Shown: in pieces, positions 1 through 64,000 of the stretch
How the letters are laid out: every line of letters starts with the position of its first letter
Numbering within the stretch: position 1 is the stretch's first letter
Assembly (NCBI GenBank): GCA_963823665.1
Contig: CAWGMQ010000004.1
Coordinates: 1,408,001 to 1,472,000, forward strand
Direction of reading: 5' to 3'
From: an uncultured Planctomycetota bacterium
GTDB lineage: Bacteria; Planctomycetota; Planctomycetia; Isosphaerales; Isosphaeraceae
DNA length: 64,000 bases
Notes under the pieces: generated by a model
What the model was told of the DNA's origin: nothing
The model's input: the letters and a program-made list of their open reading frames with translations, nothing else
The model's database searches: none
Made by a program: the position numbers and the translations under genes

Positions 1-264
1 CTCCGCCGCCACCTTGATCAGCCGGCCGACGATCCACGCGGCAAGACCGCTGCCACCCAGCGAGATGAGGGCGATGATCCCGATCACCTGTCGCTCGCCC
101 CAGGTGAATTGTGAGTCCGAGAGCAGCGATTGAGATTTCTCGAGGAAGATTCCCAGGCCCAGCCCCACGATCCCCAACTGAACGAGCGGAGCCAGCAAAG
201 CAAGCGTCCGTCGGCCGCGCCGGAGCTCGTCATACCGAGGTCGATCGCTTGGGTATCGATTCAT
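1..264 (-). CDS. Membrane protein, 5' part only (runs off window start)
   Basis: Manual translation from ATG at 264: MNRYPSDRPRYDELRRGRRTLALLAPLVQLGIVGLGLGIFLEK...VIGIIALISLGGSGLAAWIVGRLIKVAAE. Open to base 1, two hydrophobic segments. Confidence 0.6.
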   Translation of the reverse strand, partial: MNRYPSDRPRYDELRRGRRTLALLAPLVQLGIVGLGLGIFLEKSQSLLSDSQFTWGERQVIGIIALISLGGSGLAAWIVGRLIKVAAE

Positions 265-314
265 GGGTCACGGGCGCTTCTGGAACGAAGAACATGAACA
301 GCCGGGCTGCGCCA

Positions 315-1166
315 TTATAGTCGCTCGAGGACGTAAAAGCCTCTGCGGAGAGCCGAGGAATGATCACGTACAAAGTGCACGGCTCGATAGGATTGTTCGA
401 AGGCTTGCTCGAATGCCTGTGCGACCAGCGATCGCCAGGTTTCGGCGAGGACACAATCTTCACTGCGAAGGGCCACGATGTCGTTCGGGATCTCCAGCAA
501 GAGCCGTGGCTCAGCGCCGTTGGAGATCGGTTTCACGCCAACTGGCACCACGCAACGACGAGGGGTTTCCTTCAGTTCGATCATTCGGGGAAGCCCGGCT
601 ACCGAATCGAAGGATAGCGGAGCAGGGGGCTCGGTCTCGACATTCCACTCGGCGATGAGCCGGTCAGAGGGCACGCCCGCATTGAGCCGGTCGGTGCGCT
701 CGCCGTACATGTTTTCGATATAGCGCGTGGCGTGCGCACCGAGACGACTGAGGTTGAAATGGGCGTTGCCGGCTTGAAGCGGATCGAACGACCACGCGAT
801 TCGCTCGATGCCCTCCTCACGAGCAACCTGGCGCTGAAACAGCTTGATTTCGAAGCCGAGACCTTGCGACTGATACTCGGGAACAACGCCGGTCAGTTGC
901 GAGTAGAGGCACAGACGCCCTTCGATCCTGCCGAGGAACGCGAACGACATCGCGACGGCTTCACCACCCGGCAGGAACGCTCCCACGACCAGTCCGCCAT
1001 GCAGGTTGGCGCCGACCATCGTTGCCACGGGGATGAGATAGCCGTCCTCGCCGATTCCCCAGGCGCGCTTTTGAGCTTCCTGACAGGTGCGGTAGTCGGC
1101 AATTGAGCGGGCGCGGCGAATGGTGATGTGATCGCCATCGGTTCGATACGACGTTTCTAGAGACAT
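315..1166 (-). CDS. GNAT-family acyltransferase (probable D-amino acid N-succinyltransferase)
   Basis: LYSQLTGVVPEYQSQGLG acyl-CoA motif; WSFDPLQAGNAHFNLSRLG and NMYG..TDRLNAG.PSDRL motifs; in an operon with NSAR/OSBS and an M20 peptidase. Confidence 0.8.
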   Translation of the reverse strand: MSLETSYRTDGDHITIRRARSIADYRTCQEAQKRAWGIGEDGYLIPVATMVGANLHGGLVVGAFLPGGEAVAMSFAFLGRIEGRLCLYSQLTGVVPEYQSQGLGFEIKLFQRQVAREEGIERIAWSFDPLQAGNAHFNLSRLGAHATRYIENMYGERTDRLNAGVPSDRLIAEWNVETEPPAPLSFDSVAGLPRMIELKETPRRCVVPVGVKPISNGAEPRLLLEIPNDIVALRSEDCVLAETWRSLVAQAFEQAFEQSYRAVHFVRDHSSALRRGFYVLERL

Positions 1167-1174
1167 GATCTTAC

Positions 1175-2323
1175 CTACAAACCAAGGAGCAGGCAGAAGA
1201 TGAGGGCGGCGCGTTCAGGGAGCGAGTCGATCAAGATATGCTCGTCGTCGGCATGGGCGCCGGAGCCGCGCGGGCCCAGGCCGTCCAGAGTAGGGATTCC
1301 CAGGGCGGATGTGAAGTTGCCGTCGCTGCCGCCGCCGGTGGATCCCTCGGTGAGCTCGAGGCAGAGAGGCTCGGATCGGGCGAGCCCGCGGGCTTTCTCG
1401 AAGAGAGACCCGTTGGCAGTCGTCCGCTCCATCGGAGGGCGGTTGAACGATCCGCGCAGCCTCAGGCGGATTTCAGGATTGGCGGGCAGAAGCGCGGCCA
1501 GGGCCGATTCGATCCGTGTTTCTTCGGCACGAGTGGCGACCCGGACATCGATCTCAGCCGAGGCGTGCGCGGGCACGACGTTGGTGGTGGTGCCACCTCG
1601 AATCACACCGACATTGATGGTGGTTCCGGCGGCCAGGTCCTGTAAGTCTTCGAGCCTGAGGATCTGGCGAGCGAGCTCCACGATCGCGTTTCGACCCTGC
1701 TGGGGCGCCACGCCGGCATGCGCGGCCTTGCCCTCAATCTCGAGATGAAACCGGCCGACGCCCTTGCGCGAGGTTTTCAGCCCGCCGTCGGCCAGAGCCG
1801 GCTCGAGCACCAGGGCGTAGGCACAATCAACCGCGAGCGTTTCGATGAGCTGGCGCGACGTGGGGCTGCCGATCTCTTCATCCGAAGTGAAAAGCACCCA
1901 GACAGGCCGAGGCAGGGCACACCCGAGTTTCTTGAGCTGTTCCATGACCGTGAGACAGACCACGAGGCTGGCCTTCATGTCGAAGACGCCGGGGCCGTGA
2001 GCTCGACCAGTCTCATCCAGACGAAACGGCATTCGCTCCAGAGTCCCGATCGGCCAGACGGTGTCGAAATGCCCCAGCACCAGGGCCGGCCTTTGGTCGG
2101 CCGGTCCGGACATCCGGCCAATCAAATGGTTTCCTCCGTGGATGTTGGAGACGACCTCGACTGCCGCGCCGGCATCCCGCAATTGGCCGGCCAGGAGCGT
2201 TGCCAGCGCGTCGAGAGCCGGCTTGTGGTGGCTGGGCGACTCGACGCTCACCAGCTCCGCCACGCGACGAATCATCGCCTGCTGAACATCCCCGGCGAAT
2301 TCGGAAGGTCCCCCGACGGCCAC
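1175..2323 (-). CDS. M20 family metallopeptidase (glutamate carboxypeptidase-like; probable N-succinyl-L-amino acid desuccinylase)
   Basis: GHFDTV, GPGVFDMKAS, DEEIGS, GGSDGNF and AHADDE motifs. GTG start at 2323 with AAAGGAG RBS; the longer ORF-track N-terminus is spurious. Confidence 0.88.
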   Translation of the reverse strand: MAVGGPSEFAGDVQQAMIRRVAELVSVESPSHHKPALDALATLLAGQLRDAGAAVEVVSNIHGGNHLIGRMSGPADQRPALVLGHFDTVWPIGTLERMPFRLDETGRAHGPGVFDMKASLVVCLTVMEQLKKLGCALPRPVWVLFTSDEEIGSPTSRQLIETLAVDCAYALVLEPALADGGLKTSRKGVGRFHLEIEGKAAHAGVAPQQGRNAIVELARQILRLEDLQDLAAGTTINVGVIRGGTTTNVVPAHASAEIDVRVATRAEETRIESALAALLPANPEIRLRLRGSFNRPPMERTTANGSLFEKARGLARSEPLCLELTEGSTGGGSDGNFTSALGIPTLDGLGPRGSGAHADDEHILIDSLPERAALIFCLLLGL

Positions 2324-2333
2324 GTGAACTCCT

Positions 2334-3440
2334 TTAAACTGAGAGCAGGAACTGGCGAATCGTTCGGGACCGGATGCGGGCTTCGATCGGCTCGACGCCA
2401 AGGCCGGCGGACGTCGGGACGCCGACTGCCCCTCGCTGGGCAAGAATCGGCGGTGCCACGAGATCTTCTGCGTAATACTTGTCGGAGCCGGAAACATCGC
2501 CTGGAAGCGAGAACCCCGGCAGCGATGCGATCGCCACGTTGGCCGCCCGGCCGATGCCGAACTCGTGCATTCCTCCGCACCATACGGGCACTCCACGCTC
2601 GTAACAATGATCGTGAACACGCTTGGCTTCAAGCAAGCCTCCCAGGCGGCTGACTTTGATATTGATCACGCGGCAGGCTCCCAGGTCGAGAGCCTTGCGG
2701 GCGTCGGCCACGGAATGGATGCTTTCGTCCAGGCAAATGGGCGTCTTCAGCGACTCCTGAAGCCGCGCGTGGTCGATGATGTCGTCGTCGGCGAGAGGCT
2801 GCTCGATCAAGAGCAGGTCAAAATCGTCAAGCTGCTTGAGCGTCGGCAAGTCTTCGAGCGTGTAAGCAGAGTTCGCATCGACCTGGAGCGGGATGTGCGG
2901 GTAGCGGTCGCGCACGCGGCGCACCACATTGACGTCCCAGCCCGGCGCGATCTTGAGTTTGATGCGGCGGTAGCCTTCATCGAGGTAGCGACCGATCAAG
3001 TCCAGCAGGGATTCAACGCGGGATTCGATACCCAGGCTCACTCCCGAGAGGATTTCCGTGCGGGTTCCTCCCAGAAGCTCGTTCAACGGTTGGCCACATG
3101 TTCTGCCCAGCAGGTCCCAGCATGCCATTTCCAGCCCGGCGCGTGCAAAGCGATTACCCTTGACTCGCCCGTAAAAGGCCGTGAGCTCATCGACGGTTGA
3201 CCAATCTCGACCGATCACGCCCGGGACCAGGAAATCGCGGAGAACGTGCCAGCACGTTTCGGTGGTCTCCGGGCAATAGTACGGGTCAGACGGACTGGCG
3301 CATTCGCCCCATCCGATCACGCCTTTGGCGACAGCCCGCACGATGATATGGTCGAGGTAGTCCTTTCGGCTCGAGCTGGTCTGGAACGGCCGGACCAGGG
3401 GAAGGCGGACCATTCTGAGCTCGACCTGCTCGATCCGCAT
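2334..3440 (-). CDS. menC: o-succinylbenzoate synthase / N-succinylamino acid racemase (enolase superfamily, NSAR/OSBS subfamily)
   Basis: KLK catalytic motif, DAN/EQP/DES metal ligands, NIK, WCGGMHEFG, PGDVSGSDKYY; start MRIEQVEL at 3440. Confidence 0.88.
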   Translation of the reverse strand: MRIEQVELRMVRLPLVRPFQTSSSRKDYLDHIIVRAVAKGVIGWGECASPSDPYYCPETTETCWHVLRDFLVPGVIGRDWSTVDELTAFYGRVKGNRFARAGLEMACWDLLGRTCGQPLNELLGGTRTEILSGVSLGIESRVESLLDLIGRYLDEGYRRIKLKIAPGWDVNVVRRVRDRYPHIPLQVDANSAYTLEDLPTLKQLDDFDLLLIEQPLADDDIIDHARLQESLKTPICLDESIHSVADARKALDLGACRVINIKVSRLGGLLEAKRVHDHCYERGVPVWCGGMHEFGIGRAANVAIASLPGFSLPGDVSGSDKYYAEDLVAPPILAQRGAVGVPTSAGLGVEPIEARIRSRTIRQFLLSV

Positions 3441-4038
3441 GGATATTCCGCACTGAAAAATGCTCGAATGGTTCCGACGCAGCCCCCAGGTTCGGCATTT
3501 CGCGCTGACATTGCAAGACACCGAGGCTGGCGAGCGTTAGATATCGCGGGCAATACCTGGTCGTGATCCCCAAGCACCGCATCGTCGCCGTCCGGCAACT
3601 TCGGGCTCCGAACATGGAAGCGACCAAGACAGACGATTTCGGCGAGTCTAGCCAGAAAGTGCAGGACCTGGTCCCGGGGAAGCCGACGGCCGCTCCGGCA
3701 GGAGGTTGAACGGCTGTCGCATCTGACTGAACGGACGTGCAATTCGTTTTCCGCAGGCGCGGTGGGATCAGAGATCAACGAATTCTCCTGGCGACCGCTC
3801 TCGAACGGTCGTGAGCACAGGAGGCTCAAGCTTGCGAAGACGGCTTCGTGGCCTTTTTGCGGGGCATAACACTGAACGCCGGTCTTTGAGCGTGTGCGGA
3901 ATGGGAAATCGCTTGAGATCGGCTCGGCGGATGTTAAACTAGTTATTAACGTCAAAGGCTCCCTCATCGTGCGTGACGGCGAGCCAGCCTTGCAGATCCT
4001 GCCAGACTTTCCTACCTGCCTGCTAAGGAGCTGACATC

Positions 4039-5415
4039 ATGACCGAGCCCATTCCGACCACTTCGCGCCGAAGCTTCCTGGGAACGACGGGCTTGGCCGC
4101 CGCGGGTTCTGCCCTGGCAGGCGTCGCGATTCCCGCGGTCCATGCGGCCGAGGACAACACGATTCGCGTGGCCTTGATCGGCTGCGGAGGACGAGGCACG
4201 GGGGCGGCCGGTGATGCACTTTCGACCCGGCAGGGTCCGATCAAGCTCACCGCAATGGCCGACGTCTTCGAGGATCGGCTTTCCTCGAGCTATGAGACAT
4301 TGGTCAAGGAACATAAAGACAAGGTCGACGTGAGCTGCGAGCACAAATTTATCGGCTTTGACGCCTACAAAAACGCGATGGATTCCTTGAAGCCGGGCGA
4401 CGTGGTGATTCTTTCGACGCCGCCGGCCTTTCGCTGGGTGCACTTCACCTATGCGATTCAGAAGGGGCTGCACACGTTCATGGAGAAACCGGTGACGGTC
4501 GACGGACCGACCACGCGCCGGATGATCGCCTTGGGAGAAGAGGCGAAAAAGAAGAACCTGAAGGTGGGTGTCGGGCTCATGTGCCGGCACTGCGAGGCGC
4601 GCGGCGAGCTGCTCAACCGCATCAACGACGGCGCGATCGGTGACATTGTGTTATTGCGGGCCTATCGCCAGACTGGGCCGGTCGGTTCCGCGCTTACCGG
4701 CCCGAAGCCCGACGGCATCAGCGAGCTGCTCTACCAGATCAAGCGGTTCCACGCGTTTCTGTGGGCGAGCGGCGGCTGTTTCAGCGACTTCTTGATCCAC
4801 AACATCGACGAATGCTGCTGGATGAAGGGCGCCTGGCCGATTTCGGCCAAGGGCTCCGGCGCTCGTTGCTATCGCGGCGACTACATCGACCAGAACTTCG
4901 ATACCTACTCCGTTGAATACACCTTTGCGGACGGCAGCAAGATGTTTCTGGAGGGGCGGAATATCGACGGCTGCAATCAGGAGTTCGCCAGCTACGCGCA
5001 TGGAAGCAAGGGCTCGGCGGTCATTTCGTCCAATTCGCACAGCCCGGCGAGGTGCAAGATCTACAAGGGACAGAACATGCGGCGGAGCGACATCACCTGG
5101 GCGTTCCCCCAGCCCGAGCCGAACCCGTACCAGGTGGAATGGGACGACCTGATCCACGCCATCCGCAAGGACAAGCTCTACAACGAGGTGAAGCGCGGCG
5201 CCGAGGCCAGCCTGGTCACATCAATGGGCCGCATGGCCGCTCACACCGGGCAAATCATCACTTTCGATGACATGCTCAACTGCAAGTGCGAGTTTGCCCC
5301 CGAAGTCGATAAACTGACCATGACCAGCCCGGCGCCGCTGCAGGTTGACAAACTGACCAAACGATATCCTGCTCCACAGCCCGGGATTGTCACCGACCGC
5401 GAATACCTGGCTTGA
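4039..5415 (+). CDS. Tat-exported Gfo/Idh/MocA family oxidoreductase
   Basis: SRRSFL twin-arginine signal, GCGGRGTGA Rossmann motif, FMEKP, HNID. Confidence 0.9.
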   Translation: MTEPIPTTSRRSFLGTTGLAAAGSALAGVAIPAVHAAEDNTIRVALIGCGGRGTGAAGDALSTRQGPIKLTAMADVFEDRLSSSYETLVKEHKDKVDVSCEHKFIGFDAYKNAMDSLKPGDVVILSTPPAFRWVHFTYAIQKGLHTFMEKPVTVDGPTTRRMIALGEEAKKKNLKVGVGLMCRHCEARGELLNRINDGAIGDIVLLRAYRQTGPVGSALTGPKPDGISELLYQIKRFHAFLWASGGCFSDFLIHNIDECCWMKGAWPISAKGSGARCYRGDYIDQNFDTYSVEYTFADGSKMFLEGRNIDGCNQEFASYAHGSKGSAVISSNSHSPARCKIYKGQNMRRSDITWAFPQPEPNPYQVEWDDLIHAIRKDKLYNEVKRGAEASLVTSMGRMAAHTGQIITFDDMLNCKCEFAPEVDKLTMTSPAPLQVDKLTKRYPAPQPGIVTDREYLA

Positions 5416-5436
5416 GGAAAAATCGACATCGAAGGG

Positions 5437-6680
5437 ATGGCAACGAATTCGGGTCCATCGACGAAAGCGCCCGGCGCCAGGCGGATCTCGTCGATGGACC
5501 AGTTCCGGGGCTATACCGTCGCCGGCATGTTCGTCGTCAACTTCGTGGGTGGGCTTGCGGCCTTTCCCGAGGTGCTCAAGCATCACAGCGGCCTGCCGTA
5601 TCTCAGCTATGCTGATACGATCATGCCGAGTTTCATGTTCGCGGCTGGGTTTTCGTATCGGCTGAGCGCACTCAAGCGGTTTGCGCGTATCGACATTTCG
5701 TGGTCCGCAGCCTGGCGCTGGTCCTCATATCGCTGGTCATGTACGCGGGCAAAGATGTCGAATTCAAGCAGTGGACACCGACCTACGACTTGCAGCAGAG
5801 GGCGTGGCGGGTTGTCGGCACGCTGTTGAAGGCGAACTTATGGGAGGTGCTGGCGATCATCGGGGTCGTGCAGATATTGATCCTTCCCGTGATCGCCGCG
5901 AGCACGAGAGCCAGAGTGATCGCCTGCGTCGACTGCGCGACGATTCATCTGCTGATCTCTTATTCGTTTAACTTCGCGTTCGTTTATGGAAAACCGAACT
6001 GGATGGACGAACGAATCTGGGGATTGACCGGTGAGTCGGCGTGGGACGGCGGATTCTTCGGTCCAATTGGCTGGGCAATTCCCATGTTGCTGGGAACGGT
6101 TGCGTTTGACGTTTTATCGCGTAACGGACCGTGGAAATCTGCGGTGAAAGTGCTCGGCTTGGGATTGGGCCTCATGACGCTCGGGTATGGATTCAACTGT
6201 CTGACCACGCTGTATGACACAGACAAAGGGAACGTGAAGGTGGTTGATGACGTGGCCGAGAGCCCTGTCGTTCCTCCGGTCGGAAACGCGGCGAATCGGG
6301 AGTTGGCCACGCTTCTCGCGCCACCGCCATTTGCGCAGCCGCCGCCGATCAAGATCCGCCCGCACAACTACTGGATGATGAACAAAAAGGTTGTGAGTCT
6401 TCCGTTCTCGCTTTTCTCGTCGGGGTTTGCCCTGGCTCTCTACGCGCTTTTTGTGCCATTGTGCGACGTGTGGGGAATCTCGATCGGAGTATTTCGGACG
6501 CTGGGAACGAACCCGCTAGCGGCGTACATCATTCACCACGCAGTTGAAGGGGCGGTACTCGGTGTGGTTCCAGACGATTCGCCTCTCTGGTACGGTTGCG
6601 CGGGGCTTCTCGTCTTCTTCACGATTAGCTATCTATTCGTGCGTTATCTCGAAAAACACGGATACTACTTGAGGCTCTGA
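5437..6680 (+). CDS. Heparan-alpha-glucosaminide N-acetyltransferase-like (DUF5009-type) membrane protein, frameshifted near 5690
   Basis: [17 protein letters not shown] and [12 protein letters not shown] in the first frame, multi-TM continuation in the 5700 frame; paralog at 44225. Confidence 0.8.
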
Positions 6681-6715
6681 CCTTCGGGCAGGGCTCGCGC
6701 GCAGGGCGCTCCAGG

Positions 6716-7795
6716 TCAATACTGCCCGAGGACCATCTCGCTGGCATTTCGAGTCGAAAGGGCCTGGTAGATCCCCATCTGCATCCCTGTCGGAATGATC
6801 GGGACACAGTTCGCGTCGCGACCGATTTGGAGTGAGTTCCAGGAACTCACGGAGTTGGCGATGAAGCGGACCGAGCCATCTCCCATCGCGAAATTGCAAC
6901 CGTTCCCATGGTAACTCGAAGCCGAGATGGCGACGATCGACCCGCCGGCGTCACACGGTCCGGGAAGAATGGTGAGATCCGCGCCGGCCAGATTCATCGG
7001 ATAGAAGGTGGACATCAAGCCGTCGCCGAAATCCGAATCAGCCCACCAGCCGCGCGTGGTAAAAGTGCACCCGCCGGACGCGTTGCAGGGAACCGGGAAA
7101 GTGATGCTCAGCTTTCCGTGGGCGCTCTCACCCAGCATGATCGTGTTGCTGAGCCCGTCCGTAACACTCGCAAATGTAACGGGGCCCTGACTGGGAGTGT
7201 TGGGGATCCAACCGGGCCCACCGATGTCGGGAAACATACCCGTTTCTGCGGCCAGAACCTGGTTATTGATCGGGTAGTACATGAATGTGCCTGCGATGCC
7301 ACGGTAGCTGGTGCATGCCGTCACAATCGTCGAGCCGTCCAGGCTGGTTCCCGTCTCGTTTAATTTCACGTTCCGCGCACCCGGATCACTCGGGCATGTC
7401 AGAAGCGCGGGACCGAGGGGAGGTACTGTGGCGTTACGAACCTGGTAGGGGCCGAGTGATTGATTGATCGCGTTGTAGACCGGCCGTTCCTCCGTGTAAG
7501 CCAACAGGGCAGCGAACTGCCCCCAGCCGTCGGAAAACTGCTGAAACGTACCGCCTGTTCCAATGTATATCTGAGAAGTACGGCCAAGCGGCAAGGATCC
7601 GAACGAGTTCTCGTAACTATGGCAAGCCAGAGCAAGCTGCTTGAGATTGTTGGTGCACTGGCTCCGCCGGGCCGCTTCCCGCGCGGCCTGAACTGCCGGC
7701 AGAAGGAGCGCAATCAAGACCGCGATGATCGCAATGACGACGAGAAGTTCAATCAATGTGAAGCCTTTGGAATCGCTTCGCAAATCTCGTTTCAT
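6716..7795 (-). CDS. DUF1559 prepilin-type N-terminal cleavage/methylation protein
   Basis: [48 protein letters not shown], and H-X9-DG motif [12 protein letters not shown]. Confidence 0.95.
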
Positions 7796-7951
7796 GTCGG
7801 GCCCTTCCGGAATGAATATGGCAGAGTCTCCGGCCCGCTCGGCCGGTTGACCCAGAATTGGATTCGGCGCACGACTCTCATTCGAGTCTAATAGGCCGGC
7901 CGCCGCCGCGGCAAGCTGAAGATCTGCAATTGCTTACGAAATGGGAACCAA

Positions 7952-8170
7952 CTATTGCTGCGGCGCCTTTTCGCGCTCCTGACGGGAGCTTATTTTCGGA
8001 TTGGGCTTGGGAGTATTGACCTTCGCCTGCTCGGCGGGCGCACCCCCTTCTGGCAGTGTCAGCTCGTTGTCACCTGAACCGCAGCCCGCTGCGGTGATGA
8101 ACCCGACCAATACGGCAACCAGAGCCGATCGACGACAACTTTCGGACAGCCACGGCATGCATCTCATCAA
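7952..8170 (-). CDS. Small lipoprotein associated with the DUF1559 gene
   Basis: Hydrophobic stretch plus AAGC lipobox followed by a short Pro/charged tail; typical DUF1559 neighbour. Confidence 0.6.
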   Translation of the reverse strand: MMRCMPWLSESCRRSALVAVLVGFITAAGCGSGDNELTLPEGGAPAEQAKVNTPKPNPKISSRQEREKAPQQ

Positions 8171-8390
8171 CGATCTTGATCTCCGTGTAAAGACCGGGAG
8201 TTCTTATCGAAAGTCGAGTGGTCGCCACCGCTTTCTCGAATGCAGTCGAACATTCACCTGTCTCAAGATTGTCACACCGATGGCCGGGCTTTTCCAGGAG
8301 GCTCTCGAGTCGACGATCGCGAATTCCACCTGCTCGTGAGCCCGGTTGCACCACGGCTCTTTCCGATACCCCACTCGGGTACCGCCCTGC

Positions 8391-9422
8391 TCACACCGTT
8401 TGAACCAAGGACTTCATCTTCTCCAGACCCGTCTGAATGACGGCGAGCGGGTCTTGACTCCAGAGCTTGCGATTGAATAGCTCGAGCGAAAGCGTGACGT
8501 GGAAACCGCCTGAAGCAAGGTTTCGCAGCAACTGCTTCAGTGGTGCGACCCCGTCCCCGGGGTAGACCCTGTCGGCGTCGGTCGCCTTTTCACGCGGCGG
8601 ATCGGCCGGGTAATCGTTGAAATGAAAGACGTGGATCGATTCACGCCCGAGAAGTGTGATCCCATCAAACCCCGACCCGCCACGATACAGGTGATAGACA
8701 TCCGGTAGGATGCACGCTTTGGGATGATGCGACTCGAGCGCCACCTGTGCGGCCTCGCCCAGCCGGCTCAACGTCTTGGAGCCCCCCCAGACCTCGACCT
8801 GGGGAACAACACCACACTGGTCGCCCAGCTCGAGCAAGGTCCGATATCGCTCGGCGATCGGCAGCATGTCGGCCATCCGCCGATCGGTAGCGCCCACCGG
8901 CGGCGCAGCCAGGCGCTTGCCGCCGATCTTGCTCACCAGGTCCATCGCGCGACGGGCAGCCTCAAACCCCTTGCGCCGGCGTTCCGGATCATCGACCACC
9001 CAATCGAAAAAGCCGATCGCGCTCTCGACGGTGATGCCGGCATCCCGGAACCGCTTCGCGAGGTCGTCAAGCGACCCACCCGACTGCGCATACCGCTCGA
9101 GCTCGTCGATCCACGGTTCCATCGCGTGGTAGCCTGCCTTCTTCGCCAGCTCGATCTCCTCGACGATCGAGAGCTTTTGTCCGCGAATGGTGCTGGTATT
9201 GAGCCCGAGCAGGAACTGGCCCTTGTTGATCGAGGCCGCCGCATCACCCTGGCCGGACCCGGAGCCACCCACCGACGCGTGTACGCCGGCCCCACGCACA
9301 GTTCCCCCGGCCACAAGCCCCGCGACTCCACCGACAATCAATTCCCGCCGCTTGAGGTCACATCTCACGTCGCCATCCTCCCGCTCTGGTGTCTCAAGGA
9401 ACCGCCAATGCTCTCGACACAT
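8391..9422 (-). CDS. Sugar phosphate isomerase/epimerase (xylose isomerase-like TIM barrel), Tat signal
   Basis: KRRELI twin-Arg, LNTSTIRG, DVYH, HFND, YPGDG, SLELFN; true start probably slightly downstream of 9422. Confidence 0.88.
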   Translation of the reverse strand: MCREHWRFLETPEREDGDVRCDLKRRELIVGGVAGLVAGGTVRGAGVHASVGGSGSGQGDAAASINKGQFLLGLNTSTIRGQKLSIVEEIELAKKAGYHAMEPWIDELERYAQSGGSLDDLAKRFRDAGITVESAIGFFDWVVDDPERRRKGFEAARRAMDLVSKIGGKRLAAPPVGATDRRMADMLPIAERYRTLLELGDQCGVVPQVEVWGGSKTLSRLGEAAQVALESHHPKACILPDVYHLYRGGSGFDGITLLGRESIHVFHFNDYPADPPREKATDADRVYPGDGVAPLKQLLRNLASGGFHVTLSLELFNRKLWSQDPLAVIQTGLEKMKSLVQTV

Positions 9423-9476
9423 AAGTTATTATCAGCATTAACTTATCAGCGTTCGGCGCGGCTTGCAACTGACTAT

Positions 9477-10901
9477 TTACGAGTACTCCATGTCATTCCG
9501 AAGCGCCCGCCGGGCTTCCTCGTGAATCGCCTGCATCCGCCCGCGGATCAGCTCGGTGACGAGCTTCGGATCCAGCCCGGCCATCTCGCTCGGCATGATC
9601 GGCGGCCCGTAGTGAATCCTCACCGGATGCGGCACCGGAACGGGCCGTGACCGCGGCCAGCTCTCGTGCAATCCTGCGACCGCGGCCGGAACCACCGGTA
9701 CTCCCACCCGCGCCGCCAGAACCGCGATTCCAGGCTTGAGCGGCCCGAGCTCGCCGTCAGGGCTGCGCGTTCCCTCCGGAAACAGCGTCACGATCCCGCC
9801 GGCCTTGAGCCGCTTGAGCGTCTCCTTCATGCCCGAGGCGCCAATTCCTTCGCGCTGGATGGGAAACCCGCCGACCGAGCGGATGAGCATTCCCAGAACC
9901 GGTAAGAACAACGTCGATCGCGCCACATAATTGAGCGGCCTGCGCAGCGGGATCCCCACAAAAAAGACATCCAGAAAGCTCACGTGATTGCAAACGAGAA
10001 GCACGCCCCCCGCAGCAGGAATATGACCCTGCCCGTTCGCTCGCCAGCGCATGACGCAGAGAGCCAGGCTCGAACAGACGCACTGAACGATCCGGTACCA
10101 GATCAAGCTCCCGCGCGAACGGTCGCGGCGTATCGGCTCCTCCCGCGGCCCTTGCTCTCGCGCCGGCGCGGCAGCCGACACGACCGGCGGGCGCTCGCCG
10201 ACCGCTTCCGGTGCATCGCCCCCTCGTTCTTGTCGCAGGCCCTCGTCTGGCCCTCTGCTCTGCACGTCGGCCGCCAGCCGTTCCACGACTTTTTCGATGC
10301 TCAACCCCGTCGAGTCCACGACAATCGCGTCGTCCGCGGGTTTCATCGGGGCGATCGCCCGGTCCGCATCGCGAGCGTCTCTCGCACGGATCTCTTCCAG
10401 CACGGCTTCGAAACCCAGTGCTTCCTGCCTCTGTGCATAATCAACCAGCCGGCGGCGAGCCCGCTCTTCCTCGCTGGCAGTCAAGAAGTACTTGCGAAAC
10501 GCGTCCGGAAAAACCAGCGTCCCCTGATCCCGACCTTCAGTCACCACGTTCTCCGTCGCGGCGAACTCCCGTTGCCACGCCGTCAGCCGCCTGCGCACGC
10601 TCGGACTATCGGCGATGAACCGTGACGACTCTGTGACCGCCGAGCCGCGAATCAGTTCCGTCACATCTTCGGAGCCCAGGACGACTTTTCCGGGCGGCAT
10701 CCGCACTTCGAGGTTCTCAACCAGCGAGCAAAGGTCCGATTCACTCGCGAGGTCGACATTCGCGCGAAGCGCCGCCAGCGTGACGGCACGGTACATCGCG
10801 CCGGTATCGAGGAAGCGCCAGCCCAGTCGATCGGCTAACTTCCGCGCAACGGTGCTTTTGCCGGCGCCGGCCGGTCCGTCGATCGTGACGACGCGGTACA
10901 T
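9477..10901 (-). CDS. cmk: Cytidylate kinase fused to a 1-acyl-sn-glycerol-3-phosphate acyltransferase (PlsC-like)
   Basis: N-terminal IDGPAGAGKST, DTGAMYR, EGRDQG; C-terminal NHVSFLD and FPEGTRS acyltransferase motifs; Pro/Ala/Glu linker between them. Confidence 0.9.
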   Translation of the reverse strand: MYRVVTIDGPAGAGKSTVARKLADRLGWRFLDTGAMYRAVTLAALRANVDLASESDLCSLVENLEVRMPPGKVVLGSEDVTELIRGSAVTESSRFIADSPSVRRRLTAWQREFAATENVVTEGRDQGTLVFPDAFRKYFLTASEEERARRRLVDYAQRQEALGFEAVLEEIRARDARDADRAIAPMKPADDAIVVDSTGLSIEKVVERLAADVQSRGPDEGLRQERGGDAPEAVGERPPVVSAAAPAREQGPREEPIRRDRSRGSLIWYRIVQCVCSSLALCVMRWRANGQGHIPAAGGVLLVCNHVSFLDVFFVGIPLRRPLNYVARSTLFLPVLGMLIRSVGGFPIQREGIGASGMKETLKRLKAGGIVTLFPEGTRSPDGELGPLKPGIAVLAARVGVPVVPAAVAGLHESWPRSRPVPVPHPVRIHYGPPIMPSEMAGLDPKLVTELIRGRMQAIHEEARRALRNDMEYS

Positions 10902-10928
10902 GAGGTTGGTTGTCTGAAGGCCGAACGC

Positions 10929-11384
10929 CTACTCGACGATCTCTTGAAGTTTGCGACTGGGGTGCAGGGGCTGTCTACCGGCGTAACCGGCATCGAGGTC
11001 GTGCCAGAACGACACCTCGGGCTCACCGAGGCGCCAGCACAGAAAAACTTCGCGTCCATCCATCATCGAATAGAAATCGCACAGGCCATCTGGCCCTTTG
11101 TATTCCACGCCCAGCTTCCTCAATTCCTCGAAATAGGCGACGAGCTTCCTGTTTTCTGCATCGAGCTCGGCCTGGAACTGGGCGATCTCCTCCGCATACA
11201 GGTCGTTCGACGGGCGGCTCCGTTCCTTCGTCAGCGTCGAAAGCCGCTGCTGCAATTCCTCAACGATCCTATCCTGGCGCACAATATCGCTGACGATCAT
11301 CTTGACCAGCGGCAAGGCTTTGTTGGCCTCCTCGACAGTGTAGTACTTCCGTTTCTTCCCCGCGGACGGCTTGGCTGGGGCCAT
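10929..11384 (-). CDS. DUF2203 domain protein
   Basis: YTVEEANKALPLV...GLCDF...VFLCWRLGEPEVSFWHDLDAGYAGRQPL signature. Confidence 0.88.
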   Translation of the reverse strand: MAPAKPSAGKKRKYYTVEEANKALPLVKMIVSDIVRQDRIVEELQQRLSTLTKERSRPSNDLYAEEIAQFQAELDAENRKLVAYFEELRKLGVEYKGPDGLCDFYSMMDGREVFLCWRLGEPEVSFWHDLDAGYAGRQPLHPSRKLQEIVE

Positions 11385-11686
11385 ATTTTTTCCCCTGGAA
11401 ATTCGATGAGTGCGATCAATCCGACAAGATTCCCTCCTGGAAAACGAACAACCCCCCTCCTGGCTGCACGCTAGTCCGAACCGACTTTCCGTTCAAGACC
11501 ACCGCACCCGGATTGTCGTCATAGCCGCATTTTACATCCCAGAACAGTCAGACGGCGGAATCGTTCCGCGGGGATGAGGGCGAGAATGATCCACGCACTC
11601 ATCCCTGTTCGCTCATAGTTATTATAGGATGCCGCCGACCCCCCGCAAGTGCTGGTCCGTGTCACGGCTCGGAACTATCGACTCGA

Positions 11687-13417
11687 TCACGGGCTGCGGT
11701 GACGTGATTTCGCAACTTGCCGCGTCATGGTTGCAAGCGGAACGGTGTTCCAGACATCGCCCTTCGTCAGCCAGCCGCGGCGAGCGACGGTCACTCCATA
11801 TTCTAGATCGTCCAAACCCCCGGTCGAATGTGCGTCCGGATTAATTACAATCATCACCCCCTTCTGCCGCGCCCGGCGGCAGTGAGCCGCATCCAGGTCC
11901 AGCCGGTGCGGATTGGCGTTGATTTCGATCATCGTTCCGGCGGACGCGGCCGCATCGATCACCGCGTCAAGATCCACGTCATAACCATCCCGCGCCAGCA
12001 AAAGCCGCCCGGTCGGGTGCCCCAGCATCGTCACGCGTGGGTTCGACGCCGCACGCACCAGCCTCCGCGTCATCGCGTCACGCGCAAGCCCGAAACTCGA
12101 ATGGACACTCGCGACAACATAATCGAACCCCTCGAGCAGTTCGTCCGGGTAATCGAGCGAGCCATCCGGCAGAATGTCGCACTCTGTCCCCTTGAAAAGG
12201 TGAAACTTCCCTCCAAAGGATCGATTGAGCTGGTCGATCGCCTCCCATTGCTCACGTACCCGCTCGATCGAAAGCCCCCCCGCATAGGCCGCCGACCGCG
12301 AATGATCGGCGATTCCCAGGTACTGCATTCCCCGTTCTCTTGCCGCTAGAGCCATCTCCTCGAGCGTCGCCGCTCCGTCGCTCCAGTCGCTATGACAGTG
12401 AAACGTACCCGTCAGATCGCCGAACCCGATTAACTCCGGCAGCTTACCTGCTTCGGCCGCCTCCATCTCACCGCTGTCCTCCCGTAGCTCCGGCGGAATG
12501 TCGTCAAGCCCAAGCGCCTTGAAAACGTCAGCTTCGGTCTTGCACCGAACGTCGCCCTTCTCTCCGGAAAGCGCATACTCATTCAGAGAAAGCCCGCGTG
12601 CGATCGCCCGCTTCCGCATCGCAATGTTGTGTGCCTTCGAGCCGGTGAAGTAATGCAGCGCAAACGGAAACTGTGCGTCCGTTACCCCCCGCAAATCGCA
12701 CTGCACTCCCTCAGCCAGCCGCACGCTTGCCTTCGTGGGCCCATGCGCCAGCACCGTCGCCACCTGGGGCAGCTTCACGAAGGCGTCAAGAACGACTGGA
12801 ACCTTCTCCGAGCTGATCAGGATGTCCAGATCCCCGATCGTCTCCGCCCGCCGCCGCAAACTCCCGCACACCTCGATGCGGATCACGTCGGCGTGACTTT
12901 TCAACCGCTCCACGATCGGCCCCACCAATCGCCGAGCCGTGCTCTGCAAGATCCGCTCGCCCGCCTTCTCCACGAATTCAATCCCGGCGACGATATTTGC
13001 CTGGGTCTTCTCGCCGAATCCTTTCATCTTGGCAATTTTCCCGGACTCGGCCGCCGCCCGCAGGTCCGCCAGGCTGTCAATCTTGAGCTCGTCGTGCAAG
13101 GTCTTGATCTTCTTCGGTCCTAATCCGGGAATGCGCAGCAGCGCCACGAGTCCTGCCGGCATGCTTCGCTTCAGCTCGTCATACGACGCAAGTTGTCCCG
13201 TCGTCGCGAGCTGAACGATCTTGGAATACATCGTCTCGCCAATGCCGGCAACCTCTTTCAAGCTCCCGTCCGCGATCATGTCGCGCAAGTCGGCGGGCAG
13301 ATTCCCGAGCGACTGTGCCGCCGTATGGTAAGCCCGGCAACGAAACGGATTCTCACCCTTGATCTCCAGCAGTGTCCCCATCTCATCGATGATCTGGGCA
13401 ATTCGTGCGGTTTCCAT
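11687..13417 (-). CDS. polX: DNA polymerase X / PHP 3'-5' exonuclease
   Basis: GENPFR..AY, IPGLGPKK HhH, GSLRR.AETIGDLD, YFTGSKAHN, and a PHP domain HCHSDWSDG...DHS...GHPTGR...DAH. Confidence 0.95.
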   Translation of the reverse strand: METARIAQIIDEMGTLLEIKGENPFRCRAYHTAAQSLGNLPADLRDMIADGSLKEVAGIGETMYSKIVQLATTGQLASYDELKRSMPAGLVALLRIPGLGPKKIKTLHDELKIDSLADLRAAAESGKIAKMKGFGEKTQANIVAGIEFVEKAGERILQSTARRLVGPIVERLKSHADVIRIEVCGSLRRRAETIGDLDILISSEKVPVVLDAFVKLPQVATVLAHGPTKASVRLAEGVQCDLRGVTDAQFPFALHYFTGSKAHNIAMRKRAIARGLSLNEYALSGEKGDVRCKTEADVFKALGLDDIPPELREDSGEMEAAEAGKLPELIGFGDLTGTFHCHSDWSDGAATLEEMALAARERGMQYLGIADHSRSAAYAGGLSIERVREQWEAIDQLNRSFGGKFHLFKGTECDILPDGSLDYPDELLEGFDYVVASVHSSFGLARDAMTRRLVRAASNPRVTMLGHPTGRLLLARDGYDVDLDAVIDAAASAGTMIEINANPHRLDLDAAHCRRARQKGVMIVINPDAHSTGGLDDLEYGVTVARRGWLTKGDVWNTVPLATMTRQVAKSRHRSP

Positions 13418-13438
13418 CGGGCGTCCCCTCTCGGCTCC

Positions 13439-14775
13439 TCACCTCGATTTCGGCGGACGCGGCGTCATTCCCAGCAGCGTCTGCGGCGTCTGATACTGAA
13501 TCTCGCGCACATAGGCCATGGCCTGCTGGTGGTTCAGATGTCCCAGCTCGATCCGCTGGGCCAGCACGTTCGCCATCACCTTGCGCCGATCACAACCTTG
13601 GCATAAGACCACTCGACGCAATACGCGTCAGAGAAGAACCCGATCTGTTTGTTCGCCGGTACCATCTCGAGCCGCTCGTGCATCACCTGTGCAATTGTCG
13701 ACGGAAAAAAGTTATGCCACCAGTAACCGGCCAGGCTCAAGTTCGGCAGCTCGCGCACCAGCGTGCACATCGAATGGTTGGCGTGGCGAGAACCAAGGAA
13801 GCACTGAAATTTCAGCTTGGGATGCCGCCCGATCATCTCCGCGACCTGCCCGATGGTGCGCTGCGAAAGCCGGCTCGCAGTCTCGAACGGAAGCGGCTCG
13901 GCCCCGAAGCTGAACTGAAAGATCAGTTGCTCGCCGCGTGCTTCGAGCATGGTCAGGAAGAGCTCGTTCACATAAGACGCGTAACAGTCCCGCTCGGCCG
14001 GCCCCGCGTGACTGCGCCGCTTGATCGCAGCCGTCATCTCGGCATCGCTCACGATGCGATAGTCGATGTCGGTTGAGAGGTGGGTCGCCGTGGCGATGAT
14101 GCGATCGTACGGAATGCTTTCGACATAGTGCTTGACCGCCTGGTGCACGTCATCAAGGCACTTGATCGTGTGCTCGGTGGCCGGTCTCGGGCCTGCTCCG
14201 ATCGGAGCCGGGCTCTCGGGCGTTTTCCCCCAGCAACGTTCCAGCTCGTAGAGCGCTGTATCGAATTCGCCCCACTGGCAGCGCGTGAAGAATCCCCATT
14301 CGAGGGAGTATTGCAAGCGGCTGTCGTCCGATCCATTCCCGCGCCGGGCAAGCTCGGTGCCCGTGCGCTCGATACCTGCCCGGTCCAGTACCTGGGTTGC
14401 CCATGATCGATCGTCGGCCCGCTCGCGAATCATCGCATCGAGCTTCTTCCAGTTCGACTGGTCCAGCGGTGCCGACCATCCGTAGTGGTGGCGGAGAATG
14501 ATCCGCAAGCCCCAGTAAGAGGACGTGTTCTGGATGAACGGCAAGTAAGGCAGGGCCTCTTCGATCCGCGCTGTGGCTTCGGCGCGCGACGGCCAGCCGG
14601 GAAACTGGGTCAGCCGCGCTCCGTTCGGGCAGCCCGCGGCGTAGAGATCGCTGACGACCATGTGGTAGAGCAACAAGTCGTGCAGCCCTCGCGCAGCCAG
14701 CTTCCCGCCGACCAAGTGCGTGTGCACATCCAGAATCGGAATCTCAGCCAGCGACCGTTCCAGTTCGAGACTCAT
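13439..14775 (-). CDS. Amidohydrolase-superfamily protein, glucuronate isomerase (UxaC)-like; frameshift near 13590
   Basis: DVHTH metal motif, AGYWWHNF (compare UxaC GAAWWFND), GFFSDA; C-terminal RKVMANVLAQRIELG lies in the 13439-13621 frame. Confidence 0.7.
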
Positions 14776-15012
14776 GACCCCCTCCAGCGAGGAAGCGCAC
14801 AACGCGCGGATGAAAGCACAAATCGCAGCGCATTCTACTCGCTGAGCGGATGCCGCAAAACGACTTAGTGATTTGAGCGGTCCCAAGCCGATCATTCGAG
14901 CCGAGCCAGATCCCACCATCCCGCCGCAATCCAACACTTCCCCCAACCAGGCCCGAGCATTACGATTAGATCGATAGGCCACCGCCCAGAACCCGTTCCG
15001 AGCCCCCTATCC

Positions 15013-15615
15013 ATGCCCGACGCAGTTGACCAAACACCACGCGACGTCTCGGCACTCTTCGATCGCTACCAAGAGCGATTGAGACGCACCGTGCGGCTCC
15101 GCCTGGACGCGCGCTTGGCTGGCATTGTTGATTCCTCGGGCGTTCTCAAACTGGCGCGTGAAGAAGCCGACCATCGCATGGCCGGGCTCGCTGAAAAATC
15201 CGCCGCCTCGTTCCTCTGGCTCCGGCAAATCGTCGGCGAAGTGCTGCTGAAAGTCCATAAAGAACGACTGGGCCCGGACTTTCGCGGCGATATCTCCCTC
15301 TACCGTGGTGCACTCCCCGAAGCCACCTCGACCTCGCTCGCCGCCCATCTTCTGGGCAAGACCGGCGGCGCCGACGACCTGGCCGCCGCCCGCGCCGAGC
15401 AAAAACTCCTGCTCCAGGAAACACTCAACGCCATGGACCCGATCGATCGTGAAGTTCTCACATTGCGCCACTGCGAACAGCTCTCCAACGACGAAGCCGC
15501 CGCCGTCCTGGAAATCTCGACCGCGCAGGCAAGCGAAGCTTACATCCGCGCCCTCAAGCGCGTGAGCCTGATCATGGCGTCATTGCCTGCTTTCAAGAGC
15601 AAGCGCCTGAACTGA
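15013..15615 (+). CDS. ECF RNA polymerase sigma factor (kinase-associated planctomycete type)
   Basis: LFDRYQERLRRTVRLRLD region 2; MDPIDREVLTLRHCEQLSNDEAA...YIRALKR region 4; 12 bp upstream of the kinase. Confidence 0.85.
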   Translation: MPDAVDQTPRDVSALFDRYQERLRRTVRLRLDARLAGIVDSSGVLKLAREEADHRMAGLAEKSAASFLWLRQIVGEVLLKVHKERLGPDFRGDISLYRGALPEATSTSLAAHLLGKTGGADDLAAARAEQKLLLQETLNAMDPIDREVLTLRHCEQLSNDEAAAVLEISTAQASEAYIRALKRVSLIMASLPAFKSKRLN

Positions 15616-15627
15616 AAAGGATCGACC

Positions 15628-18600
15628 ATGCCGGATGGTGGAACAGACCGCAATCCCGTCGAGCTCCTTTCGGAGGAATTCCTCGATCGCATCCGCCGCG
15701 GCGAGGCGGTCACACCCGAGGACTACGCCGAGCAGCACCCCGATCTGGCCGACGAGATCCTCGCGCTCTTTCCAGCTCTCTTGATGATGGAAGACCTGGG
15801 CGGCGAGACCGGCGACCTCACCGCCTCGTTCGGCTCATCCTCCCCGGCGCAATCGCCGGCGCAACCGCCGGTCATCTGGGAGAGTTCCGCTTGCTGCGCG
15901 AGGTCGGACGCGGCGGCATGGGCGTCGTGTACGAAGCCGAGCAAGAATCTCTGGGCCGCCGCGTCGCACTCAAGATCCTCCCCTCCGGTGCCCTCAGTGA
16001 CTCGAAGCAAGTCCGCCGTTTCGAGCGCGAGGCCCGCTCGGCCGCTCGGCTGCATCACACCAACATCGTCCCGGTCTTCGGCGTCGGCGAATGCGAAGGC
16101 ATTCATTTTTATGTCATGCAGTTCATCCAGGGCCAGGGTTTGAACGCCGTTCTGGATGAGCTCAAACGGCTGCGCGACGCTCGCGTTGCCACCCCCGCCC
16201 GTGCCTCGACCACCCGCCACGCCCAGGCGAGCCCAGCCGCGGCCGAGATCGCCAACTCGCTCGTCACCGGGCGATTCGCGGCCAGCACCGGCACGGCAAC
16301 CACGCCAACCGGCGAGACCCCCGGGCCCTCCTGGATCGGTCCACCCGTGCCCCCCAAAACAGCGGCCGGGCAGCTCGACGCATCCTCTCCAAGTGTCACG
16401 GCGACATCGAGCGTCTCAACCCTGTCGGAAACCGACCGCCGCTACTTCCAGGGCGTCACGAAGATCGGCCTCCAGGTCGCCGAAGCGCTCGCTTATGCCC
16501 ACGGTCAGGGAGTCCTGCATCGCGATATCAAGCCGTCGAATCTGCTGCTCGATCGAGACGGCAACGTTTGGGTTACCGACTTCGGTCTTGCCAAGGCCAC
16601 CGGGTCCGACGATCTGACGCATACCGGCGACGTGATTGGCACCGTGCGCTACATGGCCCCCGAGCGGTTCCGCGGCGAGAGCGACGCGCGATCTGATCTT
16701 TACGCACTCGGGCTCACGCTCTACGAGATGCTGGCCTTGCGCCCTGCACTTGACGAAGCCGACCACGCCAGCTTGATGCGCCAGGTGACGCAGGTCGAGC
16801 CGCCTCGACTCAAGCGATTGAACGCCCGCGTGCCACGCGACCTCGAGACAATCATTCATAAGGGCATCGCGCGAGAGCCCGCCCAGCGGTACCCCTCCTC
16901 GGCCGCGATGGCCGACGATCTGCGCCGGTTCCTGGAGGGACGCCCGATCCTGGCGCGCCAGGTTTCCCCAGCCGAGCGTGCCTATCGCTGGTGTCGCCGG
17001 AATCCGATCGTCGCCGCGCTGCTTGCGATCGTCTCGGGTCTGGTCGCCGCCGGGTTCGTCGCCGCGGTCGCCGCGGCGGTCTATTTTCGACAAACCGCAG
17101 CGAGCGAGAGCGCCGCGCGGCGCGATGCCGACCTCGCCCGCGCTCAAGCCGATCGAGCGCGCGAACAGGCCGTCGCCTCAAGCGCCGAGGCAGAAACCCG
17201 GCGGAAGGAGGCTGAAGCCAGCACGGCGGCCGCCATCCAGAAACAGCAGGAAGCCCTCGCCAGCTTCGCGCTGGCGCAATGCCGTCGACGATTCCTTCAC
17301 GAAAGTCAGTGAAACCGCACTCCTCAATGTTCCAGGCGTGCGGCCCCTTCGCCGTGACTTGCTCGAATCGGCGCTTGCATTCTACGAAGAGTTTCTCAAG
17401 CGCCGCGGCGACGACCCCAGCATCCTCGCCGATCTCGCCGCGACCCAGTTCCGCGTCGGCATGATCCTTGCCGAGCTCGGCGATGACGCCAAGGCACGCA
17501 CCACTCTTCGCAAAGCTGCTGCGCTTTACGATCAGGCCCTCGCCGCCAGGCCCGGCGATGTCGAGATGCTCGAACGCCAGGCAGAGGCCTGGCACCGGCT
17601 TGGTGACCTCGACTATCGAACCGATCCGGCAACAGCCGGCGCAGCCTACAAGAAGGCGGTCGCAATCCGCGAGCAGCTCGCCAAAGACCATCCCCAGGAC
17701 CCGCGGTTTCGGATGGCTCTCTCTCGATCTTTGAACGGCGTGGGGCTATGCGCCAGTCGAGGCCCGGCTGCACTTCCGGCCTACCGTCGCTCGCTCGAAC
17801 TGCGGTTGAAGCTCGCCGAGGAGATTCCCGGCGACGCCGATCTGCTCCACGGCTTGGGCGAGTCGTTCCACAATCTCGGCGCCCAGCTCATGACCTCCCC
17901 GGAACACGCGCTCGAGCTCTTCAAACGATCGATCGATTACTGTCAGGCGGCCCTCGACCGGCGGCCCCACGACCTCGAGTTCGCAGGGGATCTCGGAGCT
18001 TCGTATTCAAGCGCCGCGAATCTCTGCTGGTTCCAGGACCGCCGCGATGAAGCTTTGGCATTGTACGCCGATCAGGTTGCGCTTTATCGCAGGCTCGCGA
18101 GTGAAAACCCGGACGTCCCCCTTTACCGAATGCTTTTGGTACAAGGAATGTTCACGAATGCGCGATACTTGAGTCAGGCGGGCCAAACCGAGAACGCGAT
18201 GTCGCTGTTCCGCGAGCTCGCCGAATCAGTCGAATCCCAGCCCGAGTCGGCGGCAGCCACCTATCACTTTGCCATAGCGTCCCACATGCTCATCGCCGAA
18301 ATTCTCCTCGGCGACCACGCCGACTCGGATATCGATTTCTGGCCCGAACCCGCCCGTCATGAGGCAGACCTGGCCGTGGCCGACTTGAGAAAGTCGATCG
18401 ATCGCGGCTTTCACAACGCCGCCGTGCTGCGCCCTTCCCTTGAACAAAGCGCTCATGAAACGAGCCGATTTCCGCGCTCTTGTCGCCGAGATGGATGCCC
18501 AGCCAAACCGTCGGTGGCCCAGCAGCCCGCAGACACCCCGCACAAGCCACCCTTGAGTTCCCCACTAGACCACCCCGGCAGGCTCGAAGAGGATCAATTC

Positions 18601-21600
18601 CTCGGTGAGCTGACCATCGGCTTGCTCGAGAACAACCCCGGAAACCCCACAGCCGACGGAACCTCGCCACTGGAAGCGATGCTCGCGCGAGTGGAAAGCC
18701 GAATGAAGGCCGGCGCCAATCTGCCGGCCCTGGAAGCGGCCGCACGCGCGCTCCGTTCGAAGATCGGCGAACGGCTGTGGAAACTCGGCGAGCTCGCAAA
18801 GGCCGAGCGCATGTGGGATGAGAGTTTCAAACCAGCGGCTGCGCTGAAACGCGAAAAGCAGGTCCCCGAGCCCGTCGCTTCTCCGCAAGCCGCGTTCGGC
18901 GGGGCCGCAATCGTTGATCTCTACTTTGAGCGCGGTTCTCTGGGAGCAGGCCTACGCGTGGCAAGAGCGATTCAGGCCCTCGAGCCCGGCAGCCCGGGCG
19001 GCCCGCTGCTATTCGTCCGGGCTCCTCGCGCTTTACCGGGGCGACCTGGCCGCATTCAAGCAGATCGCCGCTGAAGCAATCTCGACCGCCGGGCAACCCA
19101 ATGATTCAATGGCGTTTGACGCGGTGCGCACCGCTGCGCTCGGTCCGCCGGGCACCGCTGACACCGACCAGGCCGCGGCCATCGTCAAGCGGCTATTGGC
19201 CATCCGGGCCCGCGGCTTGCCCGCCTGGTATCACGTCGTTCTCGGGCACGCCTTGCTTCGTTCCGGGGACGCAACGGGTGCCCTCACCGAGGTCGAGCCA
19301 TACAAAAACGGATTGAACGGCAAGGCCGTCATGCCTTTGATCCGCGCCGCGCCGGCCGATCCGACGTCGCCCGACGCTGGCTCGCCGCCCTCGACCGCGA
19401 CCTCGAAGACCAGGTTCACGAAGCTACGGATGCCTACGGCGCTCTCCGCGCGCCACGCTACTGGGGCGCCGATGTCCTTCGCGCCGATCTGCTTCGCCGG
19501 GAGGCCTACGCAGCGCTCGGTGAAAAGGCCCCCGAGCTACAGTCCCTTCGCCTCCTTCGCGCCGACTCGCTCCACCGCCTCGGCAAGATGAAGGAAGCCG
19601 AGATCGAATTCGATGCAGCCGTCGCCGGGGCGCCCGACCAGGTTGCTGCACTGCTCAAGCGAGCTCACACGCTCGAGAAGCTCGGCCTGCGCAATCGTGC
19701 CGACGACGATCTCGCACGTGCCTCGCAGGTCGACCAGAACGACCCGCGGCCCTGGGTCCTGCGCGGAAAGCTCCTCGCCGGCCGCGGCCTGGGAAACGCA
19801 GCCGACGAGGCGTATGCTCATGCCCTTGCGCTATCTGCAAATCGCTTGGATCCCTTTATCGAGGCCGGCTGGTGGATTGCCGGGCCCTTTCCGCCCGATA
19901 TGAGAATCTCCCAGGGGGTCGAGGACGATCCTGACCCCTCCCGGCCGATTTCCGGCGCCAACCTCGAGACCCTCGAATGGCGTTCGGTTTCCGCCAAGCG
20001 CAATCGCCTGGTGAACCTGGGCTTCATTCACGACCAGCCCAATTCATCCGTTTATGCGCTCACGCACATACCCTCGGATCGCGAGCGCACCATCATCATA
20101 TTCTTTGGCGGCGGCCGGACCGTTCGCATCTGGCTCAACGGGCGTATCGTGTTCGAGCCCGACTTGCCCAACGTCTATCATCAAGGCACCGAGTACTCCG
20201 TCCCGGTCGCGCTCAAGCCCGGCCGCAACACGCTGCTGGTGCGTGTGAGCGATCCCTCGAGCAGTCACTGGCTGCGATTGCGTACCGACGATTACGAGCT
20301 CGATCGCGCGTGGCTCTCCGCAGACTTCGGTCGCTTCGACGAAGCGGCTGATCTGTTCGACGCCGCCGGGCGTCGCGGGCAGCTTTACCAGTCGTTCCCC
20401 ATGGCTCGCAAGGTCCAGTTCCTGGCCGGGCTCGGCGACCGCAAGCGCTACCTCGAGTCGGCCGCCCTCTTGGCCGATTGGGACGGACCCTCGGCGATCG
20501 ACCCAGGTTCGACCGCGCTGGCGCTCGAGCTCATTCCCAACGATCTGATCTCCCCGGATCGCTTGATCGAACTGGCCCGGCAGGCGGCAGGCACAGCATC
20601 GGCGGGCAGGCTGCAGCACGACGTCGTCGGCCTGGCTCTCTACCGCGCGGGTCGCTATCGCGAGGCCCTCGATTACTTGCAAGCCCATCGAGGCAAGGAC
20701 GAGAAGCCCCGTCCCGTCGAAGGAATGGCCTTGTGGCACCTGGAAAACAGAGCGACGCGCGCGAAATCCTCGCTGAGCTCGATAAAGGTTTCGAGAAATG
20801 GGCCGGCCCGGGCGAAGGCGGCCACATAACCACATGGTGGAACTGGTCAGCGCTCGGCACGATGTACTTGTCCGTGCGCCGCGAAGCCCACGAGCTCATT
20901 GACGGCCACGCCCTCGACGATCAGCGGGTGCTCGCGAAAATCCGCGCTGGCATCGATAACTTACTCGACCAGCGCGACTCGCCCACCTGGGCTTTCGACG
21001 TGGTCGTCCGGCTCGATCCACAGAATGTCCCACTTCGCACCGCACGCTTCGGCCGGCTGCTCGAAATCGGCAGGGAGCCCGAAGCCGAGCCGTTCCTCGC
21101 CACAATGGTGAAGAATAAGGCGGACAAAATCGGCGCGTGGATCGAGCGCGGCATGTTACTGGCACGTGCCGGGCTGGCCGACCGTGCTGCGGCCGATTTT
21201 GCTGCTGCGCTTGACGTGGTCCCGCGCAATCCGATCATCTACGGCCCGCGTGCATCGATCTGTGCGACGCTGGCCACCGAGCCGGCGGCCTACGACCGGC
21301 TTCTCGCCCTCCGCGGGCACGATCCCGTTCTCTGGTACGTGTGCGCCTGTGAATCGGTCAGACGAAAAGACTGGAAGCCGGCCGTTGCCGACTTCATGCG
21401 TGGCGGCGAGCCGTCGGTGCCGAACGAGTTTGCATTCACATACGGGGCATCACTCCTTCTTGCAGGAGATCAGTCGGCCTTCGCGCGTTATGTCGCACGG
21501 CAAGCCGAGCTGCTGAACTCCTTGAACAATCCCGCAGCCCCTTATGTGCTGGCGAGAATCGCTGGGCTTTCGAAAGTGGGCGTGATGCCGTCAAAACAGC

Positions 21601-22013
21601 TTGTGGAATTGGCTGACTCCGCGGCCGCGAAGGCAAGCCCCGCGACCGCGTGGCATCGGCACGTCCAGGCCCTGGCTGCCTTCCGTGGTGGTGACCTGGC
21701 TCGAGCCGAGCAACTGGCTGACGAATCAAGTCGCCTTGCCTGGCTACACTCGCAGGGTCTCAATGACGTGCTGCTCGGTCTCATCAATCGGAGCCAAGGC
21801 AAAACGGCTCTCGCCCGCGCTCGACTCGACCATGCCTCGAGGACGCTCGGCCGCGCTCGCCCGGGCAGTGCGGCCAGCACAGCCGCGAACGGCAGAGTGA
21901 TCTTGCTCGACTGGCTGGAATTCCAGGTGCTGGGCCGCGAGCTCGAGCAAGCCCTCTTCGACCAAGCATTCCCGGCGGATCCGTTCACACGTTCTCTAAA
22001 GTCCAAAATCTAA
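15628..22013 (+). CDS. Giant membrane Ser/Thr protein kinase with TPR repeats and a beta-sandwich domain (~2100 aa), split by several frameshifts
   Basis: GRGGMGVVY, VALK, HRDIKPSN, DFGLA, GTVRYMAPE; TM segment after RRNP; TPR-like helices; WWIAGPF...WLNG...LKPGRNTLL domain; FPADPF end. Frame switches near 15843, 17277, 18440/18500, 18937, 19348 and 20743. Confidence 0.8.
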
Positions 22014-22651
22014 AATTGGCACAGCCATTGGCGCATCGCCGCCGGATCCTCTCCAAACATCAATGACCCCGGCACAATCCAATCCCCGCCCGCTTCGGCG
22101 ATCTGCGGCACGGTATTCCGCCGAATCCCTCCATCAAGTTGGATCTCGACCTCGGCGTCGTGCGCGTCAATCGCCGCCCTCGCCGCCCGGATCTTCTCGA
22201 AGATCTCGGGTTGCATGGTCGTCCCTTTCGTCCCCATCGGCGTCCCCACGATCGTGACCTGATCGATCAGATTCCAGTAGGGATCGAGCACGCTCACCGG
22301 CTCGGTCACCAGCAGCGAGATGGCCACGAGCTTTCCCAGGTCCTTCACCTTCTTGATCGCCACCGCCGGATCTTTGAGCGAGTCAAAACAAAATATCACG
22401 CCGTCGGCGCCAGCCTCGGCAAATGGCTCGACCCACGCCAAAGGCTCCGTGGTCATCAAATGCACCTCAAATGGTTTGGCCGTATGCTTGCGCAGCGCCT
22501 TCACCAAGTCAGGAAAAAACAACATGCTCGGCACGTAATGCCCGTCGGCAACGTCCAGATGGAACCGTTCCGTATACTCGTCAACCCGCCGGATCTCCGC
22601 GCCCAGGTTCGAAAGATCCGCCGACCACAATGATGCAGAACACTTCAACAT
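22010..22651 (-). CDS. rpe: Ribulose-phosphate 3-epimerase family protein
   Basis: SLWSAD, HLDVADGHYVP, EVHLM, LDGGI, VPGS motifs. Confidence 0.88.
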   Translation of the reverse strand: MLKCSASLWSADLSNLGAEIRRVDEYTERFHLDVADGHYVPSMLFFPDLVKALRKHTAKPFEVHLMTTEPLAWVEPFAEAGADGVIFCFDSLKDPAVAIKKVKDLGKLVAISLLVTEPVSVLDPYWNLIDQVTIVGTPMGTKGTTMQPEIFEKIRAARAAIDAHDAEVEIQLDGGIRRNTVPQIAEAGGDWIVPGSLMFGEDPAAMRQWLCQF

Positions 22652-22682
22652 AGAACACCCTCACTGGATGATGCATCGACCG

Positions 22683-23504
22683 TCAGGCGCGCTCGTCCAC
22701 CCGAAACCGCCTGAGCACAAAGCCATCGATGGCCTTCTTCACATCCGCCGCATGCCGGTCCACACTCACCGATTTCGGCGTGACCTCACAGAATTCGCAT
22801 CCTGGTATCAACCCGGCCAACGTCTCAGCCAGCTCCCACGGATGAATCGGATCGCGCCGGTTTCCCAGCACCAGCGTCGGGACCTTGATGGTCTTGTAGC
22901 GCGCCGGGTCAGGGCAGGGGGTATCGACAACCAGCCGTGACAGCCTGGCGGCGCACTCTTCGGCTCTCGGCTGTTCGAACTGGCCGATCAACGATTTGGC
23001 GCAATCCGGCGAATCACGCTCCATCGCAGCGTATTGCTCTGTGCGGTGAAATTGTTCGAGGCCCTCCTTCGCGCCCACCGTGCGCAGCAGCTCGGCAATC
23101 GTCGTGAACAGCCACACGTTCTCCGGCAGCGGGTGGTCAATCCACGCGGGTCGAGAAAGCACCAGTCCCAGCACGCGCTCCGGATGCCGCAGCGCCAGGT
23201 TCACTGAGGCCGCTGCACCCAGCGAAATTCCACCGATCACGGCGCGCTCAATCTGAACATGATCGAGGAGCGCCACGAGGTCATCAGCCAGGCACTCGAT
23301 CGTGAGCTTCGTCTCGTCACCGAGCGGGCGGGTCTCTCCGTGACCACGAAAATCCATTGAGATCAATCGCACGCCGGGGGCCGGCACGTATACTCCGACC
23401 GCCGCAATAAGGTCACCACCCAAGCCGTGCTGAAAAACAAAGGGTAAACCCACGCCGGCGTCGCGGTATTTGAAATTCAGGCCGTCACGATGGAGGACCG
23501 GCAT
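22683..23504 (-). CDS. Alpha/beta fold hydrolase
   Basis: QHGLGG oxyanion motif, DFRGHG, GISLG nucleophile elbow, DPIHP; start overlaps the upstream epimerase. Confidence 0.88.
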   Translation of the reverse strand: MPVLHRDGLNFKYRDAGVGLPFVFQHGLGGDLIAAVGVYVPAPGVRLISMDFRGHGETRPLGDETKLTIECLADDLVALLDHVQIERAVIGGISLGAAASVNLALRHPERVLGLVLSRPAWIDHPLPENVWLFTTIAELLRTVGAKEGLEQFHRTEQYAAMERDSPDCAKSLIGQFEQPRAEECAARLSRLVVDTPCPDPARYKTIKVPTLVLGNRRDPIHPWELAETLAGLIPGCEFCEVTPKSVSVDRHAADVKKAIDGFVLRRFRVDERA

Positions 23505-24486
23505 GTGGCGCACTCTCCTTCAGGATCGGTTTCAATATCTCCCGCAAGAATAGAACTCGACGCTCCACGTCCGCCTCCTCCAAGCCGTGAATCACGACGG
23601 CGCCGCGATAGCCAATTCTGTTCAGTCGGACGAAGTAAGGGTAATAAAAATGAAATGAAGGCTCGTTAAGCAGTGCCTTGCTCGGCAGCTTTGCCACCGT
23701 GTCGCTGAATTTGCTCATCTCCCCCTGCGAAGCAGCTTCGATAAGAGCACGAACCGACTTGCTGGCTCGAGCACGTTCCGCCGTCTCCTTCATCTCTGCA
23801 AGAGAACGATGATCGGCCTCATCAAGGTGCGGCTCTTTCGCATGAGCCAATACAATACTGGGGCCAAGCCAATCGAACACTTCGTCGAGGATCGCGGTGA
23901 ATAGGCCCATTTCGCCAGGCCGAAGCAAATTCGCCGGATCGATCACCACCTTCAACCACCGCGAATCAATCTCATCCAGCAGCCGGCGAGCCCTCATCAC
24001 CGAGCTGACGACATTGTTGATCTCCGGCTCAAAGGCCAGCGTCACTTCATGCCGGTCCGCAATCGCCACCGCCGCGCGCATCGTCTCGACCAGGCGTTCC
24101 CACGTACTCTTCCGCGCGTTCTCCGGATGCCACTTCCACATGTCATGTGGATCCATCGATCCGGTGCAAAGCGTGATGATTCGCGTGTCGAGCCAGCGGC
24201 AGGCTTGGGCGAGCACCTCAAGCCGGCGCAGGTTATTCGCCAGCCGTCCGCCGTTCGAATCAACCATGTTGAACGTGCCCGAGATCGCCGCCATTGTGAT
24301 CCCGCGCTCGTGCAGCGTCTGGGCGATCCACACGCACGAGCCTTCGTCGAGCTTATCCGGCAGCGTGGCCAGCCCCATGCACGACATGTTGAACTGAACT
24401 TGCGTCAATCCGTGAGAAGCGACCGCGTCCAGCGTCTGTTCGAGCGTCGGCCGCGGAAACGTCTTGGCGAAAATCCCTAGCTCCAT
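23485..24486 (-). CDS. Sugar phosphate isomerase/epimerase (xylose isomerase-like TIM barrel) with an atypical C-terminal insertion
   Basis: SGTFNM, TLCTGS, FEPE.NNV, IDPANL, LAHAK; TGATG coupling with the upstream gene. Confidence 0.85.
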   Translation of the reverse strand: MELGIFAKTFPRPTLEQTLDAVASHGLTQVQFNMSCMGLATLPDKLDEGSCVWIAQTLHERGITMAAISGTFNMVDSNGGRLANNLRRLEVLAQACRWLDTRIITLCTGSMDPHDMWKWHPENARKSTWERLVETMRAAVAIADRHEVTLAFEPEINNVVSSVMRARRLLDEIDSRWLKVVIDPANLLRPGEMGLFTAILDEVFDWLGPSIVLAHAKEPHLDEADHRSLAEMKETAERARASKSVRALIEAASQGEMSKFSDTVAKLPSKALLNEPSFHFYYPYFVRLNRIGYRGAVVIHGLEEADVERRVLFLREILKPILKESAPHAGPPS

Positions 24487-25563
24487 CAGACACCTCCGCT
24501 CAATCCGGCGAGCTCAACCCTCTCGCCGGTTTCCACCGAGCGCGCGATCGCCACCATCGCCTGCACCGCGGCCAGGCCGTCGTCCAGGCTGGCGCCCTCC
24601 TGCGGCGCACCGCGCAAAATCGGTCTCGGCAAAAGCTTCGATTTGCAGCTTGTAGGTATAGGCGTCTTCACCCAGCACGCGATGAAACTGTCGATCGCTC
24701 GCCCGGAAGCATTCGACATCGCTCGACTTGTGAAACCACGGCAGATACACGCGGCCCGAAACACTCCCATTCTCGCCGAAGACCTGAAAGCCTTCTTGAA
24801 AGTCGCCCTTGATCGGAATTTGCAAATCAAGATGCCCGAGCGATCCATCTTCAAAATCGACGTCGATGAACCAGCAGTAGCAATCGAACCGCTCGAGCAG
24901 GCGCGCGCGGACGGCCGCGATCGGCCCGCCCAGGCACCGCGCTGTATCGACGAGATGGCTGCCGTGCGTGAGGAGGTAATAGCGGCGGCGATCGGACTTC
25001 GGGTTCCCCTCCGGACGCAACGCCTTGGCGCTTGTGAACGGGATCGGCTGGAGATTATCGGTCATGGTGTAACGGTACGCCGAATCGTAGTACCAGGATT
25101 TCAGCGCGATGCGCTGGCCCATTTCCTCGGCGATGAACTTGCGGGCGAACGTGATTCCCGGGTCAAACCGCCGGTTGTTGCCCACCTGCACACTAACTCC
25201 GGCCGCGGCCGCCTGATCGCGCAGCTCGCGGCACGACTCGATCGTGGTGCCCAGCGGTTTCTCGACCAGTACGTGCTTGCCGGCCTGGATCGCCTTCTGC
25301 GCCGCGGGAACGTGAAACTGGTCGGCGATTGCGATGATCACGGCCTTGACCTTCGGGTCCGCGAGCATCGCGTCGTAGTTCGAATACGCGACCTTCGGCT
25401 GATGAACCTCGGCCATTCGCTCGCGCAGATCATCGGCGAGGTCGCAGATGGCGTAAAGCTCGGCGCTCTTGGCCTTGCGGCAGGCGTCGAAGTGAGCGAA
25501 CTGCGCAATGGGCCCGCATCCGAGCACGCCGATCGAGACGCGGTCATCATCCTTGACAATCAT
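24486..25563 (-). CDS. Gfo/Idh/MocA family oxidoreductase, frameshift near 24622
   Basis: GVLGCGPIAQ, VEKPL, GNNRRFDP, THGSHLVD; C-terminus ILRGAPQEGASLDDG...SGGV in the 24486 frame; ATGA overlap with the RLP stop. Confidence 0.88.
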
Positions 25564-26988
25564 GCGATCTTCCCCGGATACCGCTGCCGGAGCGCCTCGG
25601 AAAGCGCGGCCAGTTTCTTGCGCTGGGCGACGGCCGCCAGAGCGGCCAGATGCTCCTCCATTGCGATACCTTTCAGTTCGCCCGATTGATGAATTTCAAT
25701 CGCCTGAATCAGCGCTTCGAGTCCGATTCGCGGGTCGGCCTTGCCGTCTTTGCCTTTGATGGAGTTAATCGCCGAGCCGGCGAGGAAGAGCACGTTTTGC
25801 GCGATTCCCCGTTGATTCCAGATCTTCGAGGTTGAGGATGATATTGCCCTGGTCGAGCGCACCGGCGCGGGTGATCATGGTGGGGTTGATTCCCTTGATC
25901 GGCCGCGTGAGCGCCGCCTCCGAAGCATGCCACTCTGCTCCATAGGGGCGAATGAACGGCGAGCCGGGCCGTAGCGGGGCCGTCTGGCGGAAGTCGATGC
26001 CGTCGAGCCGGGCCAGCAAGTCAATCACCTCGCGCCAGATGCTTCGCGTCTTGACGCCGATGCCGGCGTTATGGCCGTAGATCGCCGGCGGATTCTTGAG
26101 CGTGCTGGTCGCTTCGCGGACCATCCTGACGGTCCCGCCCGCGTAGGTCTCACTGAACATCACACCGGAAGCGCCGGCTTCAACGACCGCCAGCACCAGC
26201 TCGACGATCTGTTCGGGGCCCGCGGTGACATGAGGCGAGTACACCAGCCCCAGCCCCCGGCGCGATTCGCGTACCCGCTCGATCGCCGCGATGGCGCGTT
26301 TGGTTCGCTCTTGGACCGGCGAATAATCGAGGTCGGGGTAGAGGTCTTCGTCTTCCTTGATGAACATCAAGAGGGGGCTGCCGGCGACCTCGCCCACCAG
26401 GCGTTCGACGTCCTCCGGCGTGATTCCGGCCGTTGGCTTTAGTATCGTGCCGAACGCGGGCTGGTCGAGGGCGAACCCGGTTTTCTTGCGGATGTTGATC
26501 GGCCCATAAGCCGGCCCGGGGAACCCGGCGAGCACGTCGTCGGGAATCTGGATCGAGATCAGCCGGGCGTCTTGATTCTCGTAGACGTCGAACATGACGG
26601 CGCCGGCGATCGTGTGCAGGATGTCGGTGGACGTGAGCCGCCCGTTCGGATGCCGCATCATCTTGAGCGGAAACGCTACGTGCAGCAGCCCGATCCTTCC
26701 AGACGCGTCAAACGCGTCGACGCCCGCCTGCTGAGCAGAGCATTGCGCCAGCAGCGACCCCGGCAGCGGGTTCTTGACGCCGCTGGTCGCATGGTAGCTG
26801 ATCTCCTCGATCGCGTGCTCGAGCGTTCCCGTCCGGAAATGGAAATAGTATGTGGCGACAAGATGATCCGGAACAGTTGGCGCAGGCCGTTCGCCCAGCC
26901 GGTCTGCGACCACCTTCCGCAAGACTTCCTCGCGAGCGTCGAAATCATCGCGTAGCAGATCGATCGTCGACGAATTCAAAAATGCCAT
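25560..26988 (-). CDS. RuBisCO-like protein (form IV RLP), divergent; frameshift near 25813
   Basis: FPGPAYG, GTILKP (K175 equivalent), MFIKEDE (K201/D203/E204), IYGHNAG (H294), ARLDGIDF; C-terminal LFLAGSAI in the 25560 frame. Confidence 0.85.
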
Positions 26989-27060
26989 TCGGAGTTCTTC
27001 CTCTGTGGAATGTTCAATACACTTGCCTGCCGGCGACACACCCCCAATCGGCCGAATCCT

Positions 27061-27654
27061 TCACGCCTTCCCCGGGTGCTCGTCGGAGAAACTGACCCTG
27101 GCGTAGATGTCACGCAACGGTAGCGAGCAGTTGATTGAAACAATCTTGAGCGTGCCGTCGAGATCATCCAGCGCGGAAAATACCCAATCATCGCCCTGGC
27201 GGAGATAACGCCCGACCAGAACCTGGCTTTGGTCGATGAGAACATATTCTTTCAGAGATGGCAGCCGGCGGTAGTGCGCGAATTTCGCCCCACGGTCGTA
27301 CGACTCAGTTGTCGGCGAAAGCACCTCAACGATCACGGTGGGATTCAGAAGCGTATCCAATTCGTCATCCTGAAACTCGGGCTCGCCGCAGACAACGATG
27401 ACGTCCGGGTACGCGTACAGCCCGGTCGAACTCACGCAGACTCGCAGATCGCTGATGAAAGCTTCAGATGGACGATTCTCGAGCCGATCGCTGATCTTGT
27501 AGTAAAAATTGCCAGCGATTCGGTTATGCTCGCGACTCGCGCCCGACATCGCCGTGATGTATCCGTCAAGGTACTCGCTCTTGAACGCGGCTTTCCGCTC
27601 CGCGGCGAGGTACTGTTCCGGAGTAAAGCGCGTTCTCAGCGCGGCTGACGCCAT
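27061..27654 (-). CDS. Uma2 family (DUF820) endonuclease
   Basis: EYLDG.ITAMSGAS.EH, YPDV.VVCG, VEVLSPTTESYDRG.KF..YR.LPSLKEY. Confidence 0.92.
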   Translation of the reverse strand: MASAALRTRFTPEQYLAAERKAAFKSEYLDGYITAMSGASREHNRIAGNFYYKISDRLENRPSEAFISDLRVCVSSTGLYAYPDVIVVCGEPEFQDDELDTLLNPTVIVEVLSPTTESYDRGAKFAHYRRLPSLKEYVLIDQSQVLVGRYLRQGDDWVFSALDDLDGTLKIVSINCSLPLRDIYARVSFSDEHPGKA

Positions 27655-27727
27655 GACATTCTCCACACGACGATTCGGTCACGCACTCGAACATTCTACG
27701 AAATCGTGCCGCAGAATTCGACTTTCC

Positions 27728-30487
27728 TTACCGCAGCTTTTTCTTTTCCCGAGTACCGTCAAAGTCCACAAACTGCGTCTCGATCTTCAAAAAAACACAC
27801 CCGTTGCTGGCCAAGTGCGTCGAAATCCGAACCCGCCCGTCGGCGTCGCTACGAGCGCTGTTCCCTCCCGTCCATCGGTACTCGCAGAGCTTCTGCACCC
27901 GCTCAACATCCGTCCGCGGATAAGCCGCCGGCGCAAGTAGCGTCTTGATCGCATCCTTCGCCAGGTCGCGCAAACCTGCGTCTTGATCCTGCCCCACCAG
28001 CTTCAGAATGGCGCCCGCCACCTCCTGGCGACCAGTCGCATCCAGCTTCGTCACCGCCTCGAGCGCCGCGCGCTTCTCGGCACGATCGCCCCCTTCAAGT
28101 GCGCGATGCAAAGACGCCACCCGCGCCGGGTCACTCGCGCCTGCTCCAGCCGGTCGATCACGCAGCGCCCGCGCCTCGGCAAACGGCGTGTTCTCATTCT
28201 TGCTGAAATGAAAGGCGAGCACGCGATAGAGCCGATTCGCCTCAACCCCGTCCAGCTCGAGCGTCACATCAAATGACGCCTCCGAGCGCGACTGAGTATC
28301 CTCCGGTTGATGTGTGTAAAGAACGGCGCGAATCACACCGCTATCATCCCGCGACGCAAAGCCGCCGATCCGATGCCCGCCGATCTGCTGCGGCTCCAGC
28401 ACCCAGTATCGATCTCCTAGATCCGAGAGCAGCCCCAGCACATGAAAGATCGGCATCGGCACAGTCACCGTCCGATCGCCGCGGCCGTCGCCATCGTCAT
28501 CGACGTGCACCACGCGCGAAACCGCGTTGATCCCCGCGAAATTCGCCGGCGGCGGCCATACCGTCAAAATCGTTTCACCGTAGGCGTAGCGTCGGTCCCT
28601 GGCCGCCTGCAATAGCTGACGATGTACCACGTCGAGGCACCAAGTGGGGAAAAAACCATTGCCCAGGTACGAATCGATTGCCGCCTCGTCCGGCGGCGGC
28701 AGCCAGTCCGGACAGGCCTCATGGGAGTCGACCCAGAGGTTCCTGTAGTATTCTGGATCAATCCCAAGCGCGATCTCCTTGGCTTTGATCAGCTTCGCCA
28801 CCATCATCTCCGACTTGTTGTACGCGTGGATCGAGATAAAATCACATGGACTTCCTTTACCTCCATGCTGCCGGCATAGCGTCTCGACGCGCCGCGACCG
28901 CCTACCTTCTAGCCGCTTGTCCGCAAACGCCGCATTGAGAGGCAGGGCGCCTGGCGCGGCCGCGTTCGGCGAGCAATGCGCAAGAAACTCCTTGAGCCTC
29001 AAGTTCACCCCAAAGATCGCGCCCAGCTCGAGCCCACCGATTGAAACCTTTCGCGAGTCGAACCCACGATCTTCATACGCCCGCAGCACGGCATCGGTCG
29101 AATAATCGTAAAACGTTTGCAGCTCGTTCCAGTCCGCCCGCCAGAACATCCGCCCGAGATCCGGCTCGTTGAAGATGCTCCATGGAAAGTCGAGCGCGTC
29201 GGCGCCATAGCGGGCAATGACGTGGCCGGCCAGCGCGCGGACGACTTCGTGCCACTGGGCGTAATCCTTCACGGTCGTCCAGCTTCGTCCATCGCGCGAA
29301 AGATCGCCGGCCGCATCCGCCAGGTTCGCGAGCACCCGCCGGCTGCGCCGATGCGCGAAGTCCCACTCCTTGTCGAGCCGGCCCCAGTAATAGCACGCCG
29401 TGCCGTACGGCTTGAACTTTCGCAGATAGCAACCTCCAGGCGCGAAGAGCCCGGGGGCGTCCGAGTCTTCCCACCGGGGCAGGGGCCCTTCGTAGGCGAT
29501 TTTCCACCCACCGGGCGGATTCGCGACCGATTCAACGGTTACTGTCCTCGCCGCGCTGTCCGCGGAAACCACCTTCGTCCGAGCGTCATGAACTCCGTCC
29601 GCGATCAGAACTTCGTCGCCAGGATGGTAATCGTCTCCCACAGGCCGCCCGTCGGGAATGTTGTATTTCTCGTGGCCAAGGAAGTCTTCAACGCGAAGCA
29701 CCAGTCTCTTGTCGCGCGGCTTGATTGCCGCGATGCGCCTGGTCTCGCGCTCGCGCACGATGTTCGGCAGATTGACCGGGAGGAATGCATTCGGCCGATA
29801 CTCTGTGCCGGTCATCCAGAAATCGCGCTGATAGCTCCAGGCCTTCGGGTGCTGCTTGCGAGCCTCGTCCATCAAATCGAAAGTCGGCTCATAGTTCGCG
29901 GCCTGCGTGCAAAAGACGACGTTGCAAATGCCCGAAAAGAACCTCCCATGCCATTGCACCGACTCGCATTGCAGATCAAGCTCGAACTTGACCGGGTGAA
30001 CCGCCGGTGCTGCCTCGGTGGTGAAGCTCCACTCGTGCGTGGCGGCGAGCGCCGGTTGGCCCGCGCTCGCCGTGACTATCACGCTGTAGGTCTTGTTTGC
30101 CACCAATGGTCCGTCAGGCTCGACGTAAACGGCCAGTGACTTCTTGCCCTGAAGGTCCTGCTTCGGGCGCAACCAACCGCGACAGCCCTCGGCAAAATGT
30201 CCGGCCGATCGAATCAATTCGACCCGAGCGCCGCCTTCCGGCTGAAGGCTGACCGAGACAGACGCAGGCTGAACGTCGGCCGGTTTGGCTCCCTGCGCAG
30301 CATCGAGCTCGAAGTAAATACTCGTTCGCAATGGCACGTTGCGGGCACCGTGCGCCGGGCGCGGGCTGCCGTGCGGGTCAGGCAGCCGCTCGATCAGCTT
30401 GACTTGCTGTGCGAAGCCAGGAATGGATGCAGCGGCCGCGAACGCAAGCCCGATCAGGCCGGCAAACGAACGACGTTGTGTAATCAT
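27728..30487 (-). CDS. Secreted glycoside hydrolase (clan GH-A, GH39-like) with N-terminal Ig-like domain and HEAT-like insertion
   Basis: Signal peptide; WSIFNEPD acid/base motif; DFISIHAY; WVDSHE putative nucleophile; WSFTT Ig-domain end. Confidence 0.65.
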   Translation of the reverse strand: MITQRRSFAGLIGLAFAAAASIPGFAQQVKLIERLPDPHGSPRPAHGARNVPLRTSIYFELDAAQGAKPADVQPASVSVSLQPEGGARVELIRSAGHFAEGCRGWLRPKQDLQGKKSLAVYVEPDGPLVANKTYSVIVTASAGQPALAATHEWSFTTEAAPAVHPVKFELDLQCESVQWHGRFFSGICNVVFCTQAANYEPTFDLMDEARKQHPKAWSYQRDFWMTGTEYRPNAFLPVNLPNIVRERETRRIAAIKPRDKRLVLRVEDFLGHEKYNIPDGRPVGDDYHPGDEVLIADGVHDARTKVVSADSAARTVTVESVANPPGGWKIAYEGPLPRWEDSDAPGLFAPGGCYLRKFKPYGTACYYWGRLDKEWDFAHRRSRRVLANLADAAGDLSRDGRSWTTVKDYAQWHEVVRALAGHVIARYGADALDFPWSIFNEPDLGRMFWRADWNELQTFYDYSTDAVLRAYEDRGFDSRKVSIGGLELGAIFGVNLRLKEFLAHCSPNAAAPGALPLNAAFADKRLEGRRSRRVETLCRQHGGKGSPCDFISIHAYNKSEMMVAKLIKAKEIALGIDPEYYRNLWVDSHEACPDWLPPPDEAAIDSYLGNGFFPTWCLDVVHRQLLQAARDRRYAYGETILTVWPPPANFAGINAVSRVVHVDDDGDGRGDRTVTVPMPIFHVLGLLSDLGDRYWVLEPQQIGGHRIGGFASRDDSGVIRAVLYTHQPEDTQSRSEASFDVTLELDGVEANRLYRVLAFHFSKNENTPFAEARALRDRPAGAGASDPARVASLHRALEGGDRAEKRAALEAVTKLDATGRQEVAGAILKLVGQDQDAGLRDLAKDAIKTLLAPAAYPRTDVERVQKLCEYRWTGGNSARSDADGRVRISTHLASNGCVFLKIETQFVDFDGTREKKKLR

Positions 30488-30552
30488 CTCAGAGTCTCTG
30501 GCCCGCCATGTATCAACACTCAGGCCAGAGTACCGCTGATAGAGACACGACG

Positions 30553-33500
30553 CTATTCAACTTCCAGTGGAAGCTGCGCCCTGATCGATCGCCAAAGCCG
30601 CTTCCACCGTAAATCGGGCGGCAGTGAAAAGGCCTCTGCCACAAGCAGCCGGGCCTCATTCCAGCCCTCAGCGGGGGATTGCGCCTGGGCTCCGGGCAAA
30701 AGCTCGAGCAACTGCACACCGGCCCTCGGGTCCAGGCACGCTTTGGCGGTGAGCGCACTCGATGTCAGCTCACCGCTTCGACTCTTTTCTGCTACGACCG
30801 ATTGAATATAAGCATTCATCGGCTCGAACAACACGGCTGCCGCGTCGCGGTTGTAGTGTGAGAGCAACATGCACAGAGCGCCGATTGCGGACCTCTGAAG
30901 CCTGTCTTCGTCGTCGGCGTCGATGCGCACGTGAAGCGCCACCGCTCGCCAGAAGAACTCGGCCAATCGCTCGGGCGCAACCTGTTCGACGACCGGCAAG
31001 ATCACGGCTGCCGGGTTGGTCGGATAGATCGCGTCCGTGCCATCCAGGTTCGTGATCGGTTCAACACCCGGTCCGGATTCCAGCATGCTGTCGATCGCCT
31101 CGAGTGAGCGATCGAGCGACTCAAGGGCGGCCGCCTTGTCATGCGCGGCCACACCGATCGCCGTGGACGCCCAAGCACACGCACGCGCCCCCGGCGTTTC
31201 GATGCCGGCGGCGATCCGCCGGGCGCGCGGCAGATCGACTTCCGCCAACCGCCGACATAGCCGCACGATCGTCCCGTACATGAAGAAACCGGTCCGTTCT
31301 TCGATCAAGCCGAAAAGCTTCTCGGCTTCGGCCGGATGAGAAGCCGACAATTCGACGGCGGCGTTACCATACCGCATGTCGCGGTCACGCGCATTCGAGA
31401 TCTTCTGGATTCGCGCCAAAGCCTCCGCGGGATCGAGCCGTGCAGCCTGGTCCATGAAAGCGGAGGCGAACGTTGGATTGCCGATCGGCCTCGAATTCAG
31501 GATCTTGAGCCCCTCTTCCACGAGCGGCTTCGCCGATTCGAGCATGCCAAGATCCAGCAGCTCTTTTATGACTGGTCCTAGCGTGCTGAGTTTGACCGGG
31601 ATCGCCGGAATCGCCCGCGCCTGGACGATCGCTTCATCGAGCAGCGCTCGCTTGCGATCTTGGGCCGATCTCGGAAGCGCTGCGGCCAGCCGGACCAGGA
31701 AGTTCACTTTCAAACGCGGCTCCGAGATCGCCGCGACTTGAGCCTGGGCATCCGTTGCGTCCTTACCAGCCGCTTGGATCGCCAGCTCGCCGCGCAACTG
31801 TTCCACAATGCGGGCATTCTTGATCTTGCCGTCGTTCAGAATCTCGCGAACACGGCCAGGCTCGAATTCGATCACACTCATGAGCGGCATATACTTGGCG
31901 AAATCGTCGTCGCCGGCCATCACCGATTTCAAGGACTGTTCAAGCAGGCGCGCGCCCAGGGCCTTCAATTCGGTGTCGAGAAGTGGGTCAGCGAGCGGAG
32001 TGATGACTTGTTCGGGCGGCTCGCTCGCACGCGCGAGCGTCAGCCGCATCTCGCCAAGGGTCACCGAGGCATCAAGCGGCCAGCCCTGGAATCGGAAACC
32101 CGCTTTCTGCACCAGTACAAACGTCTTTTCGGGGTCGATCTCGTCCAGCTCAAAGTGCCCCAAAGAATCTGTGGTCGCCGATGGACCGCGCGAGGGCAGG
32201 AATACTCTGGCACCAGCAACCGGCTGGCCCTGTTTATCCCGAACGAAGCCATTCAAACGTCTTAGCGCCCGCAGCCGGATCGCCGAGACGGCTGTGCGCT
32301 CGCCGTCAAGCTCCACCCACTCGGAGACAAACGGCGCATACCCGTCGTGGCGGATCGACACGCGATAGCTCAGTCCGCCAAGAAGAGCCGCCGGAGTCCG
32401 GAACGCCCCTTCGGGGCCTGTGCGCATCAGCTCGCGCTCCAGTCCAATCGCTTCGGTTCGCGTTGCGCGGCGCCGGCCGCGAGGCGCGCCGACACCCGGC
32501 GACCGGGTGCCCGACGCGCGAACCCAGACGCTTACCGGGACATCGACTACAGGCTCACCTGACTCGTTTCGCACCACGCCAACCAGTCGCCCGATCCGTC
32601 CCAGCTTGACCACGTATTTGTCCTTGCCCGCAGGCGCGGGTACTTCGAGTGTGTGCTGCGCAATTCCCGCCCCGACTACGTTAAACGTGAGCATGTTCAT
32701 GCTCCGGGGAACGCAGGTAATCGCCACCGCGCCGTTTTCGTCCGTGGTCCGTGCCAGTTCCTGGAGCCACTCGTCAGGTATCGAAGCCGCGCTCCGAGTC
32801 GAGCCGATCTGAAGCAAACGTGGAACCACCCGCACGCCTTCGATCGGCCGGCCGTCATGCCCGACCACGGTCATCGTGCGGTTCACGGGATCCTCGAGTG
32901 TTAGCCGCACCGGCGCAGGCGATTTCGCCGCGATCGGCACGGTCATCCAGGCCAGGGACCGCCCGGGTTTATAGGCCCAGATGGTTGCCGCCTGCGCTTG
33001 TTCTCCGGGCGCGAGATCAAGTATGCTCGACGACGCTCGACCGTGCTCATCCGACACGGAGTTGTGCATTCTCGACAACTCCCGCGTACGCCGCGGCGAA
33101 TAGGAAACCGAAACGCCGACCTGCGCTCCTGAGAGCGGCTTTCCCTGCGAGTCGATTGCTTCCACCTGAATGAAGATTGGCTCGGGACGCTTCATTGGCG
33201 TCTTGCCCACCGCTTCCCGATCCTTTGCGATCGGTGCCGATCCGCGCTGGGCCTCTTGTTTGGCACCATTTTCTTGCCCGGCCGATTCTCGCGGCACGGC
33301 CGCGTCGTCGAGCATACGAACCGGCGCGGTGCTGTTTTCACGTGCAAGCGCCGCATGCACAATCACCCCTGCGCCCACGGTGACTAACCCCGCGGCCAGA
33401 ACGGTCGTGACCGCAACAACAACTCGTCCGATCATCATGTTCTTCATCGTTCCCTCCATCAATGCGATGGCCTCGGCGGAAGCAACACCGGTGATCGACG

Positions 33501-34233
33501 TCTTTCCGACGACCACCCCGATCGACGCTCGTAGCGTGGCCTCTTCAAGGGCCGCTGGCAAAACGGTCGAGATCGCGTCCGGCGACGTGAATGCTGGAAT
33601 CACCGCAGGCGCCAGACCGCGGCGAGTCAAGCGTGCCTTCAATCGATCGCGTGCTGTGGCCAGACGGCTCCGCACCGTGCCCACCGGCCGACCGAGCCGC
33701 TCGGCCGCCGCTTCGTGCGTGAGACCTTCCAGGTAGCACAAGACTACGGCCGAGCGATATCGCTCGGGTAGTCGCCCGATCTCCTGGTGAATCGCCCGCG
33801 CTGCCTCGTCATCGAGTGCCGCGCCTGCCGTCGACCCAGGATTCATCATGGCATGTCTCCGCTCGTGTCGCTCTCGTCGTGCAGCACGTGATCGCTCGGT
33901 CCGGGAGACCCGCAGCGCCACGCCATACAGCCACGACGCAACCGACACCTGCCGGCGAATCGACCTGGCCCGGCCGGCGAGAACGAGGAACGTCGCCTGA
34001 AAAGCATCCTCCGCTTGATGTTCATTGCCCAGCACGCCGCGACAAACCCGGAGCACCATCGCGCCGTGCCTCTCGAGCAGCACCGAAAACGCGAGCTCAG
34101 CGCTCTCGTCTCGCTCAGAGCTCGCGGAAATGAACTGCTCGAGAAGCTCGGAGTCGCTCTTGTTTGAGAGCGTCCCCGCCCGGAATAGTGCCGTCAGATA
34201 TTCACTTGCCGAGCCCGATGATCCGCCGCTCAC
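30553..34233 (-). CDS. ECF sigma-70 factor with TM helix and long C-terminal extension (carboxypeptidase-regulatory-like repeats, helical repeats)
   Basis: SDSELLEQF...RHGAMVLRVC...AEDAFQATFLVLA, SWLYGVA, LPERYRSAVVLCYLEGLTHE, GTVRSRL. GTG start at 34233 with GGAGG RBS (alternative ATG 34278); the upstream part of the ORF track is spurious. Confidence 0.88.
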   Translation of the reverse strand: MSGGSSGSASEYLTALFRAGTLSNKSDSELLEQFISASSERDESAELAFSVLLERHGAMVLRVCRGVLGNEHQAEDAFQATFLVLAGRARSIRRQVSVASWLYGVALRVSRTERSRAARRERHERRHAMMNPGSTAGAALDDEAARAIHQEIGRLPERYRSAVVLCYLEGLTHEAAAERLGRPVGTVRSRLATARDRLKARLTRRGLAPAVIPAFTSPDAISTVLPAALEEATLRASIGVVVGKTSITGVASAEAIALMEGTMKNMMIGRVVVAVTTVLAAGLVTVGAGVIVHAALARENSTAPVRMLDDAAVPRESAGQENGAKQEAQRGSAPIAKDREAVGKTPMKRPEPIFIQVEAIDSQGKPLSGAQVGVSVSYSPRRTRELSRMHNSVSDEHGRASSSILDLAPGEQAQAATIWAYKPGRSLAWMTVPIAAKSPAPVRLTLEDPVNRTMTVVGHDGRPIEGVRVVPRLLQIGSTRSAASIPDEWLQELARTTDENGAVAITCVPRSMNMLTFNVVGAGIAQHTLEVPAPAGKDKYVVKLGRIGRLVGVVRNESGEPVVDVPVSVWVRASGTRSPGVGAPRGRRRATRTEAIGLERELMRTGPEGAFRTPAALLGGLSYRVSIRHDGYAPFVSEWVELDGERTAVSAIRLRALRRLNGFVRDKQGQPVAGARVFLPSRGPSATTDSLGHFELDEIDPEKTFVLVQKAGFRFQGWPLDASVTLGEMRLTLARASEPPEQVITPLADPLLDTELKALGARLLEQSLKSVMAGDDDFAKYMPLMSVIEFEPGRVREILNDGKIKNARIVEQLRGELAIQAAGKDATDAQAQVAAISEPRLKVNFLVRLAAALPRSAQDRKRALLDEAIVQARAIPAIPVKLSTLGPVIKELLDLGMLESAKPLVEEGLKILNSRPIGNPTFASAFMDQAARLDPAEALARIQKISNARDRDMRYGNAAVELSASHPAEAEKLFGLIEERTGFFMYGTIVRLCRRLAEVDLPRARRIAAGIETPGARACAWASTAIGVAAHDKAAALESLDRSLEAIDSMLESGPGVEPITNLDGTDAIYPTNPAAVILPVVEQVAPERLAEFFWRAVALHVRIDADDEDRLQRSAIGALCMLLSHYNRDAAAVLFEPMNAYIQSVVAEKSRSGELTSSALTAKACLDPRAGVQLLELLPGAQAQSPAEGWNEARLLVAEAFSLPPDLRWKRLWRSIRAQLPLEVE

Positions 34234-34406
34234 AGCCCTGAACACCTCCACAAAGATGGTGTGCGATTGTGTTATCATCCTAGTAGTATCACGAGCAGGC
34301 AGCACCAATCGATTTTTTCCACAGAAGTTTGATTGGAAAGATAGCCTGCTGACGTAAAGCCGTGCAGACCACCGGTTGGCGAGAATTCCGTTTCGAGGTT
34401 GCGACG

Positions 34407-36554
34407 ATGAGACAAAGCAAAGCATCGCGCCCGCCACTTTGCCGGTTGGTGGCGCTCCTGGCTCTGCTTGGCGACTCGGCGTCATCTGCCATGGCCGACG
34501 AGCCTGTGCCCCTGCGCTACACAACCTCCTGGCTCGGCAATTCCTTCGGCGGCGGCCCAGATTGGGTCCAGAATTTCGCCGAGAGCCTTTGCGTGCTGCC
34601 GGACGGCACCTGCGTCGTGGGCAGCTTCTGGGATGAGGCAGGCCGTGAGGTTGGAATCTACAAGGACGGCAGGCCCGTTGCAAAGCTCGAGCACACCCAC
34701 ATGCGCGGCGGCAAGGCAATTGCCGCGGGTGCGAATTATCTCTTTTACGCACACACGTGCGTGCGCGACGACCAAGCCGAGGCCGCCGCGGGCGAGGCGC
34801 GGCGGGAGACGCCGATTTGTTTGTTCGGCATCTCCCGCTACACATCGGACGGCAAGGTCGCGCCGTTTCCGGGCGGCAAGACGCGACACAAGAACATGGT
34901 CGTGTTTCGTGAAGCCCGCGACAACCACGATTTGATCGCTCGCGGCCTCGCGACCGACGGCAAGCTTCTCTACGTGGCCGACACGCTTCAGGACCGCATT
35001 CGCGTGTTCGACGTGAACTCGATGGGGCCAGTGCGTGACTTCGCGGCAACGATGCCCGAGCGGCTGGCGCTCGACCGAGAGGGAAATTTCTGGGCCATCC
35101 AGCACGGAGGCAAGACGGTCCTCTCTTTCACGGGCGCCGGCAAGGCCCGCGAGATGAGCGTTCCTCTTCCGACGACATCGGTCGCCACGTCGCTGAGCTT
35201 CGCCCCCGACGGCCGTCTGGTCGTCACGGATAACGGTCCCAGGCAGCAGGTTCTTTTCTTTGATGTTTCCGCGCCGACAGCGAAGCTCGTCGGGACGTTT
35301 GGCGAACAGGGCGGGATGTTTGCCGAGCCCCATCGTGGCCGCGCCGGTCCGTTGCGTCTGGCGGGGCCGGCCGGGGCAGGATTCGACGCGGCAGGCAACT
35401 TCTACATCGCCTGCAACGTCCCACGTGGCGGAACGGTCTTGCGCGCCTTCTCGCCGGAAAAAACGCTCAAGTGGGAAGCGCTTGGTCTCGAGTTCCTGGA
35501 CGTAGCCGATAGTCTTGCCGGCAGTAACGGCCGCGACATCTTCACGGCCGATGACCGTTATGCGTTCGACCCCTCCGCCGCGCCAGGCCGGGGCTGGAAA
35601 TGGGTCGCCCACACACTCGACCCGTTCCGATTTCCGGACGACTTGCGGCTGCATCTGCCCGCCCTCCAGTGTGGCACCAGCCTGCGCGTTCTGGGCGGTG
35701 AGACCTTTCTCTGTCAGCGCGGCATGTGGCAGGGCGTTCTGGGCCTGTACCGTCTCGACGGCGACCTCGCGATTCCCAGCGTCGTCTTGAGCGCCGGCCC
35801 AATAAAGGCCGACAAATCCGACTGGCGGCCCGCCGGCCAGCCTGCAAGTGGACGGTGGCTCTGGCGAGACACCAACGGCGACGGTGGTTTCGACCCCGGT
35901 GAATACACTGCCACGGACGGGCCAACTGGCGAATACTGGGCGAGCAACGTCGACCTGGCCGGAAACCTGTGGCAGGCTGGCCGTGAGTCGGGTATCTGGC
36001 GGTGGAAGTTCCTCGGCCTCGATTCGCAACGGAACCCTCGATACGAACCAACGCCCGAGCATCGAGAAATGCCCGCCCCATTCACGGACTTGCTCCGCAC
36101 CGAGTACGAGCCGGCCTCCGACGTCATGTGGCTCACCGGCCAGACGCAGGATCTGCCTATTTCGGGCGAGGAATGGGGAACAGCGGGAACGGTTGTCGCG
36201 CGCTATGACAACTGGTCCAAGAATCCAAAGGCACCGCGATATCGGGTCGACCTCCCTTACAAGGCCGGCGAGCGATTCATGGTGTCGTTCTGCGTCGCGG
36301 GGGACCTGTTCTTCACCGTCGACTGCAAAAGCGCCACGGTCTACGTCTATGAAAAGCAGACTGGACGCCACGTGGGCACTCTTTCTCCCGGCCCCGAAGT
36401 ACACCGCGAAAGCGGCTGGCTCGACTTCCGCGACGCCCTCCGCGCCACGCGGCTGGAAGACGGTTCGTACCTCATCTTCGCCGAAGAAGACTGGAAGGCG
36501 AAAATCATCGTGTATCATCTGCAAGACCCGCTGAGAATCGGAGAGCGAGAATGA
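34407..36554 (+). CDS. Secreted NHL-repeat / beta-propeller protein
   Basis: Signal peptide; LATDGKLLYVADT..DRIRVFD, LALDREGN and FDAAGNFY repeats; DTNGDG Ca-type motif. Confidence 0.75.
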   Translation: MRQSKASRPPLCRLVALLALLGDSASSAMADEPVPLRYTTSWLGNSFGGGPDWVQNFAESLCVLPDGTCVVGSFWDEAGREVGIYKDGRPVAKLEHTHMRGGKAIAAGANYLFYAHTCVRDDQAEAAAGEARRETPICLFGISRYTSDGKVAPFPGGKTRHKNMVVFREARDNHDLIARGLATDGKLLYVADTLQDRIRVFDVNSMGPVRDFAATMPERLALDREGNFWAIQHGGKTVLSFTGAGKAREMSVPLPTTSVATSLSFAPDGRLVVTDNGPRQQVLFFDVSAPTAKLVGTFGEQGGMFAEPHRGRAGPLRLAGPAGAGFDAAGNFYIACNVPRGGTVLRAFSPEKTLKWEALGLEFLDVADSLAGSNGRDIFTADDRYAFDPSAAPGRGWKWVAHTLDPFRFPDDLRLHLPALQCGTSLRVLGGETFLCQRGMWQGVLGLYRLDGDLAIPSVVLSAGPIKADKSDWRPAGQPASGRWLWRDTNGDGGFDPGEYTATDGPTGEYWASNVDLAGNLWQAGRESGIWRWKFLGLDSQRNPRYEPTPEHREMPAPFTDLLRTEYEPASDVMWLTGQTQDLPISGEEWGTAGTVVARYDNWSKNPKAPRYRVDLPYKAGERFMVSFCVAGDLFFTVDCKSATVYVYEKQTGRHVGTLSPGPEVHRESGWLDFRDALRATRLEDGSYLIFAEEDWKAKIIVYHLQDPLRIGERE

Positions 36555-36781
36555 GCACGCTCAGCCTGCGACTGCCCGAGTCTTTGCATAAGCAGTTGAA
36601 AGAAGTCGCCGAGCGTGAAGGCGTCTCGATCAATCAGCTCATCACGACCGCCGTCGCCGAGAAGATGTCGGCGCTCATGACGGCCGAATATCTTGAAGAA
36701 CGCGCCGCACGTGCAGGTCGTTCGGCATTCGATGGCGTTCTGTCCAGGGTACGCGAGCACCCAGCGAGGCAAGACGACTAG
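36551..36781 (+). CDS. Ribbon-helix-helix antitoxin (HicB-like/CopG family), orphan
   Basis: MSTLSLRLPESLHKQLKEVAEREGVSINQLITTAVAEKMSAL. Confidence 0.85.
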   Translation: MSTLSLRLPESLHKQLKEVAEREGVSINQLITTAVAEKMSALMTAEYLEERAARAGRSAFDGVLSRVREHPARQDD

Positions 36782-36807
36782 ATCGGCAATCCGTGAGGAG
36801 ATCTCGC

Positions 36808-38052
36808 ATGCCGCAAAACTTTAGCGTTTGGCTCGCCCGATCTGTGCTTCTGGCACTCTTGATCCTCTTCGGCCCACACGCGGTCACCGCCCAACCGCCG
36901 GCGTCGTCAGCCAAACCCAAGTCCCCGCGCGCATCATGGCCCACTACATGCCGTGGTATGAGGGCAAGCCCGTGAGCCCACACTGGGGCTGGCACTGGAC
37001 GATGGGAACGTTTGATCCCGAACGCAAAGAGGCGGGCCAGCCCATGATCGCGTCTCATTATCACCCACTGATCGGGCCGTATGATTCGGGCGACCCGGAC
37101 GTCATCGAATACCACGCTCTCCTGATGAAACTGGCGGGCATCGATGGCGTTGTCTTCGACTGGTATGGAACCGTCGAGCACTTCGATTACGCGAGCATCC
37201 ACCGCCACGCATTGGCATTCGTCCGCCAGGCGGTCGAGACCCGCCTCGAGTTCGCCGTGTGCTACGAAGATCAGACGATTCCCAAACTTGTGGAGGCGGG
37301 TAAATTGAAGGCGACGCGAGCGCGTCGAGCACGCCCGCCGCGAGATCGAATGGCTCCAAAAGAACTGGTTCGGCGAGCCGGCTTACCTCAAGCTCGACAA
37401 CCACCCGGTGTTGCTCTCGTTCGGACGTGAGGGCTTGACCGACGCGGAATGGACCGATGCGCTCAAAGGGTCAGCAAATCCATTAGTGGATCTCAGTGAG
37501 CACACCCGTCGCAGTGCAGCCTCAGGTGCGTTCGATTGGCCGGTGCCCCAGGTGGGCACGAAGGCTCAAGACTCCTTTTACAAGACAGCGAGCACCTGGC
37601 CCGCGGCGATGGCCGTGGCTTTCCCTCGATTCCACGACATCTACGAGCAGGCCAAGATCCACAAGAGCTGGGGCACGATCGACGACAACGCAGGCAAGAC
37701 CTTCGCGGCAACACTCGAAACAGCTCTCAAGAGCGGCTTGCCGCTCGTCCAGATCAGCACCTGGAATGATTGGGGCGAGGGGACTGTCATCGAGCCATCC
37801 ATCGAATTTGGCTACCGCGATCTCGAAACCGTTCAGCGCCTTCGCCGCCAGTTCATTGAACGGGAATTCCCGTGTCAACCCGCCGATCTTCGCCTGCCGC
37901 TGCGGCTCTACAAACTTAGGAAGCAAGCCGGGAAACGCGGCATTCCAGGCGCTCAGCTCGATGAGGCGGCGGCGCTCCTGGCCAAGCGCGTCGCCGGAGC
38001 AGCAAGCGAGCGGCTGGATGCAATCGAAAAGATGATGCCGCCCGAACCGTGA
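36808..38052 (+). CDS. Secreted GH99/GH71-like glycoside hydrolase, frameshifts near 36930 and 37315
   Basis: [50 protein letters not shown]. Confidence 0.75.
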
Positions 38053-38461
38053 TCGCCACGGGATCACAGCTAACCCGCGCACCGCTTCGGATTGACAGAC
38101 TTCCGGTCCTCCGCTACAGTCCCCGCCACGGTCGGGTTTCAGGCGCTTTTGAGTTTTCCCGGCCGCGATTTTTGATCAACCTTACCGATCGTTCAACCGC
38201 AAGAGGGCAAAGGAATTCGGGTCGACTGATCGTGCTCCTTCGCTTCGGGCCACATCCAAGAATCTGCATTTCGATTACCTGCCCAACTCAACCGAGCCGA
38301 GAACCTCGTCCCGCGCTCTCACCCCGCAAGCGGCGCTTTCCGCGTGAGTCAGCGATCCTGCCGCGGAAGCTTCGTCGCGTGCCGTCCGGCCGCGAGCCGA
38401 TCACCGGCTACGCTGTCGCATGGCGAGGGATATCGGAGTGAACGGTCGAGAGGACGTTCCC

Positions 38462-39274
38462 ATGCCATGGATCTACGGCTTGAGCAAACGGATTGCCTTC
38501 GCGCTGGTCGTGACGGCCCTCGGAATCCTCTCCTCGCACGCGCGCGGCGATCTGATCCGGTCGAATCCTTCCCGTTCGTTTCCAGACATCGCCGGCGACA
38601 TTGTCGGCTCGCAGACCTACACGTACGACCCGGTTACCCAGACCGGCCTTTTCCAGGTCGTGAATGCGCCTCACTTGATCTCGCTCGGTCCGTCGCCCAA
38701 AGACATGGTTCAGATGCTGCCCGAGCATGACGGTACCCTCACGCAATCGCTTCAGATGAAGCTCGACCGGCACGGCAGGCTGATCAACAGCCCGGCCAAT
38801 ACTTTCGAGATTCGCGGCACCGTCGTGATCGGCGACCAGACTTACCGGGGTGTGTTGCTCAAAGGAACGCCGATCGCATTCGGGGCAGTGCCACCCGATG
38901 ATTCGTCGTCTGGGCGGAAGAAGGGCGAAGTGTTCGATCTGAACATGAAGATCACGGAGGGCGAGCTGAAAGAAGCGTTCGGCAGCGAGGCCTACCTGCG
39001 AATCACGCCGCAGTCCGACAGCACGTTCGACGGCCGGTTCACGATCGACTTCTCGAGCGACAAGCCGCTCACCAACCTGCGGCCGGCGCGCTCGGGAATG
39101 CCCGCTGCTGTTCCCGAGCCGTCCGCGCTCGTCACGTTCCTGACCATCGGCGCGGCCGTGTTCGTGTACCGTCTGCGCCGCCGGTCCGCCGCCCGAGCAA
39201 CCCGGCGATGCGACAGCCCTGAACCGGCATCACGCCTGCATGCGCCGCCTCGAACCACGATTGAACTCGATTAA
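38462..39274 (+). CDS. PEP-CTERM sorting domain protein
   Basis: Signal peptide ending ARG-D; C-terminal VPEPSAL plus TM helix plus RLRRR. Confidence 0.88.
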   Translation: MPWIYGLSKRIAFALVVTALGILSSHARGDLIRSNPSRSFPDIAGDIVGSQTYTYDPVTQTGLFQVVNAPHLISLGPSPKDMVQMLPEHDGTLTQSLQMKLDRHGRLINSPANTFEIRGTVVIGDQTYRGVLLKGTPIAFGAVPPDDSSSGRKKGEVFDLNMKITEGELKEAFGSEAYLRITPQSDSTFDGRFTIDFSSDKPLTNLRPARSGMPAAVPEPSALVTFLTIGAAVFVYRLRRRSAARATRRCDSPEPASRLHAPPRTTIELD

Positions 39275-40107
39275 TCCGCCTGCATCGACGCCGACAGCTT
39301 CCCGAGTGCTTCATTCTCGATCTGGCGCACGCGCTCGCGAGTGAGGCCGAGCGACTCGCCGATCTCTTTGAGCGTCTTCGGTGGAGCGTCATTCAAGCCG
39401 AATCGCATGCGCAAGACCGTGGCCTCGCGCTTGTCCATCTCCTCGAGCCGGTCGAGAACGAGCCGCAGGTTGTCGGCTTCGACCATCATCACGTCGGGCG
39501 CACGCGTACGCTCGTCCATGAGCATCTCGCCCAGGCTCCAGCCATTCTCCGGCTGATCAGTCTGCGGCACGAGGTTGTAGACCTTGATCGCCTTCTTGAC
39601 GATCGCCAGTTTCTTCTTGGGCAATTCGAGCGCTTGCGCAATCTCTTCAATGCTCGGCGAGCGGCCGAGCGAATCTGTCAGGTCAGCGGCCATCCTGCGC
39701 CATTTGAACAAAAGCTCGACCATATATGCGGGGATTCGAATCGGCTTGGCCGTATTCACCAGTGCCCGCTTGATTGACTGCTTGATCCAGTAGCTCGCAT
39801 AAGTGCTGAACCGCGTCCCGACCGCCGGGTCAAAACCCTGGACAGCACGCAAGAGCCCGAGGTTTCCCTCTTCGATCAAGTCCTGGAGCGAGAGCCCCTT
39901 ACCTATATAGCCGCGTGCGATGTTCACCACAAGGCGCAGGTTGGCCCGCACCATCCGGTCGCGGGCCAGCTTGTCGCCATCGGCGATCCGGTAGGCCAGC
40001 TCTTTCTCTTCGTCGGCGGTCAGCAGAGCCACTTCGTTGATTTCCCGGAGATAGGTCTCCAGGGGGCTCTGCACAATATCACGTCGGTGTCGGCGAATCC
40101 GGGCCAT
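39271..40107 (-). CDS. RNA polymerase sigma-70 factor, RpoD/RpoS-like, lacking region 1.1
   Basis: LETYLREI, ANLRLVVNIAR, DLIEEGNLGL, RFSTYASYWIKQ, TLKEIG..LGLTRERVRQIE. Confidence 0.93.
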   Translation of the reverse strand: MARIRRHRRDIVQSPLETYLREINEVALLTADEEKELAYRIADGDKLARDRMVRANLRLVVNIARGYIGKGLSLQDLIEEGNLGLLRAVQGFDPAVGTRFSTYASYWIKQSIKRALVNTAKPIRIPAYMVELLFKWRRMAADLTDSLGRSPSIEEIAQALELPKKKLAIVKKAIKVYNLVPQTDQPENGWSLGEMLMDERTRAPDVMMVEADNLRLVLDRLEEMDKREATVLRMRFGLNDAPPKTLKEIGESLGLTRERVRQIENEALGKLSASMQAD

Positions 40108-40692
40108 GAAAGTCCTCGTTGAGTCGATCGAAACAGGGGTCGCTCACATAGGTTGGGCTCGACCGAAAACAACCATGCCGGACCGCCGTACCACACTCTC
40201 GGCGCTTGCAATCCAGTCGCGGCCACCCTCGCCCGCAACCGGAGACCAATCCGGACCCGGTTGTCCAACTCGGCTCTCACCCCCAAACCGTGACTTGTGA
40301 CTTCTCCTGGCAAAGTCTCGGCGTCCCAGCCGAAGCTCAGCCCTTTCGCCGCGTCCAAGTAGCCGCCACTGCGTGCGGTCCTCGACGCGAATCACCGGCT
40401 GAAAGGGCGAGTCAAGCCTGGCTCCGAAGCCACAGTACGTGCTCCAGGCCAAAACCCACTGCTCCTCTTCAACTCCCCTCGCCGCTCACGCTCTCACACA
40501 TTCCCTATCGGACCATCCCCTTTGATAACTTAAGACGTCCTGTAAATATAGGGCATATTGGGGATTTGAGAAGTTTAGGAATATCGAAGATACTGCGGGT
40601 CATGGGAAATGCGATGCTCGTGCGACCTGCGGCTGTCCTAATGGCTTGGTCGACAAAGACGTGCGCGTTTGCGCGAGGGTCTGACGATTTGC

Positions 40693-40740
40693 AAAAAACG
40701 AAGCCGCCAGCCCGAACGAGTGTTCGAGCTGCGGCTTTTT
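40693..40740 (-). terminator. Intrinsic terminator downstream of rpsA (possibly bidirectional)
   Basis: Imperfect stem AAGCCGCCAGCCCGAAC-GAGT-GTTCGAGCTGCGGCTT, flanked by A6 and T5 tracts. Confidence 0.7.
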
Positions 40741-40783
40741 GATTGTGGAACAGTGGCAGGCCGCGGGCACGCCCGCCGCCGGT

Positions 40784-42577
40784 TCAGGACTCCGCTTGTT
40801 CGTCGGCGGGTGTCTCGGCGGCCGTGGGCGACCCTCCCATGCTGAAGAGCGGGCCGCCGCCGCCCAAGCCGCCTTTAAGCTCTTTGGGAGGCTCTGCGGA
40901 AGGATCGGTCTGTGCTGCGCCTTCCTCGCGGTCGCCGTCGCCTTTGTTCCAGTGGGCCTTCTTCCGCGACAAGCCGATCTTTCGCTCTCCCCGGTCAACC
41001 CGAAGGATCTTGACCTCGATCTCGTCGCCGACCTTGACCACTTCCTCGGGGCTTTCGACTTTGTGATCGGCCAGCTCCGAGATGTGCAGCAATCCTTCCA
41101 GTCCGGGTTCGAGCTCAACGAAGACACCGAAGTTGGTGAGCTTGGTGACCTTTCCTTTGACCATGTCGTTCGGCTCGTAGCGGCCCGGGATGTCGGTTTC
41201 CCATGGGTCATCTCTGAGCTGTTTGAGCCCCAGTGCGATCCGTTTGCGCTCCTGGTCGACGTTCAAGACCTGGCAGGAAATCCGCTGGCCTTTCTCGAGG
41301 ATCTCGTTGGGGTGTCCAATCTTTCTGGTCCAGCTCATATCCGAGATATGCAACAGGCCGTCGATTCCCTCTTCGATCTCGATGAACGCCCCGTAGTTGG
41401 TGAGATTGCGGACCGTCCCCTCGACCATGGTGCCGGGCGGGTATTTGCCCGCGACCTGGTCCCAGGGGTTGACCTGGGTCTGCTTCATTCCCAGGGAGAT
41501 CTCCTGCTTGTCGCGGTTGATCCCCAGAACGACCACTTCGATCTTGTCGCCGATGTTGACCAGCTCGCTCGGGTGGTTGATGCGCTTGGTCCAGCTCATC
41601 TCGGAGATGTGCACCAGACCCTCGATCCCCTCCTCGAGCTTCACGAAGGCGCCATAGGTCATGACGTTCACGACCTCGCCGGTGACGCGGGTGCCCACCG
41701 GGTACTTCTTCTCGACGTTTTCCCACGGGCTTGCCGACTTCTGCTTGAGCCCCAGCGCGATCTTCTCGCGCTCCTTGTCGACGTGAAGCACCATCACGTC
41801 GACCTGATCGTCGATCTTCAGCATGTCGCTGGGATGGTTGATGCGGCCCCAGCTCATGTCGGTGATGTGGAGCAGACCGTCGATGCCGCCCAGGTCGACA
41901 AACGCGCCGAAGTCGGCGATGTTCTTGACGGTGCCTCTGCGAACTTGACCGACGGTGATCTCCTCGAGCAATTGCTTCTTCTGGTGCTCGCGCGTGATCT
42001 CGATCAGCTTGCGCCGGCTGACCACGATGTTGCGGCGGCTTTCGTCAATCTTGAGAATCATGCATTCGATCTCTTGATCGATGTAGTCGGCGATATCCGA
42101 CGGACGGCGGATATCGACCTGGCTCGCCGGCAGGAAGACGTTGACGCCGATATCGACGAGCAAGCCTCCTTTGATCTTCCGCGTGACCTTGCCTTTGACG
42201 ACGTCTCCCTCGTGATGGCGCGTGATGACTGTTTCCCAGGCGCGCATCCGATGCGCCTTCTTCCGCGACAAGACGATCTCGCCGGTTTCGTCTTCCATGC
42301 CCTCCAGCAGCACCTCGACATTTTCGCCCGCAACCGGCGGCGGCTCATCCTCCCACTCGCCCAGGGGAACCAACCCCTCGGACTTGTAGCCGACATCCAC
42401 CACGACCTGGTCGCCGACAATCTCGACGACCCTCCCCGAGACAATTCTGCCAATCTCGAAGCTTTGACCTTCGCCCAGCACTTGATCGAGGGTGTTCGAG
42501 CCGTCTTCCGCCGTGACCAGGGCGGTGAGCTCGTCTTCGTTGACATCGAATTCGCGGAGCAGATTACGATCTACCAT
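40784..42577 (-). CDS. rpsA: 30S ribosomal protein S1
   Basis: Repeated S1 domains ([43 protein letters not shown] and others). Confidence 0.98.
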
Positions 42578-42950
42578 GTTCCCGTTTCATCTCTCTTCCG
42601 CCCCGCCAGAAGACCAGCGGCAGCGGAGCATCGACTCAATCTCCCTTTCGATTCGGAGACAACGAATGTTGAACCATCCTGGCTCCACGGTTCGCAGATA
42701 CTCCGTTCTCGGGCGATTGGTTGACGCAAACCATTGTGATGGAAAAATAAACGCCGCTCCTCAACGCAAGGAGCGCACCGATACAAGCTGCTATTATAGA
42801 GCCCGCGTTCATGAAAACAACACGCACTCGGCCTCCCGGTTCACAACACCCCCGCCGATCCCGCTATTGACCGAATTCCGGGCGCCGGATAGCCTTCCGC
42901 ATCCGCATGGCAAAACGCCGCGCGAACGGATGTAGGCCGGTGAGTCGAGA

Positions 42951-43499
42951 ATGGACTCGAGATCCGCATTGGACGCACGCGGAATTGCGCTTGCCCTGGC
43001 AACGATATGCTCGCTCTGCCACTGCGGGTGCGCCACCGTTGCGCCAAAGGTTGAACATACCAGCGTGCCTGCCGGTGGATTCAGCGGGGGACGGGCCATT
43101 CAAGATTTCCCGCGCGATCCGACCGCCGTCAGCATCGCCGTCGCCGAATCGCTCGAAGACCTGAAGATGTCCGACATCAGGCGCTCGCGCGACGGGACCG
43201 TCGTCAAGCTCGAAGCCACGACGGAGGACAACCGCTCCGTACTGGTAACCGTGCGCCCGCACCAGGATCAATCACGCGTCGGCTGCCGCGTCGGGTGGTT
43301 CGGCGACGAGCCACTGTCCAAGGCCGTCATGGAGCGAATCGGAATCCGCCTGGAACTCCTTCCCCCGGCCCCGATCCCCGACAAACCCCCCAGCTCCCCA
43401 GCACCAAATCCCTTCCTGCTCCGCGACGAGGCTTCCAAGGAGAACTGGATCCGCGACATGATCGAGGCCCCATACCGCGATCGCTCGGGTGGTCCGTAA
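42951..43499 (+). CDS. Lipoprotein, DUF3568-like
   Basis: Cys-containing lipobox region (CGC); RVGWFGDEPLSKAVMERI motif. Confidence 0.65.
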   Translation: MDSRSALDARGIALALATICSLCHCGCATVAPKVEHTSVPAGGFSGGRAIQDFPRDPTAVSIAVAESLEDLKMSDIRRSRDGTVVKLEATTEDNRSVLVTVRPHQDQSRVGCRVGWFGDEPLSKAVMERIGIRLELLPPAPIPDKPPSSPAPNPFLLRDEASKENWIRDMIEAPYRDRSGGP

Positions 43500-43540
43500 A
43501 CTCCCCCGCTCGCCGAAACCTCCGCACGGCTCACTCTGCC

Positions 43541-43568
43541 AAGGCGCCTTCGTGGCGCCTTTCTGTTT
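43541..43568 (+). terminator. Probable intrinsic terminator after the lipoprotein gene
   Basis: Perfect 8-bp stem AAGGCGCC-TTCGT-GGCGCCTT followed by TCTGTTT. Confidence 0.6.
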
Positions 43569-44224
43569 AGTTTGGCCAATCGCGGCCCGCGGCGATTCGA
43601 GCATCCATGTCGAATCGGACCGCGGACCGTGAGGCCAGATGGTGAGGAAACGGGTCCACGCAAGCGCAGACTCGCCCCACCAGCAACAAGACCCAACCAC
43701 GCCTCGGCATCCCTGCCGCCTGGAATAGGGCCTCTCATTTTTCGATTGATTGACCGGACCAGCGTGAACTCGTAGCCCGGCGGCGATCAGACGGAGAGTG
43801 ATTATCGAATCAAGCTAGAATCAAGGTGCCTCATGAACATTTGTGCGAACATCTGGCGTTCGCGTCGATTGTCGTGTGACAAAATACGACGATTTCCTGC
43901 GGCAGTCAACCCACTCTGAAGTTTTTTTTGGAATTCGTCCGTCGAGTATCCGATCTGGTCGAGTGGATCGCTGGTCACCTCGAGCCCCGCAGTAATCCGG
44001 AACGGCCCCTTGGTGCGCGCCCGCACGTTCGCCAGGCCAGAATCGCGGCGCGGGTCCGGCGATCGATTGCGTTTCGCCGACCGTCAATGGCAGACTCAAG
44101 CCCGCGGCCGCTTTCGCCGCTGCCTGCGCGGGCTCTCCTCGAGAGCGCATCCCAGCCGGCGGCGAGTCGCCATAGTAGACGTCTAGCTTCTGTGCTGTGG
44201 TTATCCTCAACCGAGGTTTCGTTG

Positions 44225-45302
44225 ATGCCTGAGCCTCAAGCGCCACGGCGCATCGTCTCGCTGGACCAGTTTCGCGGCTACACCGTCGTGGGGATGCTGT
44301 TCGTGAATTTCCTGGGCGGCTATTCCGTCGTCCCGGCGGTCTTCAAGCATCACAACACCTATTGCAGCTATGCCGACACCATCATGCCCCAGTTCTTCTT
44401 CGCGGTGGGGTTCGCTTTCCGGATGACGTTCCTGCGCCGCCTCGCAACGAGTGGCGCGTGGGCCGCCATCCGCGCCACACTCGACCGCGCGCTGGCGCTC
44501 GTCCTCCTCGGCTTCGTCATCTACCACTTGGACGGCGCTGTCAAGCACTGGGCAGAGCTCCAGGAGCTCGGCCTTTCGGGGTTGGTGGCGAAGGCCTTCC
44601 AGCGCGAGCTATTTCAGACCCTGGTGCACATCGCCGTCACCTCGGTCTGGATCTTGCCGGTGATCGCCGGCGGGGCCGGCATCCGCGTGGCCTTCCTGAT
44701 CGCGTCGGCGGGCTTGCATCTCTGGCTTTCGTCGCGGTTCTATCTCGACTGGGCGTGGAACGCCCCTGTCATCGACGGTGGTCCGCTCGGTTTCTTGACG
44801 TGGTCGATTCCGACGCTCGTCGGCTCATTCGCTTACGACGCCGTGGCGCAGAGCACCGATTCCGCCAAGACGCTCGCCAGGCTCGCCCGCTCGTCGGTGC
44901 TGCTCATGCTGCTGGGCTACGCCCTCTCCTGCGGCGGTGGTTTCCTGGCGGCTCCGCCGTTTGTCGATCCTGGGATCAAGATTCCCGGGCTCTGGACGAT
45001 GAGCCAGCGCACCGGGAGTGTTTCTTATCTGACGTTCGCCGCCGGTTTCTCGCTGGCGGTCTACGCTCTGTGCTTCGAGCTTTGTGATCGCCGGGGATGG
45101 CAGACCGCTCTGTTCGGCATCTTTGGCCAGAACGCCCTGGTTGCGTATGTGATCCACCCGCTCGTGTCTGACGCCGTGAAGCCCTACTTGCCGAACGACA
45201 GCCCGTTCTGGTACCTGGCGATTGGATTCAGCGTCTATTTCGCGATCTGCGTCGCGTTCAACGCATACCTCGACCCGACACAGGCTGTTCGTCCGGCTCT
45301 AG
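44225..45302 (+). CDS. Second heparan-alpha-glucosaminide N-acetyltransferase-like membrane protein; frameshift near 45275
   Basis: [31 protein letters not shown]; corrected end YLDRHRLFVRL* matches the paralog end [11 protein letters not shown]. Confidence 0.8.
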
Positions 45303-45311
45303 AGCGGCGGC

Positions 45312-46214
45312 TCAAGTGGGAAACTCGTTGCCGTGGGGAGTCACCTGCTTGAGATTCGGCTCGATGTTGGCTTCGGCGCGGCCGGATGCCCAGGCGAGCG
45401 CACCCAGCAGCAGTGCCTGGTACATGGGATTGGACCAGACCTCTTCGCGGTGGCCCATCGAGGTGTAGAAGACGCGGCCCTTCCCGTACGCCCGCGCCCA
45501 GGTCATCGGGAAGTTGGGCCGTTGGTACATTTTGCCCGTCATCCCCTCGGTCACTTGATACAGAATGACGTGCAGATCGTCGGGCATGTGTTTGAGCGCA
45601 TACCATTCGTCCTTGATCGTGAACGATTTTCCTTCCTTGCCGAACCCGGCGGCGATCCCCGGAAACTCGGAATCGGCGATCGCGATCTTGCAGTCCTGCT
45701 GGTTGCCGTGGGTGATGAACTCGCCGCCGATCATCTGGATATAGGAATCATCGGCTCCCTTGTTACGAGGTGCGAAGTGGCCGAAAGTGTCGGCAGCGCA
45801 GTGCATGCCCATGAAGCCCTTGCCACCTCGGATGGCCTCATAGAAGGCCTTTTCTCCATCGGGAGAGATCGGGGGGTTCTTGTCCTGGCCGGGAGCAGTC
45901 AGGTCGCCGGTGGTCTCAAAAACGAAGACGTCCCACTGGCCGATCTGGTCGGGCTCGAACAGCCGGCCGTCCTTCGATACAACGACCTCGCACCCATTGT
46001 CCTTGCCAATGTCGGTCAGGATCTTCCCGGCGTGCGAAAGTTTGCCACCCTTCTGGGCGATCACCGAGTGCTCGAAACCTGAGCTCTTGGTGAAAAAGAG
46101 CACCTTCTTCGTCTCTCCTTTGGGTGGGGCCATGGCGCGAGCCAGGGACGGGCCACCCAGCCACGCTGCGGCACCGGCGAGCAACAAATCACGACGATTC
46201 AGGTCGGGCGACAT
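45312..46214 (-). CDS. Tat-exported ThuA-domain protein
   Basis: NRRDLL twin-Arg; FFTKSSGFEH, GMHCA, DEWY, GKGRVFYTSMGH. Confidence 0.9.
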   Translation of the reverse strand: MSPDLNRRDLLLAGAAAWLGGPSLARAMAPPKGETKKVLFFTKSSGFEHSVIAQKGGKLSHAGKILTDIGKDNGCEVVVSKDGRLFEPDQIGQWDVFVFETTGDLTAPGQDKNPPISPDGEKAFYEAIRGGKGFMGMHCAADTFGHFAPRNKGADDSYIQMIGGEFITHGNQQDCKIAIADSEFPGIAAGFGKEGKSFTIKDEWYALKHMPDDLHVILYQVTEGMTGKMYQRPNFPMTWARAYGKGRVFYTSMGHREEVWSNPMYQALLLGALAWASGRAEANIEPNLKQVTPHGNEFPT

Positions 46215-46442
46215 TGAGATTGCCTCCTGGGCTGGTTCGAGTGGGGGGGATGGTTCCAAGGATGTTTGACACCCGTTCTTTTACCCGAGCCGGCGGGCGA
46301 AAGGAATCGGGCAGGCAACCCGGCGATCGTGATCCGGCTCAAAACAGCATCTCCGCGTGCCGTGGTAGACGCGCAGTAGAAAACCCTTCTTCACCTGGGA
46401 CTTCTTTCGTTATGCTAGAGTCAGAAACTCGGGAGCGGGCTG

Positions 46443-46484
46443 ATGGACTTCGAGTGGGATTTCGAGGATGGCAACTTCCCCTGA
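46443..46484 (+). pseudogene. Internally deleted BrnT-like toxin remnant (MDFEWDFEDGNFP*)
   Basis: MDFEWD is a typical BrnT N-terminus and is joined directly to an (F/Y)EDG-type C-terminus that overlaps the antitoxin start. Confidence 0.6.
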
Positions 46485-46710
46485 CGACCCTGAAACCGTT
46501 GACGACCTTGAACCCGAATACGATTTCCGTTCGCTAAGAGGCATCGCGCGCGGCAAGTATGCTGCCCGCTACCAAGAGCGGTTGCGCTTGGTTCGGCTCG
46601 CGGCGGACGTGTCGGGGGCATTCGCGGATGAGGCGGCGGTGAACGACGCGTTGCGCCAGTACCTGACCTGGCGCAAAGATCGTCAATCGGTTGGCCCCTC
46701 TTCTGCATGA
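46468..46710 (+). CDS. BrnA-like antitoxin
   Basis: DDLEPEYDF...RGKYAARY...VRL.ADV...F.DEAAVNDALR, characteristic of BrnT-partner proteins. Confidence 0.72.
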   Translation: MATSPDDPETVDDLEPEYDFRSLRGIARGKYAARYQERLRLVRLAADVSGAFADEAAVNDALRQYLTWRKDRQSVGPSSA

Positions 46711-46757
46711 ACTCCGCGGTCGGGTCATCGAATCTGGCCGAATGCGCAAAGGGGAGT

Positions 46758-47066
46758 ATGAAAATCGCATCTGTGGCGGAAATCAAGTCGCAGTTCAGCT
46801 CCTTCCTTAAGGCAAGCGAGAATGGCCCGGTCGTGGTCACGCGGAACGGCAAGCCGGTTGCGGTCATCGTGGGCGTCGCCGACGAGGATGAGATCGAGCG
46901 GCTGCTGATGGCGTATTCGCCGCGTCTTCAAGCCATGTTGGAAGAATCACGCAAACAAATTCGCGCGGGAGACGTGCTCGGTCATGAGGATTTCTGGGCG
47001 GCGGTCGAAGCGTCCAGAGGTTCGAAGCAGCGCACCAGAAAGCGAAAAGCTGGAACTCGCGCATAG
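46758..47066 (+). CDS. Phd/YefM family antitoxin, orphan
   Basis: MKIASVAEIKSQFSSFLK...GPVVVTRNGKPVAVI; GGGGAG RBS. Confidence 0.88.
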   Translation: MKIASVAEIKSQFSSFLKASENGPVVVTRNGKPVAVIVGVADEDEIERLLMAYSPRLQAMLEESRKQIRAGDVLGHEDFWAAVEASRGSKQRTRKRKAGTRA

Positions 47067-47264
47067 CCGAGGGCGGCTTTCCGCTTGCGGACTCGCGGCA
47101 ACGCGAGTAATGTAACGAAACTGCGCCTCCTGGACCAAAGGCGCAGCAGGAACTCACGCAAGCGGTGCCCTGCGAACCCAGAGGTTACTGCACGGAACGG
47201 ACACCCGGCACGGACGCTTTTTGCAGACTTTGGCGTCCAGCCATTGGTTGGGGACGCGACCAGG

Positions 47265-47573
47265 ATGTCTCAACTCGCTTCGGAACCAGAAACCGCGGAT
47301 CAATCCCAGCTTTCCAAGCTGTGTGTCGCAATCCGCGGCAAGCTCCAGTTCATGGATTATCTGATCCGAGCCGCCTTGGCCGATGCCGAGCGGTACCGGG
47401 CGGAAACCGACCCCGGCACGCGCATCTTTATCAGGCAGTTGGTCGAGATGCACGCGGCCAACCTGCGGATCGAAAGCCAGAACATGCGTTTGGTCGGGGA
47501 CGTGTGCGAGGCTCTCGAGGCGATTGTCGACGCCTCGGCAGATAGGCCTGAGGATGAGGGAGATCTGCCATGA
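47265..47573 (+). CDS. Small helical hypothetical protein (paralog of the next gene)
   Basis: ORF ends in an ATGA overlap with the next ORF; amphipathic helical pattern. Confidence 0.65.
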   Translation: MSQLASEPETADQSQLSKLCVAIRGKLQFMDYLIRAALADAERYRAETDPGTRIFIRQLVEMHAANLRIESQNMRLVGDVCEALEAIVDASADRPEDEGDLP

Positions 47574-47941
47574 GCACTGCAAAGAACGGAATGCTCCAGG
47601 CAACCGGACCGCGCGACGATGGCGATTCCGCCTCCCCGGCCGACGAACATGTTGACCGGCTCTCTGCAATCCGAGCGAGCTCTCCCGCCACGGCGGCGCT
47701 CCAGCGGTCACTCGCCGACATCAAGGGACAGGCCCAGTTCCTGCTCTATCTGGCCGATCAAATCGAAGATTCGCTCGAACAGCTCCAGAGCGAGGCTGAC
47801 GCCTGCCACAGCTCGTTCTTGTGCAAGGTTCTGGGGATGTACTCGGGGCAGCTTGAAAGCAAGCACCAGGGCCTTGGCGAAAAGATCGCCGAAGCATGCC
47901 AGGAAGTGTACGTCACCGTCCGGGAACGCGAGCTGGTCTGA
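47570..47941 (+). CDS. Small helical hypothetical protein (paralog of the previous gene)
   Basis: GAGGGAG RBS; shares the I(R/K)GxxQFxxYL...ExD...F...M pattern with the upstream ORF. Confidence 0.7.
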   Translation: MSTAKNGMLQATGPRDDGDSASPADEHVDRLSAIRASSPATAALQRSLADIKGQAQFLLYLADQIEDSLEQLQSEADACHSSFLCKVLGMYSGQLESKHQGLGEKIAEACQEVYVTVRERELV

Positions 47942-48815
47942 GCCAGACGCAGATTCGAGGCGTCCCCGAACGTGGCCGAGGCGCCATTCCTCCCTCTCCC
48001 ACCGGGAGAGGGTCGGGGTGACGGTCCCCTCCCATCCGCGGAAGTTGTGCCGAAAGCGTGTTGCTCACTTGCGCCGAACAGCGCGAAACGGCGAGCTGGA
48101 GCAAAATCCAAAGCGCTGACACCGCCTCGCGCATGTTGATCTTCGAGCTTCCCGCGCGGCGGTTCTCGAACAAGATCGGGGTCTCGCCGATCCTGCAGCC
48201 GACCGTCTGACACCAGTACAGAATCTCTTCCTGGAACGAATACCCGCGCGAACGCACACGGCTGAAGTCGATCTCGGCGAGCTTGCTGACGCGATAGCAG
48301 CGAAACGCGCCGCTGTTGTCCTTGCTGGTGAGGCCGAGCAAGAGCCGGGCATAGAGGTTGATTCCGCCGCTCATGAGCCGGCGTTTGAGCGTGAAGCCCC
48401 CCTCGACCCCCCCGCCGGGAACGTAGCGGGAGCCGATCATGACGTCGTGGTCTGCCATCCCCCGGATCAAATCGGGGATGAATCGCGGCGGATGGCTGAA
48501 ATCGGCGTCGAGGTTGAGCAGATAGTCGTACTTGTGCTCGATCGCGAAAGTCATGGCGGCCAGCGTCGCCGTCCCCAAGCCGAGCTTTCCGGCGCGATGA
48601 AGCACGTGGATCTCGCTCAAGGATCCGCGCAGGTCGTCCGCGATCTGGCCCGTGCCGTCCGGAGAGTTGTCGTCGATGATCAGGATGGAAGACACCGGTG
48701 CAAACTGCCGGATGGTTTCCACCAGCGGCCGCAGATTGCCCGCTTCGTTGTACGTCGCCAGCGAAATCAGAAGCCGGCCGGCCTCCGGTGATGCAGTCGC
48801 GGATGAGTCGGACAC
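47913..48815 (-). CDS. Polyprenol monophosphomannose synthase-like GT2 glycosyltransferase
   Basis: TYNEAGN, DDNSPDGTG, LDADFSH.P, GSRYVPGGG, GYSFQEE. The 3' end is uncertain because the ORF reads through the REP; a stop near 48065 is possible. Confidence 0.88.
   Translation of the reverse strand: MSDSSATASPEAGRLLISLATYNEAGNLRPLVETIRQFAPVSSILIIDDNSPDGTGQIADDLRGSLSEIHVLHRAGKLGLGTATLAAMTFAIEHKYDYLLNLDADFSHPPRFIPDLIRGMADHDVMIGSRYVPGGGVEGGFTLKRRLMSGGINLYARLLLGLTSKDNSGAFRCYRVSKLAEIDFSRVRSRGYSFQEEILYWCQTVGCRIGETPILFENRRAGSSKINMREAVSALWILLQLAVSRCSAQVSNTLSAQLPRMGGDRHPDPLPVGEGGMAPRPRSGTPRICVWLRPARVPGR
47992..48023. repeat. REP-like palindromic element
   Basis: CCCTCTCCC-ACC-GGGAGAGGG hairpin plus TCGGGGTGACGG flank, matching the widespread CCCTCTCCC/GGGAGAGGG repeat; lies at the convergent junction. 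Confidence 0.7.
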
Positions 48816-49157
48816 AGTCGGGTCAACCTCGACGCGAGCGGTTGTTGAAAAGCAGGTGCCGCCGCCGGAAGCTCCTGCTCCAAAACGTCTTGCGAACGTC
48901 TGGACCAGGTCGACCGCGGTCGCCGTACCTCCCGGGAAGAAGAACGGCTGGGAGCACCAAGATCTGCGTCAGCGACACCTGCTCGTCAGTGAAAATAAAA
49001 CGTTCCCCGCACGCCGCACAGCGCCGTGGCAAGGCCGTTAAGAGACCATTCGACGCCGGAACGGCAATTTCATCAGTCGTTTCCTCAAGTTTTGTTCTTC
49101 GCGGATCCGTGCGGCGTGCCTGCGCCGATTCGGCAGGCGGAACGAATCGCTTTGCGG

Positions 49158-50480
49158 CTATTTCGACTGGCGGAACCGCGTGAAGAGCTGGCTGTACGGG
49201 GCGAATTCGTGCTGGCCTTCGGCTCGGATGCCTCCCGACGCGTTGGCACCGGCGGAAGATTGTCCTGACGCCGCTGGTTCCACTCGTTCGTCCAGCTCAA
49301 CCGCATTACCGGTAGATATGTCCTGAGTATCCATGGCAGACTCACCGTTCGTCAACCAGGCCTCACGCTCCGAAACTGCCTGAAGCGCGGCGTAACGGTC
49401 TTCGATCAACTCTTCGGAGGGCGGTGAATCGTGCGAACTGAAGCTTGTGGCCTCGCTCGGCGCCGTTTCCAGGGAGGAGAGCTCATCCTCCAGGTCACCT
49501 TCCCAGCCCACCTCGACCAAGCCCTCCTCATCGCGAATCGGGGGTTTCGAGGGGACCAGCGCCGGAGTCTCGGCTCGGCCCGGACCCCTCGCGGTGGACC
49601 GAGTCGATCGGTTCTCCTCTTTCACCACTTCATGAGCTAGATCCGGGCGCGCCTCGGCATGGAGATCGTCTCGGAAGGTGGCGCCAATCACGCCGCCCTG
49701 CTCGATGCTGCGGAGACTCCGCCCCTCGCCGAAACACAAGGCTGCCTCTGGATTCCTTCGCCGCGTTCGGGCCGACAGCTCTGCGAGCCGCAGGAGCATC
49801 GCCGGGTTGCCGCGTGAGTTGCGGTGCAGCTCCTCGAGCAGGCGTTCGTCCGCCGGCCTGATCGAACCGGCGGCCTCGAGTAACTCGCGTGCTTCGTCGA
49901 GATCAATGGGCTGGAGATGGACGTGCGCCGAGATCTGAGCCGCGAGGCCGATCGAGCTCCCGCGCCGGACGAGCGTTCGCGGCAGATCAGTCGCGCCGAC
50001 GATGAAAAGCGTGGCAAATCCCCGCGGCCTTCCCAGTTGATTCGCGATGGCCTGCACCTCGTCCCAAACCGCCGAGCGGCCACGATGCGCCTCATTGATT
50101 ACGAGGAGCCAGCGGCGACCCTCGGTGAATTCGTCGGCCAGCGCATCCTGGATGCGAATTCGCGCCTTGCCCAGTCGATTGCTCGCCGAGACGCCGAGCG
50201 GATGGGCTGCCAGGCGAAGGAATTCGATGGCGTTCATCTCCGAGGCCAGATCAACGTTCGCGATGCGCCAGAGCGCGTCGGTTCCTGCTGCAAACCCGCG
50301 GATCAACGCCGTCTTGCCGGCGCCCGGCTCGCCGCTGATGAGAACGGGGCGGGGCGGTGTTGCGCACGCCGCCGATCGCAGGGATGCGAGGGCCTCTCGG
50401 CGGCTGGCGACCAAGTGGATGCAGTCATCCCCCTTTGCGGGTGTGCCATGCTGGGTCGATCCGTCGTAATCAGACTGCAT
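49158..50480 (-). CDS. ExeA-like AAA ATPase with acidic disordered C-terminus
   Basis: GEPGAGKT Walker A, LLVINEAH Walker B variant, SRGNP, and C-terminal HEFAPYSQLF. Confidence 0.7.
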   Translation of the reverse strand: MQSDYDGSTQHGTPAKGDDCIHLVASRREALASLRSAACATPPRPVLISGEPGAGKTALIRGFAAGTDALWRIANVDLASEMNAIEFLRLAAHPLGVSASNRLGKARIRIQDALADEFTEGRRWLLVINEAHRGRSAVWDEVQAIANQLGRPRGFATLFIVGATDLPRTLVRRGSSIGLAAQISAHVHLQPIDLDEARELLEAAGSIRPADERLLEELHRNSRGNPAMLLRLAELSARTRRRNPEAALCFGEGRSLRSIEQGGVIGATFRDDLHAEARPDLAHEVVKEENRSTRSTARGPGRAETPALVPSKPPIRDEEGLVEVGWEGDLEDELSSLETAPSEATSFSSHDSPPSEELIEDRYAALQAVSEREAWLTNGESAMDTQDISTGNAVELDERVEPAASGQSSAGANASGGIRAEGQHEFAPYSQLFTRFRQSK

Positions 50481-50797
50481 CGCCCGGCCGGCTCCCTTCT
50501 ATTCCCTCAACCGTCACATCATGCCCTGGCGGACCGTACGGTGTGAAAAGCCGCGTGCATCGCTGCGTCCCGCTACCAATTCATCGGTGGCGGAAGCACC
50601 GGTCTTGAGCGCAGCGTCCAACAAGAAACTCGCCCCTCGACATCTGGTGACGACGCCGGAAGTTCTCAGAAGCTTCGGCTTTTGGTAAGATAATGTGATG
50701 TGGTTGATGTCGAAGCGATGGGTCTCTGACGCGATGCGGAACCGCTGGGCGAGGCAATCTGAGCCGTCCGTTCGACCTGACCGGTTCGGAGGGGGTC

Positions 50798-51695
50798 TTG
50801 GCGACTGAGATCAATGCGATCAGCGACGATCGAATTGGCGATTATCGCTATATCCGCACCATCCATCCCGGTGCAACGTCCGTTGTCATGGAAGTCCTGA
50901 AAGAGGGCACACAGAAACGGTTCGCCCTCAAACAACTGCTCGCCTCGCGCGCCGAAGAAAGAGAAGACTATAAGGCATTCATGCATGAAGCCAAGCTTGG
51001 AATGGAGCTTCGGCATGCGAACCTGATCCGGGTCTATCGAGTTCGTCAAGGATCAATTTCAGCCTTTTTTTGTGATGGAGCTTTTTACCGGCCATCATCT
51101 CAAGATGCCGATCGCCCGGCCGAGCATTTACCCGCTGCCGAAGAAGAATCTGCACCGGATCATCCAGCAGGCGGGTTCAGCTCTCGCATACATGCATGAT
51201 CGTGGCTGGGTGCATCGTGACGTCAAGCCTGAGAACATCTTGTACAACAAGTCTGGTGAGGTTCGCGTGATCGACTATGCGCTGGCAAGGCGCCAGGCGG
51301 TCGGCCTGATGAAGATGTTCGAGGGGCGGATCCCGCGGCAGGGAACGAAGACGTACATGTCGCCTGAACAGATCCGGTGCGATTCGCCGACTCCGCTCGC
51401 GGATATTTACAGCTTCGGAATCACTTGCTATGAATTAGCTTGCAGCCGGCCGCCGTTTCGCGCGAATTCGTCGCAGGAGCTTCTGGAAAAGCACCTGGGC
51501 GAGCGACCGCTTCCGCTGGTGAACCATAACAAGATGGTGACGCCCGAATACAATGAAATGGTCCTGAAGATGATCTGCAAGAAGCCCGAAGATCGGTATG
51601 CGAGCATCCACGAGATGTTGAGCCGGTTCCGGACGATCCGGATCTTTCAGGACGACCCCGACCCACTCGCGGAACGCGACGGCGCGATGATGTAA
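50798..51695 (+). CDS. Cytoplasmic Ser/Thr protein kinase, frameshift near 51038
   Basis: FALK, HRDVKPEN, DYAL (DFG position), GTKTYMSPEQ, DIYSFG. Confidence 0.85.
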
Positions 51696-51782
51696 GAACG
51701 CGGCCTGCCTTTTTCCTTGCGTGCGAGCGTGTTGCGCAGCGCTTCCTTTCCCAACTCAAAAGCCAATTCGAGATGCCAACGC

Positions 51783-52862
51783 ATGGCGCAGGAGCCCACC
51801 CCGTCCCGCGGTCCGTCTGAACCGCGACTGCCATTTGAGAGCCCCGATTTACGAGATGGAAGCTCGCCTCGCAGATCTGGAGGCACACTACGCCAAGAAC
51901 CGCGCCGCGGGGGATTCTCCCAAGATCGCCGAACAGATCCGCAGGCTCAGGCGTGAGCTGGTGGCGCTCAAGCGCGAGATCTTCTCTCACCTCGAACCGT
52001 GGCAGATCGTTCAGGTCTCGCGCCACCAGCAACGGCCCCAAACCCGCGATTACATCGACCTGATCTTCGAGCAGTTCCTCGAGCTCCACGGCGACCGCGC
52101 CTTCGGCGACGACAAGGCGATCGTGACCGGGCTGGCCCACCTCGACGACATCAAGGTCATGTTCCTGGGCCATCAAAAGGGGAAAAACCTTGCCGAGCGT
52201 AAGCAGTGCAATTTCGGCTGCGCTCACCCCGAGGGCTATCGCAAGGCGCTCCTGAAAATGCGGCTCGCCGAGAAGTTCGGCCTGCCGATCATCTCGTTCA
52301 TCGATACGCCGGGCGCCTATCCGGGCATCACCGCCGAAGAGCGCGGCAAGCCTCGGTCATCGCCGAGAACCTGATGGCCATGAGCCAGATCCGCACGCCC
52401 ATCGTCGGTGTCGTCATCGGTGAAGGCGGCTCCGGCGGTGCGCTCGGAATCGGCATCGGCGACCGGCTGGCCATGCTCGAGTTCACCTATTACTCCGTGA
52501 TCAGCCCCGAAGGCTGCGCCTCGATCTTGTGGAAGGGAAGCGAGCATGCCCCCAAGGCGGCCGCCGCGCTCAAGTTGACAAGCCGCGACCTGCTGCGGTT
52601 CGGCATCATCGACGAGATCATCGCCGAGCCCGCCGGCGGCGCCCATCGCGACCACCGCGAGGCCGCCGCCAGCTTGAAGACCTTCCTCGTTCACTCGATC
52701 CGGCAGCTCAAGGAGATTCCCACCGATCGACTCGTACAAAGCCGTTACGAGAAATACCGCAACATCGGTGTCTTCCATGAAAAGCCGCCGCCCGAGCCCC
52801 CGCGCGAGCCCGAGGCCGAGCGGAACGGGCCGGCCGAATTGGATGAATCGGCCGGCATCTAA
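51783..52862 (+). CDS. accA: Acetyl-CoA carboxylase carboxyltransferase alpha subunit (frameshifts near 51840 and 52350)
   Basis: LPFE..PI, SRHQQRP, ELHGDRAFGDD, PEGYRKAL, DTPGAYPG, GEGGSGGAL, YSVISPEGCA. Confidence 0.95.
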
Positions 52863-52968
52863 GCGGGTGAATACCGGTCGCAATGACCGAATCTTGGCCG
52901 CCGAGTGTACGTCTATTTTTGGACGCAACCTGCTCCTTTTCACGACGCTCGACGGTAGGAGGGCACCC

Positions 52969-53987
52969 ATGCGAATTCGCGCGAAGTGGCGTTTACGGCA
53001 CGATGCTCGCCGGGATCGCGGTCCTGGCCGTCCTCATGGCACTTGTCACGGAGCGACAACGGCGACTGGCTGCTCAGGAGCGGGCAATTGACTGCGCTCG
53101 AGAAACTCGACGGCTGTTTCATTAACATGCGGCCTTTCTGTTGCGTCGCGGATTCAACTCGTCGTCCCGTCGTCGCCATCTGCGTCAACGACCCCGAAGT
53201 CTCGGATGCTGACCTTGCCCCCTTGGCTTGCTTGACCGAGCTCGAGAGCTTGGACCTCTCCATGACCAAAATCACAGACGCGGGGCTGGCCTTTCTGGAG
53301 GGGCTGACGAAAGTTCAAAATCTTTACCTCGTCGAGACTCAAATCACCGACGCCGGCTTGGTCCATTTGCGGGGGATGGTCAACCTCCGGTCGCTGAATA
53401 TCGGCGGCACGAAGGTTACGGGGCCCGGCCTTACCAAGTTGAAGGACTTGCCCAACCTCCGGTCCCTCAACCTTGTCGACACGCGAGTTACGGACTCAGG
53501 GCTCGTTTACTTGGGACTTTTGAAGGGTCTGACCGACGTCTCCCTTTCCGGAGCGATCACGGACGCCGGCCTGATCCATCTTGCAAAACTGATCAAACTT
53601 CGCGAGCTGGACCTCTTTTCCACGCAAGTTACCGGGGCTGGACTGGCGCACCTGAGCGGGCTCACGCAGCTCCGGAGCCTCAGCCTTGGGTCGAGCCCAT
53701 TGCTTGACAGCGGGCTGATCCATCTGCGTTCGCTGACAAACCTCGAGTCACTGGACCTCGGCGACACCAAGGTCAGGGGTCCTGGCCTGGAGCACTTGAG
53801 AGGGCTTGCGCACCTGAAGTCGCTGAGCCTCGACGGGGCTCCCGTAAGCGACTCGAGCCTGGACTATCTGAAGAACCTCGCCCAGCTTGAGAGCCTCCTC
53901 CTGGCCTACACTGATGTTACTTGGACGGGCTCGCACGAGCTCAAGCGGGCGTTAGCCAAGACTCAAGTTCGATGGATGGGGAAGTGA
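52969..53987 (+). CDS. Membrane-anchored leucine-rich-repeat protein (frameshifts near 52999 and 53093)
   Basis: Reconstructed N-terminus MRIRAKWRLRTMLAGIAVLAVLMAL; ~24-aa repeats of the form L..L.L..T.VTDAGL.HL.GL. Confidence 0.85.
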
Positions 53988-54161
53988 CGGCGCCAGCGTG
54001 ATGCCGACCTCCATCTGTCGCGGGTCGTCTTGCGGAAAGTGCATCCCGCAGTCATCTTCGAGAAGGGACCGATAGGCACACAGGACGGTGAGATCGTTGT
54101 CCGTCAAGCGGCGGAGGATCAGCCGCGGCGAGTGAAGCTCGGTTAACGCGATTATTGCCAT
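53952..54161 (-). pseudogene. Internally deleted and truncated RimJ/RimL-type GNAT acetyltransferase
   Basis: LHSPRLILRRLTDNDL...YRSL is joined directly to DCGMHFPQDDPRQMEVGITLAP; the middle and the CoA-binding C-terminus are missing. Confidence 0.6.
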
Positions 54162-54727
54162 TCGAGCAGCGCCGGATCGGCCCCGACAGCGGCGCTCGAC
54201 GAGTCGGGTGGATGCGCCGCCGTTTCCTCCGCGCTCCATCGTTCGAAGCGGAGCGTGATCCTCAGTCTCCGCGCCAACCATCCGCCGAAGAGCGCGATGA
54301 CCAACTGCGGAGGCGAAAACAGAACGGCCCCGAACCCTAGCTCGACGGATAGTTGAACCCACCCCGGCGAACCTTGGAAAAGCGGCTCAAGGACGGGTCT
54401 CGTCCAGGTTCCGATCCATTCGGTGAAGGCCAGCAGTGCCCAAGGTGCAATCGAATAAATCGTGACGAACGCGAAGATCGCGACCCAACCGAAGGCCTCG
54501 AATCCGAGAGCGAATGGGGAGAACCGGTCTCCCCGCACCAGGTTCCGGGCCGAGAACAAGCCGACCAGGAACAGGACACTCGCCATCGGCATGACACCGC
54601 AGGCGAAAAACAGGTGCCCAAGGAAATCGGGACTGGACTGGTTGAACGACCTCAACACCGAAAGATTGATGGCGATCGCCGCGACGACAGCCATCAAACC
54701 GGCGATCGGAAAGCGCGCGCGCTTCAT
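54152..54727 (-). CDS. Hypothetical membrane protein
   Basis: MKRARFPIAGLMAVVAAIA planctomycete-type N-terminus; about 4 TM segments; GGAGG RBS. Confidence 0.7.
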   Translation of the reverse strand: MKRARFPIAGLMAVVAAIAINLSVLRSFNQSSPDFLGHLFFACGVMPMASVLFLVGLFSARNLVRGDRFSPFALGFEAFGWVAIFAFVTIYSIAPWALLAFTEWIGTWTRPVLEPLFQGSPGWVQLSVELGFGAVLFSPPQLVIALFGGWLARRLRITLRFERWSAEETAAHPPDSSSAAVGADPALLEWQ

Positions 54728-54766
54728 GACATTCCTCCGTGAACAGCCTATTTCCTCGAACGCTTC

Positions 54767-56093
54767 TTAGACCTTCGCGGGTACCACAAATGGCGCCCGG
54801 TACTCGCGAGTGAGCATCGCATCGGCCTCGGAATCGCCTTCGAACGACTCGGTCGAGGGGTGGATCCGCAACTTGCGGCCGAGCCGGTAGGCGATGTTTC
54901 CCAGGTGACAGTACGCGCTGGAAAGATGCCCTTCTTCGATGTCAGCCGCCAGGATCTTGGAATCACGCGCCTTGAGGGCCTTGATGAAGTTGGCGAAATG
55001 ATCGCCGCCACCGGAGCCGCCGGGGCCTTTCTCAAGCTTGGGCCCGAGGAACGACTGCCAGTCGGTGTAGCTCGAGATTGCCAGGACGCCCTCCGTGCCG
55101 TAGAAGATGTCGCCGATCTTGACCTTGGCCTCGTCGTTGGTCAAAAGCCCGCGCACCTCGAATTGAAGCTCGCAATCGTCGAACTCGAAGCCGACGTGCA
55201 GCGTGTTCGGCGTCTGGCCGTCATCCGAGTAACCAAACCGGCCGCCCGACGCCACCACCGCTTTGGGAAATTCGTTCTTGCCGAGGCCCCAGCGGGCGAG
55301 GTCCATCTGGTGGATACCCTGGTTGCCGAGGTCGCCGTTGCCGTAATCCCAGTGCCAGTGCCAGTTGTAATGGAAGCGATTCGGGTTGAACGACCGTTCA
55401 GAGGCCGGCCCGAGCCAGACGTTGTAATCGACTTCAGCCGGAGCCGGGCAATCGGCCGCATGCCCGATCGAGCCGCGCGGCTTGTAGCAGAGGCCCTTGG
55501 CCATGTAGATCTGGCCGAGCTTGCCCGATCGCAGCAACGGCGACGGCGTCTTGAATGCCCTTGTGGCTGCGGCACTGAGTGCCGGTCTGGACGATGCGCT
55601 CGTGTTTTCGCGCGGCCTCGACCATCCGCCGGCCTTCGCTCACGTTGTGGCTGACCGGCTTCTCGACATAGACGTCCTTGCCCGCCTGGCATGCCCAGAT
55701 CGTCGCCAGGGCGTGCCAGTGGTTGGGCGTGGCGATCGAGATGGCGTCGATCGTTTTGTCGTCGAGCAGGCGGCGAATGTCTTGCACGATCTTGGGCGCC
55801 GACTTGGAATTTCGTTCGACCATCTTGGCCCCGCGGCCGGCCGCGCGGAGATCAACGTCGCAGATCGCCGTGATGCGCACGTCCTTGAGATGGCTCCAGC
55901 CGGCGATGTGGTCCCTGCCCCGGCCGTTGACGCCGCACACCGCCATCCGCACGGTGTCGTTCGGCCCGGCCGGCTTTTGATCGCCATCCCCGTCATCCGG
56001 GGCCGCGACGGCCTTCGCTGCCGGAATCGCGGCCATCGCCGCGGCTATCTTGGCCGTGTCTGCGAAAAACTCTCGGCGAGGGAGCGAGCGCAT
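54767..56093 (-). CDS. Tat-exported Gfo/Idh/MocA oxidoreductase, frameshift near 55540
   Basis: RREFF, GVNGRG, ATPNHWH, YVEKP, then FHYNWHWHWDYGNGDLGNQGIHQMD. Confidence 0.9.
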
Positions 56094-56350
56094 GGGTGGG
56101 ACCCTCTTCACGGAGGATGGGTTGGCGGGAGGCAAACGCACGGAGATCCTTTTATCTAACCGCGTTTTGGATGGGGGCGTCAAGCGCGGTGTGCCATCGG
56201 ATTCCGAGTAATCCCGAACAAACCGAAGGCGCCTCGCCCCATCGCCAGCCCAGGTCGCGGCGCGCGACGAACCACCGCTAGCCATGCGTCGTGCCGCCGA
56301 AACATTCGGGCGCCCAGCGGATGTTTTTCAACATCAATTCGAATAGACTC

Positions 56351-56387
56351 TTGACACAATGTCCATCATTCCGATAGACATTATATT
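56351..56387 (+). promoter_or_regulatory. Candidate promoter with overlapping inverted-repeat operator
   Basis: TTGACA at 56351 followed by AATGTCCATC-N5-GATAGACATT (9/10 inverted repeat) in an AT-rich intergenic region. Confidence 0.45.
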
Positions 56388-56572
56388 ACGACGCGTACAG
56401 TTGCTGTGTCGGTCGCACCTATCTGCTGATCACGTGCTTCTACCGTTCGGGCGGATCTTCATAACTCTTTACATCACTGTACTTATCTCTTTCAGCGGAC
56501 AACTCGGCGAACCAATCTCGATTAAAACGATCAATAAAATCGGTTTGCTCAAAACAAAGAGGGGAGATTCCG

Positions 56573-56794
56573 ATGAGACGACGGTGCCTGTTCGCTATGG
56601 CGTGCGTGATTGCGGGTGTTTCGTCACTCGGTTGCACGACGCAGGGAGAGTCGCCGCTGGGTCACCTCACCACGCAGGTCGTGAGCAACCGCGAAACGGA
56701 GATGAAGAAACTGCGGTCATCGCCGTATTATCGGCCGGTGACGCAGGCGAGTGCTGTCACACAAACCGATCACGCGGCACTGGCGCGCCAGTGA
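56573..56794 (+). CDS. Small lipoprotein
   Basis: GAGGGGAG RBS; MRRR plus hydrophobic stretch plus SLGC lipobox. Confidence 0.6.
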   Translation: MRRRCLFAMACVIAGVSSLGCTTQGESPLGHLTTQVVSNRETEMKKLRSSPYYRPVTQASAVTQTDHAALARQ

Positions 56795-56873
56795 ACCTCG
56801 CCCGGTCCAGCCTGTAGCGGTGTGCGCGGCGTCGGTGAGAATTAATCGCCGATCCGTTGAACGCGGGCCGGCA

Positions 56874-56938
56874 AAACGTTGGCTTGAGAGCCGACGTTTA
56901 GCCCACGATTGCCGGCGTGCCAACCGGCACGCCGGCAA
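56874..56938. terminator. Tandem hairpins between convergent small genes
   Basis: AAACGTTGGCT-TGAG-AGCCGACGTTT and a perfect 13-bp TTGCCGGCGTGCC-AACC-GGCACGCCGGCAA, 8 nt past the Cys-rich gene stop. Confidence 0.6.
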
Positions 56939-56946
56939 AGAACATT

Positions 56947-57422
56947 TCAACAGCCGCAGCAAACCGGCGTGTTGTTGAACATCAGGCAGCAGGTGCAACC
57001 TGCTTTGATCATCGAGGTCATGCACGCGCAGCAGGCCTCGATCATCGCGCAGCACGCTGGGTCGCCGCTCGTGCACGTGACGCATACCCCGTCTTCCGTG
57101 GGTTCGCACTTGCACATCGCCATGACCAGATTGCAACAGCACGCGACCATGCCGTTCATCATGCAGCAGCAACTGCACAGGCCGCCCGGCATCATCGTGC
57201 ACAGGTTCTGGAGCATGGTCGCCGAGACCTTGTCGTCGCACGGCGCAAACGATCTTCATCCCTCCGGCGCACTTCTTGAACGTCATCGTGCAGCGAGGCA
57301 CCATCAGCACATTCATGCCGGTCGGTGTCGCGGCCGGTGCGCCCAGGAGCCCACTCGGATTCGACACGGGCATGCCCGGCAGCTCCCACTCCGGCTCGTT
57401 CCATCATGACTGCTGAACTCAT
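56947..57422 (-). CDS. Cys/Met-rich protein (~158 aa, ~27 Cys), two frameshifts (near 57383 and 57241)
   Basis: AAAGGAG RBS before ATG 57422; joined reading MSSAVMMERAGVG..GMPVSNP...VPRCTMTFKKCAGGMKIVCACDDKVSATMLQNLC...NNTPVCCGC*. Confidence 0.75.
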
Positions 57423-57841
57423 CCTGCTCTCCTTTGGTGACAACCCATTGTCGCGAAGCACGAGAAACTCTCCTCGCCCCAAGGTTGACCGGCGATTGGT
57501 GAAAAATCAAGTCGTTTTACAAGAATTTGAAGGAATGTGATTATGACCAATTTGATAAACAACCCGTCTGCGCCAGGCCGTTGCTTGGCAGCGAATCTGG
57601 GGATCGCGGTGATCTACATCCGATAAAAAATCTGGAGAATCTGGCTAAAACTCGGCAACCACTCGACCTAACTCGTTTTGCCGTTCGAGCCTATGGTAAC
57701 GCCTTTGACGACCGGATGCCTGAAACTGCGCATTTGTTGCGAAAAAGACGGTGTCATAGCCATACCTCAGCATGTCGATGATAATAGTCAGGAAATCGCT
57801 CCTTTTCGTACCGGGGCCACATCTCTCTGTCGAGGTGCTCA

Positions 57842-58057
57842 ATGTATTCAAAGAACTTTACGGGGGGCGAAGGAGCGTCGACCCTTGCGTTCGGACGGCG
57901 GACGGTCGCGCCGACACTTGTTATTCTGCCGGCAATTTCACCGGGCATTCCCGCGACTCACGCATCGCAGGAAATCTATCACCTTGCGTATGAATGGGCA
58001 CTCGCGATGCTCCGGCCAGGAGGATACGAGCTCGCCAATCGGCTCGTGCTGAACTGA
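57842..58057 (+). CDS. Small hypothetical protein divergent from the Cys-rich gene
   Basis: GAGGTG RBS; C-terminal QEIYHLAYEWALAMLRPGGYE helix resembles small planctomycete hypotheticals (from memory, unverified). Confidence 0.55.
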   Translation: MYSKNFTGGEGASTLAFGRRTVAPTLVILPAISPGIPATHASQEIYHLAYEWALAMLRPGGYELANRLVLN

Positions 58058-58294
58058 GCGCCCGCGCCCCTTTCCGGCACGCCGCGTTCGAGAAAAGTGT
58101 CAGCGCCTTTCACCGCACTGAAAGGCCGCTGACACCTTGTTTGCTTTTCGAGGGCGAGATCGCACTGATCGACCCAACTGCGTTTCGCGTCCTCGCCATC
58201 GACGACCTGATATCTTTTGGAACCCCGACTTGCGCGTTAGTCTGTGGTCATTGCTGACTCACGCCTCCAGCCCTCCAGCACCCAGGAGAATCAC

Positions 58295-59206
58295 ATGCGG
58301 CTTCGACCTGCGGCCGTTGGTTGTGCGCTTGCCGGCTCGATGCTCCTTTGGGCCAGCCGTGCATCGGCGAGCGACGACGGAGCGGCTCTCAAGGAGCGCG
58401 TTCTGAAGACGTATCCCGGGGTCTTGGGCGCGCTCGAAGCGCGATTCGCCAATGCATTCGGGTCCGTGACAGGAGTGGAAGAACACTTCATGGGCAAACC
58501 CAATCACATCCGGATCAACGGGCAGTTCACCTTCGCGTCAAAGGGCCCGGTGTTCGCCAAGGTGACCAGGATCGCGACGATGACAAGGATGAACGACCAG
58601 AAGCCAGGTCCACCGAGAGAAACGGTCTTCTGCATCAACCCCGAGAATGCATTCTGGTTGGTGAAGGCGGCCGGCAAGCGCGAATTCACGGTCCAGTCAT
58701 TTGCAAAAGACAAGGATGGGCAGACGTTTATCAAAAACCAGATGCCGAGCTGGTTGTACTCGTATCTTCGTGCTCCATTCTCATTCGGCGGTCCTTCGAT
58801 GAGCTCGGTCATTGCCGACGGGGGCGCGGCCATCGATCACGTTTCCGCCGTGCAGCAGGACGGGAAATCGTATTTAAGAATCGCTTTTGACTTCAAGAAC
58901 GGGAAATTCCCTCGCCTGCGAAACATTGCCGGCTGGGTGCTGGTCGCACCGGAGGAGAAGTGGGCTATTCATGAATACGAATACTCAGATACACAGAACG
59001 TCTTTCACGGACGGATCGAGTACTCGCCGCCCCAGGACGGATTTCCGGTCCCCAAGCGGGTCGTGATCACGCACTCACTCGCCGGCCAGCAGCAACCGAG
59101 CGGTGTCGACACCTACGAATTCAACGAGCTTCATTTCGGCGATGTGCCAGACGTTGATTTTCGGATCTCTTTCTTCGGGCTTGCCGAGCCTCAAAAGGCG
59201 AAGTGA
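58295..59206 (+). CDS. Secreted hypothetical protein (LolA-like beta-rich fold possible)
   Basis: AGGAG RBS; signal peptide ending ASA-S; C-terminal DFRISFFGLAEP. Confidence 0.7.
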   Translation: MRLRPAAVGCALAGSMLLWASRASASDDGAALKERVLKTYPGVLGALEARFANAFGSVTGVEEHFMGKPNHIRINGQFTFASKGPVFAKVTRIATMTRMNDQKPGPPRETVFCINPENAFWLVKAAGKREFTVQSFAKDKDGQTFIKNQMPSWLYSYLRAPFSFGGPSMSSVIADGGAAIDHVSAVQQDGKSYLRIAFDFKNGKFPRLRNIAGWVLVAPEEKWAIHEYEYSDTQNVFHGRIEYSPPQDGFPVPKRVVITHSLAGQQQPSGVDTYEFNELHFGDVPDVDFRISFFGLAEPQKAK

Positions 59207-59342
59207 AGGCGGCGTTCGCCACACGGGCTCGGTGCGCCCGGATCTCGACGCTTACCATCTCCCATCGCAGAGCCAACTGGCGTTAGAATGCTAAACAGCG
59301 GCGCGAAACTCGCGCGGTGCGCCCGTGGTTGCGAGCCTCATC

Positions 59343-59708
59343 ATGCCGAACATGAAACGGTCTTCAGCAGGTTATCAGATCGATGGGCGGGTCTCTATCG
59401 CCCTTGACGCCTTGAATGACAAGCAGAAGCAGGACGTGACGCGCGTCATCGCGGACCGCGACAACTTCATTGCAAGCGCTGCGAACCGGCGAAGGGTGCG
59501 CAAGATCTCGAAGGACAATCCGGTCTACGCTCTCAGCGTTCCGTCGGGCCTGAGAATTATTTTCTCCAAAGTGGGGGAAGACATCGTCGTCATGGATTTG
59601 ATGAGGCAGGCAGTTCTCGATCAATTCGGTGCGCGGCAGGCCGGTAAACCAAAAGGGAGCGTTTCCAAGAAGTCTTGCGCCGCTTCCCGGCCCAAGAAAG
59701 TATCGTAA
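59343..59708 (+). CDS. Small basic protein, RelE/ParE-like fold possible
   Basis: ALDALNDKQK...VYALSVPSGLRIIFSKVGEDIVVMDLM pattern resembles the RelE beta-sheet. Confidence 0.5.
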   Translation: MPNMKRSSAGYQIDGRVSIALDALNDKQKQDVTRVIADRDNFIASAANRRRVRKISKDNPVYALSVPSGLRIIFSKVGEDIVVMDLMRQAVLDQFGARQAGKPKGSVSKKSCAASRPKKVS

Positions 59709-59761
59709 CTGCATCACGTACGACAAGCTCTATGAAGACTTGTCTTCGCGGCTCAAGATCT

Positions 59762-60742
59762 TCAGCGGCTGATGATCCCCGGGGTCAGCGTCACCTTTCG
59801 AAACTCGACCACGCCATGATCGCCTTGCAGCATGATGGGGCCGGGCTTGCCTTCGTCGCTGTCGAGTGCTCCGCCCGTGATGCCGGGAATGGGCTGCCGG
59901 TCGATCACTTGCTCGCCGTTGAGCACGATCGTCACAGCACGGCCGACCAGAGTGCTCTCGAGCGTCTGCCACTCGCCTGATTTCTTCGCTGCGTTTTTGA
60001 GCGGCATCAAGAAGCCGTAAATGCCGCCGATGTTGTGGCTATCCGGCTCCTCGCCGTGGTTGTCTTCGATCTGCGCTTCATAGCGCCCACGCAAGTAGAT
60101 TCCGCTGTTGCTGCCGCGGGGATAGCGGAACTCGACGTGAAGCTTGAAATCCGTGAATTTCTGCTCGGTTAACAGATCGTTTCCCGGCTCGGCGTTCACG
60201 AGCACGCCATCGCGAATGAGCCAGCCGTTCTTGGCACCGGCAGTGCGCGGCTTCCAGCCGGTTAAGTCGCGCCCGTTGAACAGCTCGACCGCCTCGTCCC
60301 ATTCAGGCTCGCCGGTCCGCTTGAGTGACGGAGCGCGGTGTGCTTCCCAGGCGACCCGGCGGCCCTTGTCATTGGTCGTCTCGCCGCGAAGCACGTCTCC
60401 GTCGAGCTGGCCATCGATGTGCTGGAGGTCGGTGCGCTTCTCCCACTGGGGCGGGACGGAGAAGTGAATGCGGCCCTTGTCGTACTCAACCAACGAAATC
60501 GGCCGGGCGCTGCCGACGCGGCCCACGAATGACCCGACCAGCGTGCGATATCCCGACTGCCGCACTTCCAGCCACGATGGGTAATCACCGTCGGGACCGT
60601 GCACCGTGAGATCCCACCGCCCGACCACCGGCGGCGGCTTCTGCTTGGTGAACGGATCATCCTGGGCGCCGGCCGATGCGGTGATCTCGACGATCGCGAG
60701 TGCCACGGTGGCGGTTGTCCGAGCGAGCTTATTAAAGGTCAT
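59762..60742 (-). CDS. DUF1080 (3-keto-disaccharide hydrolase-like) secreted protein
   Basis: LFNGRDLTGW, FTDFKLHVEF, NSGIYLRG, EAQIED, GEWQ, LQGDHG..VEFR. Confidence 0.9.
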   Translation of the reverse strand: MTFNKLARTTATVALAIVEITASAGAQDDPFTKQKPPPVVGRWDLTVHGPDGDYPSWLEVRQSGYRTLVGSFVGRVGSARPISLVEYDKGRIHFSVPPQWEKRTDLQHIDGQLDGDVLRGETTNDKGRRVAWEAHRAPSLKRTGEPEWDEAVELFNGRDLTGWKPRTAGAKNGWLIRDGVLVNAEPGNDLLTEQKFTDFKLHVEFRYPRGSNSGIYLRGRYEAQIEDNHGEEPDSHNIGGIYGFLMPLKNAAKKSGEWQTLESTLVGRAVTIVLNGEQVIDRQPIPGITGGALDSDEGKPGPIMLQGDHGVVEFRKVTLTPGIISR

Positions 60743-61142
60743 TGCCGTCTCCCGGCGCGATTTGCTTTGCCGTCGCGCTCTGCTTCCGAGTGTAAACCCA
60801 CGCCCAGAGAATCAAGATCCCCTGCAAAGGCAGCCGAAGCAAGAGCGCACGCGGCGACACGCCGAATAACTCTGCGTGCTGGTACATGTAGATATTCGCG
60901 GGGAAGACGGCGATCAAGAGAGCGATCAATCCCCACGCAGCCAGGCGAGTAGTTTGCGGAATCACGAGCATCACGCCCAGAACGACCTCGAAGACGCCAC
61001 TGACAAACACCAGCTCTCGAGGGAAGGGAAGATAAGGCGGCACGATCTTGACGAAGGAGCCGGGCGAGACAAAGTGGCCAGCCCCCGCGACCAGGAAAAG
61101 CATCGCGAAGACGAATTTGCCGGCAAACTTCCAGAATTTCAT
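60732..61142 (-). CDS. DoxX-family membrane protein
   Basis: AGAGHF...IVPPYLP...SGVFE...AAWGLIALLIAVFPANIYM...RLPLQ. Confidence 0.88.
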   Translation of the reverse strand: MKFWKFAGKFVFAMLFLVAGAGHFVSPGSFVKIVPPYLPFPRELVFVSGVFEVVLGVMLVIPQTTRLAAWGLIALLIAVFPANIYMYQHAELFGVSPRALLLRLPLQGILILWAWVYTRKQSATAKQIAPGDGNDL

Positions 61143-61187
61143 GGCGTGGTCCAGGAGTGCGGGTCCCGTGGAACGCTGACCCACTTC

Positions 61188-62510
61188 TCATTTCCGCGGA
61201 TCACCCGGTTTATCATCGATGATGACGAGTCCGTTTTCACCACCGCGGTTCCTACTCCTGCGGATCGATAGCGCGATCCTGCGCCCATCGGTTTGCGGCG
61301 AGCCGGTAATCTCCGCCCCTGCCACCGGGCAGAATCGCCACCTTAACTGGCCGCTGTCGATGTTCAGGCAGTAGACGTAACCGTCGAACGATCCGAAATA
61401 CACGGCGTCTTCCGTGCACACGGGTGCCGAGTAGATCGCGGGACTTGCTTCAGACGCGGGTGTTTTATAACTCCAGATTTCCTTGCCAGTCTCGGCGTCC
61501 ACGCGGTAAATGCCGCCATCGCACGCCGCGCAAAAAACAGATCCGCGCTGGTAGGCCACGCCGGCCTCGATCCGGGCGTTGGTCGGAAAATTCCAGAGCA
61601 TTGTTTTGCGCGCCTTGTCCAGGCAATACAGGTGCTTGTCCTGGCTGCCGAAGAAGAGCTTGTCTTCGGAGAGCGCCGGCACGCCGTAGATCCAGCCATT
61701 CATCTCGAACGCCCAGCGCCGTCTGCCGGCCTTCAGATCGATCGCGAACAGCCGCGACTGGTCGAACACCGGCTGGTAAACGATGGTTCCATCGCTCGCC
61801 GCGGAGCGGGGCCGCGCCCGCACCCCACGCTTTGGCACGTCAGGGCGCAACTGGCCGCGCTCGTCGTCTGTCACCGAGTATTTCCAGACCACCTTGCCGT
61901 CGAAACTCAGGGCGGTGATCGCACCGCCGGTGTCCCCGACAATGATCCGATCGTTCACGATCAGAGGCGACGATTCGGTCGCGTCACCGCTGAGTCCAAT
62001 GTGCCAGAGCACCTTGCCGTCTGCTCGAGAGAGTGCCTTGAGGCCGTACCGGCAGGTGACGAAGATTGTATTGCCGCGCCGGGCGGGCGAACAGTAGACG
62101 AATCCGACGCCGGGGGCGCGCCATAAAACCGTGCCGTCTGCAATCTTGATCGCGTAGATTGTCTCCTTCCGGTCGCCCACGTAGATCATGCCGTCGGCAA
62201 CAAGCGCTTCGCCGGGGTCGCCGTCTGTCGGGACGAGTGATAGCAACCGGGGGTTTTCGAGCGCGATTCGCCCTGCGATCGATCCCGTCCTCTGCGGTCC
62301 GCCGCGAAAAAGCGTGACTTCCGGCAGCGCTACGGGCGGTGACGCTTGCGGTTCTGCCCCGGCGGCCGGATTCGGTCGAGATTCTTGCTTGCCGGCGGCG
62401 ACCTGCATTGTTTCCGACTCGGAGTCTCCACAAGACGCCCCTGCGCCCACGGCCGTGATGACGATCAAGAAGATTCGACTTGCGTGAATCATGACGACGT
62501 CTCGCCACAC
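61188..62510 (-). CDS. PQQ-binding-like beta-propeller (BamB-like) lipoprotein
   Basis: FRGGPQRTG; repeated G..LW and SSP..GS.DG.LYCL motifs; GASC lipobox. Confidence 0.85.
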   Translation of the reverse strand: MWRDVVMIHASRIFLIVITAVGAGASCGDSESETMQVAAGKQESRPNPAAGAEPQASPPVALPEVTLFRGGPQRTGSIAGRIALENPRLLSLVPTDGDPGEALVADGMIYVGDRKETIYAIKIADGTVLWRAPGVGFVYCSPARRGNTIFVTCRYGLKALSRADGKVLWHIGLSGDATESSPLIVNDRIIVGDTGGAITALSFDGKVVWKYSVTDDERGQLRPDVPKRGVRARPRSAASDGTIVYQPVFDQSRLFAIDLKAGRRRWAFEMNGWIYGVPALSEDKLFFGSQDKHLYCLDKARKTMLWNFPTNARIEAGVAYQRGSVFCAACDGGIYRVDAETGKEIWSYKTPASEASPAIYSAPVCTEDAVYFGSFDGYVYCLNIDSGQLRWRFCPVAGAEITGSPQTDGRRIALSIRRSRNRGGENGLVIIDDKPGDPRK

Positions 62511-62817
62511 GCTAATCCCAGATGGCTCAACTTGGCGACCACTTACGCATTTCTTGTCTCAACGGCCCGCGGCGATCGCTCCATCATGGGCGCGCGAGGC
62601 GCCGAACGGTCAAGTCGCGGGTCTGCCTGCGGGAGCCAGAAATGGTCCGCAATCGAAGCACGCTGATCGCGAGCCAAGTCCTCGATCGAAACCGTGAAAG
62701 TCGATTCGCGTCATCGCGTGGCGAGAAACGGTTGAGCCGAGCGCGTCGCGGGGATAAAAAGGAATGGTCGTGCTGAGCGGTAGTTTCACCATCAACCTCG
62801 AACCGAAAGCTGCTGAG

Positions 62818-64000
62818 ATGCCGTCCACTGTTAACGGAGTCGGTACCCACTATTACGGCAAGAAGAACGTCACCGTGCGAACCGCCGCTTGCAAGTCGTG
62901 CGGGCGCGTGGTGAACCTGACGTCATACGATACGCGGCTCTGGTTCGTGGTCGTTTTCATTCCGATCATTCCTCTGGGCCGAAAGCGAATCATCGACCAG
63001 TGCCCGTCGTGCACGCGGCACTATGTGCTCAAGGCCGATGTTTACGAACAGACCAAGCAACTTCAAACCTCGGCGAGCCTCGAACGATTTCGCCGCGAGC
63101 CTTCGGGCGATGCGGCCGTCCAGGCCCACGGTCAGCTCCTGGCATTTCACGAACATGAACAGGCTGCCGAATTCCGCCAGACGGCGCTTGGCCGTTTTCC
63201 GAACCACGCCGGCCTGCGCGCGGAATGGCATCCCAGCTCCGCGATATGTCCTCCTTTGCCGAGTCGGCCAAGCTCTTCCAGGAATCGTTCAACCTCGACC
63301 CGACGCTGCCGGAAGCCCGCGTCGGTGTGGCCCAGCAGAAGATGGGGGCAGGCAACCTCGAGGAAGCAGAAAAGCTCCTCGATTTTCTCATGGAGCCCGG
63401 CGCAGGACAGCGATACTCGCTCGACCCGCTGGATTCACTGGCGGGGTACTTCCAGCAGGCGGGACGGCACGCCGAGGCGATGAAGATCGCCGACGTTCTC
63501 TTGCGTGAGATTCCCAGTCTCAAGGACCACCACGCGTTTCGGAAGTTCGTGAAGCAGTCGGAGAAGGCGCTTCACCAGTCCGAGTCGATGCTGCCGAAGC
63601 GAGGGTTTTCCCTGGCCGGTTTGTTTCGTTCCGAAGGATCTCCCTATGCCCCCTGGCAGCGGAAGGTGGCGATCGGCAGTGTTGCTGCTTTCCTGGTCGT
63701 CGGTGGGCTCGCTGTGAATAACGAATACATCAAGCGCCACCGCACGCTGCATGTCTTGAACGCGACGGGCCAGCCGGCGCAGGTTCAAGTGGACGACGCG
63801 CCCGCAGTTTCGGTAGGGGGCATGGGACGGCTGACGGTTGCCGAAGGGCCCCACGTCGTCAAGGTCTCCGGGCCGGTGCAAGAGACGCAGAACATCGCGC
63901 TAAACAGCGGGTACTTCGAGCGCTGGTTCAGCAAACCCGTCTGGATCCTCAACCCGGGCGGCGAGGCGGTGATCGAGGAGAGTACTCACGTGTACTCCGC
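62818..64000 (+). CDS. Zinc-ribbon + TPR membrane protein, frameshift near 63226, runs off window end
   Basis: CKSC...WFVVVFIPIIP...CPSC ribbon; TPR-like helices in the next frame; TM segment VAIGSVAAFLVVGGLAV. Confidence 0.7.

Follow-up and report, generated by a model that had tools for sequence, protein, structure and literature searches.

A RuBisCO-like protein clade and its partner genes in a candidate sugar-acid operon split by an apparent insertion

A gene for a divergent RuBisCO-like protein (RLP) in an uncultured Planctomycetota bacterium heads an operon that is best explained as serving the catabolism of a six-carbon sugar acid, or of a polyol or cyclitol precursor, and as having been split by an insertion. 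A preliminary description of the window (the whole 64,000-nucleotide stretch analysed) had reported five co-oriented genes at 22010 to 26988, and all five are present on the minus strand with the families claimed for them (Table 1). However, these five genes are a fragment of a seven-gene set that also contains a uronate-isomerase-like gene and, as its usual seventh member, a PfkB ketose-1-kinase. It is very probable that the set serves one sugar or sugar-acid pathway.

Table 1. Features of the operon region, in window coordinates
Feature	Position	Strand	Family or remark
RLP	26988-25560	minus	PF00016; 475 aa when intact
Gfo/Idh/MocA NAD-dependent dehydrogenase (Gfo)	25563-24486	minus	PF01408
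Xylose-isomerase-like TIM barrel	24486-23485	minus	PF01261
Alpha/beta hydrolase	23504-22683	minus	PF00561
Ribulose-phosphate 3-epimerase family (Rpe-like)	22651-22010	minus	PF00834
ECF sigma factor and Ser/Thr kinase-TPR gene(s)	15013-22013	plus	Sigma70_r4_2, Pkinase, TPR
Uronate-isomerase-like gene, amidohydrolase fold	14775-13439	minus	77% identity to L124 protein

Layout and integrity of the operon

The tight packing described for the five genes is borne out by the sequence, in which the first two junctions are ATGA (4 bp) and TGATG (1 bp), the TIM-barrel and hydrolase genes share 20 bp, and rpe follows after 31 bp. A Pfam scan of 42 window ORFs (8 + 34, a subset of the ORFs in the window) likewise agrees that phosphoribulokinase, rbcS, methionine-salvage and sugar kinase genes are missing from among them. 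A promoter and terminator scan gave no signal above shuffled sequences. The uronate-isomerase-like gene lies outside the operon coordinates noted earlier. In related loci (L074-L076 and L078) it comes after rpe, within about 0.8 kb of its start, and the sigma factor and kinase genes are absent from the corresponding place in L074-L078. This pair appears to be an insertion that splits the operon and stands outside the pathway.

Two genes of the operon are interrupted by frameshifts. The indel reported near 25813 in the RLP gene exists, as one extra base, but its position is about 25803-25807, and a second extra base lies in the dehydrogenase gene at about 24621. In short-read run X1, a 262-base contig that is otherwise identical (0 other letters differ) has one base fewer at 25803, and a 194-base contig has one base fewer at 24621, as do two X3 contigs at 24621-2, all at a low depth of 2.4-4.8. 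Since the extra bases are missing from these near-identical contigs, both genes are probably intact and the extra bases are probably assembly errors; a pseudogene reading was rejected on the same grounds. Homologues of the RLP are intact at 475 residues, and its two frames together are 93% identical to one intact relative, P0002. The uronate-isomerase-like gene has a probable one-base deletion near 13587, as judged by alignment to L073.

The RLP clade and its active site

The model of P0002 (pLDDT 95) has the RuBisCO fold, with Foldseek E-values of 1e-26 to 1e-22 and Z-scores of 34-39 over about 350-410 residues of solved RuBisCO and RLP chains. The Lys-x-Asp-Glu carbamate/Mg motif (Lys211, Asp213, Glu214) is found in all 81 core clade sequences. 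By fold and motif, the clade belongs to the RuBisCO superfamily (form IV, or RLP), at 15-24% identity to solved chains among the matches listed. It is large, with 1676 proteins at E<=0.001 among 8000 candidates, and patchy, since a 300-genome sample of the phylum held only distant RLPs and no further clade member. The 246 plasmid records with an RLP match, mostly rhizobial, are also all distant (23-34% identity for the best 40 of the 246). The only Atlas clusters retrieved were RuBisCO and glucuronate-isomerase-like ones, and a literature search that covered mostly papers outside subscription journals returned none on the clade or gene set. Records titled Tundrisphaera lichenicola and Tautonia are cultured carriers.

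In RuBisCO numbering, the equivalents of Lys175, Lys201, Asp203, Glu204, His294, Gly380 and Gly404 are kept in 81 of 81 core sequences. Five others are replaced in all 81, with Thr at Lys177, Ala at Asn123, Asn at Arg295, Gln at His327 and Ala at Ser379; the Lys334 and Glu60 equivalents are absent as well. Arg334 and Arg374 are invariant in the core set and in five deeper clade members. By this residue pattern, the clade keeps the carbamate/Mg and P1-phosphate sites, has lost the distal phosphate site and has gained two invariant arginines, which may face the substrate. A carboxylating RuBisCO of forms I-III was rejected, as the full RuBP-binding set is lacking and scores are 55-76 bits against cut-offs of 438-497.

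The claim that the RLP is unlike characterised clades holds, by scores and tree, for OiaX and MtnW. It scores 56-58.5 bits with the OiaX model NF042437 (cut-off 700) and falls outside the OiaX group in a separate clade (SH-aLRT 100, stem 1.8) in a quick IQ-TREE search, where P0222 attaches by a long branch. The OiaX/OiaT systems resemble the present one in that genes for a Gfo dehydrogenase and a kinase accompany the RLP in a sugar-acid operon. However, RLP identity is 24-30% in a compared set that includes no named OiaT sequence, the apiose Gfo is 22% identical to the operon Gfo, and their partners are a DUF1537 kinase, an oxidoisomerase and a lactonase. These apiose-type partners had no tblastn match in 80 RLP loci or the window, and DUF1537 (PF07005) had no match over cut-off in the host genome (92% complete). 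Three RLPs beside DUF1537 kinases group with OiaX, away from the clade.

MtnW, the YkrW-clade enolase, gives the top fold scores, tied with other RLPs (Z 37-39, rmsd 2.4-2.8), but is only 19-22% identical and has a catalytic Lys where the clade has Ala (position 123). MtnW identity was rejected at 17.9 of 513.6 bits (TIGR03332) and 39.5 of 409 (NF007095), within an overall 18-47 bits against MtnW cut-offs of 409-514; no mtn gene is present in the scanned window ORFs. Solved Rhodopseudomonas palustris RLPs are 19-21% identical to the clade, including 3QFW, presumably RLP1, at 19%. The DeepYkr RLP of Rhodospirillum rubrum and R. palustris is likewise a form IV protein with an intact metal site, and acts on a 2-ketose 1-phosphate that has no distal phosphate, whereas its partners (MtnP, MtnA and a methylsulfurylase cupin) are absent from the scanned ORFs. 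According to PMC5893883, it is a 5-methylthioribulose-1-phosphate 1,3-isomerase, a precedent for 1,3-isomerisation. The hamamelose RLP oxygenase of Ochrobactrum anthropi, as given in PMC8914248, is similar in that an RLP ends a sugar pathway.

Partner genes and their distribution

The five-gene neighbourhood is conserved, a point on which the preliminary description depended: the RLP is flanked by all four partners in 25 of 80 loci from four named phyla, although 22 of the 80, some on short contigs, lack all ten partner families. Association with the RLP is no weaker for the uronate-isomerase-like gene and the PfkB kinase than for its four neighbours. The RLP is present in all 21 host-family genomes that carry the isomerase gene, and in 6 of 7 such genomes in an Anaerolineales-order sample. 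The RLP, isomerase, kinase and Gfo occur in the same 7 of 251 genomes of that order, often on different contigs, and 5 of the 6 with Gfo also carry the RLP. These counts include related genomes and, because kin are not independent, overstate co-occurrence. There are two gene orders across phyla, with the RLP last in L130 and L227. Conversely, 26 of 50 host-family genomes, several near-complete, have the RLP but neither Gfo nor isomerase, 14 of 38 have Gfo but not the RLP, and the RLP and four-gene block have each been lost independently at one chromosomal slot.

The four-gene block also occurs on rhizobial plasmids (Gfo orthologues 58-61% identical), for example pRL12 of cultured R. johnstonii 3841. 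In the four regions read, it lacks the RLP and is accompanied by a ROK kinase and a class I aldolase, and no plasmid has a close uronate-isomerase-like homologue. The literature on rhizobial locus tags gives no substrate: the sole mention of SMc03810, which we take to be a tag of this block, is in a transcriptome table, and pRL120027 and pRL120033 are listed as annotated non-essential genes and nothing more.

The nearest PDB entries to the isomerase are 4I6V and the uronate isomerase BH0493. Aligned to these, it keeps HxH, Asp, WW and one Arg, with Tyr at the second Arg of BH0493, residues that we assume to form the BH0493-type metal and carboxylate sites. It scores 33 of 387 bits with the NCBIfam UxaC model and has no Pfam match. 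The host genome has a separate Pfam-grade UxaC (25% identical) and UxuA, so the operon isomerase is a paralogue.

Among the adjacent partners, the best NCBIfam for Gfo is inositol 2-dehydrogenase (101 bits, cut-off 355). The TIM barrel conserves Glu153, Asp183 and His215 across 30 homologues, together with His300, where we would expect the second catalytic Glu. The hydrolase scores best with PcaD (83 bits, cut-off 256), and in 28 homologues has invariant Ser94, Asp218, His221 and His251, with Lys244 at the usual His position. With catalytic residues altered in both, the earlier labels of epimerase and lactonase are not established. Searches of the PDB turned up nothing close to Gfo, the TIM barrel or the hydrolase, and no match at E<=0.001 for the TIM barrel. 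At locus L152, an amidohydrolase stands in place of the hydrolase. The Rpe-like protein keeps its metal/catalytic His, Asp, His and Asp, and scores below the cut-offs of TIGR01163 (149.5 of 212.6) and AlsE (124 of 271).

The partner kinase was not found in the host genome (92% complete; best PfkB 29% identity), and is present in only 11 of 121 host-family genomes. Among solved proteins it is nearest to the sulfofructose kinase of E. coli (E 1.9e-45), ahead of ribokinase (5e-27), and ketohexokinases are also among its matches. Lys27, which contacts the ketose C1 hydroxyl in sulfofructose kinase (PMC8006165), is kept in 14 of 14 homologues. An MtlD-like protein points to neutral sugar phosphates, with a score of 285 bits for mannitol-1-phosphate dehydrogenase and no more than 23 for uronate reductases. 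It and Gfo share no locus among the 80 (9 and 37, respectively) or a further 20 (5 and 2). A cupin of the mannose-6-phosphate-isomerase C-terminal type is found in 9 of the 80, and aldolases adjoin the RLP in 4 of the 80 and 2 of the 20. One query each found no MtlD-like or class I aldolase match in the host genome. Deeper clade members again adjoin isomerase, kinase and MtlD-like genes.

A candidate pathway and its alternatives

Gene identities, packing, co-distribution and the active-site pattern are observed, and the order of enzymes is one that we infer. The RLP substrate is somewhat more likely than not to be a 2-ketose 1-phosphate. Gfo would oxidise the entry compound, the TIM barrel would rearrange the product, and the hydrolase would open its ring to give a uronate-type acid; an MtlD-like dehydrogenase with a cupin may be an alternative feeder. 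The uronate-isomerase-like enzyme would then produce a 2-keto acid, which the PfkB kinase would phosphorylate at C1. The resulting 2-keto-hexuronate 1-phosphate would be held at the intact P1 site and enolised at the carbamylated Lys/Mg centre. By analogy with the DeepYkr 1,3-shift, we tentatively suggest that the RLP moves the carbonyl two carbons, and that the beta-keto acid so formed would lose CO2 to leave a pentulose 5-phosphate. The Rpe-like enzyme would convert this to D-xylulose 5-phosphate, and the route from the uronate would be redox-neutral. The clade may represent a new RuBisCO-fold reaction class, a 2-keto-hexuronate 1-phosphate isomerase/decarboxylase. In this proposal, which is less likely than not, a uronate (possibly O-methylated, such as 4-O-methylglucuronate, or derived from a cyclitol by ring opening) gives pentulose 5-phosphate and CO2 directly and without redox steps. 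The hexuronate (UxaC-UxuB-UxuA-KdgK) and myo-inositol (IolG-E-D-B-C-J) routes use the same families in a similar logical order, but every operon member is below curated cut-offs, and those routes have no RLP or Rpe-like enzyme. Against the keto-hexuronate route stand the kinase missing from the host and most of its family, the RLPs that occur alone, the MtlD-like scores, and the aldolases found with the rhizobial block and beside some RLPs.

It is unlikely that the RLP is instead a neutral ketose 1-phosphate isomerase that converts pentulose 1-phosphate to pentulose 5-phosphates, or hexulose 1-phosphate to 3-hexulose 6-phosphate, without decarboxylation, and may act alone in salvage or repair. 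This would account for the solitary RLPs of the host family, an RLP with only Rpe in L092, the lost distal phosphate site, the MtlD-like partner and the ROK/Rpe context in rhizobia, but leaves the strict isomerase-RLP link and the two invariant arginines unexplained. A similarly low probability attaches to a chain-cleaving RLP, using hydrolytic, retro-aldol or oxygenase chemistry on the pattern of OiaT or the hamamelose RLP and replacing the aldolase of an inositol-like route. Gfo, TIM barrel, hydrolase, isomerase and PfkB parallel IolG, IolE, IolD, IolB and IolC, and the rhizobial clusters without the RLP pair their aldolase with the same PfkB subfamily (36-41%). Decarboxylation and oxygenation are among the RLP reactions covered in PMC10176493. 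However, 6 of 100 loci have both an aldolase and the RLP, the Rpe-like gene would be unexplained, and the Lys334, Glu60 and Asn123 equivalents are lost.

Rather less probable is an O-methylated entry compound (e.g. 4-O-methylglucuronate or methyl-inositol), demethylated by corrinoid methyltransferases in anaerobes or losing methanol from C4 of the RLP enediolate. As raw counts at RLP loci, 8 of the 80 and 6 of the 20 have UroD-fold genes close to the RLP; the partner kinase in L229 adjoins a B12-binding protein, a RACo activator and a UroD-fold gene, and the operon isomerase is a paralogue of the host UxaC. No such genes are present in the scanned window ORFs or among the recurrent neighbours of close relatives. 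That the RLP and four-gene block are co-located parts of separate routes is improbable: the block occurs without the RLP in rhizobia, as does Gfo in part of the host family, and both halves have been lost independently, but the few genomes that have one tend to have the other even where the two are unlinked, and both known gene orders, found across phyla, place them side by side. A sulfosugar route, in which sulfofructose 1-phosphate would be the RLP substrate, is very improbable and was largely rejected. The nearest solved kinase is the sulfofructose kinase YihV, but of the Lys27-Arg138-Asn109 sulfonate triad (PMC8006165) the partner kinase keeps only the Lys, the other two positions being mixed in 14 homologues.

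RLPs offer a view of the roles of the RuBisCO fold before and beyond CO2 fixation, and only a handful have a measured reaction, according to PMC10176493. The present clade is large and its substrate pocket has been rebuilt, and because its partner enzymes could make the RLP substrate, the question is directly testable. An answer would also help to approach the orphan four-gene cassette that cultured rhizobia carry. If the proposal is true, the RLP would be the core of a seven-enzyme pathway in Planctomycetota, Chloroflexota, Verrucomicrobiota, Hydrogenedentota and other mostly uncultured phyla, and bacteria of soil and sediment would gain a further route for carbon that is new.

Operon layout and reading frames

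ORF reading, Pfam and NCBIfam confirm the coordinates and families of the five minus-strand genes of the preliminary description: the RuBisCO-like protein (RLP), a Gfo/Idh/MocA dehydrogenase (Gfo), a xylose-isomerase-like TIM barrel, an alpha/beta hydrolase and an Rpe-like enzyme (rpe). Their tight packing is also borne out, the junctions being ATGA, TGATG, a 20-bp overlap and then a 31-bp gap, and neither PRK, rbcS and mtn genes nor a sugar kinase turned up when 42 ORF references of the window were scanned with Pfam. Frame breaks occur in RLP near 25803-25807 and in Gfo near 24621. Contigs of X1, a short-read run that may represent the source sample, are otherwise identical to the window or one letter off and have one base fewer at both sites (depth 3.7 and 4.8). 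Homologues have intact frames, and both breaks are treated as assembly errors. The nearest homologues belong to records with Isosphaerales or Isosphaeraceae in the title.

The window also holds a uronate-isomerase-like gene, outside the operon as first read. Between it and rpe lie opposite-strand genes that match an ECF sigma factor and a Ser/Thr kinase in Pfam, while in loci L074-L076 and L078 the isomerase gene directly follows rpe. Locus L073 carries another insert there, about 2 kb long, and it alone among 80 RLP loci shares the Uma2 and GH39-like arrangement before RLP.

Features in and around the operon (window positions)
Feature	Position	Strand	Remark
RLP	26988-25560	-	downstream partners to 22010
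Uma2 gene	27061-27654	-	directly upstream of RLP
GH39-like secreted protein	27728-30487	-	directly upstream of RLP with Uma2
ECF sigma factor and long Ser/Thr kinase-TPR gene in several frames	15013-22013	+	insert between rpe and isomerase gene
Uronate-isomerase-like gene	14775-13439	-	
Cytidylate kinase and acyltransferase	9477-10901	-	read as a single 474-aa ORF, but as two in the relatives listed; may be a real fusion or an indel

The RLP clade and its pocket

RLP is the sole PF00016 gene found in the genome. Its best 120 matches share 74-93% identity with it, most of them 475 aa long, and a 50%-identity library contains five full-length clade members at 36-49%, with other RLPs from about 30% down. 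Its NCBIfam scores reach at most one tenth of the cut-offs for OiaX (apiose/apionate route) and MtnW (methionine salvage), and less than one sixth of those for RuBisCO. In a quick tree of 50 sequences, none of them a named OiaT, hamamelose or DeepYkr sequence, 26 clade members share a 1.8-substitution stem (SH-aLRT 100) and stand apart from OiaX and from three RLPs adjoining DUF1537 kinases. The structure of the intact, 93% identical homologue P0002, predicted from 122 sequences (pLDDT 95), matches RLPs about as well as RuBisCOs, at 15-24% identity among the matches listed. Other Planctomycetota have a second, unrelated RLP clade (L003, L176-L179) that is 26-29% identical to the present one; in L179 it adjoins purine-synthesis-like and electron-transport-like genes, as judged from ORF starts only.

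Equivalents of RuBisCO residues were mapped by alignment and carry the RuBisCO numbering. The equivalents of Lys175, Lys201, Asp203, Glu204, His294, Gly380 and Gly404 are invariant in 81 core sequences. Five positions are replaced in all 81 (Lys177 to Thr, Asn123 to Ala, Arg295 to Asn, His327 to Gln, Ser379 to Ala), His takes the place of Glu60 in 75, and the core RLPs lack a Lys in loop 6. Arg334, Arg374, Asn307, Gln335, His125 and His253 do not vary across the core or in the five deeper members. This pattern of kept and replaced residues suggests that RLP can enolise a 2-ketose 1-phosphate, and that a distal phosphate would not be bound as in RuBisCO.

Conserved neighbourhood and co-distribution

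Conservation of the neighbourhood was examined at the best 80 of 127 confirmed genome loci, with partners counted at 35% identity or more. It is confirmed by 25 loci that have all four partners, in records titled Planctomycetota, Verrucomicrobiota, Chloroflexota and Hydrogenedentota, and one unclassified. Individually, Gfo is present at 37 loci, the TIM barrel at 34, the hydrolase at 32 and Rpe at 29. Clustering adds the uronate-isomerase-like gene (27), a PfkB kinase (15), a mannitol-1-phosphate-dehydrogenase-like (MtlD-like) gene (9), a small cupin (9), UroD-fold genes (8) and a class I aldolase (4). No locus has both Gfo and MtlD-like genes, and 22 loci, some of them short contigs, have none of ten partner families. 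The same partner pattern is repeated at 20 loci from metagenomes, located by means of a 49% member (kinase 7, UroD-fold 6, MtlD-like 5, isomerase 4, class II aldolase 2).

Several single loci have features of their own. Pyruvate-dehydrogenase-like E1 alpha/beta genes, some with E2 and a SIS-domain gene, lie beside deeper clade members or the partner kinase in L182, L184, L192, L196 and L229. A PRK/uridine-kinase-family gene directly 3' of RLP in L189 and L191 (Pfam match for L189 only) could pass with it for a Calvin-cycle pair. The complete seven-gene set occurs in L102, titled Akkermansia muciniphila; its RLP is very similar to that of the Pedosphaera record L105, and the label may be wrong. 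L085, L104 and L143 are further loci in which all seven genes are intact.

Genome-level counts were cross-tabulated by hand. Among 121 genomes of the host's family, 50 have the clade RLP (54 matches minus 4 distant RLPs). The isomerase occurs in 21, all with RLP; Gfo in 38, of which 24 have RLP and 14 do not; and the PfkB kinase in 11, nine with RLP. The kinase was not found in the window's own genome. RLP occurs with neither Gfo nor isomerase in 26 of the 50, near-complete genomes included, and no close counterpart of the isomerase or of the MtlD-like gene is present in the record titled Tundrisphaera lichenicola. The cluster occupies one chromosomal slot before polX, and the retained subset differs by lineage. 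A second sample covers 251 genomes from the order to which an Anaerolineales record belongs; that record is included by design, and kin are not independent. In this sample RLP (6), isomerase (7), kinase (6) and Gfo (6) are confined to the same seven genomes, often on separate contigs. Gfo-TIM-hydrolase-Rpe remains one block there, and the single genome without Gfo has a cupin and an MtlD-like gene instead.

The block also exists without RLP. Rhizobial plasmids have Gfo orthologues at 58-61% (122 records). In each of four regions read, Gfo-TIM-hydrolase has a ROK kinase and a sugar ABC transporter as neighbours, with Rpe in three; a class I aldolase and a PfkB from the same subfamily also adjoin in three of the four. 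A search confined to plasmids found no close isomerase on any of them. The block is thus read as a feeder module that can couple to another ending.

Candidate pathway and alternatives

PDB 4I6V and the B. halodurans uronate isomerase are the nearest matches of the isomerase-like protein. It retains the motifs HxH, Asp, WW and one Arg, and has Tyr at a second Arg position; the host also has another UxaC (Pfam-grade) and a UxuA. The TIM barrel family stands, while its designation as an epimerase is unproven because His replaces the expected second Glu. In the hydrolase, Ser, Asp and two further His are invariant and Lys occupies the usual His position; an amidohydrolase takes its slot in L152.

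From the observed gene set, co-distribution and residues we infer a route in which the feeder module would yield a uronate-type acid, the isomerase-like enzyme would convert this to a 2-keto acid, and the PfkB kinase would form its 1-phosphate. RLP would then perform a 1,3-carbonyl shift followed by CO2 loss, and epimerisation by the Rpe-like enzyme would give entry to the pentose phosphate pathway. The whole route is tentative as a mechanism. Its main problems are that the kinase was not found in this genome, that RLP often occurs alone, and that the MtlD-like and ROK partners lean towards neutral sugars, the MtlD-like protein being far closer to mannitol-1-phosphate dehydrogenase than to uronate reductases. 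RLP may alternatively be an isomerase of a neutral ketose 1-phosphate, which is rather unlikely. Chain cleavage by RLP in place of an aldolase is equally unlikely; class I aldolases adjoin the block on plasmids and also a few RLP loci. An O-methylated substrate is improbable, with a weak hint from L229, where the kinase adjoins corrinoid, RACo and UroD-fold genes; there (9065-12001), a B12-binding protein and RACo activator lie beside the PfkB and a DeoR gene, then the UroD-fold gene. Mere co-location of RLP and the four-gene block is more improbable still. A sulfosugar route is very doubtful: the kinase is nearest to sulfofructose kinase but retains only Lys27 of its sulfonate triad (PMC8006165).

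In the literature searched, with most subscription papers outside its reach, no description of the clade was found. RLPs are collapsed as an outgroup in bioRxiv 10.1101/2025.11.05.686826, and related work includes PMC8914248, PMC10176493, PMC7895386, PMC8006165, PMC5893883, PMC5118466 and PMC5498481. The pathway built on this deeply branching RLP clade, whose pocket is remodelled, is real and conserved, and apparently undescribed. Gfo-TIM-hydrolase-Rpe clusters on rhizobial plasmids (L159 and L219, e.g. NC_008378.1 16.9-33.7 kb), which add a ROK kinase, class I aldolase, PfkB and ABC transporter, are uncharacterised; their hosts are cultured rhizobia, and they offer a tractable route to the substrate. 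Binding proteins come with the clusters of R. johnstonii 3841 pRL12 and S. meliloti. RLPs in sugar-acid catabolism are as such already known.
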